A stretch of 64,000 nucleotides of DNA, from positions 4,555 through 68,554 of IMG/VR virus record IMGVR_UViG_3300045988_154140; one strand, given 5' to 3'. The notes beneath the pieces were generated by a model. It was given only the letters and a program-made list of their open reading frames with translations. It was not told the origin of the DNA and did no database searches. The stretch is from a virus. Shown one piece after another: positions 1 to 64,000 of the stretch. The translations under genes were made by a program, and so were the position numbers. Position 1 is the first letter of the stretch. Every line of letters starts with the position of its first letter.

Positions 1-3000
1 GCCTGCACCTCCTCCGCGCTCATCTCTCGCCCGCCTGTCATTGGGTCGGTGAGTTCTGGAGTGGCCAGCACCCAGTCTGGCGCGTCTTCTGTGCCTCTGT
101 TCTCTACCCACATACTGTCTATGACAGCCAGGCCGTTGGTGTTGTGGGCGCTCACAAGGTTGTAGAAGTGTTGCAGAGCCATGTTCTTGTTACCGCTCGC
201 GATGCTTCGGTATGCCACGCTCAGCAGGCCACCCAGCGGGTTGTCAGCCTCGCTCTTTCTGCCCTTTGCTGTCTTGACGGGGTTGCCCAGCTCGCTGCGC
301 TGTCCGTCAAGGTAGTCGTACATCTCTTCTGCGGTCGGGTCAGCCCAGCCGCGCAAGGGTACGAAGAAGTCGTAGCGCCTGAGTTGATCATCCACGTACT
401 TCTTTGTCGTCAGTCCGCTGCTTCTCTGCTTCTCCAGGCTGTACCCGCTCATCGCGCGTATAGCCTCCCAGAGGTCATCAGTGTAGTGTGTGTTTTCGTA
501 GTTCTCTACACGCCTGTAGGCGGCTTCCGTGAAGTCCTCTTTCTCCTCAACGAGTGCCGACAGACCGCTGTAGTCTTCTGTCACGTCTGCCCCGAAGTCA
601 GCGGCTCTTCGTGTCAGCTCTTCCTGCGTCTCCCTCCAAGTCCAGCCGTTCTCCTCTGCATACTCCTTGATGAAGGAAGCGGTGCGGTACCAGTTGTCCA
701 GCTCGTCCTCGTAGAACTCGGCTTCAGTCTTCAACCCGTGTTTGTTTGGATGCTTCTTGATGCTGTCTATCTCTGCCTCTATTTGCTTCACACGAGCCTT
801 GATAGCGGCTTCAGTACCCAGCGTGCTTTCCTCGCCAGCCGCTATGCGCGTCAGTTCGGCAAGCAGTTGTGTGCGTTCCTCCTTCAGCTCTGCGGTGGCC
901 TCGTGTATCTGTTCCGCATAAGACTCATTAGCCTTCTCCTTCATCGCGGCGCGTATGGCCATGTCTCTGTTACGCTCTATGCCGTGTTTGGAGATGAGAT
1001 ACCAGGACAACTCAAGACCCTTGCCTTTCTTGAAGTCTTTGACAGCGCCTATGAGCCTGTACACGGCACGCTGTAGCGGGCGTGCAAACGCACTGTCAAA
1101 AAGCTTCATCTCGTTTGCGTTGCGGCTGCTCAGTTGCAGCATCGCCTTGTATGCGTTCTGCATGTCGCTCACCTTCTCTCCTGTAGCGCGTTCAACGAGC
1201 TTCTGGAACTCGTCAACGCTGGCAAGGTAGTCGAAGTAGCCCTCTTTGGCAAGGAAGGATGCTTTACTCATCACATCGTCCCATGCGCGTTGCATGGTCT
1301 CGCGGCTCCATCCTGCGCCCTCGCTGTCATTGTTCAGCGCACGGCTTATGTCATCCTCACGGAAGAGGTCTTCAGCCGCAGCGGACTCCTTGCCCTCGGT
1401 TTCGTACTGTCCTACTCCAAGTGTCTCCTGCATCTTCAAGTCCTCAGCCGTACCAAGGATGCTGCGGAACGAGCCAGGCTCTTCAAGGTTCTTGTAGCTT
1501 CTCCACAGGATATAGCGCAGTTCATTGTCGGTGAGTACGGGTCCCGCGTAGTCGAAGCCAAGCGTGTGCAGCATATCCAAGAAAGCCTCCTTGATAGCCG
1601 TCCAGAAGGTCGGGTCGGTTGTCTCGTAGTTCATATCCTCTGCAAGGCTCGCAAGATACTCCTCTGTGGCGGTACGCTGGTCGTAGCCCTTCTCCTCCAT
1701 GAGCGCGTCTATCTTCTGCCGTATCTTGTAGTCGCAGCTCTCGTACACGTTATCAAGGAACTGGTCGAAGTGCTCACCGAACAACTGACGCAAGCCGTGG
1801 TGGGCTACCGCCTCATGCAGTATTGTCTTCTCCACATCTGCCATGCTGGTGTGGTTGCCTATAACTACGGTTATCTTGCCAGTAGTCTTGTTGTAGAATC
1901 CTTTTGCCTTCTGTCTCTTGCCCGTGAAGCCCGAACCATCGGCCACTATCTCCACGTTGCTGAGATGCAGCTTCTCTGCCAGCTCCTGCGCGTGTGTGGT
2001 CATACGTTCCCGCATGTTCTCCGCGTATTCTACCTGTTGTCCTGCGCTGTATCGGCTCTTGCCTATCATCTTCGATACGGGGTCATTGGCAAGCGATACC
2101 TCCTCGTCTGTTGCTTGTCCTTCGCCTTCACGCTTGAGCCATTCGCCCCTGTATTCGCTGTTCAGAGCCTCTATGGCCGCATCGTCCATGTAGGCAGCGC
2201 CCTTATAGGCTTGCTGCTTCTCCTCGTCATCCACAACGCGGTAAAGGTCATCCTCAGAAACTTTTTCGTCAGAAACCTTTGGGTTCTCGAAATCTTGTAT
2301 TACCTTTGCCGCAGAAGAAAGTTCTGCGTTATCTGAGGCTTCCGCGATTGGTGCGGAGAGGTGCAGATAATTCAGGGCTTTCTTTTTATCTACAAACCTC
2401 ATATAACCCTTGTTAATCCAAGCGGCAACGCTGTGTCCTTTCTTTCCGAACACGCTGCTCACAATATCAAAGTCGGCCTCTGTTCCTTTCCCTAAGTCTA
2501 TTGCAACGAGGAAATTTCCATTCGCGGTTTTCAATTCCGTTAGCACGGAGCGATTACCTTCTTTCCCTAAGTTGTCAAATACTGCGATAGGATTTGCCAC
2601 GGCCTTTGGCAAGTCATGCAGCTCTTCAATGGAGAAGCCATGTTTTTTCATCTTCTTCGCAACCTTACTGCCATGAAGTCTTATCGGTTTATCAGCGACT
2701 CCCGCCGACAATAATTTTGCGGAGGGGCTTCCCAAATTGAAATTTATTTTGTCGGAATTATCCTCCGTAAATTTTGCGAGTTGTTCATTGAACTTCTCGT
2801 TCACCCTCTCCAGGCTTTCCCCGTCATTCATCATGCGGGGATCCACGCCGTCCAACAAATCCTTCATCACGCGGTCTGCCACTTCCTCGGCTGTGGTGTA
2901 GTGGATATGCAGGAAGTCAGCAACGCTCTTCCAGAACGTATCAAGCGCCTGCCGTATCTTCTGCATCGCGCTCATTGCTTCTGCCTTGTCGAAGATGCTT

Positions 3001-6000
3001 CCGTTCTTGGTAGCCTCCTCCATCTCCTTACGCAAGCGTTCCGCGCCTCTACGGCCTGAGTAGGTAGCCAGCACTTCATCTGCTATCTCGTCATCAGTCT
3101 TCAGCTCGGGGTAATGTTTCTTCACTTCCTCCCATACAGCGGTGTCCTTCATAAGGCCAACCACGTTTGCCCACTCTTTAGCGTTTGACTGTCTCAGAGC
3201 GCTTGCCCACAGGTGCGCATACTCATGCACAGGTGTTTCGCTGTTGGCTATCTTCGGGTCTATGTATATCTTCCCGTCAACGGTAAAGCCGTAAGCCTCA
3301 CCATCGGCGGTGCGGAAGAAGCGTACATGGTCAGTTATCTTAGCATCCTTCTCGTTGAAGATGACGTAGTTCGTATCGCCCTCTTTCGCGCCACCAAAGT
3401 TTCGCCCAGCCTTGTACCTGATGCCGACAAAGCCGAGGGAATACAAAAATTCGCTTGCGGCCTTATCGTCATTGAATGTTGCGTCATCATTAGGCATCCT
3501 AATTGACAAAGCCCTATACAAGTCGTTGCCGTCCAAAAATTTATACCTCTTGTCGAGTTCGGGGTTTATCGGTCTTTTGCCTTGTTGCTCTAATTGCCTA
3601 TTTACTTTGTTCAGCACTCTAGCACCAACCCTGGAATCCCAGTCAAGATAGTTCTTCCCGTTGTCATCGGTGATTTCCACCGTGTAGAGATGTCGGGAGG
3701 GTAAATCGTTCTCTTTTAGTTCACCAAGTTTCTCGTAGTCGTGGATAAAATCGTTATACCCGCTACCCTTTTCCTTGGCTTTATTGTACATCTCAGAATG
3801 GCTGTCAAGAAGTCTTTGTTTTTCCGACTCGAAACTTCTGCCATTATTTAATGCCTCGCGCAGCTTCTGGAGATAATAGTTTCCGAATTTACTTCTGAAA
3901 AGCTTATTATTTGCGTCCTCGGCATACGTTCTACCGATAGCCTTGCTGCTTGTCACATAAGTGCCCCAGCCAAAGGACTGACTCCCCTGACCCTCACCAA
4001 TGTGGCTGTGGTCGAAAGCCTCAAATTCAGCACCAGAACCGTGCCAAACACGATTTTCACGAATGCCCGCAGAACTTTTTTCGCTCTCTTCAAGCAATTT
4101 TTTGCCTTTATCGTAGGACTTTTCAACTCCTTTTAGTAACTTTGCAAGCGGATAGGATGAATCAAGTCTTAATTGGTTCTGGCTACCCACACCATTAGGA
4201 GTGCTTGGCAATTCGTTGTCGAGCACTTCTATTTTTTGTACCTCGTATGAGTGGATGCCATTATCTGTCGCCGCAGATTTTTCCTCGCGCATCAGCGTCA
4301 TCACCCTGCAAGGCACACCGTCAATCACAACAGCACCATAAAACCTGTGCATAAGGGCAATCGGATTTATCCTTGCCCCGCGTTTCCCGTCCTTTCCTTT
4401 GATATAGTCGGGATGCTCTTCCACCTCAACGCTATGGTTTATCACTTCGTCAAGATGTTCTGCCAAAGCCAGATGGGCTCCCTTATTTCCGCTCTTAGCT
4501 TGGTGCTTCGGGCTTAGACAAATCTCTATCGCGTTACCAGAGATTGTATAGTCAAACTCTGTGCCGTTATTGTCGTAATGAAGAACCTTGGCCTTTCCGT
4601 CAGGAGCGTATTTCTCCTTTGCTTTTTGGATAGCCTGCTTCGTGGCCTCAGCTATATTTCCTGTATAGCTATGCCTTGGGATGCCATCGAGCACCTTAAC
4701 TGACATGTCGTTTAAGCCTGGCATTACAATCCCTCGGTTTTCGACAGCCTGTTTCTGTCTTTCTGCAAAACTCTCTGGAGCGTCACCCATTTGGGTTCTT
4801 ACCTTGCCGTTAGCCTCGTCCATCACACGCTGCCCTTCTTCCTCGTTTGTTATGACATCCATGCCATTCTCCCGCATTCTGTCTATCACGGCATCGCGCA
4901 AGATAGCTTCCTCCTTCGTAACAGGAGCAGCATCTTTTCCGCGCTGGTAGCGCTCATCAGCCTTGCGAGAGTTGAAACGCTTTGATGGTGGGATAATATT
5001 GCCCTTGTCATCGCGTGTTACTAAGTCGTTCTGCTTTCTGTTGTTCTTCACATTCTTATACCTGTAGCTCTTGCCGTTGTCGTAGCCCCACTCGTTCACG
5101 TCGTTGCTGTCCCACCAAAGGTCACCAGCTGGCACCTCGTCTTCAATGATACGGTACTTACCCTCCAGACGGTTGTCGCCATGCAACTCAGCATACCTCC
5201 TCGAAGGAGTCACCCAATCACCATTGCGCAACTTGCCCTCCTTTACAGTTGTAGGCACGGCGCGATACACCTTTATCCTCACATCCTTCTTGCCGTTCCG
5301 TATGTCGTCAATGGCTGTCTGTATCGCCTTGCCGCTCTCCTTGCTTGTTGGCAAGCCTTGCGAGTATTTATCAGGATGCTTAAAGATGTCTTCTGGTTGG
5401 TTGCTGTAGCCTGCTGCCATATCCTCCACATTGAGGTCTGGCGAGTCTTCACCAACGGCATTGCGTCTCGCTTCGTCCGTCTCATAATCAGGCTTTGAAG
5501 GTGCGCCCCAAGCACCTACGCCCTGGTAGTCGCTCTCGACATCACCATACCCCTTACGTCTTGCAGCCTCGTCAAGCATCTCACGGGCAGTAGCCTCGTC
5601 ACCTTTCGCCAAGGCATCCGCATAGCGTTCGTCTATCTCGTCTTCTGTGAGTAAAGACAACTCTTCCAAGTGCTGCTGCCTTTTGGCTTCTTCCTCTTCG
5701 GCTTTCTTGCGTGCAGCCTCCATCATGCCACGCTCTATCTCCGCTTGCTTTCTGCGCTCCTCGATAAGCACGTCCACGTCGCCATACTTCGCCTTAATCG
5801 CTTGCTCTACAGGCTCAAACAGACGCTTGTTAGCAAGAAGACCGCTCACTCTATCACGCTCCATCAACGCCTTCTTCTCCGCTATATGCTCACGCAGATA
5901 TATAGCCTTTAGGTCATGAAGAGCCATTGCAGCCGCAGCTGAATTCCTTTCTCTCATACCCTCGGCATATCGGGAAAGCCACATACCATCCAAGCCATAC

Positions 6001-9000
6001 TCCGCTGCAAACTCTGAATATTCGTCTGCTTTCTGGAGACGAGCGTGTGGTTTTTGCCCTGCGGCTTCTTCGGTGCGGATTATCTCCTTAATGATAGCGG
6101 CTTCATTCGGTGCAAGTAGAATTTTGCCTTGTTCGTAGGCATTCCAAGCCCCTATATAGCCGCTATACATTTTTACCGCTAATTCTATCTGTCCCGTTTC
6201 GGCTTTGGTGCTTCCGTATCGTATCTTGCCTATCTTCCATTCGGTAGCGTGGCTATCAGCATGCTTACTCGCTCCCGTCTTATACTTCTCGGGTGCGGGT
6301 GTTGCCTCCCACTTCGTACCTTTGATGACCTCTTCCGTCTTTTGAGGGCGCGTGTCCTTTGCGGCTTTAGCGGCTTTCTTGTATGCGGCTTCCACCGCTT
6401 TATCGGCTTCCTCGTATTCGGCGTTCGCCTTCTCACGCAACTCCTTCAGTACGGGGTCGGCCTTCATTGCCTCACGCTCTTTCTGCCCTTTTTCGGATGT
6501 TGTCTCCGCAGACAAAGTGGCTTGCGTTGGGTAGTGCTCAAAGAGGTAGTCCTGTATCTTCTCCTCCCATTTCTGCTCCACGTCACGCGCATGGTCATTC
6601 GCTTTTATGAAGTCTGGATTGTTCTCTACGAGGTGGCTTTCTATCTCTTCTTTCTGCCCCTTTTCTATAGGCAGTATGGAAGAATTATTAAACACAACAA
6701 CCTCACCTCCATCAATCATATTATGTTCTACAGACCAAGCATTCATATAGTTAATGATGCCATCATATCCCTTACTCTTTAACAAGTTAGAGAACTGAAC
6801 GGCTTCACTCTCGTTAAAGCCTGGATTACCAAGCATGTAGAATGGTTTGGATAGCTTTACATGTGCTTCAAATACCTGTCCATTATAGCCGTATTCTTCT
6901 GCAACGTCCTTGTTTGGAGTAAAGTACACACCACTACCTGCGAAATCCGCACTTTCACCATCGGCGCGTTTGTGTCCTGCTTCAAGTTCTGACACACTGA
7001 TAGATTTATCTAATGTACCATGGTAAAGAGTAATTGGGTTACCTGCATTATCGGCAACGACACCTTCATCTGTCAAGTTTCTATGTTCCTGACTAATAGG
7101 TGTACATCCTCTCTCTCTCAATAGAGTTTGAATTTCCGAAGTGGTATCTTCATCGGCAGGTGCGTTGATTTCCACAACGTCCTTCTTCACTGACGAGTAC
7201 TCACCAAAAGGCTTAGTCTTACGCGTGCTTGACTCAATCCACTTCTCGAAGTCTTCGAGGTTCACAGCGGACACATCAATTCTGCGGCCATTCTCCCAGC
7301 CCTGCTCGTAATTGGCAAGGTAGTCGCTCTTAGCCTCGTCAGCATCATTGAAGCCAAGCATAACCTTGTGCTCGTCAAAACTACCGTCAGGGTTGTACTG
7401 GTCAACGACGAACACCTTGCGTCCGTCCCAACCGTCAATATCATTGGAGAGGAACACGTCAATGTGGTCGCCGTCAACACCCACTGTACCACGAATGTAG
7501 CCGTAAGTGTTGTTCATCTTGCTTTCCCACTGCTTGCCGTCAGCATCAGTGCCCCTACGCACGCTGCCCTGCGGCTGCTCAATGGTGATGTCGAACGTAC
7601 CAACTTGTACATGCCCCTTCTTATAGTTGCCAGCTTCCTTCTGCGCCTCTGTCGGTTCGGTATTCACTTCGGCTGAGGCCGCTTCAATCTGGTTACCAAC
7701 ACTTTTTTCGTCATTTCCTTGCTCAGTTGAAGCCTTCTCTTTACCTTTGCCCTCAGAAGAGGTCGTTGGAGTTTCAGCGTTAATCGTTTCCTCACCGCCT
7801 TGTTGGGGATTCTGAGGCTTTGAAACATCTTCTGCGGTAGAAGATTGTGTCGGTTCGCTCGGCTCGTAGTCTTCTTGATTAGAGTTATTGGTTTGTGGCG
7901 CATCCGTGCCCTCTGTAGCGAGGTCGGACTTATTCCCTTGCGAAGAGTACAAGCCATCTGCCACGTCCGAGGCAGTCGAAACGTCATCGGCGCGTTTCCA
8001 AACCAATTTACCATTAAGAAGGAGGTCCAATATCTTGGACTTCCTTTTTTCTTGATTTGAAATCACGACCTCACGACCATCCTTGCGAACTGTTACAGAT
8101 GTAAAATAATAGTATCGTGAGCCATCAGCCTTGTGGAATGTTTTTACAAATACATAAGAGCTGCCACGTTCGGTAATATCTCCTTCTTTAGCCTCGCTCT
8201 TATCTTCGACTATAAAGTCAGGATTTTCAAGCGTAGGTTTAAGCATACCGAGTTTGCCATTACGTCCTTGCCGCATTAGCTTTGCAAACTGGTTCTCGCC
8301 CATCTTGACATCGCCAACTGGAGTTGGGATCTGCGTACCCTCATCAAATAGGGCATCCCAATTCTCTATTGTCAACTCAATTTGGGGAGCGACTTCTGCT
8401 CGCTCCTCCATCTGAGCAATGAGCGTAATAGCCTCTTCTCTGTTCAGTGTGCCTTCGCCTGCAATTTCTTCTTGGCTGCTTCCACTTCCTGTCGCACTTT
8501 GCGCTCCTCCAGCATTCTCTTGTGCAGCCTCTGGTTTACCAGCGCCTTCATCGCCAGCATCTTCTTCTGCTCTGGTGTCTGCGCGCTCTTCACCTCCTCG
8601 GGTGTCATCAGTCCGTTCGCCAGGTTGTACTTGATGGCTTCCACCATCGCTCTGCTCTTCTCCTGCGGAGTCATTTCCTTCTGTTCCATTGCTCTGCTGT
8701 TTAGCTTGTTCTTCTCTTCTGCGTAAGTCCTCCTCTATCTCGTCTGCGTATAGCTTGGTGAACTCTTGCTCGTCAAAGTTACTATATCTTCTCAACATCT
8801 CGGGCATCTCCTGCTCGGTATATGCGATATAGTCCTCATAAGACATGCCGTAGCGCTCGTTATAGTACGCATCGCGCTGCGCGTTGTACTGCTCCACAAA
8901 CTCCTGCTCTTGGTCAGTCTTATCTCGTCCCGACTTGAGGAAGTCTATAATGGCATCCCTTGCGGCAGCACTGTCACCGCCGAAGAAGCGGCCACCGTTC

Positions 9001-12000
9001 TCAGTGTTGTCAAGGTCAACCAACTTTTCGGACAGGCGTTCTATGCTGTCTCCCTCCTTCGCGATACGTCCTGCCCACTGCTTCTGCTCCAGCGTTCCGC
9101 CTCCAGTCTCTTTTCTGAAGGACTCAGGTGCTATCTTGGCACTTGCCATGAAGTCGGCGATGAACTCCTGCTGTGTGGGTATGCCGTTCTCGGCCTTTCG
9201 CTGTGCTCGGTAGGCCGTGCGTGCGTTATCATCGTTCAGTTCGCCCTCCCAGCCTTGCGCGTCTGCGGGTGTGGTTATTCTCTCCACTTCGGCTTTTACA
9301 TCGTTCCAGTACTGAGCCTTGTGGCGGGCATCTTCCAGCTCGTCTTCCCACTTCTTCTTGCTGGCAAGGTACTTGGCCTTGTCAGTGCCTACCTTGGGCT
9401 TCCGCTTCTCCAGCTTCTTCACGTTCTTGTCGGCTTCCGCTATCTGTGCCTCTATGAACTCGCCCACCTCCTTGTCGTCAAGGGTACCGTCATACAGGTC
9501 TTCCACGGTGGCCTGCACAGGAGCCTTGTCGTACTGGGGTGCTCCGTCCTTATCCAGCGGTATCTTTGGAGTGGCCTTGCTCTCCACAGCGGGAGCGGCC
9601 TCACCCTCCACAACAGGAGCGGCTTCACCCTCCACTACAGCGGAAGACCCGCCAGTTGGCCCCTCCTCGTCTGGTGCGTCCTTGCTATCCACGTAGTCAT
9701 GCAGGAGTTGTTTCGTCTTGGCATCCCACTCAGACTCATCCACGAGGTCTATCCACTCATGGATTGTCTCGGCATCGTTCTCGTCACGCACCCAGCCGTC
9801 AACCATTGCGCGTGCGCTTCTTCCTTCCTCGGTAGCGTCCAACTGCGCGGCCACCTCGCTACGGGTAGGCACTGCTGTATCGGCAGGCGCGTCCTCCTCT
9901 GTAGCGGGAGTGCCCTCTATGACCACAGAAGAACCGTCAGTCGGTGTCTCCTCTGTTGCACCGCCCTCCGTAGTCTCCTCCACCGCGCTGCGCTCTGCAT
10001 CGCGCTGCGCTGCGTCTTCCTGCTCATACACGTAGTCCTGGGAAGACAGAAGCTCGTCAGCGGTGGCCTTGAAGGGTGTGCCGCTTATGGCTTCCTCCTC
10101 GCCTGCCTCGTTCATGCGTGTGGGCAGGAGATAGAAGTTACCCTCCTCATCCTCCTTCACGATGAGGAAGCGCTGTGTCTCGTTATCCTCGTCATCGCTC
10201 TTGCGCATGCTGATGCTGACCGTCTCACCCACGGCGGGCTGCACGGTCTTGTTATGGTGGTTGAGGTTCCAGCGTACTTCATCCTTCGCCTGCTCCCACA
10301 GCTGCTTGCGTCTGGCTTCTGTCTCCTCGCTGGCGTTGACGGCTGTCAGTTCTCCCGCCTCCTCACGCGGTATCATGCGCAGAGCGCCTGTCCCCATATC
10401 ACGCACCACCAGCGTATTGCCTTCGTCAGACAGAGAAGAGGGTACGACATATTCGTTCTCTCCAAGGTTAGAGCCGCGCCATGCGTTGCCCTCCTCGTCC
10501 GACATGAGGTTTAGCGTGTTGCCGTACTTGTCGGCTTCCTCGTCCACGCGGTCATGCGCCCCTGCCATGATACCGCTCAGTCGGACGCTGGACAGATACA
10601 CATCCGTAGCCGCCTTCTTCTGCTCCCAGTTCAGTGTCTTCAGTATCTCCTGGAACTGCGGCAAGTCCATATCCCGCACGGCCATCACGAAGTCCTTGCC
10701 CAGCATTTCGGTAGCGGTTGCCGCTGCATTGTCAAACTCTACAGCGGCATTGTGGCGCTCGTCAACGGCCATCTCATGCCCCGCGTCAAACGCGCTCTTA
10801 TAGCCACGCTGCACACGGTTTGCACTTATCTCCCCAGACATATCGCTTGTGTTTACGCTCTGGTAGGCCACCAGCTTACCAGCGTAGTCCATCAGCGCGC
10901 GCGCCTGCTCGCTGTCCTTCAGCCCGCCATCCTTGAGGACGGACATATACACGTCGCATATATCCTTGATGCTCTCTGCCTCGCGCATGCGGGTCATAAG
11001 AGGTACAGCGGTCTCCTCGCCCAACGACTTGCGCAGGGCATCGGCAGAGGTGTTCAGCTGGCGCTTGACGGTGTAGGAGTTGTAGCGCTTCTGGCCTTGC
11101 TCGATAGCGGCCATGGGCATAATCATCGCGGCCACCGACAAGAATGTCTCCAAGTTTGTCTCGGCGTTGAACATGGAGCCTTTCCAGTCGTTCACGGCTT
11201 TGTTGTAGTCCTCCTCGCTCTTGTAGTCCTCGCGCTTTGGCTCGAAGACACCTCCCGTCAGGTTCATGTCGCCTGTGAAAACCGCGTTCTCCAGGTTGTT
11301 TATCACTTCCTCTGCATACTCCCCGAAGAGGCCGCTTATGTGCGCTTTCTTGCGGAACTCGGCCAGCAGGGAAGCCTTCTGCTTCGGTGAGGATGCAATG
11401 AACCGCTCCACCATGCTGCGTGCCAAGGGCATATCCTTTGCGGCAAGGTTGGCAAAGTTCTTTATCGGGGAGAAGTATTCACCCACCAGCTCGGACTGGT
11501 TCTCGAAGTAGGAAGCCAAGCCCCCCTTGAGGTACGACTTAGCCCCTGTCTCTCTGTCCTCCACGCGGTCATACACTATGCGCCCGCTGTCATCCACACG
11601 GCCTATGAACGTACCCGTCTGCCTCTCGTTTATAGAGGCCATGGTACGCGGCAGGCCAGTGGTGAGTGTTGTACCCAGTGCCTCCACTCCATCACCTATC
11701 ACGCGCCCTGCGGTGTTCATCGCGCGCACGCCCCACTTGCCATATTTGTTCACGGCGGCTACGGTGAGGGCGCGCTGCATGCTCTGCTCGGCGGCGGTCA
11801 TGGTAGGCGCGCCAGTCACGTTCTTCATCACCGTCTTACCCGCTGTCTTCATCGCGCCCTTCAGCACTTCCTTCACGCCTCCCTTGGCAGCGTTAGCCGC
11901 TACTTGCTTCTCCACAGCCGCACCCAGTCCGTTGAGCGGGTTGATGTAGATGCTAGCGGCAAAGCCCGCAGAGGCAGGCACGCTCTGTCCTACGCGGTAG

Positions 12001-13298
12001 GACATCGGCACGTGCTCACTGAAGTTAGCGTCCAGCGTGCTTGATACCGCCATCGCGTCCAGCACTCTCTGCTCGGTTGCGGTCAGATGCTCCTCGGGTG
12101 TCTTGCCTGCCTCCTCGGCCTTGCGGATTCGCTCTGACTTATCTACAAGCTCAGCCAGGTTACGGCTGTCTGCCCAGTCGTTGGCACCGAAGTCCCACGT
12201 GCGTATATCGCGGGTAGCGTCCCACGCGCCACGTGCCACGTTGAAGGCTGTGTTGTTGGAAAAGCCTTCGCGTGTAGCCTGCTTGATGGTGTTTTCTGTG
12301 TCCTCCAGTGCCTGCTCTGCGGCCTTGGCCTTGCCATACTCGGGGTCTGTCCACCTACGTATGTAAGAGGTCACGTTGGGGAACTGGCTCTCAGCGAACT
12401 CCATAAAGCCCGACTTCTCGCCTCGTCTCTCCTCTATGTCCTTCAACGCGTTGGCCACCTCCTCCTTTGCAGCCTCGAGTTGTTCTCTGCCGCCTCCCAG
12501 CTCGTACTCGGCCTTCACATCGCGCCCGCGGTACTTCTTTTCTGCTGCGTCCCGCTGCTGCTGTAGGCGGTCTATGGCCTGCATGATATAGCCTTTGCGT
12601 GTCTCACTCGTCTGGTCGGTACCCTTAATGCGGTCATACTGCTCCCGCATGACGGTCAGCTGCTTGTCTATGCCTGCCAACTCCTCCTGCCGCTTGCGGT
12701 CTATCTCCTCTTGCGCGCGAGCCAGCTTACGCGCTTGCTCCTGCTGATTGTCCAGAGCGGCCTGCTCACGCTCGGCAGAAGCCTGCGAGGTGTACTCGTT
12801 GCCGCTCTGTGTTATGTAGGTTCGCTCCTGCTTGCCTGTCTTGGCATTGAACGTAGGAGCGGTGGCCACGGTACGACCCGACTTGCCAAGTCCAAGCTCT
12901 ACCTTCGGCACGTTAAGCCCGAAGTTGGCCTTCTGCCACTCCTGCGCGTTCTCTGCCTGGTGCAGCACATCGCGCCCGCGTGCTACCGCCAGAGCGTTGT
13001 TCTTAGCCGCTCTTGCGTAGTCATCCGCGTTGGGCTGTGCCGCTCCACCCTGCTCTTCGGCTGGATCCTCCTGCTTGGCTGGCTTCACGGCATGCAAGCC
13101 AAGGTTGGCAGCAAACTCCTCGTAGGTATTGCTCTCTACGGCGTTGTCCTGCTTCAGCGCAGTAAAGAGCGCGAGCCTGTTCTTGTAGCCTTCCTCACCA
13201 GGCGCAAGCATCTTAGCTCGGAAATTCTCTCTACCGCTTGTTACCGCGCCATCACGTTCCAGCGCATCGTATAGTATATCTAACTTATCTTGTGCCAT
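1..13298 (-). CDS. Giant multidomain polyvalent-type protein; N-terminus complete, C-terminus outside the window (at least 4432 codons)
   Basis: ATG at 13298-13296, 2 nt after the upstream stop. My spot translations at 13298, 7475, 7028, 4046, 3227, 1817 and 23 all fall in the same frame (coordinate mod 3 = 2). It is missing from the ORF track only because its stop lies off-window. The plus-strand ORFs here look like antisense shadows. Confidence 0.85.
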   Translation of the reverse strand, partial: MAQDKLDILYDALERDGAVTSGRENFRAKMLAPGEEGYKNRLALFTALKQDNAVESNTYEEFAANLGLHAVKPAKQEDPAEEQGGAAQPNADDYARAAKNNALAVARGRDVLHQAENAQEWQKANFGLNVPKVELGLGKSGRTVATAPTFNAKTGKQERTYITQSGNEYTSQASAEREQAALDNQQEQARKLARAQEEIDRKRQEELAGIDKQLTVMREQYDRIKGTDQTSETRKGYIMQAIDRLQQQRDAAEKKYRGRDVKAEYELGGGREQLEAAKEEVANALKDIEERRGEKSGFMEFAESQFPNVTSYIRRWTDPEYGKAKAAEQALEDTENTIKQATREGFSNNTAFNVARGAWDATRDIRTWDFGANDWADSRNLAELVDKSERIRKAEEAGKTPEEHLTATEQRVLDAMAVSSTLDANFSEHVPMSYRVGQSVPASAGFAASIYINPLNGLGAAVEKQVAANAAKGGVKEVLKGAMKTAGKTVMKNVTGAPTMTAAEQSMQRALTVAAVNKYGKWGVRAMNTAGRVIGDGVEALGTTLTTGLPRTMASINERQTGTFIGRVDDSGRIVYDRVEDRETGAKSYLKGGLASYFENQSELVGEYFSPIKNFANLAAKDMPLARSMVERFIASSPKQKASLLAEFRKKAHISGLFGEYAEEVINNLENAVFTGDMNLTGGVFEPKREDYKSEEDYNKAVNDWKGSMFNAETNLETFLSVAAMIMPMAAIEQGQKRYNSYTVKRQLNTSADALRKSLGEETAVPLMTRMREAESIKDICDVYMSVLKDGGLKDSEQARALMDYAGKLVAYQSVNTSDMSGEISANRVQRGYKSAFDAGHEMAVDERHNAAVEFDNAAATATEMLGKDFVMAVRDMDLPQFQEILKTLNWEQKKAATDVYLSSVRLSGIMAGAHDRVDEEADKYGNTLNLMSDEEGNAWRGSNLGENEYVVPSSLSDEGNTLVVRDMGTGALRMIPREEAGELTAVNASEETEARRKQLWEQAKDEVRWNLNHHNKTVQPAVGETVSISMRKSDDEDNETQRFLIVKEDEEGNFYLLPTRMNEAGEEEAISGTPFKATADELLSSQDYVYEQEDAAQRDAERSAVEETTEGGATEETPTDGSSVVIEGTPATEEDAPADTAVPTRSEVAAQLDATEEGRSARAMVDGWVRDENDAETIHEWIDLVDESEWDAKTKQLLHDYVDSKDAPDEEGPTGGSSAVVEGEAAPVVEGEAAPAVESKATPKIPLDKDGAPQYDKAPVQATVEDLYDGTLDDKEVGEFIEAQIAEADKNVKKLEKRKPKVGTDKAKYLASKKKWEDELEDARHKAQYWNDVKAEVERITTPADAQGWEGELNDDNARTAYRAQRKAENGIPTQQEFIADFMASAKIAPESFRKETGGGTLEQKQWAGRIAKEGDSIERLSEKLVDLDNTENGGRFFGGDSAAARDAIIDFLKSGRDKTDQEQEFVEQYNAQRDAYYNERYGMSYEDYIAYTEQEMPEMLRRYSNFDEQEFTKLYADEIEEDLRRREEQAKQQSNGTEGNDSAGEEQSDGGSHQVQPGERTDDTRGGEERADTRAEEDAGDEGAGKPEAAQENAGGAQSATGSGSSQEEIAGEGTLNREEAITLIAQMEERAEVAPQIELTIENWDALFDEGTQIPTPVGDVKMGENQFAKLMRQGRNGKLGMLKPTLENPDFIVEDKSEAKEGDITERGSSYVFVKTFHKADGSRYYYFTSVTVRKDGREVVISNQEKRKSKILDLLLNGKLVWKRADDVSTASDVADGLYSSQGNKSDLATEGTDAPQTNNSNQEDYEPSEPTQSSTAEDVSKPQNPQQGGEETINAETPTTSSEGKGKEKASTEQGNDEKSVGNQIEAASAEVNTEPTEAQKEAGNYKKGHVQVGTFDITIEQPQGSVRRGTDADGKQWESKMNNTYGYIRGTVGVDGDHIDVFLSNDIDGWDGRKVFVVDQYNPDGSFDEHKVMLGFNDADEAKSDYLANYEQGWENGRRIDVSAVNLEDFEKWIESSTRKTKPFGEYSSVKKDVVEINAPADEDTTSEIQTLLRERGCTPISQEHRNLTDEGVVADNAGNPITLYHGTLDKSISVSELEAGHKRADGESADFAGSGVYFTPNKDVAEEYGYNGQVFEAHVKLSKPFYMLGNPGFNESEAVQFSNLLKSKGYDGIINYMNAWSVEHNMIDGGEVVVFNNSSILPIEKGQKEEIESHLVENNPDFIKANDHARDVEQKWEEKIQDYLFEHYPTQATLSAETTSEKGQKEREAMKADPVLKELREKANAEYEEADKAVEAAYKKAAKAAKDTRPQKTEEVIKGTKWEATPAPEKYKTGASKHADSHATEWKIGKIRYGSTKAETGQIELAVKMYSGYIGAWNAYEQGKILLAPNEAAIIKEIIRTEEAAGQKPHARLQKADEYSEFAAEYGLDGMWLSRYAEGMRERNSAAAAMALHDLKAIYLREHIAEKKALMERDRVSGLLANKRLFEPVEQAIKAKYGDVDVLIEERRKQAEIERGMMEAARKKAEEEEAKRQQHLEELSLLTEDEIDERYADALAKGDEATAREMLDEAARRKGYGDVESDYQGVGAWGAPSKPDYETDEARRNAVGEDSPDLNVEDMAAGYSNQPEDIFKHPDKYSQGLPTSKESGKAIQTAIDDIRNGKKDVRIKVYRAVPTTVKEGKLRNGDWVTPSRRYAELHGDNRLEGKYRIIEDEVPAGDLWWDSNDVNEWGYDNGKSYRYKNVKNNRKQNDLVTRDDKGNIIPPSKRFNSRKADERYQRGKDAAPVTKEEAILRDAVIDRMRENGMDVITNEEEGQRVMDEANGKVRTQMGDAPESFAERQKQAVENRGIVMPGLNDMSVKVLDGIPRHSYTGNIAEATKQAIQKAKEKYAPDGKAKVLHYDNNGTEFDYTISGNAIEICLSPKHQAKSGNKGAHLALAEHLDEVINHSVEVEEHPDYIKGKDGKRGARINPIALMHRFYGAVVIDGVPCRVMTLMREEKSAATDNGIHSYEVQKIEVLDNELPSTPNGVGSQNQLRLDSSYPLAKLLKGVEKSYDKGKKLLEESEKSSAGIRENRVWHGSGAEFEAFDHSHIGEGQGSQSFGWGTYVTSSKAIGRTYAEDANNKLFRSKFGNYYLQKLREALNNGRSFESEKQRLLDSHSEMYNKAKEKGSGYNDFIHDYEKLGELKENDLPSRHLYTVEITDDNGKNYLDWDSRVGARVLNKVNRQLEQQGKRPINPELDKRYKFLDGNDLYRALSIRMPNDDATFNDDKAASEFLYSLGFVGIRYKAGRNFGGAKEGDTNYVIFNEKDAKITDHVRFFRTADGEAYGFTVDGKIYIDPKIANSETPVHEYAHLWASALRQSNAKEWANVVGLMKDTAVWEEVKKHYPELKTDDEIADEVLATYSGRRGAERLRKEMEEATKNGSIFDKAEAMSAMQKIRQALDTFWKSVADFLHIHYTTAEEVADRVMKDLLDGVDPRMMNDGESLERVNEKFNEQLAKFTEDNSDKINFNLGSPSAKLLSAGVADKPIRLHGSKVAKKMKKHGFSIEELHDLPKAVANPIAVFDNLGKEGNRSVLTELKTANGNFLVAIDLGKGTEADFDIVSSVFGKKGHSVAAWINKGYMRFVDKKKALNYLHLSAPIAEASDNAELSSAAKVIQDFENPKVSDEKVSEDDLYRVVDDEEKQQAYKGAAYMDDAAIEALNSEYRGEWLKREGEGQATDEEVSLANDPVSKMIGKSRYSAGQQVEYAENMRERMTTHAQELAEKLHLSNVEIVADGSGFTGKRQKAKGFYNKTTGKITVVIGNHTSMADVEKTILHEAVAHHGLRQLFGEHFDQFLDNVYESCDYKIRQKIDALMEEKGYDQRTATEEYLASLAEDMNYETTDPTFWTAIKEAFLDMLHTLGFDYAGPVLTDNELRYILWRSYKNLEEPGSFRSILGTAEDLKMQETLGVGQYETEGKESAAAEDLFREDDISRALNNDSEGAGWSRETMQRAWDDVMSKASFLAKEGYFDYLASVDEFQKLVERATGEKVSDMQNAYKAMLQLSSRNANEMKLFDSAFARPLQRAVYRLIGAVKDFKKGKGLELSWYLISKHGIERNRDMAIRAAMKEKANESYAEQIHEATAELKEERTQLLAELTRIAAGEESTLGTEAAIKARVKQIEAEIDSIKKHPNKHGLKTEAEFYEDELDNWYRTASFIKEYAEENGWTWRETQEELTRRAADFGADVTEDYSGLSALVEEKEDFTEAAYRRVENYENTHYTDDLWEAIRAMSGYSLEKQRSSGLTTKKYVDDQLRRYDFFVPLRGWADPTAEEMYDYLDGQRSELGNPVKTAKGRKSEADNPLGGLLSVAYRSIASGNKNMALQHFYNLVSAHNTNGLAVIDSMWVENRGTEDAPDWVLATPELTDPMTGGREMSAEEVQ
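9592..9639 (-). repeat. Tandem 24-bp in-frame repeat x2 inside the giant ORF (VVEGEAAP / AVEGEAAP)
   Basis: 9592-9615 and 9616-9639 are 22/24 identical; they lie in an acidic linker. Confidence 0.8.
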
Positions 13299-13300
13299 AT

Positions 13301-14449
13301 TTATAAACCAAGTGCTCTTGTATGTGACATATTATTGTTCGGCTTCTTCCCTGTCTTGGCCTTCTTCTTGGCCTCTTCTGCGGCTTTGCGTTCCTCCTTC
13401 TTCTTCCGCGTAAGTTCTGCAAGCTTCTGCTCTCCCGATTTACCGCGCTCTATCTTGGTAGTGCTCTTGCCGCCGAACTCGTTAACGTGTTCGGTCTCTC
13501 TTGTGCGGCTATCGTCCCCCATCTCAAGCCCCATTTGGTGTATCGCCTCATTCGGGGTGATATACAATCTCTCTAATTCGCCAGTAAGGGAATTGGCGAC
13601 GTCGTAAGGAACCCTGTATGCCCCACTACCACCGCTGCCAACGTGTCTTGCGCGTTGGTTATTCAGCCCTATCTGCGAGTCCATGAGCTGAAGCTTCTTC
13701 TGAGCAAGCGCCACGATGTTATCTGCTTCCTGCTCCAGCTTCTTTCTTGTGGCTTCGTCCTTTGCGGAAGCGGCCTGCATCGTCTTAATCTTGGCATCGG
13801 TAAGCATGTCTTGTATCTCCCAACGCTTATCCTCGGCGTTTACCTTACGCACCAAGTCCGCTCTCTTCAGACCAAGCTCCTCTCCCTTCTGCTGGAGCGC
13901 ACGGCCTTGCAGCAGGTTGTTAAGGTAAGCCTGCCTGCTCTTCTCCACCTGTGTGCGGAATGCCTGCACGTCCTTGTTAGCGTCTGGCAGGTCGGGTAGC
14001 TTCTGGCTTGGAGCCACACCGCCTGTAAAGGCAAGGTTGCTGAACGCGCTGAGCACGTTGCCCAGCGCGCCCACGCTCTGAGCGGCAGCAGCCCCGCGCT
14101 CTCTGCGCTTCTGCTCCTCCTCGGTCATCGGTGCAGAGGTGTACTGCTTGACCAACTCGGAGAAGTTGTCGTAGTCACTGACTGGCGGTATATCCAGGGA
14201 TGGCTTTTCCTCCTCCACAACGGGCGCTTCCGCTCTCTGCTCTTTCGGTGTCCACGGGGTCTGCGGTGTATAGTCTGCCGTTTTTCTCTGCAAGGCAGCT
14301 GGCACCTCATCCTTCACGGCAGGAGCATGGGCGGTCACAGCAGGGGCAGGAGTCGGGGTAGTAGCTACCGCTGGCTTAGGTGGGTAAGTCACACTCTTCT
14401 TCTCGTCATCGTCGAGAAAAGAATACATGTCTGATTCTGTTCTCTTCAT
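13301..14449 (-). CDS. Hypothetical 382-aa protein, Pro/Ala-rich N-part and charged coiled-coil-like C-part
   Basis: ORF track; ATG at 14449; its stop is 2 nt before the giant-ORF ATG. Confidence 0.65.
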   Translation of the reverse strand: MKRTESDMYSFLDDDEKKSVTYPPKPAVATTPTPAPAVTAHAPAVKDEVPAALQRKTADYTPQTPWTPKEQRAEAPVVEEEKPSLDIPPVSDYDNFSELVKQYTSAPMTEEEQKRRERGAAAAQSVGALGNVLSAFSNLAFTGGVAPSQKLPDLPDANKDVQAFRTQVEKSRQAYLNNLLQGRALQQKGEELGLKRADLVRKVNAEDKRWEIQDMLTDAKIKTMQAASAKDEATRKKLEQEADNIVALAQKKLQLMDSQIGLNNQRARHVGSGGSGAYRVPYDVANSLTGELERLYITPNEAIHQMGLEMGDDSRTRETEHVNEFGGKSTTKIERGKSGEQKLAELTRKKKEERKAAEEAKKKAKTGKKPNNNMSHTRALGL

Positions 14450-14451
14450 AT

Positions 14452-15063
14452 CTACTTCTTCTTAAACAGCCCCTCAAAGAGACCTTTACCGTTATTAAGT
14501 TTAGCCTGCATGTCTGCGCCCACTACGCCCATGCCTGCCTGCATGCCCGCAGAGGCGGCTGTCTGTGCGTTCTGTGCGGCCTGTGCGTAGTACTGCATAT
14601 TACGCGCTGCGTTGGCGCTTATATTTTGTTGGTTCTGCTTATCCACAGCGTCCTTGTAGGCTCCTGCCTGCGAGGCTATCTGTGCTGTAGCGTCAGCAAG
14701 CCCCGCATTAGCGGACTCCTGTGCCGCCATCACGCTCTCGTCTGTACCGCCAGACACGGCTTGCCTGGCGCGGGCGCTGTTAATCTGCCTCTCTGCGGCC
14801 TCACGTGAGCTGTTGAGGAGGCGCTGCACATCAGCGCGCTGTGTGTAGTCCTCGTTCATGCGCTGGTTGTACCAGTCGTTCTGCTTCTTGTTTAGGTCGG
14901 CCATCTCCTTCCTGTACTTCTTCTCGGCTTTGTGGGCTTTAATGCCTCCATAGATGCTTGAACCTATCGAGGTGGCCGCGCCTAATATTGCTCCTATCAT
15001 TGCAACGATTATTAAAAAGTTATGCCCACAAAGATAATCTCCGCGGGCATTCTCTCTTGACAA
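14452..15063 (-). CDS. Hypothetical membrane-anchored Q/A-rich protein (203 aa from TTG 15063; 182 aa if ATG 15000 is used)
   Basis: ORF track; N-terminal hydrophobic stretch FLIIVAMIGAILGAATSIGSSIYGG; 2-nt spacing to the next gene. Confidence 0.6.
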   Translation of the reverse strand: MSRENARGDYLCGHNFLIIVAMIGAILGAATSIGSSIYGGIKAHKAEKKYRKEMADLNKKQNDWYNQRMNEDYTQRADVQRLLNSSREAAERQINSARARQAVSGGTDESVMAAQESANAGLADATAQIASQAGAYKDAVDKQNQQNISANAARNMQYYAQAAQNAQTAASAGMQAGMGVVGADMQAKLNNGKGLFEGLFKKK

Positions 15064-15071
15064 TTTATCAT

Positions 15072-16433
15072 CTACCTGTACGTCTGTACCAAGCGCTTGA
15101 GTGCGCCCATGAGCGCGTTCTGCTCGTTGGCCTTGCTCTGTATGGCCTGCCAGGCTCTCTCATCCACAGTGTCGGAACACAGCAGATGATAGACTTGCAC
15201 GGGGTACTTCTGACCTTGCCTGTGCAGTCTCGCGCAGGCCTGCTGGTACAACTCAAGGTTGAACCCCACACCGAACCACACGATGACGTGTCCTCCTGCC
15301 TGCATGTTAAGGCCGTAGGCGCATGAGGCGGGATGGGCAAGCAGCACCTCCACCTCTCCCTTGTTCCATGCGCGCAAGTCCTGCTCGTTCTCGTAGGCTC
15401 TCAGCTTGTAGTCCTTGCCGAGCGCGTCCTTGATACGTGCAAGGTCGTGCTTGTACTGGTAGAAGACGAGCACAGGAGACCCTGCGGCCTCTACTATCTC
15501 TCTGAGGGCTTCTATCTTCTCCTGATGTATCTCCTCCACCATGTGTTCGTCTGTATAGACAGCGCCGTTGGCATACTGAAGCAGCTTACCCATGAGGGCT
15601 GCGGCACTCGCGGCAGTGATAGCCTCTGTGTCGCTTATGCTCATCACCATCTCACGCTCGAACTTGCGGTAGCGGCTCAGTATGCTGGCGGGCAGATGCA
15701 CTCTCTTCACGATGTCCTGCCTCTCTGGCAGTGTCAGATAGTCTCCTGCCTGCATGGTGAGGCAGATGTCGGACAGCAGCGCGTCTATCTGTTCCTTGGA
15801 TCCTTCCTTCAGCGTTGCCCTAAGCAGATAGCCCTGCGGACTTGTTGTCACGTTGAAGTAATTGCTCCTGTAGCGTGTCACGAACTTGCCAAGGCGCTGG
15901 CCTCCGTCTATGCAGAACACCTCTGCCCAGAGGTCAAGGTAGCCGTTAGGGGCTGGCGTGCCTGTAAGCCCTATGATATGGCTGAACTGGCTACGCACAA
16001 GCCGCATCGCCTTGAAGCGCTGGCTTGTGTTGCTCTTGAAGCTTGTCAACTCGTCTATGATGAGCATGTCAAACGGCATGCTGGCGTTGTAGTACTTGAC
16101 CAGCCACACCCAGGAGTCGCGGCCAAGCACGTAGAGGTCGGCATCCTGCTCCAGAGCCTTTATGCGCTGCTTCTCTGTGCCTATGACGCGGCTCACGCGC
16201 AGACCCGACAGATGCTCCCATTTCTCTACCTCGTCTGACCATGTGGATTCTGCCACCTTACGTGGGGCGATGACAAGCGCCTTGCTGACCTCCATGTCTG
16301 CAAGCATCCTGCCCAAGGCAGTAAGCGTTATAAGGCTCTTGCCCAAGCCCATCTCAAGCAGAAGCGCGCAGCGCGGCGTGTCTTCCACAAACCGAACCGC
16401 GCGCTTCTGGTAATCATGCAGGACTGCTTTCAT
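15072..16433 (-). CDS. SNF2-family helicase
   Basis: Motifs GLGKSL (I), IIDELTSFK (II), LTGTPAPNG (III), QQACARLHRQGQ (VI). Confidence 0.9.
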   Translation of the reverse strand: MKAVLHDYQKRAVRFVEDTPRCALLLEMGLGKSLITLTALGRMLADMEVSKALVIAPRKVAESTWSDEVEKWEHLSGLRVSRVIGTEKQRIKALEQDADLYVLGRDSWVWLVKYYNASMPFDMLIIDELTSFKSNTSQRFKAMRLVRSQFSHIIGLTGTPAPNGYLDLWAEVFCIDGGQRLGKFVTRYRSNYFNVTTSPQGYLLRATLKEGSKEQIDALLSDICLTMQAGDYLTLPERQDIVKRVHLPASILSRYRKFEREMVMSISDTEAITAASAAALMGKLLQYANGAVYTDEHMVEEIHQEKIEALREIVEAAGSPVLVFYQYKHDLARIKDALGKDYKLRAYENEQDLRAWNKGEVEVLLAHPASCAYGLNMQAGGHVIVWFGVGFNLELYQQACARLHRQGQKYPVQVYHLLCSDTVDERAWQAIQSKANEQNALMGALKRLVQTYR

Positions 16434-16645
16434 CTCTCCGTCAACTTAGCGTTGAAGAGGATGCTGCGTGAGGCTTCCATCAGCTCGTCACGCTTGCGGA
16501 AGTAGTCTCGCGCGTTAGCGCGTACCTCTTCCTTACTCGCTCCCGAGCGTATGCTGCCAGTGTAGCACAGATGAGCGTCTATCATATCCATTGCCATCTT
16601 GGCAAGCTCCTCCCTACTCTTCAGATTGTTCTCCTGATACTCCAT
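16430..16645 (-). CDS. Hypothetical 71-aa protein
   Basis: ORF track; ATG at 16645; 4-nt overlap with the SNF2 start. Confidence 0.5.
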   Translation of the reverse strand: MEYQENNLKSREELAKMAMDMIDAHLCYTGSIRSGASKEEVRANARDYFRKRDELMEASRSILFNAKLTER

Positions 16646-17084
16646 CTTTATTTACCTTTTGTTTGCGTTTTCGTTTTCTCAGACTTTCGCGTAGATGGGC
16701 AACTCGCTTTTCTTCTATTTCCTTGCTGAGCACTCTGCCCTTCTTGTAGCCGTGTGTCGGTACGTGTCCGCTCTTATAACAGCCAGGGTTTAGTCCCCTC
16801 CTCGTGCAGCTGTAAGCTATCCTCCTACACTCCTCTCTGTTCTTTGCCAGCCATTGCGGGTTCTTCTTTATACCCAGTTCCTTTGCCTTGCGTTCCAGCG
16901 TGCGCTTACACATCTGTAGCATGCCAGCCAGTTCCTCGCTGTGCATGATGGGGAACCTAGCTCTCAGTTCCCGCAACATGTTCTCTGTCCACAGCAGGCG
17001 CTTGGACTTGCCGTTGTGCTCCCAGCATCGGCCTGTGGCGAAGTCGTAGAAGATGCCGTCTTCCTTCTTTCTATTCTTGCTCAT
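16614..17084 (-). CDS. Putative DNA-binding protein (HTH-like segment, basic tail)
   Basis: HSEELAGMLQMCKRTLERKAKELGIKK resembles an HTH; lysine/arginine-rich C-terminus. Confidence 0.55.
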   Translation of the reverse strand: MSKNRKKEDGIFYDFATGRCWEHNGKSKRLLWTENMLRELRARFPIMHSEELAGMLQMCKRTLERKAKELGIKKNPQWLAKNREECRRIAYSCTRRGLNPGCYKSGHVPTHGYKKGRVLSKEIEEKRVAHLRESLRKRKRKQKVNKDGVSGEQSEE

Positions 17085-17274
17085 CTTCCTCCTCCTCGTT
17101 AGGCTTGCAACAATCTGGGCAGTACCAATACTCTCCTTGCTTCTCCCAGCCTGACTCGCGTGCTACGAACTCAGCCGACTCCATATCTGTCCAGCCTGTT
17201 ATGCTGTCATCTTCTGTGAGTCGTGTCCCGCAGCAATCGCAGAACACCGCAAACATCTTTTCTTCTTTAATCAT
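17071..17274 (-). CDS. Small zinc-ribbon protein (CxxC ... CxxC), acidic tail
   Basis: CDCCG ... GW ... YCPDCC; paralogous architecture to the next gene. Confidence 0.55.
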   Translation of the reverse strand: MIKEEKMFAVFCDCCGTRLTEDDSITGWTDMESAEFVARESGWEKQGEYWYCPDCCKPNEEEEDEQE

Positions 17275-17486
17275 GTTTTTTGGCTGTTATTGTCATACTT
17301 CAACTTGCATTGCTCGCAGTAATGCTTGCCATTTCTTACCTTCCAGCCGAGTAGCCGTAGGTGGCGTTCTATGTCTTCCTTGCTGTCCATCGTTGCAATG
17401 AAAGACTCGTGTAGTATGCACAGGCATCCATCACAGTAAACATGTGTGTTTGGGTAGCCATCGCGGTGGTGTATAAAGTTAATCAT
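17271..17486 (-). CDS. Small zinc-ribbon protein (CxxC ... CxxC)
   Basis: CDGC ... GW ... YCEQC; 4-nt overlap with the downstream paralogue. Confidence 0.55.
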   Translation of the reverse strand: MINFIHHRDGYPNTHVYCDGCLCILHESFIATMDSKEDIERHLRLLGWKVRNGKHYCEQCKLKYDNNSQKT

Positions 17487-17489
17487 ATT

Positions 17490-18722
17490 CTATAATTCCT
17501 CCCCAAAGTCGAATTTCATCTGTTGGAACTTCTCGGCATACCATCGTTTGTATGATTTACCCGAAATCCACCAGTCATAGATATTCTCCGCTATTTCGTT
17601 TTCTTGCTCCTCTGTCAAGCGGTCAGAAGAGGAGCTGGATGAAAACCCCGATTGTCTCTCTCCACATTTCGTGCCATTCGATCGTTTGGTATCGCTCTCC
17701 AAATGTCCTTTTGGTAGGAATTGAGGCGTTTTGCCCCCTGTCCAATGCCCTGGGTCGGGATGCTTGATGTAGCCCGCATCTGTTTTTCTGAGCAATCCTC
17801 TTACGTTGCTTGAAGGAACCTTGTCTTCGCGGATATTCCACCAGACATATTCCTCTTTGAACCCAGTATTCCTACGGATGGCCTTAATAGCCCTTATCCA
17901 ACCTCGCTTGACGTGCGGATAGCGAGCGTTTTCGAGCATTTTCTGCTTGTATGAACTCATTGGGCAACTTATACAGCCTATGCGGTGCCAGCCTTCATCG
18001 TAGAGGGAGCAGTGCGGTACCTTCACCACATCGTTGAGAAATTCCCACACGTCTTGCTCCGTCCAGTAAATGATGGGTGATACAAGTAGAGTCTCTTTGC
18101 CGTGGATGCAGCCTAATGTCTGTTCCTCGTCAGCATTGGTGATGTTCACTCCCTCCTTCTTCGACTTTCGCCTCAGGCGTTTAGCCTTCTGTTCCTGTCG
18201 GTACTTCTCCAGCTCGTCGAGGTCGCCACTAAACTTTCGGTTGCTCGTCTCAACCTCGTTGCGCTTGGCTCGGCGCGAACTCTCTGCCTTGCGGATGCCG
18301 ATGAGCGTTACCTTTCCAGCGCCTGCCAGCTCCTTGTATTCGGCGCAACACCATCGCACACGCTTTGTGGGTAATATCCGTTTTTCGATGGCAATCTGAA
18401 AGATGCTCTTCTTCGGCTTTATGAGTTCAACTTCTGGATAGTTCCTCTTTACGAAGCGTATCACTTCGGGAGGGTCAACGCTCGTGAGATTCATGTGGCC
18501 TTGAAATTTCACTCCTGCTAACTGCGCCATGTGGTAGAGAGCCTGCGAGTCCTTGCCGCCGCTAAACGCAAGGTAATAGCCTTGCTCGGCATCATAGTTG
18601 AGCGCAATCTTCTCTGCCTTTTGCAGCAACTCAAACGAGTGAAGCATCTTCTTTCGCAGTCGAGCCGAAGCACGGGCTAATGCCTCGTCAAGTAGAATTT
18701 TTGTATTCAAGTCTTTTAACAT
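17490..18722 (-). CDS. PAPS-reductase / PP-loop ATP-pyrophosphatase family protein (DndC/IbrA-like)
   Basis: PP-loop AFSGGKDSQ, a WCC..YK segment, and a C-terminal CISCP cysteine cluster. Confidence 0.85.
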   Translation of the reverse strand: MLKDLNTKILLDEALARASARLRKKMLHSFELLQKAEKIALNYDAEQGYYLAFSGGKDSQALYHMAQLAGVKFQGHMNLTSVDPPEVIRFVKRNYPEVELIKPKKSIFQIAIEKRILPTKRVRWCCAEYKELAGAGKVTLIGIRKAESSRRAKRNEVETSNRKFSGDLDELEKYRQEQKAKRLRRKSKKEGVNITNADEEQTLGCIHGKETLLVSPIIYWTEQDVWEFLNDVVKVPHCSLYDEGWHRIGCISCPMSSYKQKMLENARYPHVKRGWIRAIKAIRRNTGFKEEYVWWNIREDKVPSSNVRGLLRKTDAGYIKHPDPGHWTGGKTPQFLPKGHLESDTKRSNGTKCGERQSGFSSSSSSDRLTEEQENEIAENIYDWWISGKSYKRWYAEKFQQMKFDFGEEL

Positions 18723-19917
18723 TCTATAATTATATAAGGCGTAGTATTACATAAGCCGTCTGCTTCGGTGAAGCCGTTTTTACCCGTAAACCTTGTAAGG
18801 GTATTGGCTATCTCCTTGCGTGGTCTCTTGATCACGTTTCCATGGCTGTCTCTCACCCAGCCGATGTAATACTTGTCAGTCATACTCTCATCCTTCTTCA
18901 TCTTCATATTCTCCTTGAACATCTTATAGAAACCACGCCAATACTCTACATCCATTTTCTTAGGGTTCTCCTTGAACTTTTCGTAGAGATGGGCGATGGC
19001 AGGGCGATGATAGCTCAGCTCCTTTTCGTTCCATTCTACGCCCTTGTCCCATCCATCGTGGCGTTCCATGAATATCTGAAGCACGGTCTTTATGAACATT
19101 GCGGCCTCGTGTGTCGTCGGCAGGTCGAACTGCATGAAGAGGGCGTTGTCGGAATCGTTTGCCTTGAAGAACTTGCTCACGGCATCGTCCTTGAGGAAGT
19201 ACCGCTCTTCTGCCTCGTCCAGCAGCACATCCTCCAACCGCTTGTCCAAGGCGATAGTCTCTGGAAACTGGAAGTCAAAGGCCACATCGCTCCGCATGGA
19301 CAGACAGAATACCCTGTCTCTGTTCTGTGGCACGCCGTAGTTCTTTGCGTTGAGCCGCTGCCACCTCGATACGTAGCCAAGCCGCCACAACTTATTGAGC
19401 CACGCCTGGAAGTCGGGAAGGAAGTTCTTGTTTACCAGCGCCGCCACGTTCTCCCACAAGAGGAACTTAGGGCGCAAAACTCCCACCGCGTCTGCTACAT
19501 GCCACAGCAGGGACGAGCGCGTACCGCTGCCCTCCTTCATGCCCATCTGCTTGCCAGCGTTGCTGTGGTTTGGCATTTCGGGCAGCTCTTCGTCTGGGAA
19601 GAGGCTCATCTGTCCGCTTGGTTCGCGGTGTTTAGGGTACCACAGCTGCTCGTAGATATAGGCAAGCACATCAACGACAATGCTGTTTCCTGCTTGTCTG
19701 TACTGCTGTGCTGCTGTGCTGCTGACACCGCCATTTCGTCCTTCTTGCCCTTTGGTTTGAAGCCTGCTATACGCTTCTCTGCCTGTGCGTTCGTGCTCTG
19801 CATCGTGTGTATCACATCATCGCGCACGCCCATCAGCCTGAAACACTCAAAGGGTGTAAGCTTGCGCATCGCGTAGGACTTAATGCTTCGGTCCCTGTAG
19901 TTCAGTTTCAATATCAT
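18716..19917 (-). pseudogene. C5 cytosine-methyltransferase-like gene, motif order permuted (IX-X before IV-VIII-TRD), frameshifted, no motif I, PCQ replaced by PNH
   Basis: Frame A (19917-19606) has RKLTPFECFRLMG. Frame B (open from further upstream; read from about 19750 down to 18716) has QAGNSIVV, then PNHSNAGKQ..GSGTRSSLLW, ENV, QNRDR and a long TRD. Confidence 0.7.
19701..19724 (-). repeat. 8-bp tandem repeat x3 (TACTGCTG TGCTGCTG TGCTGCTG) at the frameshift point of the MTase-like gene
   Basis: Read directly. Deleting one 8-bp unit joins ..DEMAVSAAQQ to YRQAGNSIVV.. in frame. Confidence 0.9.
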
Positions 19918-20263
19918 CGTGTAGTTGCTTTAGCACCCTCCTTTGATTACATGTTCCGTGCATCTTTATTAGTTGCCACAGAAATTCCTCTGTTTTGAAA
20001 CGTACTCGGTATTTTATCTCCCGATAGGAAATTATGTTTTTATCTGGAAAACCAGGTTTAATGTGGTCCCATCTTTCGAGGACGTTTAGGTAGGAGAAAT
20101 ACCCCTTATCTATCTCAACGGTTAGTTCTGTGTAAGCATCCGAGTCCTCTAACGAATCTGGCCAATCTTCCAAATCTACTTCCATAAAGAAGTATTTATC
20201 TCGGTTCGAGTCTGTTTTGAAACCAAGTTCTAATAGGGTCTTTCTTATCTTCTCTTTATCCAT
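19880..20263 (-). CDS. Hypothetical 127-aa protein
   Basis: ORF track; its 3' end overlaps the first 38 nt of the MTase-like fragment. Confidence 0.5.
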   Translation of the reverse strand: MDKEKIRKTLLELGFKTDSNRDKYFFMEVDLEDWPDSLEDSDAYTELTVEIDKGYFSYLNVLERWDHIKPGFPDKNIISYREIKYRVRFKTEEFLWQLIKMHGTCNQRRVLKQLHDDIETELQGPKH

Positions 20264-20264
20264 A

Positions 20265-21071
20265 TCACTTACCCGTTAGCATCTTCTTTACTCTCTGCCA
20301 CAAAGAGGGCTTGCGGTCTCTCTTAATCTGCTCTACGTACTTTACCACTCTTTCATATTCTCTCCCGCTCACATTGCTGTCCTTGTAGGCTTTAGCAATT
20401 AGCTCCTTGCCCGTGCCATAGAAGCATCCAACGCGCCACATGTCATTGCTGCGTGTCCATGTAAAGTACCTACCCGATGTCCACCAATTCTTAAAGACAA
20501 TATAGTCGTAGTTGGATTCTATCACCGCGTCACCGCCAATTTTGGCCCAACCACTTATGCCCAAGGTCTGAGGATTTCTTTGTCTTATAACAGCAAAATC
20601 GTAAATCGCAGCGCTACCACATATACATACCCAGCCACGAACAGAAGCAGAATCCTCAACAGTAGCTTTTTCGGCAATAACCGCACTATTGCTTACGCAA
20701 GCCATGCCAGAAACGCGCGCACGTTGGCTAACAATTGCGCCATTATAAACCTTAGCCTCGTCAGCTACCCAAGCGTGGTCTCTAACAATTGCGCCATTAT
20801 AAACCTTAGCCTCGTCAGCTACCCAAGCGTGGTCGCGTAGGTTTTCATAGCTTTCAACAAAACCGCCCAGAGTGCCTTTCGTTATATTCGGGAAATCCTC
20901 TGTACATCTTATGCGGTGCAGCGTATGCCCGTCAAACTCAATGGTCTCATCGGTCAACTCATAATGCCTATTTTCTTTCATAATTTTATCTTTCATAATT
21001 TTATTATAACCCCGAATTGTGTCACATATTCTATTGATAAGTCCATACAGGCTTGCTCTCTCGTTCTCCAT
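20265..21071 (-). CDS. YdcK-like left-handed beta-helix (hexapeptide-repeat) protein, paralogue 1
   Basis: HRIRCTEDFPNITKGTLGGFVE followed by imperfect hexapeptide repeats; the C-terminal WTRSNDMW domain is shared with the neighbour. Confidence 0.7.
   Translation of the reverse strand: MENERASLYGLINRICDTIRGYNKIMKDKIMKENRHYELTDETIEFDGHTLHRIRCTEDFPNITKGTLGGFVESYENLRDHAWVADEAKVYNGAIVRDHAWVADEAKVYNGAIVSQRARVSGMACVSNSAVIAEKATVEDSASVRGWVCICGSAAIYDFAVIRQRNPQTLGISGWAKIGGDAVIESNYDYIVFKNWWTSGRYFTWTRSNDMWRVGCFYGTGKELIAKAYKDSNVSGREYERVVKYVEQIKRDRKPSLWQRVKKMLTGK
20728..20835 (-). repeat. In-frame 54-bp tandem duplication (18 aa, RDHAWVADEAKVYNGAIV x2)
   Basis: 20728-20781 and 20782-20835 are identical at 53/54 positions. 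Confidence 0.9.
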
Positions 21072-22039
21072 CAGCCAAGCTCCTTAATACTTTCTACATA
21101 CTTCACGAGCAGCTCTCGGTTCTTGCCGTGTAGCTCTCCCTTCTCGTAGCCCTTCTTGATGAACTCCTCTGCTGGGCAGGGGCTGTTTATGCTAAGACCG
21201 TCGCAATGCCACATGTCGTTGCTGCGTGTCCAAACAATCTCGTACCCCTCATGGAGCCAATCGGTGAACACCACATAGTCCCTGCTACTTATCACCTTCG
21301 CATCCCCGCATATACGGAAGGTTCCCTTTATAGGGATAAACACCTTTTTAGGCCCTGGAAGCCCCTCACATCTGACCTCTGCTTCGTCTGTAACGTAAAG
21401 AGCGCCCATAGAATATGTCATGCCACCTACAACGGCATACCCGTCCACCATTGTATTGCCCATAAGCCAGGCGTGGTCACATACCAAAGCACAGCCGCCC
21501 ACATGAGCGCACTCCCCTAAATTGGCATGGTCACAGACACGTGCGTCCATGCCTACACAGGCATATTCTGTCACCCTTGCATGGCCTTCTATCCTTGCAT
21601 TGTCTGTTATTTCCGCGTTGTCTTTAACAACAGCGTGGTCTGTGACAACGCAGTTACCCTTGACCTCGGTGCAGTCGCCAACACCTGCGTTACCGCTTAC
21701 CTCTGCATCCATGACGAAAGCATGGTCGCCTACATAAGCGTTACCGCTTATCGTGGCCGTTCCGCAGACCTTTGCAAAGCCAAATACCATCGCAGTCTCC
21801 TTGATGATTGCGGATCCTTTTACCTTTGCGTACTCACATACAACTGCTTCATCCTCCACCCAGGCCTGTTCACTTAGGTTCTTGTAGTCTTCTATCCAAC
21901 CACCGACATCCCCTGCCTTGTAATCGCGGAAGTCCTTTGTGCATCTGATACGGTGTACTACGCGGTTATAAAACTTCTTGGTTTCGCCCGTAAACTCGTA
22001 ATATCTCTCTTCTTCCATATCTCTATTCTGTTTAACCAT
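21071..22039 (-). CDS. YdcK-like left-handed beta-helix protein, paralogue 2 (true start may be ATG 22018)
   Basis: HRIRCTKDFRDYKAGDVGGWIE plus hexapeptide repeats plus WTRSNDMW. The first 7 codons match the leader of the neighbouring paralogue pair. Confidence 0.7.
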   Translation of the reverse strand: MVKQNRDMEEERYYEFTGETKKFYNRVVHRIRCTKDFRDYKAGDVGGWIEDYKNLSEQAWVEDEAVVCEYAKVKGSAIIKETAMVFGFAKVCGTATISGNAYVGDHAFVMDAEVSGNAGVGDCTEVKGNCVVTDHAVVKDNAEITDNARIEGHARVTEYACVGMDARVCDHANLGECAHVGGCALVCDHAWLMGNTMVDGYAVVGGMTYSMGALYVTDEAEVRCEGLPGPKKVFIPIKGTFRICGDAKVISSRDYVVFTDWLHEGYEIVWTRSNDMWHCDGLSINSPCPAEEFIKKGYEKGELHGKNRELLVKYVESIKELG

Positions 22040-22620
22040 TATAGGAACACCTTGTTGTAAAGGTCGGCGAATTGCTTGCCAAATTGTTCAGCTCGCTCCT
22101 GAGTCTTAAAGCAAAGCCGAGAACCTATATTTGCAAACGCACTCGCAGGCGTGTAAACCGTACTCGAAAAGACGAACCTCTCAGTAGCCTTCTCATAGGT
22201 GAACCAAGGGAACCATTTTTCTTGCCCGCGATTCGAGAAATCAGGTACAAATCCGTCCATAATATTCCACGCCTGCGCGATTGTGAACAACTTGTTCAGC
22301 GCATCCAAAGCTTCAAAGTGCTTCGGATTGAGGCTCCCCAAAAAATCACATGGGCGTATTTCCTTATGCAGTAAGTCTCTTGCTTGTAGAAACGCTATGG
22401 CGCTCACAAAGTCGGGAATACACTCGCACGCGTCATCCTCTTCTACTTTTTCAACCATGTAATCTACGAGAAGTCCTACGCTGCAATCATCCTTCCCGTC
22501 TTCAACACTCTCGGTTGCGTAGCGCAAGATAGTCAGCATTGCCTCCTTGCGGGTATCGTGGGCAGCAGGCATTACATTCTGCTCGCTTCCATCCGCATTT
22601 TTGATGACATACTTTTTCAT
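22039..22620 (-). CDS. Hypothetical 193-aa protein, paralogue A of a tandem pair
   Basis: Shares MxKYxIKxxDGSEQxVMPA.. and GFVPDFSN..KW.PW....CFKT..RA.QF..QF.DLYNKVFL with the next gene. Confidence 0.7.
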   Translation of the reverse strand: MKKYVIKNADGSEQNVMPAAHDTRKEAMLTILRYATESVEDGKDDCSVGLLVDYMVEKVEEDDACECIPDFVSAIAFLQARDLLHKEIRPCDFLGSLNPKHFEALDALNKLFTIAQAWNIMDGFVPDFSNRGQEKWFPWFTYEKATERFVFSSTVYTPASAFANIGSRLCFKTQERAEQFGKQFADLYNKVFL

Positions 22621-22639
22621 ATCTATTCTTGTTTAGTTG

Positions 22640-23173
22640 TTATAGGAACACCTTGTTGTAAAGGTCGATGAACTGTTCACAAAATTGTTTCGCGCGCTTT
22701 GATGTCTTAAAGCAAATCCGAGGACTGAGATACGCACGTGCATTCGCAGTTATGCTAAACGTACCCGCATACACGAACCCCGCGGCATCCTGGTCATACC
22801 TAATCCAAGGAGACCACTTGGCTTGTTTCGGATTCGAGAAATCGGGGACGAATCCATCTTCCTTATTCCAGGCTTCGGCCATAGCAACCAACTTATTCAA
22901 GGTAAGCTGCGCTTCAATGCGCTTTGGATTGATGTCTTCTACAAGTCTTGCGACACCCTCAAACGGAAGGTTGCTTTCGGAAATTTTTTCCTTCTCATCC
23001 ACCTCCTCGATAGCGTAGTTGAAAGGGTCTTCCATGCTGTCATCATCCATATCTTCGGCTACTCCTGTAAGGTAGTGCGAGAGAGTCAGCAGCGCATCCT
23101 TGAGCGTGTTGTGAACGGCAGGCATCACATGCTGCTCACTGCCATCTTTCATCTTGATAATGTACTTACTCAT
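22640..23173 (-). CDS. Hypothetical 177-aa protein, paralogue B of a tandem pair
   Basis: See paralogue A. The last 28 nt of both genes are identical (22039-22066 vs 22640-22667). Confidence 0.7.
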   Translation of the reverse strand: MSKYIIKMKDGSEQHVMPAVHNTLKDALLTLSHYLTGVAEDMDDDSMEDPFNYAIEEVDEKEKISESNLPFEGVARLVEDINPKRIEAQLTLNKLVAMAEAWNKEDGFVPDFSNPKQAKWSPWIRYDQDAAGFVYAGTFSITANARAYLSPRICFKTSKRAKQFCEQFIDLYNKVFL

Positions 23174-23185
23174 TTTTGTTCTTGT

Positions 23186-23476
23186 TTAGTTGTCGGTATT
23201 CTCTTTCTTTTCAGGCTCCAGTAACTTGCTTACGTCATGCAGTAATCTGCACAGCTCTTCCACCATCTTCTTCCTGTCGTTAGGAGAGACCACCTCGAAA
23301 CTGGCCACTATGCCCAGCGACAGCCCAGCCAAGAGCTCGTCCGTGTATATACCGCCCGTCTGGCATGCCTTTTCAATAGCCTGTGCTACATCCTCGCTCA
23401 GCATCTTCACTTTTGCGATATCTTTTTTGGGGTTTTTAGTTTGAAGCTTCAACCAAAATTCATCATAGCCACTCAT
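23186..23476 (-). CDS. Hypothetical 96-aa protein
   Basis: ORF track; ATG preceded by the ACAACTAAACA leader motif. Confidence 0.6.
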   Translation of the reverse strand: MSGYDEFWLKLQTKNPKKDIAKVKMLSEDVAQAIEKACQTGGIYTDELLAGLSLGIVASFEVVSPNDRKKMVEELCRLLHDVSKLLEPEKKENTDN

Positions 23477-23494
23477 CTCAATTCTGTTTAGTTG

Positions 23495-23896
23495 TTAATT
23501 TTCTCTTTCTTTCTCACTCTTGATAATCTCAAGCCGCATCTCAAGGATTCTGACGTATGCGCGCAGCATATCATGCTGTAATCTCCACAGGTTCTCCTCA
23601 TTCGGCTTTGGAACTGGCTCGTCGAAAAGCATCCACGACTGGATACGGCGCTGGACTTCTGTAATCTCTACGCGCAGTCTGTCTTCCGAACTATTGAATT
23701 GCGTGTAGCAGCGGTTGAACGTGTCTTCATCCACCCAATACTCAAGAACTCTCCCGTTTGGGACAGGCTGTGTTATCTTGTAGCCAGCTTTGAGTACATG
23801 CCCGTCTTCTGACTTGGGATGTATGCCTGCCGCAATAGCCTCGTACTCCGTCATAGGATGTGCCCATACCTCTCTTGGGCCGATATACTTATTCAT
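23495..23896 (-). CDS. Hypothetical 133-aa protein sharing the N-terminal domain of the DUF2829 protein
   Basis: I chose ATG 23896 (MNKYIGPREVWAHPM..) over the TTG at 23929 because the leader motif lies at 23906-23917. Confidence 0.6.
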   Translation of the reverse strand: MNKYIGPREVWAHPMTEYEAIAAGIHPKSEDGHVLKAGYKITQPVPNGRVLEYWVDEDTFNRCYTQFNSSEDRLRVEITEVQRRIQSWMLFDEPVPKPNEENLWRLQHDMLRAYVRILEMRLEIIKSEKEREN

Positions 23897-23937
23897 ATCT
23901 TTGGTTTGTTTAGTTGTCACTCCGTCCAATTCGCGTC

Positions 23938-24510
23938 TCAGTACATCTTTCCGTTAAGCCGTGGCCGCTGCCCGTTGTATGCCATTTTCTCGTGTATATG
24001 CCACTCGATGTCTATACCGTTGCGCTCGGCATAGGAAAGCAGCATGTTTAGAGCCTTTTGGCAGGCGTATATCTCTCCGTGCGGAGCCATCAGAGCCTCT
24101 GTTACTCGGAAGCAGAACTCGCACAACGGCTTGTCAAGGTCGGAAGTAAACGTATTGTCACGAATGAAGGAAATCTTGTAGTAGCCCATCATGTCCATGA
24201 GGCGTATGCAGGCATCGGCCAGCTCGTCCTCCACGGTGTCCTTGATGTAATCCTTGAATGCCGTCTTGCGTCCCTTGATACGGTCATCAAGGGTTATTAT
24301 ATATTTACCCACGAAGGCACACCCCATCTCATATTCATCCGTATCGGCGTGTCTGTCGTGTCTGTCCGCGTCTATCGCCTCACTGAGTTCGGTGATGACG
24401 AGCATGGCCAGATGCTCGTAGTTTGGGGTGTCATCCCAGAAGCCGTGCTCCACGGCTGTCTTGTGCGCGAGGCTTATCACCTCGTCCCAGTTAAATTCCT
24501 TGTTGTTCAT
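23938..24510 (-). CDS. MazG-like all-alpha NTP pyrophosphohydrolase
   Basis: Acidic helix motifs ITELSEAIDADR and TVEDELADACIRLMD. Confidence 0.75.
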   Translation of the reverse strand: MNNKEFNWDEVISLAHKTAVEHGFWDDTPNYEHLAMLVITELSEAIDADRHDRHADTDEYEMGCAFVGKYIITLDDRIKGRKTAFKDYIKDTVEDELADACIRLMDMMGYYKISFIRDNTFTSDLDKPLCEFCFRVTEALMAPHGEIYACQKALNMLLSYAERNGIDIEWHIHEKMAYNGQRPRLNGKMY

Positions 24511-24531
24511 ATCGTCTCGTTACGGTGTCTG

Positions 24532-24720
24532 TCACTCCATCCAGTTAGCGTCTCTATACTTTGACCGCGTACGTGCGGTGCTGAAGCCTCGTCTCACGTA
24601 TGCCTTGCACCCCCCGCTCTGACTGCTCATCGTGCATGGTCGGTCGTAATACTCTCTGTTAAGCGCCTCGTTGGTGTACTCGTCATCGTGGCAGCTATAT
24701 GATTGGTTGTCCCGTTTCAT
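24532..24720 (-). CDS. Hypothetical 62-aa protein (weak call)
   Basis: ORF track, internal ATG; overlaps the upstream gene by 26 nt. Confidence 0.3.
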   Translation of the reverse strand: MKRDNQSYSCHDDEYTNEALNREYYDRPCTMSSQSGGCKAYVRRGFSTARTRSKYRDANWME

Positions 24721-24934
24721 TTCTCCCCTCCTTCCTCTCACTAAGAATACGCATTGCGGCGCGTGTCTCCTTCAACTCTTTCTGAAGCAGCACAATCTCT
24801 TCCTCCTTGTCGGAGAGGTGTGCCGTCCAGCGCGCGTTGGTCTCCTGTTCTCCCCTCGTGTAGCCGTAGTTGGCTCCTGCGACACCCGCTATAAGCGCCA
24901 CAGCGATAAATGCAATACAAATTCCCATCGTCAT
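24695..24934 (-). CDS. Small single-pass membrane protein (79 aa from MTMGICIAF..)
   Basis: Hydrophobic N-terminus ICIAFIAVALIAGVAGA; I chose the internal ATG because the longer ORF overlaps the upstream gene. Confidence 0.5.
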   Translation of the reverse strand: MTMGICIAFIAVALIAGVAGANYGYTRGEQETNARWTAHLSDKEEEIVLLQKELKETRAAMRILSERKEGRNETGQPII

Positions 24935-24956
24935 TTCTTTATTTTTAGAATCCTTA

Positions 24957-25664
24957 TTACTCTGTAACCAGTTCCCAGTCCTCCGCAAATACATCGCTGG
25001 ACGATGGAACCCATGAATCAGCGCGTCCGTCTTGGTTAATGATGAGCATCTGGTTTATGTATTTCAGGCATGGTTTCTGACGCTTCATCAGGATGTCCTT
25101 CGCAATCTGAGGCAGCGACTGCATATTAGGGATGGTCTCGCTTATAATATGAGCGGGAACTTGCTTAATAACAAACATACCCTTGCCATTCCAGCCAGCT
25201 CTACGGATAGCACCACCCGCTTTAAGGAACTTGATAGCCGTACCGAAGTCATAGTTGTTGAGAGATTCCTTCCCATCAGACATCCGTTCGAGTCTATCAT
25301 TCAACAGATAGGAATACTCCCTCTCTGTTTCAACCTGTGCTGAAAGAAGTGCCTTCGTGGGGTGTATGAGGGCATAACCTTCGTTTGCCAAAAACTCCAT
25401 TCCCTTCGCAAAGCGCGTATTCAATTCTTCAAGCTGAATCTTAATATGGTCAGCAGGAGCCTCAGCAACTCTATAGGCTTTCTCAAAAACAGACTTTGGA
25501 GACCAAGAGTCGTAGATGCTACCGTCTGGGTTGGTGTACTGCACATGATAGCCTTCACGCCATTCGTGGTTGTCCTCGTTCTTGCGGGCGTAACCTTTCT
25601 CTACTGCGGCCAATTCGTTCATCGGCATGGCCTTTACCGTTTTTGTTCCTACATAAGTTTTCAT
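24957..25664 (-). CDS. Two-domain protein: phage N-domain plus C-terminal DUF2829 (Tad2-like) domain
   Basis: FGTAIKFLKAGGAIRRAGWNGKGMFV ... WVPSSSDVFAEDWELV matches the DUF2829 pattern as I remember it. Confidence 0.75.
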   Translation of the reverse strand: MKTYVGTKTVKAMPMNELAAVEKGYARKNEDNHEWREGYHVQYTNPDGSIYDSWSPKSVFEKAYRVAEAPADHIKIQLEELNTRFAKGMEFLANEGYALIHPTKALLSAQVETEREYSYLLNDRLERMSDGKESLNNYDFGTAIKFLKAGGAIRRAGWNGKGMFVIKQVPAHIISETIPNMQSLPQIAKDILMKRQKPCLKYINQMLIINQDGRADSWVPSSSDVFAEDWELVTE

Positions 25665-25684
25665 AGCTTCTCTTATATTTTTAG

Positions 25685-25993
25685 TTAAACATTATCTATC
25701 ATCCTCTCTATCTCGTCTCTTGAACTCACCACATACACGGCCTGCCCAAGCTTGTGCAGCTGCTGGATCCTCGCTTGCTGTACCGCCCTCGGCTTCTTGC
25801 CTCTGGACTTCAGCTCGCACCATGCTGCCCTGCCGCCTGGCAGGAGAAGCAGTCTGTCGGGGAAGCCTGTGCATGTCGGGTTGCTGTACTTGAGGGCGAC
25901 GCCACCGAGCATCTTCACCCGTTTCACCAGGTAGGCCTCCAACGCTTTTTCGCTCAGCAGAGAGTGGCCTGCTATCTCGTCTATCCTTCTCAT
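25685..25993 (-). CDS. VRR-NUC domain nuclease
   Basis: GFPDRLLLLPGGRAAWCELKSRGKKP...Q is a PD-(D/E)xK pattern typical of VRR-NUC. Confidence 0.8.
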   Translation of the reverse strand: MRRIDEIAGHSLLSEKALEAYLVKRVKMLGGVALKYSNPTCTGFPDRLLLLPGGRAAWCELKSRGKKPRAVQQARIQQLHKLGQAVYVVSSRDEIERMIDNV

Positions 25994-28404
25994 AAGTCAT
26001 CATCCGTTAGTATCTCGTCCTGACTGCTGCGCACCCATAGGCGCTGCCTGCCGTAGCCAGATATTATCTTTCTATCTCCTTTCTCCCAGCCTGGAATCCA
26101 CTCGAAGAGCGCGTTTATCTCTCGGGACTTATAGCGCAACTTCTCGTCCAACGACTCACCGAACAGCTCGTATAATATCTCCACCGTGCTAACCTCCGTG
26201 CGGGTGAGAACCCCCTCGGCCTCAAGCGGGTCTGTCTGCTTGAAGTAGGCTCTGCGTCTCTCCAGGCTTCTTGTCTCCCAGTCGGCAGGAAGTGGCGTGT
26301 CGAGGTATCGCTGTATGAGTCCTATGCGCTCATCCTTGGCAACGTCGTTAAACTCCTTCTGCATCTTACGCGCCTGCATCTCCAGGTCTCGGGACAGGAA
26401 CAGCGGCTCTCCTTGCTCGTATCGCGTCTTGGCTTCTGCCCATACTTGGTCTCTATATTCGCTGTTAAGTTCTGTCCATATCGTCTTGGTCGGCACCTCT
26501 ACGCCAGCCTCCACTACCCAGAAGCGTCTGTTACCGTTTGCGCCCTTGAGGAAGTTCGTCTCGTTGGTTGTGCCGAAGAACACGCACTGCCTCGGGTACT
26601 CCTCTTCTCTGCGTCCGTAGGCGGGTCTGTACTTGTCAACGCTGCGTGAGAGGTACTGCTTCACAGCCTCCACCTCACTGCGCTTGATGCCTGCCAGCTC
26701 GCCCAACTCTATGAGCCAGGCCTTGCGCAGGCTTGCCATGCCTTCCTTGCCTTCCACCGTCACCACACTGTCACTGAACCACTCACCGCCCATCCTTGCC
26801 AGCAGGGTGCTCTTGCCTATACCTTCGGGTCCTGTGATGACCAGCGTGTAGTCGTACTTACAGCCTGGTCTTGTCGCGCGTGCCACAGCGGCAGTGAACT
26901 GCTTGCGTGTCTGCGCTCTTGTCAGTTCTGTGTCTCTTGCGCCGAGGAAGTCTATCAGCAGGGTGTCAAGGCGCTCTGTACCGTCCCAGTGCAGGCCGTT
27001 CAGATACTCTCTCACGGGATGCTTCCTCCTGCTGTTGAAGACAGCTGTCAGCGCGTCTGTTATGCGGTCTTTACCCGTAATGCCATACCGCTCCTCCAGG
27101 AAGCAGCGCAGGCAGCAGTCGTCCGAGTTCGTCCAGATGCCGAGTGGCCGTCCAACCGTCCAAGGCAGCTTGCCTTCGTAGCAGTCCATGCCGCTAAAGT
27201 CGTTCCTCCAAAGCTTGCCCTTGAAGCACTGGCCATTCTCCAGCACAAGGCGTATGTTCTTGATGGTGCTTGCCACAAGCCCCGCCCTTGTGAAGTCCAT
27301 GAGTTTCACCCATCCTTCATCCTCCGCGCCTGCCCCTACATTCTTGAAGTCTCCTTCGGCCGAGGCGTTGCGCTCCTCCATCAGCGCGAGGCGCACCTGA
27401 GCGTCCGAGGCGGCAAACTCGCTCATCTTCTTGTAGGAGGGAAGCGAGGTGATGGAAGTACCCTCTTGGGCGTGCTCGTCATCCTTGCCGAATTTATGCA
27501 GCCTCACAAGGTCAAAGGAATTGACCAGATGCTGCGAGCAGGGGTCGGTGGCGTTATGGCTGTAGGCAAACAGGCCTCCCTCATATACCACCAGTCCAGC
27601 TGCTACGCTTCCCTGTGTATAGGTGTAGCGCTCTGTGTCCCCGCATTGCTCATATACGTCAGACAGGAAGGTCGCTATGGCCTCGTGTATGTTGTAGCAG
27701 CGGCAGAACGCGCCCACGATACCCTTCTTCTCTGTCGGGTCTCCCTGCTTCTTGGAGGAGGTGTGTATGCAGGCGGCTACGCGGCTGCTGTAAGGCCACT
27801 CGCTCACATCGCGCCAGTTATGGTAGGTGGCAAGCACCTCGTCAGGATCCAGGGCTTCACCCTCTGTATGCTTGAAGTAATACTCTACATCACGGGGGCT
27901 GCTCGGCCAGTACATCAGCCGCTCGGCCTCGTAGGTTGTATCATCGAAGAGGTCTATGCCTATCCGTGCGGCCAGCGCTCTGCCTACGGCCTCGTACTCC
28001 TCGCTTGTCACGCTGCGGCTCAGCAGTACCACAAGCCTCATGCGGGGTGCTTCGGGTGTGTAGGTGTGCGTTCCATACACAAACGCCTCATTGCCGTACA
28101 ACAGACAGTACTGCTCCCAGGTATCGGCCTTCGCGTAGTCTATGTCCAGCGTTAGCACATCGCGGAACTTCACGCTGCCTTTCCTGCGTTGCCCTTCTAT
28201 GAGGTAGCCACCCACGAAGCCTCCCACGTCCTTACGCTGACTTTGGTCGGGCTTGCTCATTGCCTTGTACTCCGCAAGGCTCTCGCCTGTCTGGGCGGTC
28301 TGTGAGCAACGCTTCACCAGCTTCTTCCAGTGCGTCTGTTTATTGCTCCAGCGCGTTGCGGTTCGCTTGGGCGCTGTGGCTATATATATTTGTCGGTCTG
28401 CCAT
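25990..28404 (-). CDS. Primase-polymerase / VirE-type P-loop helicase fusion
   Basis: N-terminal LTLDIDY prim-pol-like motif; Walker A VITGPEGIGKSTLL; 804 aa. Confidence 0.85.
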   Translation of the reverse strand: MADRQIYIATAPKRTATRWSNKQTHWKKLVKRCSQTAQTGESLAEYKAMSKPDQSQRKDVGGFVGGYLIEGQRRKGSVKFRDVLTLDIDYAKADTWEQYCLLYGNEAFVYGTHTYTPEAPRMRLVVLLSRSVTSEEYEAVGRALAARIGIDLFDDTTYEAERLMYWPSSPRDVEYYFKHTEGEALDPDEVLATYHNWRDVSEWPYSSRVAACIHTSSKKQGDPTEKKGIVGAFCRCYNIHEAIATFLSDVYEQCGDTERYTYTQGSVAAGLVVYEGGLFAYSHNATDPCSQHLVNSFDLVRLHKFGKDDEHAQEGTSITSLPSYKKMSEFAASDAQVRLALMEERNASAEGDFKNVGAGAEDEGWVKLMDFTRAGLVASTIKNIRLVLENGQCFKGKLWRNDFSGMDCYEGKLPWTVGRPLGIWTNSDDCCLRCFLEERYGITGKDRITDALTAVFNSRRKHPVREYLNGLHWDGTERLDTLLIDFLGARDTELTRAQTRKQFTAAVARATRPGCKYDYTLVITGPEGIGKSTLLARMGGEWFSDSVVTVEGKEGMASLRKAWLIELGELAGIKRSEVEAVKQYLSRSVDKYRPAYGRREEEYPRQCVFFGTTNETNFLKGANGNRRFWVVEAGVEVPTKTIWTELNSEYRDQVWAEAKTRYEQGEPLFLSRDLEMQARKMQKEFNDVAKDERIGLIQRYLDTPLPADWETRSLERRRAYFKQTDPLEAEGVLTRTEVSTVEILYELFGESLDEKLRYKSREINALFEWIPGWEKGDRKIISGYGRQRLWVRSSQDEILTDDDL

Positions 28405-28421
28405 TATATCGTGTATAAATC

Positions 28422-30353
28422 TTAGTCCTTCATATAGTAGGGTGTCGTATAGCCTGCGCCTTTAAGCGGCAGTCCAGGGCACCAGTCTATCGGTTCTGCG
28501 AACAGAGCCTCTATCTCTGCAAGCGCGTTGGGGCGCTGTGAGTCCACGATTATCTCGTCATGTACGTGGAACACTATCTTATGCCCCTGCTTCTCGGCCT
28601 TGAGCATCACGTGGCAGAGGATGTCACGCGCGATTGCCTGCACGATGTTCTCCACAAGCTTGCCTCCCCAAGTGTCTGCGGTCTCCCACTTCTTCGTTGT
28701 CTGGTTCTGACGCTCGTAGGTGATACGCATGCCCTTGAAGGTCTCTGTAGCATCCACTCTCGGGTAGGCAATGCGCCTGCCGCTGGGCAGGGTGACGAAC
28801 AGCATGCCGTACTGCTTCTGCATACGTATGCCTCTGTTGATGGCTATCACGCGTCCCGTCTGTATGGCTGCAATGGCTGCACGCTCCACCACACTCCACA
28901 GGTTTACGGTGTGAGGGTTAGCGCGTCTCCACTGGCGCACGTAGGTTTCCTTCTCCTTGTCAGTGAAGTTCAGTCCGTAGTTCCTTGCCATACTGTCGAA
29001 GGCAGCGGGGCCACCGCCATAACCGCAGGCAAGCACGGCCACCTTGCCTGGCTGTCTGAGGTCTCCATGGGGGCCATGCTTGGTAACCTCCACGCCGAAC
29101 ATCCTGCTGGCTGTCACGCAGTAGATGTCTCCTCCCTTGGCAAAGGTGTCCAGCACCCACTGCTCACCGCTCACCCATGCCGTTACTCTCGCCTCGATGG
29201 CTGAGAAGTCACACACGTGCAGCACTCCTCCCTCTGAGGGGATGAAGGCTGTCCTTATGAGCTGTGACAGGGTATCGGGTATGCTGTCGTAGCAGAGAGA
29301 CATCATCTCGTAGTCACCGCCTCGCAGTATCTCACGCGCAAGGCTAAGGTCACTGAGGTGGTTCTGCGGCAGGTTCTGTGTCTGCACACCCCGTCCGCTG
29401 AAGCGCCCTGTAAAGGTGCCGTAGTACTGCGTGAGGCCGTGGGCGCGACCGTCCTTGCAACGCCACTGAAGCATGGTCTCGTACTTCTTCACACTTGTCT
29501 TGCCAAGGTCAAGCCGTATCTCCAGCATCCTGCGTACTCGTTCGGGCAGATAGGGGTTCTTAAGCAACTCCTTCACAACAGACTTGTCAAGGGCTTCTGT
29601 CTTCACTCCCCAACTGGCAAGCCAAGGCCGCAACTGGGCGATGCTACTTGGGTTCTCAAGGCCTGTTATCTTCTTTGCTTCCTCGCTAAGCTCCGCAGAG
29701 CATCGTTCCCAGAAGCGCAAGGCGTTACGTGCTAGTGTAGCATCCACAGCCACACCGCGCTGGTTGATACGGAAGTCAAGCAGCTGCACCTCACGCTCCC
29801 AACGTGGTTGCCAAGCTTTATCCACAAGCCTGCGGCCTATCTCCACCTCGCTATCTACATCACGGCGGCAGTACTGCTTGAAGAGTTCCCAGCGCTCCTT
29901 GTGTTGCTCACGTGTCCTCCTCGCACCTTTATAGGGCTTGCAGAAGAACGTGATGAGCGCCTTGCCTTCTCTCATCTTCTGCTTGTCCTCTGCCAGCCCA
30001 AGGACTTCTCCCAGCTGGCCAAGGGCAAGGGGCAGGCCAAGGTACGCGCCCATGATCATGGTGTCGTACCACTGCGTCTCGTCCATCTTCTGACCGAAGT
30101 GCTTGCTGAGGCACACTATCTCGAACGACATGTTATGTGCCAACTTCTTTACTGAGGGGTCAAGCAGCGCGTGCCTGACCTCGGCAGGCAACTCCTCGCC
30201 AGCCTCGAAGTCAACTATCTCAGCGGGAGTGCCGTCTATGCTGTAGCTGAAGAGCAATACCTTGAAGTTGTCACTCTCCACGTACTTATACAGACCGCAG
30301 GCACTCAAGTCCACGTCCGAGTATGTCTCTATATCTATCAGTAATGAAGTCAT
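28422..30353 (-). CDS. Family-A DNA polymerase with 3'-5' exonuclease domain
   Basis: LIDIETYS (Exo I), DFSAIEARV (motif A), RQPGKVAVLACGYGGG (B), VHDEIIV (C). I set the start at MTSLL (ATG 30353). Confidence 0.9.
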   Translation of the reverse strand: MTSLLIDIETYSDVDLSACGLYKYVESDNFKVLLFSYSIDGTPAEIVDFEAGEELPAEVRHALLDPSVKKLAHNMSFEIVCLSKHFGQKMDETQWYDTMIMGAYLGLPLALGQLGEVLGLAEDKQKMREGKALITFFCKPYKGARRTREQHKERWELFKQYCRRDVDSEVEIGRRLVDKAWQPRWEREVQLLDFRINQRGVAVDATLARNALRFWERCSAELSEEAKKITGLENPSSIAQLRPWLASWGVKTEALDKSVVKELLKNPYLPERVRRMLEIRLDLGKTSVKKYETMLQWRCKDGRAHGLTQYYGTFTGRFSGRGVQTQNLPQNHLSDLSLAREILRGGDYEMMSLCYDSIPDTLSQLIRTAFIPSEGGVLHVCDFSAIEARVTAWVSGEQWVLDTFAKGGDIYCVTASRMFGVEVTKHGPHGDLRQPGKVAVLACGYGGGPAAFDSMARNYGLNFTDKEKETYVRQWRRANPHTVNLWSVVERAAIAAIQTGRVIAINRGIRMQKQYGMLFVTLPSGRRIAYPRVDATETFKGMRITYERQNQTTKKWETADTWGGKLVENIVQAIARDILCHVMLKAEKQGHKIVFHVHDEIIVDSQRPNALAEIEALFAEPIDWCPGLPLKGAGYTTPYYMKD

Positions 30354-30354
30354 G

Positions 30355-30452
30355 TGAGGCTCTGTGGAATCGAACCACAGAAGCAGGCCATACGCCGCAC
30401 TCGCAACCACAAAGGAGTGCTCCAATCCTGCTTTGACTGACCAGTCAGCCCC
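30355..30452 (-). ncRNA. tRNA-like element 2 (98 nt), non-canonical cloverleaf
   Basis: Minus strand: GGGGCT...TGTGG-TTCGATT-CCACA-GAGCCTC-A. It has a T-arm consensus, a 6-7 bp acceptor pairing, and a 7-bp stem AAGCAGG/CCTGCTT enclosing 39 nt. Confidence 0.35.
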
Positions 30453-30607
30453 GTGTGGCCAGCTCTATATCCTCGCGGACAGTGGGCTTGGCCTCCATTG
30501 TCTATAAAAAGAAATTTCCAATGTGCGAGGCAGGCTTGCCCTCACGGGATTGCCTACCTAAGTAAAAATAGTAATGAATCTAAAACAATGTACATTAAAG
30601 AGTCTTG

Positions 30608-30665
30608 CTCCCGCGGGGTGAGTCGAACACCCAGACATCAAGATAAGACCATCCGTGGCGCGGGA
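30608..30665 (-). ncRNA. tRNA-like element 1 (58-nt acceptor/T-arm minihelix)
   Basis: Minus strand: TCCCGCG-N26-GGGTG-TTCGACT-CACCC-CGCGGGA-G. I could not find an anticodon or D arm. Confidence 0.3.
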
Positions 30666-30686
30666 GGGAGTTACTGGGACTACTCC

Positions 30687-31256
30687 TTATAAATCGTCAT
30701 CGTAGGCGGGTATGTTCACCCCTGCGAAGTCTGCGGCGGCATCCGTCTTGGCATTACCCAGAGGCTCACCGTCTCTTGACTTCATCAGATTGTTCAGATA
30801 CACGCTGATGCCCATCTTGCCGTTGTTGAGGTAACCTCTGAAGGCGATGCTCGCGTAGCCGTAGCAGCCGCTATACATCTCGTCAGGGTTAAGTATGGGC
30901 TGCTTGTTGCGGTCTATGATGCCTGGCTGGCTCTTGCCCTTAGAGTTGAGGAACCAGTGGTTCTCGTAGGCTTCTCCTCTGTCTGTGCCGTCATTCTTAG
31001 GCTCGTCACCGTCATGCAGAGGGGTCACGTTCTTCAGAGGAGGACGCTTGCCGCCCCATATCTCAGTGACTGCTGACTCGTATGCCTGCTTGATAGCCTT
31101 GTCTATAAGTGCGTTCAGCTGCGCGTTGTCCTTCGGGATGAGCAATGTTGCCGTGTAGTTCTTGTTGGCTCCTTCCTCTGCCGCCCAAGGCTCAAACACA
31201 TGGAGGTAACTGAAGCGTACCTCGCCGATAACTAAAGAAATTGCTTTTGTTGCCAT
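30687..31256 (-). CDS. DUF2815-type phage ssDNA-binding protein
   Basis: N-terminal GEVRFSYLHVFEP...YTATLLIPKD pattern and acidic C-terminal tail PAYDDDL. Confidence 0.75.
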   Translation of the reverse strand: MATKAISLVIGEVRFSYLHVFEPWAAEEGANKNYTATLLIPKDNAQLNALIDKAIKQAYESAVTEIWGGKRPPLKNVTPLHDGDEPKNDGTDRGEAYENHWFLNSKGKSQPGIIDRNKQPILNPDEMYSGCYGYASIAFRGYLNNGKMGISVYLNNLMKSRDGEPLGNAKTDAAADFAGVNIPAYDDDL

Positions 31257-31289
31257 CTTGTTTACTCGTTTAATCGTTAATAATCTTGT

Positions 31290-32480
31290 TTACTCGTCTA
31301 TCTCAATCTTCTCAAAATCCTTCTGCGCGCTGCTGTAGTCATTGCACTCCTCTCTGTCATCCGATGAAGGAGCAAGCGTAGGTTTACCTTTAGGCTTAAC
31401 AACGCAATTGGGTGACATCGCGGTGAACTTTTTTTTACCCACCATCTTTTCCAGTTCTCCTATACCCTTCAACTCCTGCGGCTTGTATATGTCTGTAGCA
31501 CCAGCCTCCAGCAGTCGCTCGATAAGAAGATTTTGGTTGATAATGGTACGGTTGCTTTTACCTTCCACCACTTTCCAGCCCTTATACTTTGTTCCCTCTA
31601 TTGCCTTAGCAAGCGCATACTCCTCTACAGCAGTGCACCACTTCTTGATGGTGGGTATCACCTCCAGGATAGCGGGCATCTGCTCGGCAGTTATCAAGCC
31701 CTTGTCCTTGTGCTCGGAGTGTACCGATAGGGCTTGCTCGGCCAGCTTGGCACACTGAGCCTGCACCTTGCAGAACCTGCACCACTCACCTGGCTTCTGC
31801 TCGCCCTCGCCCTTGTTGGCCTTGCGGGCAGCGGGCGTAAGCTTCTCCTCCTGCCACTTGGCCAGTTCCTCCACCGACAGCTCGTATTCGCTTATGTTCT
31901 GCTTGCGGGGCTGTATGATGGTCATGCGCACACACCGTATGTCGTACTCCCAGGAGTAAGCGTCCAGCGCGCCAAGCGCGTATATCATCATCTGTGTGTT
32001 TTCGGTAGCGCTCACCTCCACACCTTTGCCATACTTGAAGTCTATCACCTCCATCATCCCATCGGCTATGATGATGGCATCAGCCGTGCCGAAGGAGTCG
32101 GGGATATACTTGGTAAAGTCAAGCCGCTTCTCCACGAACAGCTGGGCATCAGCGGTACTCTTCAGCGCGTCCCTGTACTTTTCCCACACCACACTCACGT
32201 AGAGGTCGGTCGCTTCCTTCATCTCATCGGTAGAGTACTTCTCGCGACCTTGCTCGAACTCATCCCTCGCGGCTTTCAAAGCCTGCTCGTACTTACCGCC
32301 TGTCTCCACGTTGAGATAGTGCAGAAGCTTGGACTCGCACAAGGCATGCGCGCAGGATCCTTCTTCGGCATATACGCTTCCCTTGTCTGGCACTCTCTCC
32401 TCCAGCCTGGCAGAGGGAGTGCAGTTTATCCATCTATGGCTGCTGCTCGGTGAAAGCAGCGCGTGTCCTGTAGCCGACAT
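31290..32480 (-). CDS. DUF2800-type PD-(D/E)xK (Cas4/RecB-like) nuclease
   Basis: LLSPSSSHRWINCTPS N-terminus and C-terminal cysteine cluster CRFCKVQAQC. Confidence 0.8.
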   Translation of the reverse strand: MSATGHALLSPSSSHRWINCTPSARLEERVPDKGSVYAEEGSCAHALCESKLLHYLNVETGGKYEQALKAARDEFEQGREKYSTDEMKEATDLYVSVVWEKYRDALKSTADAQLFVEKRLDFTKYIPDSFGTADAIIIADGMMEVIDFKYGKGVEVSATENTQMMIYALGALDAYSWEYDIRCVRMTIIQPRKQNISEYELSVEELAKWQEEKLTPAARKANKGEGEQKPGEWCRFCKVQAQCAKLAEQALSVHSEHKDKGLITAEQMPAILEVIPTIKKWCTAVEEYALAKAIEGTKYKGWKVVEGKSNRTIINQNLLIERLLEAGATDIYKPQELKGIGELEKMVGKKKFTAMSPNCVVKPKGKPTLAPSSDDREECNDYSSAQKDFEKIEIDE

Positions 32481-32483
32481 AAC

Positions 32484-33161
32484 TTAGAATGGTATAGGGC
32501 CTTCAAAATCCGTATGGTCTGCGTTCCATGTGAGGTTCATCATCTCGTTATGGACAAACTCATACAACTTATCTCCAGGCAGAGTGCTCGGCTTGGTAGT
32601 GCCGTACAGATGGTTGCAGCGTGCGCTTATGGTACGCGACAGCTGTAATGCTTGGGGAGTCTCCATTTCCACACCAAGCTGCGCTCTCAGCTCCACAAGC
32701 TTCTGACGGAACTCAGCGGCTGTCATGGTAGGCACAGTAGGCTGTGGTGCGGGCTCTGGCTGTGGCACTGGCGCGGTTTCGGGCTTTGGCTCTGGCTTGT
32801 TCTCCTCTCCTTCAGCAAAGGGCAGGTCGGACTGCTCCTGCTCGGTCTGCGGGGCTTCACCTTTTCCCTCGCTATCAGCGGGGGACTCGGCAGACAGGGC
32901 TGGCTCGGCCTCCTTCCTCTCCGTCTTAGTGCTCTTACGTGGCTTGCGTGCCTTGGGCTGAACCACTAAGGGCTTCTCTTCTACGGGTGCAACAGCTTCC
33001 GCGCTCACCTCTTCAAGAGCATCGCCCTCAGCCGCTGGCTCGCTCGTCACGTCTTCACTGCTAAGATGGTTCAACAGACAGCGCGACATGGCTGTCATCG
33101 CGCCTTCAAGCATGCGGCAGTCCAATTCCTGCCCAGTGCTAAATTCGAGTGTAATCTTCAT
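32484..33161 (-). CDS. Hypothetical 225-aa protein with a long P/E/A-rich disordered middle
   Basis: ORF track; sits between regulators and the nuclease in the early operon. Confidence 0.55.
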   Translation of the reverse strand: MKITLEFSTGQELDCRMLEGAMTAMSRCLLNHLSSEDVTSEPAAEGDALEEVSAEAVAPVEEKPLVVQPKARKPRKSTKTERKEAEPALSAESPADSEGKGEAPQTEQEQSDLPFAEGEENKPEPKPETAPVPQPEPAPQPTVPTMTAAEFRQKLVELRAQLGVEMETPQALQLSRTISARCNHLYGTTKPSTLPGDKLYEFVHNEMMNLTWNADHTDFEGPIPF

Positions 33162-33179
33162 TTTAAGTAGTATTATGGA

Positions 33180-33377
33180 TTATAAGCAAAACTTGCGGTA
33201 GCGTATAAGAGCGGCGCCAAGGAACAGCATGTGGCCTTTCGGGCTGGTAAGGAAATCTACTATACCACTCCTGGCATCCTTACGCAGCGTGTTGGCACTT
33301 ATGCCCAACAACTCAGCGGCTTCTCCTATCCTGTAGGACATATCCGCGTCTATCTCGTGGTATTCCCTCCGTCTCAT
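33180..33377 (-). CDS. Small HTH DNA-binding protein (MerR/excisionase-like)
   Basis: YRIGEAAELLGISANTLRKDARSG. Confidence 0.6.
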   Translation of the reverse strand: MRRREYHEIDADMSYRIGEAAELLGISANTLRKDARSGIVDFLTSPKGHMLFLGAALIRYRKFCL

Positions 33378-33607
33378 AAGCCCTCCTTCTGTATGTAGTA
33401 GTCGGCTACTTCTGAGCGTGTAGCCATTCGGCCTATGCTGTCACTCACATGCTGCTTGATAGCGAAATAGGTATTCTCGTCCATACCGCGCAACACGTAT
33501 TCCCTGCGGTCGCACCGCTGCTCAAGCGTTCCGACCACTCCAAGGAGGAATACCAGCACCACGACTCCCAGTGTCGTAGTGATAAAATTCTTTGTTCTCT
33601 TATTCAT
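33374..33607 (-). CDS. Small membrane protein (77 aa)
   Basis: TM segment FITTTLGVVVLVFLLGVVG. Confidence 0.5.
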   Translation of the reverse strand: MNKRTKNFITTTLGVVVLVFLLGVVGTLEQRCDRREYVLRGMDENTYFAIKQHVSDSIGRMATRSEVADYYIQKEGL

Positions 33608-33627
33608 ATCTTGATTCTTTTAAGTTG

Positions 33628-33837
33628 TTAATCCTCGTAGATTTTCACATGCACCTTCAGATTGAGTTTCTTGAACTCCTCGCTGATGCAGTTGGCAAGC
33701 TCGGGCTTTCTCGTCTTCACCCGAATGAAATCCTTGCTGTAGTAAAAGGCCAGGTGCATCTCCATCAGCACGGCAGTGGCCTTAACGAGGCTGTCCCTTC
33801 TACCCCGCCCATAAACCAGCTTCACCGACTGCTTCAT
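33628..33837 (-). CDS. Hypothetical 69-aa protein
   Basis: ORF track only. Confidence 0.45.
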   Translation of the reverse strand: MKQSVKLVYGRGRRDSLVKATAVLMEMHLAFYYSKDFIRVKTRKPELANCISEEFKKLNLKVHVKIYED

Positions 33838-34070
33838 TCGTCCTCCTTCTTGTCTGGGTTCTCAATGCCAAGCATCTCACAAGCCTTCTCGCGGATGGCA
33901 AGGAAGTTGCCAAGATAGGGGCTGAACTCGCTGAACTCCCCAGCAATCGCTCTCGATACCGTCATTCGGCTGTAGGGCTTGCCAATCTCGCGTGCCAAGG
34001 CAGTGATGAAGCCGTAGGGCTTCACAGGAATTGCCTGGTAACGCTTTCTCTTAGTCCTCTCTTCTGTCAT
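33834..34070 (-). CDS. First gene of the leftward early operon, Cro-like position (78 aa)
   Basis: Its position is divergent from the XRE repressor; FITALAREIGKPYSRMTVSRAI resembles an HTH. Confidence 0.5.
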   Translation of the reverse strand: MTEERTKRKRYQAIPVKPYGFITALAREIGKPYSRMTVSRAIAGEFSEFSPYLGNFLAIREKACEMLGIENPDKKEDE

Positions 34071-34136
34071 ATCACATCTTCAATTAAGAAGAGCCAGCCG
34101 CGCGTACCAGAGTATTAAATCTAAAAGGTGATACGC

Positions 34137-34144
34137 CAAAACTA
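34137..34144 (-). promoter_or_regulatory. Candidate -7 box TAGTTTTG (TAnnTTTG) of the leftward early promoter
   Basis: The forward strand reads CAAAACTA, 67 nt upstream of ATG 34070. Confidence 0.4.
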
Positions 34145-34180
34145 GTCTATTAACAAGCATTCTTGCACGGCCAGCTCTTC

Positions 34181-34258
34181 TATATTTTTTTCTTATCTTT
34201 TACTATCTTTTATCGTCTTTTCTTATCTTTTATCAACTTTTACTATCTTCTGTATCTC
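34181..34258 (-). repeat. Array A: about seven 10-bp-phased TATCTTTT-type repeats (AAAAGATA on the sense strand of the early operon)
   Basis: TATCTTTT occurs at 34194, 34204 and 34224, with variants at 34214, 34234, 34244 and 34253. Confidence 0.8.
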
Positions 34259-34401
34259 AAAAAGTTGGCTACGCAGGAACACTCATAATAAAAAAAAGCT
34301 ACCAACAATTTAGTTAAATGAAAAATTCACCTGCGCAACCAAACTTTTTTAATACCTTTGTCGAACCAACGATTTATAAAGATGAGAAGTTATAAGAACA
34401 A

Positions 34402-34421
34402 GCACTCGTATATACAAGTGC
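34402..34421 (-). terminator. Hairpin GCACT-N10-AGTGC followed by T-rich tract on the minus strand, directly after the small ORF
   Basis: Read directly; the stop codon of the small ORF is at 34424-34426. Confidence 0.4.
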
Positions 34422-34423
34422 AA

Positions 34424-34603
34424 TTAACTATTCGTACCCGATACGTACAACTCCGAGTTCGTTCCTTCATCTGTCTCAGGAGGATCCTGCTCTTCGTGTA
34501 GTCGGTCACCATATTCATGCGGGAGATTCTGTCCAGCCTTTAGGCGGTCTCCCTCATATCTCCGCGAGATGTTTTGCTCCTCGTGTGGCCTGTTCTCCAT
34601 CAT
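34424..34603 (-). CDS. Small charged 59-aa ORF with internal repeat (MMENRPHEEQNISRRYEGDRLKAGQNLPHEYGDRLHEEQ..), below the ORF-track cutoff
   Basis: My own translation. It is a GC-rich island in AT-rich DNA with its own -7 box (34710-34717) and hairpin (34402-34421). Confidence 0.3.
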   Translation of the reverse strand: MMENRPHEEQNISRRYEGDRLKAGQNLPHEYGDRLHEEQDPPETDEGTNSELYVSGTNS

Positions 34604-34668
34604 ATCTTTTTCCTATCTTTTATTAACTTTTATCCGTTTTTATCATGTTTTACCATCTTTTTCCTTAA
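34601..34668 (-). repeat. Array B: six to seven 10-bp-phased TATCTTTT-type repeats abutting the small-ORF ATG
   Basis: catatctttt tcctatcttt tattaacttt tatccgtttt tatcatgttt taccatcttt. Confidence 0.8.
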
Positions 34669-34673
34669 CTTTG
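34666..34673 (+). promoter_or_regulatory. Candidate -7 box TAACTTTG for the repressor operon
   Basis: Matches TAnnTTTG, 128 nt upstream of ATG 34802. Hairpin GCGGCA-N17-TGCCGC (34682-34710) lies in the leader. Confidence 0.35.
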
Positions 34674-34801
34674 CGGTTGAGGCGGCAGATGTCTGAGCAA
34701 CTGATGCCGCAAAGATAAATACTTTCATAGGAACAATACAAATGTTTTCATGGATTTTACGAGTTAATTAACAAGTTTTAACTTTACGCGTCAATACTTC
34801 T

Positions 34802-35182
34802 ATGACTGGAAAGGAATTAAAGGACAAACTATCTACTTGCGGTATTTCGCAAGCGGAAATCGCAAGGCGATTAGGAATGTCAACTCAAAGTATGTCGCAA
34901 GCGCTTAATGTTGCGGACATAAAAACAGGCTTTCTTGAGAAGATTGCAAACGTTCTTGGTGTGCCTATGTCAAGGTTTTACCCAAACGATGCCGCTACCA
35001 TCACCAACGAGAGTAGCGAGCTACACGTGCGCAACAATAGCGGCGTTGTATCGGGTACAAACAATGGCAGCATCAGCGCAGTGCAGGACGCGCAGAGACT
35101 TGTAGAGATACTGGTCGAGGCAAATGCCAAGAAAGACCAACAGATAGATAAACTGATAGCCTTACTATCTAAACAACAATAA
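34802..35182 (+). CDS. XRE-family HTH repressor (CI-like position)
   Basis: ISQAEIARRLGMSTQSMSQAL HTH; divergent from the early operon; heads the integrase-side operon. Confidence 0.85.
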   Translation: MTGKELKDKLSTCGISQAEIARRLGMSTQSMSQALNVADIKTGFLEKIANVLGVPMSRFYPNDAATITNESSELHVRNNSGVVSGTNNGSISAVQDAQRLVEILVEANAKKDQQIDKLIALLSKQQ

Positions 35183-35184
35183 CT

Positions 35185-35583
35185 ATGGAAGCGAAGTTTT
35201 ATATCATCTTCGGTACGTTCTTCCTGCTGTCCGTACTGCTTATGATACACGTCAACTCACGCCTTATGCGACATGCCGACAAGCGCCTGGAGTCCGTGCA
35301 TAAGATGGTGGACAGAATGGCAGGAAGTGCCGACAAACTCGCAGAGAGCATCTGCCGCATGAAGGACATCATATCTGAGATGAAGGAGGAGGACAACAGC
35401 CGTATCAAGCAGCTCATCAAAAACCGCGATGACTTCCGAGAGGCCTACAACAAGCTGCTTCAGACCTACAAGGTGGAGAGGACGAAGAAGGAAGAACTCT
35501 ACAACTCCTACATCACCGCCCTCAAAGACCTTGCCTCCCGACCGACAATAAATAACACGCACAGCACAACGGAGATAGTATAA
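35185..35583 (+). CDS. Membrane-anchored coiled-coil protein (132 aa)
   Basis: N-terminal TM FYIIFGTFFLLSVLLMI, then a charged helical region. Confidence 0.6.
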   Translation: MEAKFYIIFGTFFLLSVLLMIHVNSRLMRHADKRLESVHKMVDRMAGSADKLAESICRMKDIISEMKEEDNSRIKQLIKNRDDFREAYNKLLQTYKVERTKKEELYNSYITALKDLASRPTINNTHSTTEIV

Positions 35584-35585
35584 AA

Positions 35586-35840
35586 ATGTCTAACTTTGCA
35601 GAGAAGCGTATGAGACGGGAGAAACAGGAGAAGCATGACAGCGAACGCAGGACAGCCCTGAGCAAGTTCCTCTACAACCTTGCCCTGGCCTGCTTCACCA
35701 TAATGGTTCTGAGTAACGATGCCCCGCTCATCAACGAAGACACCAAAGAGTACAACACCTATAACGCGATTGCTATAGCAATGGGGTTAGTCTCCACAAT
35801 AGTACTCGCGTATTTGGCAAACAATATAATGCGTAAATAA
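35586..35840 (+). CDS. Small two-TM membrane protein (84 aa)
   Basis: TM segments LYNLALACFTIMVL and IAIAMGLVSTIVLAYL. Confidence 0.55.
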   Translation: MSNFAEKRMRREKQEKHDSERRTALSKFLYNLALACFTIMVLSNDAPLINEDTKEYNTYNAIAIAMGLVSTIVLAYLANNIMRK

Positions 35841-35841
35841 C

Positions 35842-35940
35842 ATGGCACTATTCACCTACACACTCATCACCGTTATAGGCATAGCCTTCGCGATTTGGCT
35901 CCACACAAAGAGCGGAAAGAGATGGCTGGACAACCTATAG
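35842..35940 (+). CDS. 32-aa single-TM peptide (MALFTYTLITVIGIAFAIWLHTKSGKRWLDNL), below the ORF-track cutoff
   Basis: My own translation; the ATG lies 1 nt after the preceding stop. Confidence 0.4.
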   Translation: MALFTYTLITVIGIAFAIWLHTKSGKRWLDNL

Positions 35941-35973
35941 CCCTCAGTATTGGTAAACGGAAATAGCATAAAT

Positions 35974-36495
35974 ATGAAGAAGCTGCTTATCATTATAATG
36001 GTGCTCACCATGAGCATCAGCCTACACGCACAGCAATTTGCGGGTGTGTCATTTGGCATGCCCTACGACAAATGCAAAATCATCCTGGACAGAAGGTTCA
36101 ATGATGGAGTGGAAAGCGAGCAACTTGAAAAAGGCCTCCTCATATACCCAGATGTAAACTTCGCGGGTAGATATTTTAGCGCTGCGGCTTTCTTTTTCAA
36201 ACAAACAACAGTTGGCCGTTGTTTACATTGTGCATCCTTCACATGCGCAATGGGCAGCGCGAATAAAGAAGGAAACCTACGTAAGGCGCGGCAAGGGCTA
36301 AACGAACTTTACGAAAAATATGTAGCAAAAAAGCCAAACTACTACCCCATCAAAGAAAACGATGGGTCATTTACAATGTATGACGAGGAGGACAATCCGC
36401 AGATCGAGGGCTGTATAATGAGGAGTGACGGCAAGATATACTTGGTTCTTAGCTATGGCCCCGTAAAGATTGCAGGAGAAGATGACGACATATAG
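35974..36495 (+). CDS. Secreted protein with cleavable signal peptide (173 aa)
   Basis: MKKLLIIIMVLTMSISLHAQQ signal-like N-terminus; ATG at 35974. Confidence 0.65.
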   Translation: MKKLLIIIMVLTMSISLHAQQFAGVSFGMPYDKCKIILDRRFNDGVESEQLEKGLLIYPDVNFAGRYFSAAAFFFKQTTVGRCLHCASFTCAMGSANKEGNLRKARQGLNELYEKYVAKKPNYYPIKENDGSFTMYDEEDNPQIEGCIMRSDGKIYLVLSYGPVKIAGEDDDI

Positions 36496-36499
36496 ACAC

Positions 36500-36835
36500 G
36501 TGCGCAAAAAGCAAAACAATGCTCAAAACCGTGCAACAACGAAATTAGAATAATCACATAAAGAGTTATATAACAAAGAGTTACAAGGTGTTATGCACAC
36601 CTTTGTAGCGGGACTGTATGCCAAAAGCGGCAACAAACTTAAAAACTCACTGAGCAGCAGCACAATGCGCACACAACAGCATAAACCTCAATAAGATAAA
36701 GAATGAGAAAACATAATAAAAGATGAGAAAACATAATAAAAGATAGCAATAAATCCATGCGCTATTGCACGAAAATTGGGGTAAACCGTGCTCAAAACCG
36801 TGCATAAATACATGCTCATTTTCTTATACCTTGAT
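36500..36835 (+). other. Candidate attP / integrase control region
   Basis: 15-bp direct repeat GCTCAAAACCGTGCA at 36521 and 36790; AAAGAGTTA x2 at 36560 and 36575; hairpin AAGGTG-TTATG-CACCTT near 36585; A-tract array C. Confidence 0.35.
36690..36753 (+). repeat. Array C: exact 20-bp tandem repeat ATGAGAAAACATAATAAAAG x2 within phased A-tracts (same motif family as arrays A/B, sense to int)
   Basis: 36703-36722 and 36723-36742 are identical. Confidence 0.85.
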
Positions 36836-38068
36836 ATGGCAACCATAAAACTATACTTAGACGCAAGAGTGATTAACAAGAATGGCAGCGCGCCGTTAAA
36901 GTTAGCCGTGAGAAATAAGAACGAAGTAGCGTATCTCTCACTCGGAATTAGTGTGCCTCCCTCATGCTGGAAGAATGGAAAAGTATATGCGGGGAAAGAT
37001 GCTCCACGCCTTACGCATCCACCCAAAATATTAAACCAAAGGATTGCCAACATATTGGCAAAATGCGAACTTGCGTTTGAAAAGGAGTGTGGGCTTCGCA
37101 CAAACATCAGTGCAAGAGTACTGCGTGACAAGATACTAATCCTGCTAAAGGGAGAAGAGCAACCCGAAGAGATACGTACACTGGAAAGCCTGTTCAAAGA
37201 GGTTGCCGATAACTCTGGCTCTACCGAAAAAACAAAGCGAAGATATATGACCGCATACAAGAAGCTTCTTTCCCTCATTCCAGGCACTAAAGCAATGCCA
37301 CCCGACCTTGTGGACACTAAATATGTGGAAAAGTTCTATGAGGGAATGCGCAAAGAGGGGCTACGTGACACGACCATCTCGCTATATCTGCAACAGCTGC
37401 GAACGGTGTATAACTATGCAGTCCAAAAAAGGTTATGCCACCCAACCGAAAACCCATTCAAAAGCAAGAAGTTGAAGACAAGTTATTCCGTTGTCCACCG
37501 AAACATCCTTATCGATGATTTCCGTATAATATGGAATACACGCGTGCGGGACCTTAATATATCAAGACCAACATCCGTGGCAAAGGTGGCTATGGCGCTT
37601 GACATCTTCAAGCTCATGTTTTGTTTGTGTGGGCTAAATCTAAAAGACCTTGTTAGACTTACAGACAAAGACATAATCAATGGCCGCATCGAAACGTACA
37701 GAGCAAAGACCAATACGCGCATATCAATTAAACTGGAGCCAGAGGCTCTTGAGCTGATAAAAAGACTGCGCAAAGGAGAGCGACTTATCGGTAAGGCCTT
37801 AAGCCACAAATCGTATGACTCATTTATTGGATTGATGAATAAAAGGCTGTCTCTTATAAGTCCAGAGCTGACCACCTACTACGCGAGGCACACATGGGCT
37901 ACGCTGGCCTTCGACCTCGACATACCAGACCACGTTATAGCAATGGGGCTGTCGCATTCCTATCAGACGAGGAACGCAAACATGTTTTATATCAACAACG
38001 ACTACAAGAAGCTGGATGTGGCAAACAGGAAGATACTGGACTATGTGAAGGGCGAGATAGAACTGTAG
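36836..38068 (+). CDS. int: Tyrosine recombinase / phage integrase (Bacteroidota IntDOT-like type)
   Basis: N-terminal IKLYLDARV..GSAPLKL arm-binding-type domain, ARHTWAT, GLSH, C-terminal Tyr region. I set the start at ATG 36836. Confidence 0.85.
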   Translation: MATIKLYLDARVINKNGSAPLKLAVRNKNEVAYLSLGISVPPSCWKNGKVYAGKDAPRLTHPPKILNQRIANILAKCELAFEKECGLRTNISARVLRDKILILLKGEEQPEEIRTLESLFKEVADNSGSTEKTKRRYMTAYKKLLSLIPGTKAMPPDLVDTKYVEKFYEGMRKEGLRDTTISLYLQQLRTVYNYAVQKRLCHPTENPFKSKKLKTSYSVVHRNILIDDFRIIWNTRVRDLNISRPTSVAKVAMALDIFKLMFCLCGLNLKDLVRLTDKDIINGRIETYRAKTNTRISIKLEPEALELIKRLRKGERLIGKALSHKSYDSFIGLMNKRLSLISPELTTYYARHTWATLAFDLDIPDHVIAMGLSHSYQTRNANMFYINNDYKKLDVANRKILDYVKGEIEL

Positions 38069-38085
38069 CCTATCCCGCCCTACTG

Positions 38086-41000
38086 TCAGTGCATCTTGTC
38101 ACCGAAGCGCTCCACGTACTGAAGAACAACACCGTTCAGCGCGTCCAGCTCGTTGAAGTTAGTGACCACAAGTATGCGATACCACTTCGCCGAGAAAGCC
38201 TTGAGCGAGGTGAGCCTATACCAGTTCACACGGTCATTGCTTGCGAAGACTGCCACACGCAGCACGCTCGTTGCACTTGTCTTCTGCGCGAGCGTGCGTA
38301 GGTCATATATCATCTTACGCGCAGTCGGGTCATCCAAGGACAGCGGCCTTGTGAGTGCGTAGCCTATGCTGTGCTCCTCCAGCTGCTTCTGCGTGCTCGT
38401 AACGTCCTCATACCCGTAGAGTGTAGCATCACCACCCTGCATAAGCATGCTTGGGTAGTCAGACACGATGCTTGCAACAGAGAAGGGAAGCGTCTGCATT
38501 GCCCACTCACCCGACTTCACATCCATCACGTAGTGCCACTTCTCACCGTCTATGAACACATGCAGGAGATTACGTGGGTAGTCGTAGGCTATACGTGCTG
38601 TCTGCAACCGCTCCACAAACACCTTCTCATCCTGTACTGAGGGTGCCGTACCGCTGAACTCTGTAGCAATGGACTGCACCGCGGGCTGTATGTCGGGGTT
38701 GCTCTCTGATACGTTGAAGCCGTTAAGTTCGTCTCCCACTGACCGCACGCCCTGCCCGCTCAGCATCTTCAGACCAGATGCCGTGACGAACGCCACAGAG
38801 CCGTCAAGCATGGTGACAGAGGAGACGTTAGTCAACACATCACGGCTTGTCGGGTTCTTGCAGAGATAGCGCCCCGTATCGGCCACCTCAAGTTCCCAGA
38901 TGCCATCTGTGCAGAACGCCTGCACAGCATTACGGCCGTAGGTGTTCTGCGAGAATGCCACAGCCGTTGTGGCAAGCGCGAGGATAGTGCCGTTTCCTAC
39001 GCTTATACGCTGTGTGGTGGGAAACAGCACTGGATTGTCTGTCTCTGACACGTACAACTTGTTTGGCAGATGAAGCGAGTTATCTGCCACGCTTGCCGTT
39101 GCCTCCTCCTCGGTGCAGGACTCGTAGGCAGGGCTATTGTAGTCATTGAACCAATACGCGCCCTCCAGGAACTTGTGGGCAGTAAGAGGCAGCTTGCATT
39201 TGTCATAAACGTAGGATCCGTCTCCAAGCGGTGTGCGCGTATAGACTACCGCCTCACGCGCATCAGCGTCTGGGTAGAAGAGCCATGCTACATCCAAGCC
39301 CGCTATCTCGTCGCCCCAGCCGCTATCCGCATATACAGCCATGCCGTTCTTGACAAGAGACACCACCACGCGCGCAGCGTGAGTCCAGATGTCCGCTTCC
39401 TCATTCCTGCCCCTATCCTCGGCATACCCCGTCATCAGCTCAAGCACAGAACCTCCCCAGACGCGCTCTGTCACATCCGCAAGGTGAAGCTTGGAGTTAT
39501 ACGAGAACAAGACAGACGCGGCCAACTTATTGTGGGAGTGGTTATCGTCCTCAACGCGCTCAAGACTCGGTATGCTGAACAAGTCCTTACCCTCAGTATC
39601 TACGGTTGTCCACCCAGCCTTAATCTCCTCAATGGGGTACTCACCTATAACGTGGAAGTTACTCTGTTCAACTATATTGCTCCTTGTTGTCTTGTCATCG
39701 AAGCGTGGGAGCGCTATCTGCATGAGATACGCACCATCCGACTTAAACTCTCCTGAGCGCGCAAGAAGCCCACCGATGGGCTGCTTGAGATAGCCCGCAT
39801 ATTGCGCCTTGGTGACGTAGAACGAACCTTTGCTGAGGTTGCCATACATATCTTCCCCACCTACGCAATACGTTCCATCCTCTTCCACCGTGTATGTACG
39901 CTTGCTCTCTGCCGTGCTGATGTAGTCCTTGCGCACGATGTTGCCGTTCGCCTCCTTCTTGAAGATGATAATATCACCTGGTTCACTGCTTCCGTGCGTC
40001 AGCACGTCACCTTTGGACAAGTCCAGCATCACGCTGCTGTCATACCATCCACCTGCTGACGGGGCTTCGTTAGACACCTCGTAGGTCATTGCCTGGCCAA
40101 GCGAGGCTATCTTAGATGCCGTAAATGGGTCATCAGTCAGCCCAGAAGCATACTCCCCGTCTATGTAGATGGTATTACTCTCCAACTTGGTCTTGTCCTT
40201 ATCGAACGTATAGCCCTCATTGTAGCGGTAAATGGCAGGAGTGACCGCCACAACGACGGACTGTATCAAGTCCTTCCAGGCGTTGAGGTTCTGCACGTCA
40301 GTATCGGACAGATAGAACTGAAGACGACAGCGGCAACCAAACACATTGCTCGGGTATTCGCCTGCATTGGAGCCTTGTACAAGGAAGTAGGGTGCGCACC
40401 CTGAGTTAGGGGTGAGCAAGGCTGGGCAGGACAGATGGGTTATCGAGCCATCGAAGAGACGCAAGCCTACGCGCGCAAAGAAGGGAAGCACGAACTTGCC
40501 AGCATCCTTCATCGCATCGGAGAGGAACTTGTTAGCCGCTCCCATGATAGCCTGTAGGTTGTCGCTTGTATTGTCGGGCGCAATGCCCGTCTTGCCATCA
40601 ACGCTGTTGGCGTACACCTTCACGTTACAGAAGAAAGTCTCTCCATTGGAATGGCTGGCGTTGCTTCTGTAATAGAGCGCAGAGGTGTTCATTGGTATCT
40701 TTATATCCTTATAAGCGTTCTTACGCAGGACGTACTCATACGCAAACTGCCCGGAAACGTCAAGACGGATATACACGTCATATTTGGAATAGTTGAAGAA
40801 CCGATATGTCTTGCCCCTCTGTAGTGTCTCCTTAGCCGCGAGTGTCTTCTTCTTTCCCTTATAAGACCCGTCCATGCTGTTCCAATAGGCAGGAGCCGCA
40901 GGGTCGCTGATGGTAAAATGCAGCGTGCTGTAGTCGGCGATGGAGCCCGCTGTAACCATCTTCACAATAGTGCTGCCTTGATCAATGTAGAACTCTCCGT

Positions 41001-41775
41001 CCAAAGCCACCTGTGCATCTATCTCGGGTATAGCGCCACCAAGGTTGATATACTTGCCGTCCTTCCACAGCAGATAGCGCACCTCGTCCTCAAACTTTAC
41101 AACAAGCATGTTGCCGAACGGCAGCACCTGTAGAATGCGTGAAGAGTCCGACAGTATCTCCTGCCGCTCCATATCAACCTCGGTGAACCACATCAGAGAG
41201 TAATGGGCTATCCTCGTAGGGGAGCCTGAATAAACATACGGTTCCTGCCTGCTATCTACAACCTCTATGCTCACGGTGTCCCATTTGCTGCCTATGCCTG
41301 CTATCTCTGCGCCAGTAACCACGTGCGAGCGCATGTAGTTCTTAGACCTTACACGCGCCACATTACCCGTCATCGTGACAGGCAACACCTCTTTTGCACC
41401 GTTGTCGAAAGTAAGGGTAAGGGTAAGCTCTCTGCCCTGGAAAGAGTAGTTGCAGTAAAGCTGGAGCAGCCAGAACTGCTGCATCACAACCTTAAACTCA
41501 AAACTCATGTTAGGACGGCGCACACCCCAGTTGTCCATGATGCTTATGTAGTGCTTCTCTGTCTGCACCATGTGTATGCAGGCAAGGCTCTCCTTCTTCT
41601 TGTTGCTCTCAAAGGAGATACCTGTACTCACGGGCTGCGGCAGTCCTGTAAGCTCCTCGCCCCTTGGCCAGAGGTTTACACACTCGCTCAGCTCTCCCTC
41701 CTGTGGTGTAGAGGGGCTTCTGTGCATGCCCTTACCAAAGGGTATGATGCTGCGCTGTAGATTCTTCGTTGCCAT
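38086..41775 (-). CDS. Large virion-associated protein of unknown function (1229 aa)
   Basis: ORF track; 3 nt downstream of the portal gene; beta-rich composition, no motif recognised. Confidence 0.75.
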   Translation of the reverse strand: MATKNLQRSIIPFGKGMHRSPSTPQEGELSECVNLWPRGEELTGLPQPVSTGISFESNKKKESLACIHMVQTEKHYISIMDNWGVRRPNMSFEFKVVMQQFWLLQLYCNYSFQGRELTLTLTFDNGAKEVLPVTMTGNVARVRSKNYMRSHVVTGAEIAGIGSKWDTVSIEVVDSRQEPYVYSGSPTRIAHYSLMWFTEVDMERQEILSDSSRILQVLPFGNMLVVKFEDEVRYLLWKDGKYINLGGAIPEIDAQVALDGEFYIDQGSTIVKMVTAGSIADYSTLHFTISDPAAPAYWNSMDGSYKGKKKTLAAKETLQRGKTYRFFNYSKYDVYIRLDVSGQFAYEYVLRKNAYKDIKIPMNTSALYYRSNASHSNGETFFCNVKVYANSVDGKTGIAPDNTSDNLQAIMGAANKFLSDAMKDAGKFVLPFFARVGLRLFDGSITHLSCPALLTPNSGCAPYFLVQGSNAGEYPSNVFGCRCRLQFYLSDTDVQNLNAWKDLIQSVVVAVTPAIYRYNEGYTFDKDKTKLESNTIYIDGEYASGLTDDPFTASKIASLGQAMTYEVSNEAPSAGGWYDSSVMLDLSKGDVLTHGSSEPGDIIIFKKEANGNIVRKDYISTAESKRTYTVEEDGTYCVGGEDMYGNLSKGSFYVTKAQYAGYLKQPIGGLLARSGEFKSDGAYLMQIALPRFDDKTTRSNIVEQSNFHVIGEYPIEEIKAGWTTVDTEGKDLFSIPSLERVEDDNHSHNKLAASVLFSYNSKLHLADVTERVWGGSVLELMTGYAEDRGRNEEADIWTHAARVVVSLVKNGMAVYADSGWGDEIAGLDVAWLFYPDADAREAVVYTRTPLGDGSYVYDKCKLPLTAHKFLEGAYWFNDYNSPAYESCTEEEATASVADNSLHLPNKLYVSETDNPVLFPTTQRISVGNGTILALATTAVAFSQNTYGRNAVQAFCTDGIWELEVADTGRYLCKNPTSRDVLTNVSSVTMLDGSVAFVTASGLKMLSGQGVRSVGDELNGFNVSESNPDIQPAVQSIATEFSGTAPSVQDEKVFVERLQTARIAYDYPRNLLHVFIDGEKWHYVMDVKSGEWAMQTLPFSVASIVSDYPSMLMQGGDATLYGYEDVTSTQKQLEEHSIGYALTRPLSLDDPTARKMIYDLRTLAQKTSATSVLRVAVFASNDRVNWYRLTSLKAFSAKWYRILVVTNFNELDALNGVVLQYVERFGDKMH

Positions 41776-41778
41776 TAC

Positions 41779-43680
41779 TTACTCCTGTGTTTGTGGTTGT
41801 GTCTCCTGTTGGCTTCTCTGCTGCATTGCGGCCATCGCCTGCTCAAGCTGCTTCCTCACCGTACTGCTTGCGGGGAGATAACTCATCTGAAGCATCTGCG
41901 CGGCATCCACCGCTCCTGCCTGCCACATCTGCGAAACAAGGTCGTTCATCGCCATGCGGAACACTGGGTTCTCAGGTGACATGAGGATACGCACACCGAA
42001 CTTCACATCCTGCACCTCCACTGGGTCATACTTGGTGACCTCGCTCATGCCGTTGGAGCGCATCACACTTATGTTCCCCTCTCGGTAGTACTGATGTATG
42101 ACCTGCATCTTCTTCTCTGCCACTTGCTGCTCAAACGAGCCGAACTTCAGCAGGAGTGCGCTCACGCTCGTAGTGCTGTTCTGCGACTCCAGCGCGTAGC
42201 GGCTTGCCGATGTCCCGCTCTTGGCAGTCTTACCTTGCAGCGCCTCGCTCACACTCGTTATGTCGGGGATGAAGCCAAGCTGCAACTGGAGCATATCGGT
42301 GATACCCGTCATGTTGGTGTTGCTAACCACCACCTCGGGCTTGTTCATACTGCGGCCTTCCTTGTCATCGTAGAATATGAAGTTGCCCGTCTCGCGTATG
42401 CTTCGCGCAAACTCTGCCTCGGTCATGTTGCTAGGCACGCAAGACTTCGGTATCATGGTTATGCCCTTCGCGCTTGCCTGTATGACAATATCGAACAGCG
42501 TCACCAGTCTGTTGATGTAACGCTGCTGGTCAATGACAGGACTCATGTAGGGTATCACATCACCGTTGACATACTCATATATCTTGAACGTGTAGGGGTA
42601 CGAACCGTGCTCGTAGGGGCTGTCGTACTCCTCCAGTATAAGGCCACCTGGGGCGAGCGCCTGGTAGTGCCAGTATGTGTCAAAGACGGGCGTGTACTCG
42701 ATAAGAGGCACGTCCTCGCGTGCCATGCCAGCGGCCTCTGCCTGTGCAAGCCTTGCCTCGTTCTCTGCTGTAACGAGAGGCAGCTGCTCTGGTTCTATGC
42801 GGTAGAGCGGCTGGTCAAAGTCCATGATGTCCTTGCATCTGTACCTCAGCTTATGCTCCTTAGTCCAGACATGATACACCCTGCACATATCCCTATCCGA
42901 TACATCCCAGTACGGATCCTTCAGCTTGTCTGTCTGCTGTCCGTTGGGGAGGATAGACTGCTGACGCGCTATATAGGGTGCGTAGATGTACTCCAGCTGC
43001 TTGTAGTCATACTTGCTGCGCGCGAATCTTGCTGCCAACGCTCCAAGGCTGTAGTCCTCGAAGTGGCCTATGAGCTCCACATCCCTGTGCAGCGGGTCTA
43101 TGCCCGCACTCTCGAAGTAGAAGTGGCTCGGCTCGATGACGAACGTGTAGGCATCCTCAACACCGTTGATGGTTGTCCACTCCTCCATGACCACAGACAT
43201 ACCTCCATACAGCATCTCCTCCATCTCACTCACGAGTATGTCGGGCATCATGTTGTTCTGCCAGTTGGCTTGCAGGGCGTTCGTCATCACGTCAGCCTTC
43301 TCATCGCAGTTAGGACTACGTGCAAAGCACACAGGCTCGGTGCTCTGCTTGCTGTAGAGTCCGCTCAAGGAGTGAACTATCTTGATGAGGTGGTTGTTCT
43401 GCAAGGCTACACCGCCTGTACGCTTGGCTATACGCGAGCTCTCGCGCACCAGTTTGCCCTTCTCGTCATACACCCAGTCGCTCCACTGGTCGATGAAGCA
43501 GTAGTTGATATTGCGCTCTCTACGCTTACGCAAGTCATACAGAGCCTGCCACGCATTCTCTGCGCGCGTAAGCAGTTGTAGGTTGGTCTTGTCTGCGCCC
43601 TTCTGCCGCAAGCGCGCCTTAACGCTGTCACTGTTGTCCTTCTTACCGCGGAAACGGGACACGGGTATGAGTCTCTTCAT
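41779..43680 (-). CDS. Probable portal protein (633 aa)
   Basis: Size, position at the head of a late operon, and Q-rich C-terminal tail. This is general resemblance only; no diagnostic motif. Confidence 0.55.
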   Translation of the reverse strand: MKRLIPVSRFRGKKDNSDSVKARLRQKGADKTNLQLLTRAENAWQALYDLRKRRERNINYCFIDQWSDWVYDEKGKLVRESSRIAKRTGGVALQNNHLIKIVHSLSGLYSKQSTEPVCFARSPNCDEKADVMTNALQANWQNNMMPDILVSEMEEMLYGGMSVVMEEWTTINGVEDAYTFVIEPSHFYFESAGIDPLHRDVELIGHFEDYSLGALAARFARSKYDYKQLEYIYAPYIARQQSILPNGQQTDKLKDPYWDVSDRDMCRVYHVWTKEHKLRYRCKDIMDFDQPLYRIEPEQLPLVTAENEARLAQAEAAGMAREDVPLIEYTPVFDTYWHYQALAPGGLILEEYDSPYEHGSYPYTFKIYEYVNGDVIPYMSPVIDQQRYINRLVTLFDIVIQASAKGITMIPKSCVPSNMTEAEFARSIRETGNFIFYDDKEGRSMNKPEVVVSNTNMTGITDMLQLQLGFIPDITSVSEALQGKTAKSGTSASRYALESQNSTTSVSALLLKFGSFEQQVAEKKMQVIHQYYREGNISVMRSNGMSEVTKYDPVEVQDVKFGVRILMSPENPVFRMAMNDLVSQMWQAGAVDAAQMLQMSYLPASSTVRKQLEQAMAAMQQRSQQETQPQTQE

Positions 43681-43730
43681 GCTATCTTATATATGTACAA
43701 GCGCAAAGATAGACTGCCGTGTAACTCGTT

Positions 43731-43747
43731 TTTGATAATTTGTCATT
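43731..43747. promoter_or_regulatory. 17-bp palindrome-type site TTTGATAATTTGTCATT shared by two divergent late promoters
   Basis: It lies 19 bp from -7 box TATCTTTG (minus, 43704-43711) and 19 bp from TACCTTTG (plus, 43767-43774). Confidence 0.6.
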
Positions 43748-43793
43748 TTGGGCGCGTAACTGAGGCTACCTTTGCCCTTGTACATAAGACGCA

Positions 43794-44195
43794 ATGATGG
43801 ATATAGAATTTGACAGCATGTTTACAAGATGCCAGGAGTTGTCTTCCTTCGAGGGGAGAAGGCTTACTGACGGGCAGGGCAACAGCATGTACGAGCAAGC
43901 GCACATCACTGACCAAGACAAACCCCTCATACAGGGCATGGTGCGCAAAGCAGTTGAGATGGCAAACAGCCGCCTCAGCAGCTCAGTGGGTGAGATAGGC
44001 TTCAGCCTTACACCCTCACAGCAAGTACAGACTGGTGCGCTGAAGCTGCTTGAAGAGATAGTCGCCGCATACGTCATGTACCTGTGGCTGGAGGACAAGT
44101 CCAAGGAACGCAGCGACTGCTATCTGGCTATGACAGAACAGATGGTGTCGGCATTCCGTTCGCGTGTCCGACCGACACTCATGGATGATTACTGA
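43794..44195 (+). CDS. Small helical protein, paralogue 1 of 4 (133 aa)
   Basis: C-terminal pattern LLEEIVAAYVMYLWLEDKS.. is shared with the next three genes. Confidence 0.65.
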   Translation: MMDIEFDSMFTRCQELSSFEGRRLTDGQGNSMYEQAHITDQDKPLIQGMVRKAVEMANSRLSSSVGEIGFSLTPSQQVQTGALKLLEEIVAAYVMYLWLEDKSKERSDCYLAMTEQMVSAFRSRVRPTLMDDY

Positions 44196-44208
44196 TATAT
44201 AAGTACGC

Positions 44209-44694
44209 ATGGATATAACGATTTACAGAAACCAGCTCAAGTTAGATGCCGACATCGAAACAAGAAAGGCGGGCATGTTCCAAATCAACAAAGACCGCCC
44301 CGAAGAACTCAACGAGGCTCAGATGGGTATGGAGGAGAGCGACCTTAGCTATTTCGAGCGTCAGTGCCAGCAGGGAGTTGATGACCTTCTCACCGTGCTG
44401 CACCGCTTCGTGACTGGATGCACAGGAGAGACGCCTATGGGGGAAGCGGGTAACAACAAGCTGGAGAACACAAAGCAGTGGGTCATATCGCTCTCGTTCG
44501 ACTCAAGGCGCAACGTCATCGCGCGTGCGCTGGCTGGAGCATGCCACCGCTTCGTGCTTATGACAGCGCTGCACGCATGGGCTGTAATGACTATGCCTGC
44601 AATGGCAGAGCAATATCTTGCACGCAGGAATGATGCTGCCGCTGCCATTAGGGAAATGATATACCGCAAGGAACCACCAACACTGCAAGAATGA
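44209..44694 (+). CDS. Small helical protein, paralogue 2 of 4 (161 aa)
   Basis: ALAGACHRFVLMTALHAWAVMTMP.. pattern. Confidence 0.65.
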   Translation: MDITIYRNQLKLDADIETRKAGMFQINKDRPEELNEAQMGMEESDLSYFERQCQQGVDDLLTVLHRFVTGCTGETPMGEAGNNKLENTKQWVISLSFDSRRNVIARALAGACHRFVLMTALHAWAVMTMPAMAEQYLARRNDAAAAIREMIYRKEPPTLQE

Positions 44695-45197
44695 TTATAG
44701 AACTGCTGTATAAATACCTCGACCATGATGCTAGGCAGCTTACCACGCGCTACGCGGAAGCAAGGACTAACGACCCAGAGCTGAGAGACCTGTCACAACT
44801 GGGGGACGGAACAAGCGACCAACAGCTTATAAGGAGGCTCATCGTCACTGGTGTTGGCAAGCTCCGTGCTGTTCTCAGGAACAAACTGGTAAACAGCACC
44901 GAGAATGCCGATGACAAGCTGCCCGTAGTCACCTCCTGGGAGTTCAACTTCAAGGAGGCCGATGCTGACAGTCGGGCGCTTGCTGAACTCATGCACTGGT
45001 TCATCGTGAGAGCGGCCATCGTGGAGTGGTGCAGGATGTTCTCACCAAGCGACCTGTCAGAGGTGAAGTCGGCGGTAGAGGATGCAGCAGACGAGCTGGA
45101 CGAGTTGCTGTCTAGCTCGGGCATGCCTACGAAGGAGAGACGCACGCTCATAAGCGAGGACGGCCCCGCTGAAGTCAAATTCACATACATACCATAA
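44691..45197 (+). CDS. Small helical protein, paralogue 3 of 4 (168 aa)
   Basis: ALAELMHWFIVRAAIVEWCRMFSP.. pattern; 4-nt overlap with the upstream gene. Confidence 0.65.
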   Translation: MIIELLYKYLDHDARQLTTRYAEARTNDPELRDLSQLGDGTSDQQLIRRLIVTGVGKLRAVLRNKLVNSTENADDKLPVVTSWEFNFKEADADSRALAELMHWFIVRAAIVEWCRMFSPSDLSEVKSAVEDAADELDELLSSSGMPTKERRTLISEDGPAEVKFTYIP

Positions 45198-45694
45198 TGG
45201 ACGCATCGGTTAAGCTTCTCCTCAGTGAGATAAAATATGAAGTGAAGTTCGACTCCTGGTTGAAGAACAGGGTGACGAATGCAGAGCAACGCAATGCCAA
45301 CAAGAAGGCGTACAAGTCTGTCGAGTATGCCTTCAAGGACGACAAGGCAGAGGACTGGCTTGTGCGTCAGATACAGGATGCCGTGGATAGCGTGTACGGA
45401 CGGCTTCGCTGGTGCCTACATGATGACAGCCGTATGCAGTCAGATGAGATATGGAAGAACCCTACAGAGTGGTCGCTGCACTTCCGCTTCTCTGAGATGT
45501 GGCGGGGCAGTGTACGCTCACTGAAAGCGCATATACACCGCTATGTATGCGACTACGTTATATCGCAGTGGTATCGTGCCATGAATGACGAGCGCGCGCA
45601 ACAAAACTATACTATATCCGCAGAAAACCACCTTGCGAAGGCTTACAATGAAGCGCGCTCTGAGGTGGTTCGGATTGAACCCTGGAGGTTATGA
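45197..45694 (+). CDS. Small helical protein, paralogue 4 of 4 (165 aa)
   Basis: SLKAHIHRYVCDYVISQWYRAMND.. pattern; 1-nt overlap upstream, 4-nt overlap downstream. Confidence 0.65.
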   Translation: MDASVKLLLSEIKYEVKFDSWLKNRVTNAEQRNANKKAYKSVEYAFKDDKAEDWLVRQIQDAVDSVYGRLRWCLHDDSRMQSDEIWKNPTEWSLHFRFSEMWRGSVRSLKAHIHRYVCDYVISQWYRAMNDERAQQNYTISAENHLAKAYNEARSEVVRIEPWRL

Positions 45695-45996
45695 GCAAGA
45701 AGACAGCGGACAAAAGCACAAAGACTTCAGTAGTCAAGGAGAAGATACGCGACTATCTGGACAAGAACTGGGAGAAGCTTATCAAGGATATAGATTCCCT
45801 CGACCCGAAGGAGCGTGTAGATAGACGCATGAAACTCTTGGAGTATGTCATGCCGAAAGCCGCCGCTGCAAAGACAGAGGAGAAGGCACCGCAGTCAATA
45901 GCACAGATAATACTCAGCAAGGAAGCCCAATTCGATGACTACGTGGAAGAGGAAGACTTGCAGGAGAAAGAAATAATAAGGGATGAAGACTTGTAG
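45691..45996 (+). CDS. Lys/Glu-rich 101-aa protein
   Basis: ORF track; last gene of the plus-strand cassette. Confidence 0.55.
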   Translation: MSKKTADKSTKTSVVKEKIRDYLDKNWEKLIKDIDSLDPKERVDRRMKLLEYVMPKAAAAKTEEKAPQSIAQIILSKEAQFDDYVEEEDLQEKEIIRDEDL

Positions 45997-46068
45997 TTTA
46001 AGGTTTGTTTAGTGAGATTAGTGAGAAAGGTTACACACTCATTTGTTTTTTGTTAGTTTTCATGGTTT

Positions 46069-46100
46069 AAGCCCCGCCGTCCGTGAGGATAGCGGGGCTT
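46069..46100. terminator. Bidirectional hairpin AAGCCCCGC-N14-GCGGGGCTT between convergent genes
   Basis: A 9-bp perfect stem read directly; it lies between stop 45996 (+) and stop 46105 (-). Confidence 0.7.
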
Positions 46101-46104
46101 GTCA

Positions 46105-46524
46105 TTACAGCAGGTCTTCCCAGTCAACGGGTATTCCACGGGCTACCATCTTGGCATACCAGCAACGCATTACCTCTCCGTCCCCTGCATCCGCATCATC
46201 AAGAATATCTCTGATAATCTTAGCCAGATGCACCTCGTCAGAGATGCTGCTGCCCAGGTAGTCGCTCCTGCACATGGTAGCGACATACACCATATCGTAG
46301 CCCACATCATTCTCTATCTGCACTCCTGTACGACTCAAAAGCTCATCCACCTGTTCGCGTGTCAGTGCAGTAGTACGTTCCAAGGATCCAGACTCCGCGC
46401 GTCTGTACATGTGCCTTGCGGCAAACTCACAAGCCTTACGGTTGAAGTGCCACCCGTAGTTGCGCAAGTACGAACGCATGCCGTCGGGCATCCTGTCATA
46501 AGTATCAAGGCTTGTCCGTCTCAT
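46105..46524 (-). CDS. Hypothetical 139-aa protein
   Basis: ORF track. Confidence 0.6.
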   Translation of the reverse strand: MRRTSLDTYDRMPDGMRSYLRNYGWHFNRKACEFAARHMYRRAESGSLERTTALTREQVDELLSRTGVQIENDVGYDMVYVATMCRSDYLGSSISDEVHLAKIIRDILDDADAGDGEVMRCWYAKMVARGIPVDWEDLL

Positions 46525-46528
46525 AAGG

Positions 46529-46765
46529 CTACCTCATATAACGGCCAGAGTGCTTCTGCTTCCTCGCACCCATACGGCCGTAGCGTCCGTAATCATCTTC
46601 CTCCTCGTACTCGTTATCGTCCCAGTCGTCCCTGTCTCCACCTCTCTGGTTGCCCTCGAGGTCTTCAAGGCACTGCATGAGCTTACCGCCTGCACTGAGC
46701 ATCTTTTCGCAAAGCTCCGACATCTTATTGCGCTTGTCTTCGCTTATCTGTACCATATATCCCAT
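46529..46765 (-). CDS. Hypothetical 78-aa protein with acidic D/E/Y-rich tail
   Basis: ORF track. Confidence 0.5.
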   Translation of the reverse strand: MGYMVQISEDKRNKMSELCEKMLSAGGKLMQCLEDLEGNQRGGDRDDWDDNEYEEEDDYGRYGRMGARKQKHSGRYMR

Positions 46766-46771
46766 AATCTT

Positions 46772-47284
46772 CTACTTTTTATTTGCTTCTGACATGGAGA
46801 GCAACAAGCCCTTAATATCCGAGAGGTCTGTGCGCATGCCGTTCATCTCCTTCTCCAGATTCTGTATCTTCTGCTCCTGCTCACGCTCCTTGGCTATCTG
46901 TGGGTTGAGGAGGGCAAGGAACTCACCGCAGCGACCGACTACCTGCTGGTTATGCTCCATGCTGTCAAGGATGGACTGACTCGCCCTTCTCATGCTCTCC
47001 ACCTCGGCGCTCATCGCGTCACGGCTCTCGCTTATCACCACATTGCCTGTGCCGAAGTTGGCTATACTAAGGTTTGCTGGCACCTGCTTGAACTCCAAGG
47101 ACTCGTCACCGCACTTGGCAGTAATATCCACTATCATCTCCTGACCGAAGTTAGGAGTGAAGTTGCCTGTCTGGAACTTCGGTGTAGGCGCACTCACAGA
47201 TGACACCTCTGCTATCTTCAGCTTGATGTCGCTGCCCTTCTCCAGTATATAGAAGGGGCTTCCTGCTCTCAATGTCTGAAACAT
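46772..47284 (-). CDS. Hypothetical 170-aa protein, C-terminal coiled coil
   Basis: ORF track. Confidence 0.6.
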   Translation of the reverse strand: MFQTLRAGSPFYILEKGSDIKLKIAEVSSVSAPTPKFQTGNFTPNFGQEMIVDITAKCGDESLEFKQVPANLSIANFGTGNVVISESRDAMSAEVESMRRASQSILDSMEHNQQVVGRCGEFLALLNPQIAKEREQEQKIQNLEKEMNGMRTDLSDIKGLLLSMSEANKK

Positions 47285-47314
47285 AATTCTACCTTTTAAT
47301 TCTTACTCTCTTCT

Positions 47315-47653
47315 TCACGCTACTGGACTCATCAGAGTAAGCGTGTTGGCGCTCTTGTTGAACAGCACCTCTATGTAGGTCACGCCCACAAGGGAGGCCG
47401 CAGTCACGGCTGCGCCTGTCACACTCACCAGAGGAAGACTTGCCCCGTTCGTGCTCACAAGGACGGGCAGCGTGCCTGTAGTCCCTGTGGGTATAACGGG
47501 AGTGGCCTCCACGATGATTATGCCCTTGGCTCCGAGAAAACGGAACACGTGGTTGGGAAGGTCAATAGTCACGTCGGCCGTCCCTACCGTAGCGGGGGCA
47601 GTCACAATAGGTGTGCCACCCCTGTTCGCAATGAACACGCTCCTGTTAGTCAT
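47315..47653 (-). CDS. Hypothetical 112-aa beta-rich protein
   Basis: ORF track. Confidence 0.6.
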   Translation of the reverse strand: MTNRSVFIANRGGTPIVTAPATVGTADVTIDLPNHVFRFLGAKGIIIVEATPVIPTGTTGTLPVLVSTNGASLPLVSVTGAAVTAASLVGVTYIEVLFNKSANTLTLMSPVA

Positions 47654-47671
47654 ACCACGTTCTCCTATCCG

Positions 47672-48568
47672 TTATCCCCAGAATCCGTTTTGCTGCCCAA
47701 TGCCATACTGCCATGCCACACAAGAGGGCATCAGCACACCCTGCGGGTTAGGCACAGTCACGGTAGCGGGCATCGCGGACTTGATGGCATTCAGCTCGCT
47801 CTGCATGGGAGCCAGCATGGACGCAAAGGTTGCGTTCTGATGCTCCTGGCTTATCTGTGCCTTCAAGGTGGCTATCTCGCAGGCCTGTCCCGCAATCTTG
47901 TCCTGCATTGCTGCGTTCTCCATTGCGTCAAGCTTGGCGATTATGGCCTGTGTGTTGGCATTACCAGTGTCCTTCAGAGTCTGCACGCCGTTGGCCATAC
48001 CCTGCTGGATAGCACAAGTCTGAGCCTGCGTTTCGTAGGCAACATTACTGAAGCCTCTCTCCTGCCCAGTGGCTACATAGTTGATAGCGTTCTGAAGGGT
48101 GTTGGTCTGATTGCAGATGGCAAGTTGGTTGTCGCAGCAACACTTGCTCAACTGGCTTGCAAGACTGGTGTTGCCTGCCTGTATGGCATTGATGACCTGC
48201 TGGCCAGTAAGGCCAACCTGATTGCCCACTCCCTGTATGGCACTCTGCACGCTGCATATAGCAGTTCGGATGCTGTTTGCATCACAGTTCAGAGTCGTTG
48301 CCAGCTGACTGATGGCATTGCCGTTGCCCTGTATAGCACTCATCAGAAGCTCACGCTCTGCCGTGCCTGCTACAGAACCACCGCCGTTACCGCCAAACAG
48401 ACCGTTGCGGTTCCATCCATAAAGGAAGAAAAGGAAGATTACCCAAATCCAGTTTCCGTTTGCACCGAAACCGCCTCCATTGTTCATCATCGCAAGCAGT
48501 GCGTTCGGGTCAAGGCCACCGCTACGGGTTCCCGAGTCAGGGAACATGAAAGTCTTTACATCACTCAT
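47672..48568 (-). CDS. Membrane-anchored Gly/Asn/Gln/Cys-rich protein (298 aa from MSDVKTF)
   Basis: GGGFGANGNWIWVIFLFFLYGWNRNGLFGGNGGG, then Q/N/A-rich repeats with scattered Cys. ATG 48568 was chosen over the longer ORF. Confidence 0.65.
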   Translation of the reverse strand: MSDVKTFMFPDSGTRSGGLDPNALLAMMNNGGGFGANGNWIWVIFLFFLYGWNRNGLFGGNGGGSVAGTAERELLMSAIQGNGNAISQLATTLNCDANSIRTAICSVQSAIQGVGNQVGLTGQQVINAIQAGNTSLASQLSKCCCDNQLAICNQTNTLQNAINYVATGQERGFSNVAYETQAQTCAIQQGMANGVQTLKDTGNANTQAIIAKLDAMENAAMQDKIAGQACEIATLKAQISQEHQNATFASMLAPMQSELNAIKSAMPATVTVPNPQGVLMPSCVAWQYGIGQQNGFWG

Positions 48569-48718
48569 GATATAGATTTTTAAGGCTTGTTTCGTTCCAC
48601 TATTGGAACTTGTTGCAAAGTTCAACCGATTTATTATATGACGCAAAAAGGTGGCAATGGTAATACGTACCAAATGCCACCTATTATGCTTTCACGTTGT
48701 TTTCTAATTACTTACTCA

Positions 48719-49123
48719 TTAGCCAAGAAAGTTCTTCTTGTCTTTTGGCTTGAACAATTTTGAGTGCCTTGCCAGCTGCAAAATCTCATTCACATGCTCC
48801 TCTTTCATTAAGGCTTTGAAGATAGTTTGCCCTTTCTCCATATCGCTCTCTATCTTGCTTATGGGTATCTTCAGCAATTCCTGAGCAGCAAGAAAAGAGT
48901 CATACCGTAGGAAGCCATAATCTGCCTTTCGCATAGGGTACTGCATCGCAAGCATTTCTTCCTTTCCTTGGATCCACTTGTTGATTCCTGAATTGATGAA
49001 GAAGAAACCCGCTACCTCACCATGAGAAACACCCATTATGACAAAGAACTTTCCGTGGTCAACGAAGTCAAAAGTCTCAGAGTGAAGTATCGCTCCCCTC
49101 TTTATCAAGTCTCTATTTGCCAT
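48719..49123 (-). CDS. Unknown 134-aa protein, candidate toxin partner of the Panacea-domain protein
   Basis: The ATG overlaps the upstream TGA by 1 nt (TGATG). It starts MANRDLIKRGAILHSETFDF.. Confidence 0.6.
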   Translation of the reverse strand: MANRDLIKRGAILHSETFDFVDHGKFFVIMGVSHGEVAGFFFINSGINKWIQGKEEMLAMQYPMRKADYGFLRYDSFLAAQELLKIPISKIESDMEKGQTIFKALMKEEHVNEILQLARHSKLFKPKDKKNFLG

Positions 49124-49677
49124 CAGTAGCCACAAAGTACTTCCTCGTACTTCAGTTTTTGGGATATATAATTGGCATACTCCTCTGTGTCCCCAGCCTC
49201 GCAGAGTATATCCTTAACCGAAATTTCCCTGTCTGGTCGGGTGTTATTATAGGCCAGACCATGAGACATTTCTGTAAGTTCTATAAAACTTTTATCGCGG
49301 CATTTCGCAATAGCATTATCAAGGCATTCCTTATCGGAATCGGAGAGGCTGTCTGGGTCGTAGTCAGCCGCAGCACAGATAATAAACCTATTTGCAAAAT
49401 GGAATAACTCCTTCAATTCGTTTGCATTTTCTGACTGAGAGAAATAGCTATCACCCTTTACAGCCTTTGTAATATCATATATCATAGACGGCACGGGGCC
49501 ATACTGCATAGCAATGTAAGTGTCACCTGTTATTGAACGGCCATACTTACTCAGATGCTCCTGGTCTGCAAAATAGAGAGTCTTGTAAACCTTGTGCATG
49601 TCGGCCTGTCCTCCAAACGCAGAAAGGATATAGAGGATAGCATTAACAGATGCGTCCTTGTCAAACAGGTTATTCAT
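49123..49677 (-). CDS. Panacea (DUF4065 / SocA-like) antitoxin-domain protein
   Basis: VNAILYILSAFGGQADMHKVYKTLYFADQEHLSKYGRSITGDTYIAMQYGPVP. An own -7 box TAACTTTG lies at 49703-49710 (forward strand reads CAAAGTTA). Confidence 0.75.
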   Translation of the reverse strand: MNNLFDKDASVNAILYILSAFGGQADMHKVYKTLYFADQEHLSKYGRSITGDTYIAMQYGPVPSMIYDITKAVKGDSYFSQSENANELKELFHFANRFIICAAADYDPDSLSDSDKECLDNAIAKCRDKSFIELTEMSHGLAYNNTRPDREISVKDILCEAGDTEEYANYISQKLKYEEVLCGY

Positions 49678-49779
49678 ATTACTTACATTTCGGTTTCGCC
49701 TGCAAAGTTATGAATAAATACTCAGTTGTAGCACCAAATGTGGCTACAAGTTTTACGTATGACTCGTAAAAAGAGCTTT

Positions 49780-50121
49780 TTATACCCCGCTTGGCTCAAA
49801 ATTCCTGCACAGAAGCACGGCTTCTGCCTCTGCTATCCTATAGGCTCTTGAGGTTCTGTGGTACTGATAACCGAGTTCCTGCAAGTGCCGTATGGCCTGC
49901 GGGGTACGGCCTAAGAGCTGTGCGGCTGTGGTCACGCTATACCCCGCACCAGATATTTCGCCTACCAGTATGCAGCGCGCCATAAGCACGTTCTCTGCCC
50001 TACTCTTGCCAAGCACATCCTCCGCCGTGAGGTTCACGTGACCCTCCGCATCTATCTGTGTGGCGCAACAGCTAACCACACTATCTACTATTCTGTACAA
50101 CTCTGTCTCCTTGTCGTTCAT
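49780..50121 (-). CDS. DnaA domain-IV-like HTH protein (113 aa from MNDKETEL)
   Basis: KSRAENVLMARCILVGEISGAGYSVTTAAQLLGRTPQAIRH resembles the DnaA C-terminal HTH. The internal ATG was chosen because the long ORF overlaps the upstream gene. Confidence 0.5.
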   Translation of the reverse strand: MNDKETELYRIVDSVVSCCATQIDAEGHVNLTAEDVLGKSRAENVLMARCILVGEISGAGYSVTTAAQLLGRTPQAIRHLQELGYQYHRTSRAYRIAEAEAVLLCRNFEPSGV

Positions 50122-50134
50122 GGTATTTGTTGTA

Positions 50135-50707
50135 TTATAAGAAGTCCACAAACGTGAACCTCTCTTCGTTGAACTTATGCGGCCTCTTATAGAGCCTGTC
50201 CCACAGCCAGGGGATAGGAAGATAGGTATGCCAGCTTCTACCGTCAAGCGGCAAGAAGCCCTGCACACCTCCACTGTAGCCTACCTCTGCGGGCAGAACA
50301 GACACGTAATCCACCTTAACGCTGGCATACTTGGCATACTTACAGCAGGCGCTTCCCCATATTATCCACTGAAACCAATGCCGTAAGTTGGTTGCGAACT
50401 GACGGAAGTCTTCTATGTTCTCACTCGTCCCCTCGTAGGTCAGGCATACCTGGCATCTGTCGGGGAAACGGTCTATCATGCCAAGAATGTCATCTGCGCT
50501 CCGCTCGCTCTCCCACAGCCCATGCGCGCATACGTAGCCCTTGCGTCTCCCACGCGCAGGCCGCACACGTATGTCGAAACTCCTGCACCCAGCGGCATAC
50601 TGCTCCGCTATGGTCTTGCTCTGTGTCTTCGCAAAAGGCGTGACCAGCCAAGAGAGGAGACCATGCCCTCTCTCGCCAGTCGCGCTGTCATGTGTCGCTA
50701 TCTTCAT
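50135..50707 (-). CDS. PI-PLC X-domain-like phosphodiesterase (190 aa)
   Basis: IATHDSATG, GCRSFDIRV and CAHG match the two catalytic-His and Arg/Asp segments of PLC-like phosphodiesterases. Confidence 0.6.
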   Translation of the reverse strand: MKIATHDSATGERGHGLLSWLVTPFAKTQSKTIAEQYAAGCRSFDIRVRPARGRRKGYVCAHGLWESERSADDILGMIDRFPDRCQVCLTYEGTSENIEDFRQFATNLRHWFQWIIWGSACCKYAKYASVKVDYVSVLPAEVGYSGGVQGFLPLDGRSWHTYLPIPWLWDRLYKRPHKFNEERFTFVDFL

Positions 50708-50716
50708 TATTATCTA

Positions 50717-50743
50717 TATATATATTAAAGGGGCGACAGCCCC
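50717..50743 (-). terminator. Hairpin GGGGC-TGTC-GCCCC followed by TTTAATATATATA (minus strand) after the antitoxin gene
   Basis: Read directly. Confidence 0.55.
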
Positions 50744-50800
50744 ATTCGTTCATTGCCGTGGAACTGCCGCCCCTTCAGTAGGGCATTGGCTTCGGTTTGC

Positions 50801-51067
50801 CTATATCTTACCGACTACATCCTCGTCCAGTGCTGACGATATTAGCGCGAGCGTTGACAAGGTGAAATTGTGTGTACCACCAAGCCAGCGGGAAACCTCC
50901 GCGCGGGAGCGCCCCATAAGCCTGGCCAGGTCGGCCTGGTTCATTCCCCTCCGCTCCAGAATCACCGCGAGCCTGTCAGATATGGCCATGGACATCTCCA
51001 CCTGCCTGCGTGTGCTGTCTGGTACAGAGGCAAGAGCCTGTGCAAAGAATGGTTCTGAATGTGTCAT
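50801..51067 (-). CDS. XRE-family HTH antitoxin (HigA-like)
   Basis: MNQADLARLMGRSRAEVSRWLGG; 4-nt ATGA overlap with the upstream gene. Confidence 0.8.
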   Translation of the reverse strand: MTHSEPFFAQALASVPDSTRRQVEMSMAISDRLAVILERRGMNQADLARLMGRSRAEVSRWLGGTHNFTLSTLALISSALDEDVVGKI

Positions 51068-51537
51068 AGGCTAAAATCTTTTGTCTCAATTCCTTTTACC
51101 GAGCGTTCCTCTATGATGACTTCACCCTTTCTTATGGCCAGCCTTAATGCGTCATCAAGTTTTTGAAGGGTGAGTACGTAACCGTTTAGTTCATCACAAT
51201 CTTCGTATCGTCTTACCGACTTCACGCCTCCGTTGCCCGCTATTAGAACGCTGTCGCTCAAACGAAGGCAATAAAGCCGAAGCCTTCCAGACTCTATGGG
51301 CAGGGCGCACACATTGTCTCTGAATTTTCCTTCAGGTCGGAAATACCGTTCAAGAAAACCACCCGCGTTCATCATGTGCTGTATGGCAGTCAATATTACT
51401 CCCAGGTCTTTACTATAGTCATCCCTGTGCTCCTCAATGAACTTTTGGAATTCAGTGAAGCTATCACCCTCAAAGCATATTGAGAATAACCCCGCGCGCT
51501 CCGTTTGAGCTACCGATTGTATTTTAACGTTTGGCAT
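51064..51537 (-). CDS. Gp49/HigB/RelE-superfamily-like toxin candidate with N-terminal extension (157 aa)
   Basis: GRLRLYCLRLSDSVLIAGNGGVK resembles the Gp49-like core; the toxin-first gene order is HigBA-like. Confidence 0.5.
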   Translation of the reverse strand: MPNVKIQSVAQTERAGLFSICFEGDSFTEFQKFIEEHRDDYSKDLGVILTAIQHMMNAGGFLERYFRPEGKFRDNVCALPIESGRLRLYCLRLSDSVLIAGNGGVKSVRRYEDCDELNGYVLTLQKLDDALRLAIRKGEVIIEERSVKGIETKDFSL

Positions 51538-51559
51538 AAGTCTATGTAGGTTTGCATCG

Positions 51560-51591
51560 CAAAGATACTACAAACTACCGTCTTTGTGTAG
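51560..51591 (-). promoter_or_regulatory. -7 box TATCTTTG plus adjacent inverted repeat CTACA-N14-TGTAG (candidate TA operator)
   Basis: The forward strand reads CAAAGATA at 51560-51567, and the IR spans 51568-51591, upstream of ATG 51537. Confidence 0.4.
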
Positions 51592-51759
51592 CCTTTTAAG
51601 GTAACATTTTCCAAGCGTTAACAACTTTTAGCCTTTTTGCCTCTTTTAGTTGTCAGTTCCACAAATAAAGTCAAAGTTCACTTTTGCCTTACTGGCGTTT
51701 TTACATGCCTCCTCAGTGCAGTACAACTCAGAGTACTTGCGATTGCAAGGCACGTCAGG

Positions 51760-52020
51760 TCATACTACATATAATATAACCAGCCCTATGGTCGCCGCAG
51801 CACCGCCTATCGCGGTGGCCAGCAAGTCCTTCCAATCAAAGCGCTCGTCAAACAGTTCTTTAACAACTCCAGCCACTATAGATAGACCGAAACCTGTCGC
51901 GAGGGATGCCGCTTCTGTCGCGCCAGCCATGCAGGCAACAAGGTAGGCCATGACGGCTACCAGTGCGCCTGCGAGGAAGTGCGTCACCTTGTCGAGCCCC
52001 CACTTGTCAACGGCCTTCAT
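51760..52020 (-). CDS. Small membrane protein (86 aa, 3 predicted TM)
   Basis: Hydrophobic segments FLAGALVAVMAYLVACMAG, GFGLSIVAGVV and IGGAAATIGLVILYVV. Confidence 0.6.
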   Translation of the reverse strand: MKAVDKWGLDKVTHFLAGALVAVMAYLVACMAGATEAASLATGFGLSIVAGVVKELFDERFDWKDLLATAIGGAAATIGLVILYVV

Positions 52021-52291
52021 CGCGCACCTCCTCTCCTGCTGGATCCCGCCACATCATCTCGTCATCCTCCACTTCGGTAGTGGCGATAATGTTCCCCTCC
52101 GCCTCCAGCGTGTTGTACTCCTCACGCGCTGCCTCGTAGGCTGTGTATTCCTCTGGGTACTCCTCTCTGAAGGTGAGCCCCATCTTGATACATTTTGCTG
52201 CATGTGCGTCACTCTCGGCCATGATGGCCTGCAAGGCCATCTTGCGCTCTGCTATACGCTGCAGGGCGCTTTGCTTATCTTCTCTTGTCAT
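52007..52291 (-). CDS. Hypothetical 94-aa protein (MTREDKQSAL..)
   Basis: I chose the internal ATG because the longer ORF overlaps the RBP gene. Confidence 0.5.
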   Translation of the reverse strand: MTREDKQSALQRIAERKMALQAIMAESDAHAAKCIKMGLTFREEYPEEYTAYEAAREEYNTLEAEGNIIATTEVEDDEMMWRDPAGEEVRDEGR

Positions 52292-52301
52292 GCTCTGTGT
52301 G

Positions 52302-53546
52302 TTAATCAAAGGTGAGTGTTTGTTGAGAGACCCGGGAAGCCACAAGCCAGGAGATGCACACGGGCGTGGCGTACAGGCAGCCGTACATGCCGCGGCAATT
52401 CCAAGCGTTGCTGGGATTGCCGCGCACACACGTCCACTGCGTAGAACCGTTACTTATAGCCTGGCCTCCCGCTGCTATCATAGTTCGACTAAACACGTCA
52501 GGCGTTCCCGTTCCTTGCGTTATATCTCTCATAAGCTCTACAAGTTCCTTGGGTGTAGGAATATGCCATGAACCAGCTGGCAGGCAGGAGGTTGAGAAGT
52601 TGGCACACCATCCGCTTGCAGGGAACATGTATTTCGGTTTGGCCACCTTGCGCGAGGTGTAGGTGAAGGACGAGAGCCGCTTGCTCATCTCTATACCGTC
52701 GTACATCATGATGCCACCATCAGTGTCGGTGACAGACATACAGCTGTGCATGAATCGAAGCCAGCCCTCCTCGCCCTCGCCGTACACATCGCGCAATGCC
52801 TTGCAGAAGTCGCCTGGATTCTTGGCTGATGTTCCGAGCCAAGTAGGCAAGTTAATTGGCCATACCTGATTGATGCTCGTCTGTTCAGCCGTGCGCCCGC
52901 CTTGCTCTATCGAAGTGCCGTTGTCGTTACGGTAGTAGGCCAGCGAACTATGCCAAGAGCAGATGCCGCCGATTTGCGTCGCCTGTCCGCTCTTACGCCT
53001 TAGACGTGTGCATTGCTTGAACTCGGGCATACTGTTGGTCTTTGTGATACCTGATTTGGCAATGAAGTTGTAGTTCTGCCATGCGGCGAACACATAATGC
53101 ACGCGGACGCGCCCGTCAGCCGTGAGGTCGGCATACCAGTCCTGGTCGGTGAAGTCGGCATCCGCTTCAAAAGCGGCATTGAGCGCACTGATGAACTCCT
53201 CTACGGTGTTTGCCGTGTAGGTGATTGTCTTTTCCACACTCTTATCCCAGTTTGCCTTGGTGGGTATAGCCAGCACTATGGTGTGCTCCGCGCCGTCCAG
53301 CGTATAGCCGCTCAGATAGTACCACACACGGTCGCAGAATGCGATGGGACCCGAATTGTCCAGCCCGACAATAGTGACCTTCTTGCCTTCTCGATGAGAC
53401 ACCACACCCTGCACCTCCCACTCGCTCTTGTCCAGCTCGGACAAGACGAGCGTGTCACCCTTGATGTAAAATAGCTTCTTGTCGGAGAGCCGCCCTACGC
53501 ATGCGTCCCCGCGTTCTGGTATCTTAACGAATACATTATTTGCCAT
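52302..53546 (-). CDS. Receptor-binding / tail-fibre tip protein with DUF1566-like C-terminal domain
   Basis: GSWHIPTPKELVELM ... NAWNCRGMYGCLYATPVCISWLVASRV matches the W-x-L/I-P-T..EL pattern of DUF1566. Confidence 0.6.
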   Translation of the reverse strand: MANNVFVKIPERGDACVGRLSDKKLFYIKGDTLVLSELDKSEWEVQGVVSHREGKKVTIVGLDNSGPIAFCDRVWYYLSGYTLDGAEHTIVLAIPTKANWDKSVEKTITYTANTVEEFISALNAAFEADADFTDQDWYADLTADGRVRVHYVFAAWQNYNFIAKSGITKTNSMPEFKQCTRLRRKSGQATQIGGICSWHSSLAYYRNDNGTSIEQGGRTAEQTSINQVWPINLPTWLGTSAKNPGDFCKALRDVYGEGEEGWLRFMHSCMSVTDTDGGIMMYDGIEMSKRLSSFTYTSRKVAKPKYMFPASGWCANFSTSCLPAGSWHIPTPKELVELMRDITQGTGTPDVFSRTMIAAGGQAISNGSTQWTCVRGNPSNAWNCRGMYGCLYATPVCISWLVASRVSQQTLTFD

Positions 53547-53557
53547 ATCATTCTATC

Positions 53558-54031
53558 TTAAAAGTTCTTCCACACAAGCGAGCCTTCCTCGCGGCCGCGC
53601 ACAGCGATGTAGCGCCCGCCTGTAGTCGCGGTCGTGTTGATGTACTGCTGCCCGATGGCTGACGGTTCTCCATTCCAGTTGTAACCCTCCCCTGTGTCGG
53701 AATCAAACTGCTTCCAGTTGTCGGGTACGATGGCCTCCTGTGGGGTGCCTGCCCCGAACAGGATGCTGGGCTGGCCGCACAACAGGGGGAGCTCGCTGAA
53801 GTCGGTACTGGTGGCATCCTTGGCAAGCGCGTTGATGTCGTGCTCGGTAGCCTCCTTATGTGCATCCACTATCCCTTGCAATTCAGTCAGCAGTCCTTGC
53901 AGATTGGTCAGGCCTATCAGCAACACGTCCAGCTTTTCATATATGGGGCGCAGGTCAGCAGACGAGCCAGAACCACTGCCACTGCCTCCTCCAGCCTGCA
54001 TGCCTATGACGGGCAAGTTTATCTTATCCAT
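53558..54031 (-). CDS. Fibre-associated protein (157 aa), Gly/Ser linker then helical segment
   Basis: ORF track; GGGSGSGSGSS linker. Confidence 0.55.
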   Translation of the reverse strand: MDKINLPVIGMQAGGGSGSGSGSSADLRPIYEKLDVLLIGLTNLQGLLTELQGIVDAHKEATEHDINALAKDATSTDFSELPLLCGQPSILFGAGTPQEAIVPDNWKQFDSDTGEGYNWNGEPSAIGQQYINTTATTGGRYIAVRGREEGSLVWKNF

Positions 54032-54043
54032 ATCCGCTCCTCC

Positions 54044-54325
54044 TTACTCTACACCGTCCTGGCACAGCACGCAGGACTCTACTTCTGTTTCACTCTCCAT
54101 GCGCAGCGTCACACCCACGGGAAGATAGCCCGTCAGAAACGCGGTTACCCTCTGTTGGGTAACATGCACAGTCACTGGCTTCTTGCCTGCCGCGTAGGCA
54201 TACACACGCAGCCAGCCCATTTCCTTACGCTCTACCTGCACGTATGCCATGTTTGGTGATACTACCTCATCGCTTTGCCAGCAAGCCTTATCCTTGTTGT
54301 AGGTGAATTTTATATCCTTTACCAT
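54044..54325 (-). CDS. Hypothetical 93-aa protein
   Basis: ORF track. Confidence 0.55.
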   Translation of the reverse strand: MVKDIKFTYNKDKACWQSDEVVSPNMAYVQVERKEMGWLRVYAYAAGKKPVTVHVTQQRVTAFLTGYLPVGVTLRMESETEVESCVLCQDGVE

Positions 54326-54337
54326 AATCTCCTATAA

Positions 54338-55234
54338 TTATGCCATACTACTATTCTCCAGCGCCGAAAGTCTATTCTTTATGCTCTCCAGCATATCTAC
54401 GGTAGCAATCTCCTTAGTACCGACCTTAGCCTTATAGCCAGGGCCAGGCAAAAGCACAATATCGTCGAGTCCGCTCTTCACCACCACTTTATAGCCCTCG
54501 AGTTGGAGACATTTGCCGCTTCCCTCGGCATACACGCGAATGCTGTCGGCATGTATCTCGACAGAACCGTCTCCCTCCGTATAATAGCGGAGAGAGGTTC
54601 GTTTCTTCTCAGCCGCCTGCCGCGCATTCTCGTTCTGCTGTCTTACAATCTCTGAGCTGACACGCTTGCCCTCTGCGGACGAGCGGGATGCCTCTGCTGT
54701 CTGCCTCAGGGTCTCTGCGCTCTCAATCTCACTGATACGCTCGTTAAGCTCGGTGATGTTGGACACCCACTCGCTCTGACGCAGTGCGGTCTGCCCGCTT
54801 ATAACGGCTATCTCGTATGCGGACAAGCCATCATACCCATACGTAGCCACCATGCTGCGCACTTCGATATTGACAGCGCTTGACTCTGAGTAGTCGGCCT
54901 CGTTAGACACAGCAGTGATGCCAAACAGATCATCAACCTGTGAACGGCTCATCCTGCCAAGAGGCGGCAAGCTGGCATCGTTTCCTCCCTCAAAGGGATT
55001 GCAGGCCGACTTGAACCACACGGCAAGCAGGCCATACACTCCTTCTGGTAACCCAGTAGGAAGCGTTGTCGTTATGACGTTCTCACTCAGCGTATAGTTG
55101 AGTGGTATCTGCTCGTTGTTACTCGTCAGGAACACAAACAGAGACGAACGCCTAAAATCCTCCTTGACCTTAGACGCGCCTCTGCTTATTGTCCATGACA
55201 GATTTATTCTCTGATTACTGCCTACATACTTCAT
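54338..55234 (-). CDS. Tail-fibre-like protein (298 aa)
   Basis: YGYDGLSAYEIAVISGQTALRQSEWVSNI motif, common in phage fibre proteins, followed by a coiled coil. Confidence 0.6.
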   Translation of the reverse strand: MKYVGSNQRINLSWTISRGASKVKEDFRRSSLFVFLTSNNEQIPLNYTLSENVITTTLPTGLPEGVYGLLAVWFKSACNPFEGGNDASLPPLGRMSRSQVDDLFGITAVSNEADYSESSAVNIEVRSMVATYGYDGLSAYEIAVISGQTALRQSEWVSNITELNERISEIESAETLRQTAEASRSSAEGKRVSSEIVRQQNENARQAAEKKRTSLRYYTEGDGSVEIHADSIRVYAEGSGKCLQLEGYKVVVKSGLDDIVLLPGPGYKAKVGTKEIATVDMLESIKNRLSALENSSMA

Positions 55235-55280
55235 ATCGTAATGTTATATGCCGCAAAGTTAATCCGCACAGCCATAAGGG

Positions 55281-55297
55281 TTTGACGAATTATCAAA
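55281..55297 (-). promoter_or_regulatory. 17-bp palindrome TTTGATAATTCGTCAAA (minus-strand reading), 19 bp upstream of -7 box TAACTTTG (55254-55261)
   Basis: Identical 18-mer to 60298-60315; upstream of the fibre operon ATG 55234. Confidence 0.6.
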
Positions 55298-55676
55298 TCT
55301 TCCTTCGCAAGACGAGCACAACAGCCGCGCCTGCCACAAGCATCGCCCAGCCGCCCCAGTCTTGCTTGGTACGCTGCCACCGCGTAAGCGTGCGCTCCAC
55401 GGGGTAGGGCTTGGGGATGCTGTCGGTCTTGTTGATATAGAGGGTGTCGCATGTCTTATGCCGTTCCACACGCACATGCCATCTGTCCATCCACACCGTA
55501 TCACGCCCCTCACGCACGTGTACGCTGTCATACATCCACACGCTATCCACACGCTCCTTGTATTGTATAAGCGTGTCTGAGCGTGTCTGCATGATGGGAA
55601 CATACTCTGTGCGTACAGAGCGGCAGGAACACAGACAGAGAGCGCAGAGGAGCGCTATCAGACAGCCCCTGCCCAT
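55293..55676 (-). CDS. Unimolecular-spanin-like protein (N-terminal lipoprotein signal plus C-terminal TM)
   Basis: MGRGCLIALLCALCLCSC.. and C-terminal WAMLVAGAAVVLVLRRKI; directly after the lysozyme gene. Confidence 0.55.
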   Translation of the reverse strand: MGRGCLIALLCALCLCSCRSVRTEYVPIMQTRSDTLIQYKERVDSVWMYDSVHVREGRDTVWMDRWHVRVERHKTCDTLYINKTDSIPKPYPVERTLTRWQRTKQDWGGWAMLVAGAAVVLVLRRKI

Positions 55677-56095
55677 CGTGCAGCCTCCCATGCTCTGCGT
55701 CTCACAAGGCCAGGCAGCTTCTTGTTGCCCGCCTTCACCCATCTTCCGAACTCATGGTAAATGGTTGGATTAGCAGGATTGGCAAGTATCTTCTTGGCCA
55801 TCGTGCTGCGCTTGAAATTACCGATGCCCACGTTATAGGCAAAGCTTACTATGGCATCCCACTGGTTATCGGTCAGTTTCACGTCTCCCAAGAACCTGCC
55901 CAATGCCTCCTCCTCAAGTTCGATGAACTCCTCAAGGTCTTTGTCAGCCTGCTCTTGCGTGATGGTCATACCCATCTCCACCCCGCGAGTCCTCCCGTAG
56001 CCTATGGTTGGAATACCCACGGCATCGCGGTATGCCTTAAGCTTGCAACCCTCAAAGGTCTTCATCTTCTCAAGTGCTTCTCTTGTAAACCTCAT
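55658..56095 (-). CDS. GH24 (T4-type) lysozyme / endolysin
   Basis: FEGCKLKAYRDAVGIPTIGYGRT, then NQWDAIVSFAYNVG. Confidence 0.9.
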   Translation of the reverse strand: MRFTREALEKMKTFEGCKLKAYRDAVGIPTIGYGRTRGVEMGMTITQEQADKDLEEFIELEEEALGRFLGDVKLTDNQWDAIVSFAYNVGIGNFKRSTMAKKILANPANPTIYHEFGRWVKAGNKKLPGLVRRRAWEAARWAGAV

Positions 56096-56598
56096 TCGCT
56101 CTCCCCCTCTTTCTTCTTATAAATCTTATTACGTCTGTCATTGGTGAGATACTGCACTATAGCCTGAGCTATCTCCTCGGGATCCGCGCGATGCTTGGCT
56201 ATCTCACTTGCAAGATGCGCCACTTGCTTCATCTCCTTCTTCTCCTTGTCGCTGGCAGGCTCCATGATGCTCTTGACCTCAATGACACCAACGAAGAACG
56301 CACCAGCAAAGGTGAACCAGGGAAACAGCGGCCAATGCCAGTCCGCGTAGTTGTTCAGATACCACAAGCCTATTATCTGCATCCCGTCCATGAGGAGCAG
56401 TGCAAACAGCATGTTGTAGTATCTGCCTATCTTAGCCACCGTCCGCTGCCATCCGTTGCTTGTTATGACCTCACCGCGCTGCCTGGCCTTGCGTATGCCC
56501 GCCCAGAAGTCGGACGCAACGAACAAGAGTGGAAGCAGCATGATAAGGCACTCCACGAAAAGCATCGCCACCAAGGGCTCTGTATTACTCGCCATCAT
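56092..56598 (-). CDS. Holin (phage_holin_4-like, 3-4 TM)
   Basis: SDFWAGIRKARQRGEVITSNGWQRTVAKI motif, several TM segments, 4-nt overlap with the lysozyme gene. Confidence 0.65.
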   Translation of the reverse strand: MMASNTEPLVAMLFVECLIMLLPLLFVASDFWAGIRKARQRGEVITSNGWQRTVAKIGRYYNMLFALLLMDGMQIIGLWYLNNYADWHWPLFPWFTFAGAFFVGVIEVKSIMEPASDKEKKEMKQVAHLASEIAKHRADPEEIAQAIVQYLTNDRRNKIYKKKEGESE

Positions 56599-57269
56599 AC
56601 TCCTCCTTTCTCTTGCTTCTCCTGCGCGCTAACACCCATGAGAGCCATCGCAAGGTTAAACATATCATCAGCATGCTGGTCGTTGAGTACGGTAAGCACA
56701 AGGCCTGACAGATAGTAGATATAAGCATCCTCAAGTTTCGCGCTGACATCTATGCCGTCATCAGCCCCTGTGTCCTCGACAAAGGTCATATACTCCACGC
56801 GCACGCTTGAGTCTATCTTCGGCAGGCTGTACAACTCAATCTGCCGCTCGCCGTTCTCAAGATTGACCGAGAGGAAAGCGGAAGGACGCTCAGGCGTTCC
56901 GCAAGCGTAAGGGTCGGACTGCTTGGCATACTCGTCCTCCTCATCGCTCTGCATCTCTGTCAAAGCCTTTGACCACCCTTGCACGCGGAGACTCTTCAGC
57001 CTCAGATAGCCAGGAACGGCCACCACACCCACGAAGTAACTGCCAAGTTCCCTCGTTCCTGTCACATGCGTTGCAGTCTCGCCTGCGTCCAGCAAGTCGG
57101 GGTCAGCCGTACCATGCACGAAGTTCAACGCCTCAAGGACATGCGCAGCGATGATGCTGTCAAGCTCTGCCTCGTCTGCCCCCGTGTAGAACTCCGAGTC
57201 GTTCACTCGTGCCTCGTTGATTGTCCTGCGCACACGAGACACTATATCCGCTCCCGTCAGGTGTGTCAT
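56595..57269 (-). CDS. Hypothetical 224-aa head-associated protein
   Basis: ORF track; position between the capsid genes and the lysis cassette. Confidence 0.6.
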   Translation of the reverse strand: MTHLTGADIVSRVRRTINEARVNDSEFYTGADEAELDSIIAAHVLEALNFVHGTADPDLLDAGETATHVTGTRELGSYFVGVVAVPGYLRLKSLRVQGWSKALTEMQSDEEDEYAKQSDPYACGTPERPSAFLSVNLENGERQIELYSLPKIDSSVRVEYMTFVEDTGADDGIDVSAKLEDAYIYYLSGLVLTVLNDQHADDMFNLAMALMGVSAQEKQEKGGV

Positions 57270-57276
57270 ACCGTTC

Positions 57277-57669
57277 TCAGTATCTCAGGTTAGGGAACTC
57301 AACGTTATACTGCTCCATCAGTGTCTTCAGGTCTCCCTCGCCTGTCACGTTGGCTCCAAGCTGGGTGAAGTAAAGCAGGGCATCGTTGACGCTCTTCACC
57401 TTGGTTATCTTGCGGGTCTTGGTTTTCTCGTTGGCAATCCTTGCCTCCACATCCTTAGTGCTGTCTGAATAGCTCTTCTTCAGGATGTAGAGACTACCAA
57501 AACGCGGGTCATGCTCCAGAGCGTCCTGCACGAACAGGCTGTCTGTCACAAGGCGGGCGCGGTTGCGTCTCTGGTCTCCTCCCTTGAAAGAAGCCATGAT
57601 TACCTGGCCGCAGTATGAAATGCGAAGGGTCATCGCATCGAAACGAGAAAGTTCATATATTTTCAGCAT
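57277..57669 (-). CDS. Hypothetical 130-aa protein
   Basis: ORF track. Confidence 0.6.
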   Translation of the reverse strand: MLKIYELSRFDAMTLRISYCGQVIMASFKGGDQRRNRARLVTDSLFVQDALEHDPRFGSLYILKKSYSDSTKDVEARIANEKTKTRKITKVKSVNDALLYFTQLGANVTGEGDLKTLMEQYNVEFPNLRY

Positions 57670-57698
57670 ACTTTCTTGAATTATTGTTAAGATTGAAG

Positions 57699-57731
57699 AA
57701 TGCCCGCCCCGTAGTTAGCGAGACGGGCATT
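57699..57731 (-). terminator. Hairpin AATGCCCG-N17-CGGGCATT directly after the capsid gene (attenuator/terminator)
   Basis: An 8-bp stem read directly; no clear T-run follows. Confidence 0.45.
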
Positions 57732-57762
57732 CAGGCTATTATACTAATCCCCTTAGAACTTG

Positions 57763-59427
57763 TCAGCCTACGAAGATGCTCTTGCCAGAGTAGGGCTTCC
57801 ACTCAGTACCGCTGTACTCGTACAGACCCATGGGCTTGCCAGACTCGTCGTTGATGAGATAGACAATATCCCCAGCAGCAGGAGCCGTCACGTCGGACAG
57901 AGTGTTCACGCTCTTCAGCACGGCATCCAAAGCGCTCAGCTTATAGCCTCCTACCAGAGTGGTGGGACCTACAATCATGCTGTTGAAGGTGTCGAGCTTC
58001 ACGCAGTCATCCTTGATGTAGTACTGAGACTTGGCCTCGCGTACTTCGCCGCCCTCTCCCTTCTCGTGGTTGATGTTGATGGTCTTGCCCGACTGATAGT
58101 AGAAGTGCTTGGCCTCCTCAACAGAGAAGATGATGGCGCACTCGCTGTAGCCGATGTCGTTCAGGCCGTACTCATGGACGAAGTTGAACTTGCCGAAGTT
58201 ACTCTCAAACGAGGTAATCTTAATCTTCGTGCTCTCGTCCGTGTAGTTGCGCACCGTATATTCCTTATGCTTGGAGAAGTCGATGTTCAGCAGGCGCTGG
58301 ATGAACTTGGTACCGCAGTAGGCAGTCAGCTCGTTGGGCGTGTCGTACTTGCCGCACAGCATAGCCTGTATGCCTATCAAGTCCTCAAAGTCTATCTGGC
58401 CATCGCTCAACTCGTAGCCAAGGCGCAGCTGACGCATGATACCATTCTCCGTGTAGGCGGTCTCAGTACCTGTACGCTCGTTGTGCTTGTAGAACTTGGC
58501 GGGAGCGCTGATGAGCATACTACGGGTACACTCTCTGCGGAACATCTCAAGGTTCCAGTCCTTAATGTCCTGCACGTTCCACTGAGCCTTCTTCTTGATA
58601 CGCTCGAACAGCTCGGTATAGGTGATGGCGCATACCTTCTTCTGCAAGTAGCACTGGGTCTCGATGGGCAGAGCGTTGTTGGGCTCCACCTCCACCTCGC
58701 TCTCACTCAAGGCGGGAGCCATGGGGAAGAAGGTCGTGCCAGCTGCTATCTCAGGAACGGTGGTAGTGGGGTCGCTGGCGCTCTTGCTGGGTCCGTTCAG
58801 CGCGCGAACGGTGATACCAGTAGTGCTCTTGTCAACAACGAACAGCACCAGAGGGGTGTTGTCCTTCACCTGTCCCTTGTAGCCAAGGGGAGCGCCTACC
58901 ATGATGGTAGCGTTGCGGCGGATGAGTTTCCAGTCATTCTTGGCAATCTCGGTAGAGGTAAGGGTAACCTCCTCTTCACCGCCAGTAATCTTGCCGATGC
59001 TGGTAAACTCCATGACGGCCTCGCCTACCTCCCAGTTCGTGGGCTCCTTGGTGTCAACCTTGATTTGCCTTGCCTTACGCAGAATGTCGGTGTGCAAGGG
59101 AAATCGGTACGCGCGAAACTTCGACACATAGTCATCGATGTGGTTTTCAGTCACGCCTGCCTGGTCAAGAGCACTGCCTGTAGCGGCGGCACTCTGCTGG
59201 TCAAGTCCCTTCTGTGGGCTGTCGGGGGTAGCACCCTCCAGCGGGGTATCCGCGTTGGGGTCGTTCTTCACCGCCTCATCAGTGCCGTCAGGATCCGCGG
59301 TGGTGCGGCCTACATCATCAAGGCCGACTGCTGCCATAGCCATGCCGCCGCTGGCGAAGGAAGCCAGAACACTAAGCACCAGCACAAGGAAGTGAAGGGG
59401 CTTGAACTCTCTCAGAATTTGCTTCAT
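57763..59427 (-). CDS. Probable major capsid protein (554 aa)
   Basis: Follows the scaffold-like gene and is followed by a strong hairpin. Composition is typical of large HK97-fold capsid proteins, but no diagnostic motif was recognised. Confidence 0.5.
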   Translation of the reverse strand: MKQILREFKPLHFLVLVLSVLASFASGGMAMAAVGLDDVGRTTADPDGTDEAVKNDPNADTPLEGATPDSPQKGLDQQSAAATGSALDQAGVTENHIDDYVSKFRAYRFPLHTDILRKARQIKVDTKEPTNWEVGEAVMEFTSIGKITGGEEEVTLTSTEIAKNDWKLIRRNATIMVGAPLGYKGQVKDNTPLVLFVVDKSTTGITVRALNGPSKSASDPTTTVPEIAAGTTFFPMAPALSESEVEVEPNNALPIETQCYLQKKVCAITYTELFERIKKKAQWNVQDIKDWNLEMFRRECTRSMLISAPAKFYKHNERTGTETAYTENGIMRQLRLGYELSDGQIDFEDLIGIQAMLCGKYDTPNELTAYCGTKFIQRLLNIDFSKHKEYTVRNYTDESTKIKITSFESNFGKFNFVHEYGLNDIGYSECAIIFSVEEAKHFYYQSGKTININHEKGEGGEVREAKSQYYIKDDCVKLDTFNSMIVGPTTLVGGYKLSALDAVLKSVNTLSDVTAPAAGDIVYLINDESGKPMGLYEYSGTEWKPYSGKSIFVG

Positions 59428-59472
59428 ACTTCTAACTTATCAAATTAACAACTAAAAAATGTTTCTCACTCT

Positions 59473-60243
59473 CTAATACTCGTCCTCGTCTCCTGCAAGG
59501 AACATGTTGCGCGAACGCTTCTGCTTAGGCTCGGGGCGCTTGATGGGGGACTGCTTGCCCGACACACGCTCCTGACTTGCCTCAAGGCTGCGCAGCTTGT
59601 CATCCACCTTCTTGCTAAGCCCTGCGGCCATACCCTCCTCATGAGCCTGGTCAACGTCCTTGTCGTGGGTCATACCCTTGGCAACCATCGCGAAATACTC
59701 GGGGTCAAGGATGCCATGCACCATGTCGTCCATGCCCTGGTACATCTTACCCACTATCTCCTGCGTCTGCTCCTCGCTCAGGCCAAGCTCCTCGGACTTC
59801 TTGCGGATAGCCTCGATGCTCTTGGGCATGTTCTCGGCCATCGCGTCATCAATCTTCTTGTTCTCGGCCTCACGCTCCAGATACTTGGAGTGAGCCTGTG
59901 CCAACTTGTCCGCATACTCGGGGTCGTCCTGAAGAGCCTTGAGGTCAAGGCCGCGCTGCTCGGTGAGGTAGATGATAGGGTCGAAGTCGTCCTGCTTGCC
60001 TGCCGCTATCACCATATCGCGGAATGCGGGGCTGGCCTTCATGCGGTCAGTAAGCTGCTTGCTGTTCTTCTCGTAACCCTCGTACTCATCGAATGCCTTG
60101 CCCATCTGGTCGTAGTAGGCATCCTCATCGTCCAGGTTCAAGTCGGGGTAACGCTTGCTCATGCGCCCACGGAACAAGTCGCGCTTGCTCTCCTTCGCGG
60201 GTTCAGCGGCAGTAGCCGCCTGTGGTGCTGTTGCTTGTGCCAT
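59473..60243 (-). CDS. Probable scaffolding protein (256 aa, acidic, helical)
   Basis: Charged helical composition, directly upstream of the capsid gene. Confidence 0.5.
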   Translation of the reverse strand: MAQATAPQAATAAEPAKESKRDLFRGRMSKRYPDLNLDDEDAYYDQMGKAFDEYEGYEKNSKQLTDRMKASPAFRDMVIAAGKQDDFDPIIYLTEQRGLDLKALQDDPEYADKLAQAHSKYLEREAENKKIDDAMAENMPKSIEAIRKKSEELGLSEEQTQEIVGKMYQGMDDMVHGILDPEYFAMVAKGMTHDKDVDQAHEEGMAAGLSKKVDDKLRSLEASQERVSGKQSPIKRPEPKQKRSRNMFLAGDEDEY

Positions 60244-60298
60244 ATATGTCTCTCGTGAATTTTATTCATCGCAAAAGTAGGAAGCGCGGCAACTAAAG

Positions 60299-60315
60299 TT
60301 TGACGAATTATCAAA
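60299..60315 (-). promoter_or_regulatory. 17-bp palindrome TTTGATAATTCGTCAAA (minus-strand reading), 19 bp upstream of -7 box TACTTTTG (60272-60279)
   Basis: Upstream of the scaffold/capsid operon ATG 60243. Confidence 0.6.
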
Positions 60316-60384
60316 ATCGCTATTGTGTGACCAATTTACAGAACGTCCTTTGTGCAATACAAACACCGAAAACTATTATTACAC

Positions 60385-60813
60385 ATGCCAAAAGACACTT
60401 GCAACTACAGACGAATGAGGGACGAAGCGCTCTATGCGGCCTTCAAGAGAGCACTCGCCGATGACCCGAGACTTACCGAAAACGAGGCGCTGAGGATAGC
60501 GCTCAGAGAGAAGCAGCCGCGTCTGTGGCTGTCCTTCTACGGGGCATACAGGATAGTGCTGGAGATAGCCAAGGGGAAGGACAAGCCGCAGAAGCACCTC
60601 GCAAGGGACGGTGTTGTGGAGAGCATACGCAGGAAGTATCTGCGGCTACGCTCGCACCGAACGTTCAAGAACTCATCCTCGCTCTTCATCACATCGTTCA
60701 TCATCACAGAACCAGCGGACGGATTCTATCTGTCCATGTCATACGCTAAACGGATTATATGGAAAATGCGAAAACAAAAGCAAAGCCTCTGGCGAAGACC
60801 GAGGACTATCTGA
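60385..60813 (+). CDS. Hypothetical basic 142-aa protein (MPKDTCNYRR..), first gene of the terminase operon
   Basis: ORF track with the start moved from GTG 60352 to ATG 60385. A small-terminase role is possible but unsupported. Confidence 0.5.
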   Translation: MPKDTCNYRRMRDEALYAAFKRALADDPRLTENEALRIALREKQPRLWLSFYGAYRIVLEIAKGKDKPQKHLARDGVVESIRRKYLRLRSHRTFKNSSSLFITSFIITEPADGFYLSMSYAKRIIWKMRKQKQSLWRRPRTI

Positions 60814-61232
60814 TGCTGTGCGTCCTCGTCATCTGCTGCCTGGCAGTGCCGAGAGCTTACGTAACCCCGCACACAAGCCTGCTGTCAGCACTCACCTATC
60901 ACTTCACACATGCGAACGCCTGGCACGTAGCACTCAACTTTCTCTTCCTGCTGAGGTACAAGCCGAGATGGAAGAGCGCGCTGTCGGGATGGCTCTGCGC
61001 CTCTGTGGCAGCGCTGTCACCGCTTGCCGCATGCACGATGCCCACGTGCGGGCTGTCAGGCATGTGCTACGCGATGATAGCGCGCAGCGATGTATGGTAT
61101 GGCAGGCCTAACTGGGTGCTGCTCCTCAGCAACGTGCCGCTGGCACTCTGGGGAGGCTTCAACTGGAAAATACACTTATTGTCTTACACTTTATCGTACA
61201 TACTATGGACTATACTCCACCGAAGAAAATAA
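60759..61232 (+). CDS. Minimal rhomboid-like intramembrane serine protease (157 aa, 6 TM)
   Basis: LTYHFTHANAWHVALNFLF (TM2 H..H...N), CGLSGMCYAMIA (GxSG) and NWKIHLLSY (TM6 His). Confidence 0.65.
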   Translation: MENAKTKAKPLAKTEDYLMLCVLVICCLAVPRAYVTPHTSLLSALTYHFTHANAWHVALNFLFLLRYKPRWKSALSGWLCASVAALSPLAACTMPTCGLSGMCYAMIARSDVWYGRPNWVLLLSNVPLALWGGFNWKIHLLSYTLSYILWTILHRRK

Positions 61233-63712
61233 TAAAGCCGCTCTCGGGAACCAGCACACTGGCCGAGCGTGTGGCGAAGAAGGAGGCTGACGCGCAGGAG
61301 GTCAAGGGGAACTCTGATGCCTTCAAGGTCTTCTCCGAAGAGCCTGACAAGAAGAAAAAGAAACCCTACGTGCGGACGCACGAACAGAAGCTCATGCCCA
61401 CCAACCCGAACATGGAGGAGGGGCGTGAACCTACGCATGCCAGAAAATCGCTCCTTGAGGCCATAGGAGGAGACTTCTCGCCAGAGGTGGAACAAGTACC
61501 CGCCGAAGAGGAGAAACGCGCCACGGAGGCCGAAAACGAGGAAAACAGCGCTACCCTGCCCGACTTGCAGGACGAGATAGAGCGTGAGGCGGCACGCGCG
61601 AAGGAGGAGCCGACCCTTGATGCCATCATGCAGGAGGACGAGAGGAGGATGGCAAGACTCACCCTGCAGGGCATTGACCAGATAACGGGAGAGGGCATGC
61701 CCGCCCACACAGAGCGCGTGGAGATACCCGACTACCCGATACCCGTGCAGTGGCTCACCAGGGAGGTCGCCTTGCAGCCGATGTACCAGAAGGTGATGGC
61801 GCTCGGCAGCATCAGCGCCTATGTGGAGTGGTTCAACCTGGTTCACAAGAGAGAACTGGAAGGCTCGGCCATCAACGAAGAGGATGTCATGCGCCAGCTC
61901 TTCCTGCTGCGCTTGCAGAGAGACCCGTCCTTCGCGTTCGCCAAGTGCTTCTACATCGCACACAAGCAGAGCGGAAAGAACGTGCCGTTCATCCTCAACT
62001 ACGCACAGATAATACTGCTGGAGAGACTGGAGCGCATGCGCAGGCAGGGAAGGCCTATAAGACTGGTGCTCCTCAAGGCGAGGCAGTGGGGAGGCTCAAC
62101 GCTGGTGCAGCTCTACATGGCGTGGATCCAAATCTTCATAAGGCAGGGATGGAACTCCGTCATCATCGCACAGACGAAAGACACGGCAAGGCGTATCAAG
62201 GGAATGTACTCCCGAACGCTCATGCACTTCCCTGCCGATGTCGTCTTCAACGTACCTAAGCTGCGCTTCTCGCCCAAGGAAGGCTCGTCGTCCGACTCCA
62301 CCATCACGGACGAGCAAGGAAAGGTGGTGCGCGACAACGTGGTCACCATCGCCTCGTTCGAGAACTTCGAGGCTACGCGAGGCTCCAACTTCGCTATGGC
62401 GCACTTCTCAGAGGTAGCCTACTGGACGACCACCCAGGGAAAGACAGCAGAGTCCGTCATCACGAACATCGCAGGAGGAATGCTGATAGCGCCTCTCACG
62501 CTGGAGGTCATGGAGTCAACGGCCAACGGTATGTCGGGCTTGTTCTATGATGCCTACCAACTTGCAAAGGACAGAAAGAAGAAGTCTTCGCGTGAAGCGC
62601 TCTTCATCCCGTTCTTCTACATCGCACACGACACCATACCGTTCAGGAGCGTCAACGAGAAGCTGGCCTTCGCAAGAGAGCTGCTACTTAATCGCTACGA
62701 TGAGACAGAGACACCGACCACCGAGTCAGGTCACTACCTGTGGTCTCTCTGGCAGAAAGGCGCATCGCTGGAGTCCATCAACTGGTACATAGCAGAGCGC
62801 GCGGGACACCACAGCCACGCGGGTATCGCCTCAGAGGCACCGTCCGATGACGTGGAATGCTTCAAGCACTCTGGCCACACCATCTTCGACCAGTACCTCG
62901 TTGACCGCTACAGGCAGGAGTACGCACGCGACCCCGACTATATGGGGGACATCATGCAGGGTGATGACAGGGTGCCGCGTCTCCTGCCGCAAGACCCCAA
63001 GGGGCTTCTGTGGATATGGCAGCGCCCAGACAACGCCCCGACCTGTGACCGCTATATCGTGGTGGTCGATGTGGGAGGACGCTCCACAAAGGCGGACTTC
63101 TCAGTGATTACGGTGGTTGACCGCTGGCCGCTGCGCTTCGGGGGCAAGGCAGAGGTGGTAGCCCGCTGGCGAGGACACATACGCTACGACTTCCTGGCAT
63201 ACAAGGCGGTCATGGTGGCTACCTACTACCAGAAAGCGCTCCTTGTCTTCGAGTCCAACACATACGACAAAAAGAAAGCAGAGGCTTCCGAGTTCGTTGA
63301 CCAGGGAGACCACACACGCGGCATCCTCGAGACCATCGAACACACCTACCAAAATCTTTACATGCGTGCTTCAACCTCTCCTGAAGACATCCGCAACGGA
63401 CGATACAAAAAAATAGGGTTTCAAACGAACGTGAAAACCAAACAGGATATGGTTGACCACTTCATTGTGTCCTTCGAGGACAACGTGCGTTTCCTTGACC
63501 CCGATTACAGAGCCTACGAAGAGATGGCAATCTACGAACAGAGGGAGGATGGTTCATACGGAAACATCGAAGGACGCGACAACCACGATGACATTCTGAT
63601 GACAGACATGATTGCAGACCTCATCTCAGACCGCATGCCACTGCCGTCAACGGCCAAGCCTGCCGCACGTGAGGGGATGAACTTCGAGACCATCAACGAG
63701 TCGTTCCTGTAG
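61205..63712 (+). CDS. terL: Large terminase subunit with an acidic N-terminal extension of about 230 aa
   Basis: LLKARQWGGSTL ATPase motif and IVVVDVGGRSTKADFSVITVVD nuclease motif. The N-terminal 230 aa are E/K/A-rich. Confidence 0.8.
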   Translation: MDYTPPKKIIKPLSGTSTLAERVAKKEADAQEVKGNSDAFKVFSEEPDKKKKKPYVRTHEQKLMPTNPNMEEGREPTHARKSLLEAIGGDFSPEVEQVPAEEEKRATEAENEENSATLPDLQDEIEREAARAKEEPTLDAIMQEDERRMARLTLQGIDQITGEGMPAHTERVEIPDYPIPVQWLTREVALQPMYQKVMALGSISAYVEWFNLVHKRELEGSAINEEDVMRQLFLLRLQRDPSFAFAKCFYIAHKQSGKNVPFILNYAQIILLERLERMRRQGRPIRLVLLKARQWGGSTLVQLYMAWIQIFIRQGWNSVIIAQTKDTARRIKGMYSRTLMHFPADVVFNVPKLRFSPKEGSSSDSTITDEQGKVVRDNVVTIASFENFEATRGSNFAMAHFSEVAYWTTTQGKTAESVITNIAGGMLIAPLTLEVMESTANGMSGLFYDAYQLAKDRKKKSSREALFIPFFYIAHDTIPFRSVNEKLAFARELLLNRYDETETPTTESGHYLWSLWQKGASLESINWYIAERAGHHSHAGIASEAPSDDVECFKHSGHTIFDQYLVDRYRQEYARDPDYMGDIMQGDDRVPRLLPQDPKGLLWIWQRPDNAPTCDRYIVVVDVGGRSTKADFSVITVVDRWPLRFGGKAEVVARWRGHIRYDFLAYKAVMVATYYQKALLVFESNTYDKKKAEASEFVDQGDHTRGILETIEHTYQNLYMRASTSPEDIRNGRYKKIGFQTNVKTKQDMVDHFIVSFEDNVRFLDPDYRAYEEMAIYEQREDGSYGNIEGRDNHDDILMTDMIADLISDRMPLPSTAKPAAREGMNFETINESFL

Positions 63713-63783
63713 CCGTTACACACGTGTAGCGTTTTCTTACCATATTTTATAGGGGAGGCAGAGCAGCTGAACCAGTAGAAAAA

Positions 63784-63819
63784 GAGTGGCGAGGGCAGCG
63801 TGTCGTCGCCACTCTTTTT
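63784..63819 (+). terminator. Rho-independent terminator GAGTGGCGA-N13-TCGCCACTC-TTTTT (A-run upstream, so possibly bidirectional)
   Basis: A 9-bp stem plus T5, read directly, 72 nt after the terL stop. Confidence 0.7.
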
Positions 63820-64000
63820 GCGTCTGGGCATACCGACACGGGAGGCAGGGTGGCGAGCGCAGCGATGGGTCGAAAATGGAGAGAAAAGAGGGCAAACATA
63901 CGGTTTCGGGACAATGGGGACAACCGAAAATCTGTATGTCCACCTATAACATGCTGGCATATTGTACGTTAGGTGTATTTTGGACAAATGCGGCCAAAAA

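Follow-up and report, generated by a model that had tools for sequence, protein, structure and literature searches.

Four copies of a 17-bp element, each placed exactly 19 bp upstream of a Bacteroidota-type -7 box, mark five promoters in the phage genome analysed here, and all five lead into virion or packaging modules. We consider it fairly probable (about 60%), judging from the sequences compared below, that these are late promoters of virion modules, switched on by a phage-encoded factor that acts at the element. Transcription start sites, late timing, control that is positive rather than negative and the identity of the factor are what we infer in this reading.

The phage and its host

The window (the whole 64,000-nt stretch of DNA analysed) holds most of a temperate phage genome of roughly 65-72 kb, with a GC content of 52%. 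Its source is a temperate podovirus-like phage of uncultured Bacteroidales. Head and packaging genes encode a P22-like portal, a large terminase, an SU10-like capsid protein and a scaffold-like protein, while the products linked to lysogeny are a tyrosine integrase of Bacteroidota type and a CI-like HTH protein. Replication genes form a long operon on the minus strand, which encodes PolA, a VapE-like primase-helicase, an Enc34-type SSB, a DUF2800 nuclease, an SNF2 helicase, a PAPS reductase and a C5 methylase.

The host is placed in Bacteroidales because of the Bacteroidota-type integrase, the host genes that flank an integrated copy (SLT, udk, hisG and hisD) and the cultured Bacteroides relatives. 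The product of the flanking udk gene has identical counterparts in MAGs labelled Bacteroidaceae or Prevotellaceae bacterium. A tblastn search with the capsid sequence identified the nearest cultured relatives, the Bacteroides phages BS-TP4, BKO1-TP3 and BF1-TP2, described in PMC12694917; a scan of a genome collection had as its sole find a distant relative (L090), a prophage in a Parabacteroides MAG. Two segments of the window gave no megablast match to GenBank phages. The phage is very common in public gut metagenomes, with more than 1000 portal-related protein clusters at E <= 1e-20, the best 120 of which are at least 98% identical to the window portal. Given a Bacteroidales host, the promoter grammar of Bacteroidota applies, that is, a -7 element TAnnTTTG and a -33 element TTTG (PMC7366714, PMC2483708).

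Four elements and five promoters

A sequence-only reading of this DNA had noted a 17-bp palindrome at three sites serving four promoters. The copies of the 17-mer, the 18-mer common to two of them, the four boxes and all their coordinates were confirmed by direct reading of the sequence, sites B and C sharing the identical 18-mer TTTGATAATTCGTCAAAC. The count itself was too low: a fourth site (site D), and with it a fifth promoter, was found when every TAnnTTTG box was listed with its upstream sequence. In total, four sites serve five promoters, with a TAnnTTTG box at exactly 19 bp in each (Table 1). The -7 element of Bacteroidota sigma-AB is present near the gene start at 5/5 promoters, the distance from the box to the first start codon being 19-28 nt.

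Table 1. Positions in the window of the elements, the -7 boxes, the transcription units that follow them and the candidate factor gene
Feature	Positions	Strand	Sequence or remark
Site A	43731-43747		17-bp pseudo-palindrome TTTGATAATTTGTCATT, 3 mismatches; common to two divergent promoters
Site B	55281-55297	minus	exact 17-mer TTTGATAATTCGTCAAA; overlaps TGA stop of upstream gene 55293-55742
Site C	60299-60315	minus	exact 17-mer TTTGATAATTCGTCAAA
Site D	15056-15072	minus	GATGATAAATTGTCAAG; immediately past SNF2 helicase gene
-7 box, portal operon	43704-43711	minus	TATCTTTG; 19 bp from site A, 23 nt before portal ATG (43680)
-7 box, paralogue cassette	43767-43774	plus	TACCTTTG; 19 bp from site A, 19 nt before ATG 43794
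-7 box, fibre-like operon	55254-55261	minus	TAACTTTG; 19 bp from site B
-7 box, scaffold/major capsid/head-gene operon	60272-60279	minus	TACTTTTG; 19 bp from site C
-7 box, internal-virion-protein operon	15029-15036	minus	TATCTTTG; 19 bp from site D
Portal and 1229-aa structural protein unit	38086-43680	minus	placed downstream of site A(-), its putative driver
Portal, P22-like	41779-43680	minus	
Four-paralogue cassette and 101-aa gene	43794-45996	plus	placed downstream of site A(+), its putative driver
Fibre-like operon	298-aa gene 54338-55234, downstream genes to 52302	minus	box 55254-55261
Scaffold	59473-60243	minus	site C operon
Major capsid	57763-59427	minus	site C operon, followed by head genes
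Operon from site D	1-15000	minus	gp14-like gene, 382-aa gene, giant ORF
T7-gp14-like 182-aa gene	14452-15000	minus	first gene after site D
382-aa gene	13301-14449	minus	site D operon
Giant DarB-like polyvalent protein ORF	13331 down to 1	minus	at least 4443 codons, runs off the window
Candidate specificity factor, 142 aa	60385-60813	plus	two tandem three-helix (HTH-like) repeats; divergent from site C

With up to three mismatches, the 17-mer has three matches in the window against 0.08 expected, and none of 100 shuffled sequences reached three. The bare skeleton TTTGA-N7-TCAAA is not rare (1.7 expected at no more than one mismatch); the signal is the full 17-mer coupled to the fixed box spacing. 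At a fixed offset, a box of the form T[AT]nnTT[TC]G has a frequency of about 9e-4 and was seen at 5/8 site-orientations, for which a binomial estimate by hand gives a chance probability of about 3e-14. A weight matrix built from 20 sites (see below) matched the window at those four places only. The heptamer GTGACCA showed no enrichment in the window.

TTTG or TTG is absent about 19 bp upstream of the box at all sites, where CAAA, CAAG or CATT abuts the spacer. The original statement that these promoters have no -33 TTTG holds at 19 +/- 2 bp and needs amending for site A(+), which has the sole nearby TTTG, at a spacer of 16. Taken alone, the missing -33 TTTG says little, because this motif is often undetectable in Bacteroidota promoters (PMC7366714), and such weak conservation in Bacteroidota generally means that its absence falls short of proving dependence on an activator.

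The palindrome was also considered as an RNA hairpin or terminator. This was rejected: folding energies were not better than those of shuffled sequences (z = -0.2, -1.4, 0.0 and -0.1), so that a role at the RNA level is unlikely.

The element precedes virion modules

All genes downstream of the element belong to virion or packaging modules. The relatives of the giant ORF are polyvalent proteins of 5299-5553 aa, annotated as 'DarB-like' in one cultured relative. Homologues of the paralogue cassette sit in the late region of BS-TP4, and in one relative (L074) a 1446-aa fibre-like protein begins with the conserved N-terminal part of the 298-aa protein. The CI/Cro-like genes and an island of toxin-antitoxin type (SocA/Panacea; Xre pair) also have promoters with -7 boxes, whose upstream elements are unrelated or absent; because of this, the element separates the virion operons from the rest. 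The proposal of a late-gene regulon is supported accordingly, as all five downstream units are virion modules and the lysogeny, early and accessory promoters are without the element.

The same distribution bears on whether the element might be a repressor operator, through which a phage repressor would occlude the -33 region and prevent the expression of virion genes during lysogeny. The phage is temperate (integrase, CI-like HTH protein), dispersed operators are known in other temperate phages, such as those of P1 C1, the CIRs of phiC31 and the stoperators of mycobacteriophage L5, and the 17-bp pseudo-palindrome overlaps the position expected for sigma region 4. Nevertheless, scans of the CI/Cro-like switch region (34070-34802) with the weight matrix and the consensus found no copy of the element, 10-bp tandem repeats being present there instead, and because the immunity region has no copy, an operator of the switch repressor is unlikely. 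The Xre protein 50801-51067 has its own, different palindrome at its promoter. Furthermore, a spacing to the -7 box that is exact to a single base in all lineages and element types would be needless for a repressor. For these reasons we regard a repressor operator as distinctly unlikely.

Conservation in close relatives

Relatives were gathered through searches with the portal, capsid and 142-aa proteins. Together with the window, L050, L053, L054, L055, L063, L070/L074, L077, L096, L097 and L098 provided 20 distinct sites. Conservation of spacing and sequence in related phages, on which the sequence-only reading had staked its case beforehand, was indeed found: the distance between element and box is 19 bp in 20/20 sites. 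All relatives whose capsid identity is 68-91% have the element nnTGAYAAWWnGTCAAr at this distance, and the genes that it precedes are the scaffold, fibre-like, gp14-like and portal genes. Its information content over the 20 sites is 18.7 bits; the spacers are unrelated in sequence.

Positions G4, A5, Y6, A7, A8, G12, T13, C14, A15 and A16 are near-invariant. The core TTTGA/TCAAA, as initially described, was too narrow, the conserved core being G4-A-Y-A-A ... G12-T-C-A-A. The element is a pseudo-dyad, GAYAA-W-TnGTC plus flanks, and can be read equally as a direct repeat of GWCAA with an 8-bp period. Its arms are unequal, the promoter-proximal arm being nearly invariant and the distal one looser.

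Each kind of site was recovered in front of its orthologous gene. The portal site is kept in L050 (79% portal identity), as TTTGACAAAATGTCAAG followed by 19 bp and TTACTTTG. Orthologues of site B precede the homologue of the 298-aa gene in L053 and L074, those of site C precede the scaffold gene in L053, L054, L055, L063, L070, L077, L096, L097 and L098, and those of site D precede the homologue of the 182-aa gene in L063, L096 and L097. Gene order is shuffled among these phages and the element moves with the module; for example, in L063 it stands before the gp14-like gene, after the head genes, and in L074 the giant gene and the fibre gene flank it.

Scanning viral contigs with the bare 17-mer returned mostly unrelated single matches, and a scan of IMG/VR for the motif plus the box was more specific. 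It returned 23 stretches, about half of which are relatives, the others looking like chance or coding matches. Among the rejected matches, L069, L075, L080 and L083 fall in a conserved coding stretch, L076 and L086 are chance matches to sigma-70-type tRNA promoters, and L073 is the CI/Cro operator of an unrelated SD-using phage. The same element might also drive the promoter of the terminase operon, from a distance greater by one helical turn; this has less support, as the spacing varies (27-29 bp in the window clade, 18-19 bp in L100/L101).

Lineage-specific elements

In distant lineages, the position of the element is kept and its sequence is altered. L100 and L101 have an element of the type GCCAATTTGGC, with the copies TGTGCCAATTTGGCGCA and TGTGCCAATTTGGTTTT in L100 and AATGCCAATTTGGAAAT in L101. 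It forms a clean palindrome, GCCAA-T-TTGGC, with its centre on the same base position as in the window clade, from which it differs by a symmetrical change of positions 5 and 13 from A:T to C:G. In L101, as at site A, one palindrome is used both ways: the scaffold box follows it after 19 bp on one strand, and on the other strand the operon with the 142-aa and terminase genes has its box at the same distance. The element of L102 is xGTGyyAAATAGCCAAA, and L066, L067 and L090 (the Parabacteroides prophage) have an element of the ...CACAAA / ...GCAA type.

The cultured phages BS-TP4 and BKO1-TP3 have the non-palindromic element GTAAAWAGWTAAAC at four promoters each, 19 bp from TAnnTT(T/C)G. In both it precedes the portal gene, the scaffold gene and a DUF4376-led operon, and the fourth promoter is that of the gp14-like/giant operon in BS-TP4 and of the structural genes gp32-34 in BKO1-TP3. 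Wherever two or more sites of a lineage were seen, all of them share the element of that lineage, while lineages differ. That the sites of one genome change in concert points to a specificity factor encoded by the phage and is the strongest argument for one; host differences could contribute to the lineage-specific elements.

The latter point leads to another possible explanation, namely that a dimeric regulator of the host, such as a Crp/Fnr-type protein, controls the late operons. The likeness to class II CRP/FNR sites is that of a two-arm site about 41.5-42 bp upstream of the start, overlapping the -35/-33 region: the element would be centred at about -42, its half-sites TTGA...TCAA are FNR-box-like, and TTGAT/GTCAA is similar to TTGAT-N4-ATCAA. 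Different host families could then explain the lineage-specific elements. However, the arms are one base wider than in Crp/Fnr boxes (TTGA-N7-TCAA versus N6), so that they match neither CRP sites, with arms 6 apart, nor the FNR box TTGAT-N4-ATCAA, and the element varies with the phage lineage. The pattern of motif plus box in IMG/VR is essentially limited to this phage family, and BS-TP4 and BKO1-TP3, which have different Bacteroides species as hosts, share one element wholly unlike that of the window clade. A host transcription factor site is, in our view, very unlikely. As for a phage-borne member of the Crp family, none was found; the only trace is an HTH_Crp_2 match of 0.0021 inside the CI-like protein.

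A model for activation from the element

We propose a model in which the host primary sigma factor would read the retained -7 element TAnnTTTG, while the -33 element would be replaced by the 17-bp A/T-rich pseudo-palindrome (consensus nnTGAYAAWWnGTCAAA) abutting the invariant 19-bp spacer. With the box at -14 to -7, the spacer would extend from -33 to -15 and the element from -50 to -34, with its centre at -42. An element at -50 to -34 has its proximal arm at the position of the sigma region 4/-33 contact, where TTG is absent. Such geometry is that of class II activation, all 20 of 20 sites being at 19 bp and the centre at -42 depending on a start position deduced by taking the box to end at -7. 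Once the early programme is over, a phage-encoded sequence-specific factor, acting either as a homodimer or as a monomer with two HTH repeats, would bind the element and recruit or stabilise host RNA polymerase through direct contact in the class II manner. Five units would be switched on together: the portal/1229-aa unit, the paralogue cassette, the fibre-like operon, the scaffold/capsid/head operon and the gp14-like/giant internal-protein operon, the one element of site A serving two divergent promoters.

That the factor would be an activator and not a repressor, and phage-encoded and not host-encoded, is drawn from the geometry and from the lineage-specific co-variation. The dimeric binder originally proposed is only one option, considering that the pseudo-dyad also reads as a direct repeat; a monomer with two HTH repeats would suit the element equally well. 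Since the element is non-palindromic in the BS-TP4 lineage, binding of a dimer to a dyad may not hold for the whole family.

A spacing as rigid as these 19 bp, kept in 20/20 sites and throughout the lineages, is what promoter elements typically show, and it could instead point to a specialised holoenzyme, where a -35-like element, and not an independent operator, would be read by polymerase carrying a phage sigma-like or sigma-remodelling subunit. Sigma appropriation by T4 MotA/AsiA, or a small factor resembling sigma region 4, would be the models for this. The optimal spacer between -33 and -7 in Flavobacterium is reportedly 19 bp as well, the proximal arm is far better conserved than the distal arm, and the BS-TP4-type element is not a dyad. 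Against this, the phage proteins scanned with Pfam contain no Sigma70_r2 and no convincing r4 domain. The distal arm is conserved too, and in L100/L101 it changes symmetrically with the proximal arm. Moreover, two elements (site A and that of L101) work both ways, for which a directional -35-like element must be palindromic. A specialised holoenzyme therefore seems unlikely to us, and activation by a separate phage factor is the reading we prefer.

A candidate for the phage factor

Searching for the factor, we scanned essentially all phage proteins against Pfam and PHROG; several HTH proteins were detected and no known late regulator. The best of those considered is the 142-aa protein 60385-60813, which we put forward tentatively, from its sequence and gene context, as the late-promoter specificity factor. 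When the phage proteins were compared by a sensitive method with those of BS-TP4, BKO1-TP3 and BF1-TP2, no other small non-structural protein was detectably shared. Its gene is always the first in an operon of 142-aa protein, rhomboid-like protein and TerL, divergent from the adjoining scaffold promoter. Its homologues form 38 clusters, it is without annotation, its sole PHROG match is a family of unknown function, and no match was found in Pfam, PDB or BFVD, Foldseek searches of PDB/BFVD with the moderate-confidence model giving E above 0.3.

The AlphaFold model of the protein is all-helical with two helix-helix-turn-helix units (pLDDT 74, pTM 0.51, moderate confidence). Aligned with each other by hhalign, the two halves match with a probability of 93.9% (E 1.5e-7), and we conclude that a three-helix module has been internally duplicated. 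The last helix of repeat 2 (SYAKRIIWKMRK), to which the strongly conserved AKRIIW belongs, ranks with the best-conserved stretches of the protein in the window clade and is different in lineages with other elements.

The putative recognition helices vary from one element class to another. For example, L100/L101 have a change from Gly/Tyr to Arg in both repeats, where both arms of the element gain a G:C pair. Such covariation of individual residues with the element is suggestive and is confounded by phylogeny; it is contradicted by L097 and L102, which have Arg in repeat 2 yet different proximal arms.

The 142-aa protein could instead be the small terminase. Its gene lies two genes upstream of TerL, a position compatible with TerS; no match to a TerS family was found in Pfam or among PDB sequences.

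Among the three proteins suggested at the outset as possible binders, 60385-60813 is thus the one kept family-wide. The second, 49780-50121, with a weak DnaA-C-like HTH, was rejected, since in near-identical genomes it is a gene within a late operon. As for the third, the product of 16614-17084, no family or PDB match was obtained, the BS-TP4 protein encoded at the corresponding position is not similar to it, and no homologue was detected in the cultured relatives BS-TP4, BKO1-TP3 and BF1-TP2, among them those with the same promoter architecture, the partial loci of closer relatives missing that region. It may be the late factor, with less support than 60385-60813. Other HTH or zinc-ribbon proteins were discarded. 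The intergenic region between the CI-like gene (34802-35182) and the Cro-like gene has no copy of the element, which speaks against either product as the binder. Besides having a palindrome of its own, the Xre protein belongs to a toxin-antitoxin-like island that is missing from near-identical genomes retaining the late promoters. The zinc-ribbon pair 17071-17486 found no support as Ogr-like activators.

Comparison with known systems

Among phages, the geometry of the element appears closest to class II activation by Mor and C of phage Mu. Mor binds as a dimer to a 16-bp dyad with its centre at -43.5, and C-dependent late promoters of Mu have a -10 and no -35 element (PMC4390567, PMC2582627). 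Both phages are temperate, with several late promoters that keep the downstream core element and are without the upstream one, and with a dyad of about 16-17 bp just upstream, centred near -42 to -43.5. In both, a small phage protein would activate host RNA polymerase, our candidate having about 140 aa and a C-terminal HTH-like helix. On the other hand, the host here is of another phylum with the sigma-AB -7/-33 grammar, the element is unrelated in sequence, the candidate is an internally duplicated two-repeat protein, and one element would serve two divergent promoters. No scanned phage protein had a Pfam match to the Mor/C family (PF08765), and hhalign of the 142-aa family profile with Mu Mor and C gave probabilities of 6.5% and 0.4%, respectively, on HTH segments only, which is not significant.

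RinA, ArpU and LtrC are phage activators of packaging, morphogenesis and lysis genes in Gram-positive phages (PMC3152322, PMC3753634). Their genes adjoin the terminase genes, as does that of the 142-aa candidate. They act at a single late promoter upstream of terS, whereas five dispersed promoters are found here, the hosts differ, and there is neither sequence similarity nor a Pfam match to these families.

MarA and SoxS, of the AraC family, activate transcription as monomers that have two HTH motifs. The 142-aa protein, should it be the factor, would resemble them as one polypeptide with two HTH-like modules acting on an asymmetric site of about 17-20 bp over the upstream promoter element. 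It would differ in that it has no AraC-family match in Pfam, its repeats are a family-specific duplication, and its DNA binding is a prediction.

Significance

Literature searches retrieved no description of late promoters or activators of temperate Bacteroidales phages, and the paper on the cultured relatives (PMC12694917) does not mention promoters; late-gene timing in these phages appears to be undescribed so far. Phage activator-dependent late promoters are a known kind, and what would be new here is their occurrence in the sigma-AB grammar with lineage-specific elements. The outcome is a complete candidate late regulon of five promoters, with a defined grammar (17-bp element, 19-bp spacer, -7 box) whose evolution can be traced across a common gut phage family. 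This family includes the cultured BS-TP4 and BKO1-TP3 as well as an uncultured gut phage of very high abundance. For a direct test, cultured systems are at hand (BS-TP4 in B. salyersiae, BKO1-TP3 in B. koreensis); such a test would reveal how activators work with the unusual sigma-AB polymerase of Bacteroidota.

In its broadest form, our interpretation of these sequences is that this family of temperate Bacteroidales phages uses an undescribed class of small activator of 140 aa, with two tandem HTH repeats and no known relatives, which would substitute for sigma-AB recognition of -33 at a rigid 19 bp, each lineage having its own orthogonal pair of element and activator. This is possible, although we hold it to be doubtful as a whole. 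If true, Bacteroidota phages would have their first defined late-gene switch, and Bacteroides engineering would gain a ready-made set of orthogonal inducible promoters. Lineage-specific pairs of element and factor would be useful for Bacteroides synthetic biology and for the sequence-based prediction of prophage induction programmes.

Operon of the large terminase

In the window, the gene of the rhomboid-like membrane protein has the 142-aa gene on one side and the large terminase gene on the other, and this arrangement is kept out to the cultured Bacteroides phages BS-TP4 (gp8), BKO1-TP3 (gp50) and BF1-TP2 (gp59). Such a protein is odd company in a packaging operon.

Upstream of the operon, GTGACCAA is conserved among the window and four compared loci (Table). 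It is followed, after exactly 10 nt, by the xxxxTT(T/C)G box belonging to the 142-aa/terminase operon. The distance from GTGACCAA to the late element, the 17-bp pseudo-palindrome of the virion-module promoters, is variable, by 9-11 nt, and the 7-mer of the site was not enriched in the rest of the window. GTGACCAA is probably a promoter element distinct from the late element.

Table. Coordinates of the features in the window
Feature	Position	Strand	Description
Giant ORF	1-13331	minus	one reading frame, at least 4443 codons, open at window start
Zinc-ribbon proteins	17071-17486	minus	two small adjacent paralogues, 67 and 71 aa, CxxC...CxxC
235-aa early protein	24957-25664	minus	Tad2-like (Thoeris anti-defence 2) domain, Pfam E = 1.3e-18
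10-bp tandem repeats	34190-34250, 34602-34665		two arrays, each with about six repeats, core TATCTTTT
Accessory island	48719-51537	minus	
SocA/Panacea antitoxin-type gene	49123-49677	minus	in accessory island
157-aa gene and Xre-HTH gene	51064-51537, 50801-51067	minus	pair in accessory island
GTGACCAA	60327-60334	+	conserved in window, L053, L054, L055 and L062; L053 form GTGACCAC
Rhomboid-like gene	60759-61232	+	GxSG motif, weak Pfam Rhomboid match

Accessory island and related prophages

Within the accessory island, the SocA/Panacea gene and the 157-aa/Xre-HTH pair each possessed their own -7 box and their own palindrome. The island is missing in the near-identical genomes L103-L105 and is therefore a variable insertion. 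One of these, L103, contains a copy of the phage in the integrated state (15613-21902), with host genes after the integrase that encode lytic transglycosylase, uridine kinase, HisG and HisD. Of these products, uridine kinase is identical to proteins in MAGs labelled Bacteroidaceae or Prevotellaceae bacterium. In the Parabacteroides prophage L090, the intergenic region at 12760-12860 precedes the fibre-like gene; in place of the late element it contains 7-nt tandem repeats in two runs, of the types CAATTAA and TTCTCAA.

Repeat arrays, giant ORF and early operon

The two 10-bp repeat arrays lie on either side of a short segment that is situated between the Cro-like gene and the CI-like gene. Their repeats show no relation to the late element; they could represent operators, iterons or phased bends.

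Counterparts of the giant ORF in related phages are polyvalent proteins of 5299-5553 aa with ddrB-ParB, AAA_34, Helicase_C_4, methyltransferase and LPD domains, one of them being annotated as 'DarB-like antirestriction'. Antisense to this ORF, two TACCTTTG boxes were present (2301-2308 and 7742-7749, plus strand), sharing CTTTTT(T)CGTCA about 29 nt upstream; one of the two also had a -33 TTTG at spacer 19. These boxes may serve as antisense promoters, or may only echo a protein motif that is repeated.

The early operon has the zinc-ribbon pair at its distal end, adjoining a basic 156-aa protein (16614-17084), and the two members of the pair are secondary candidates for regulators.
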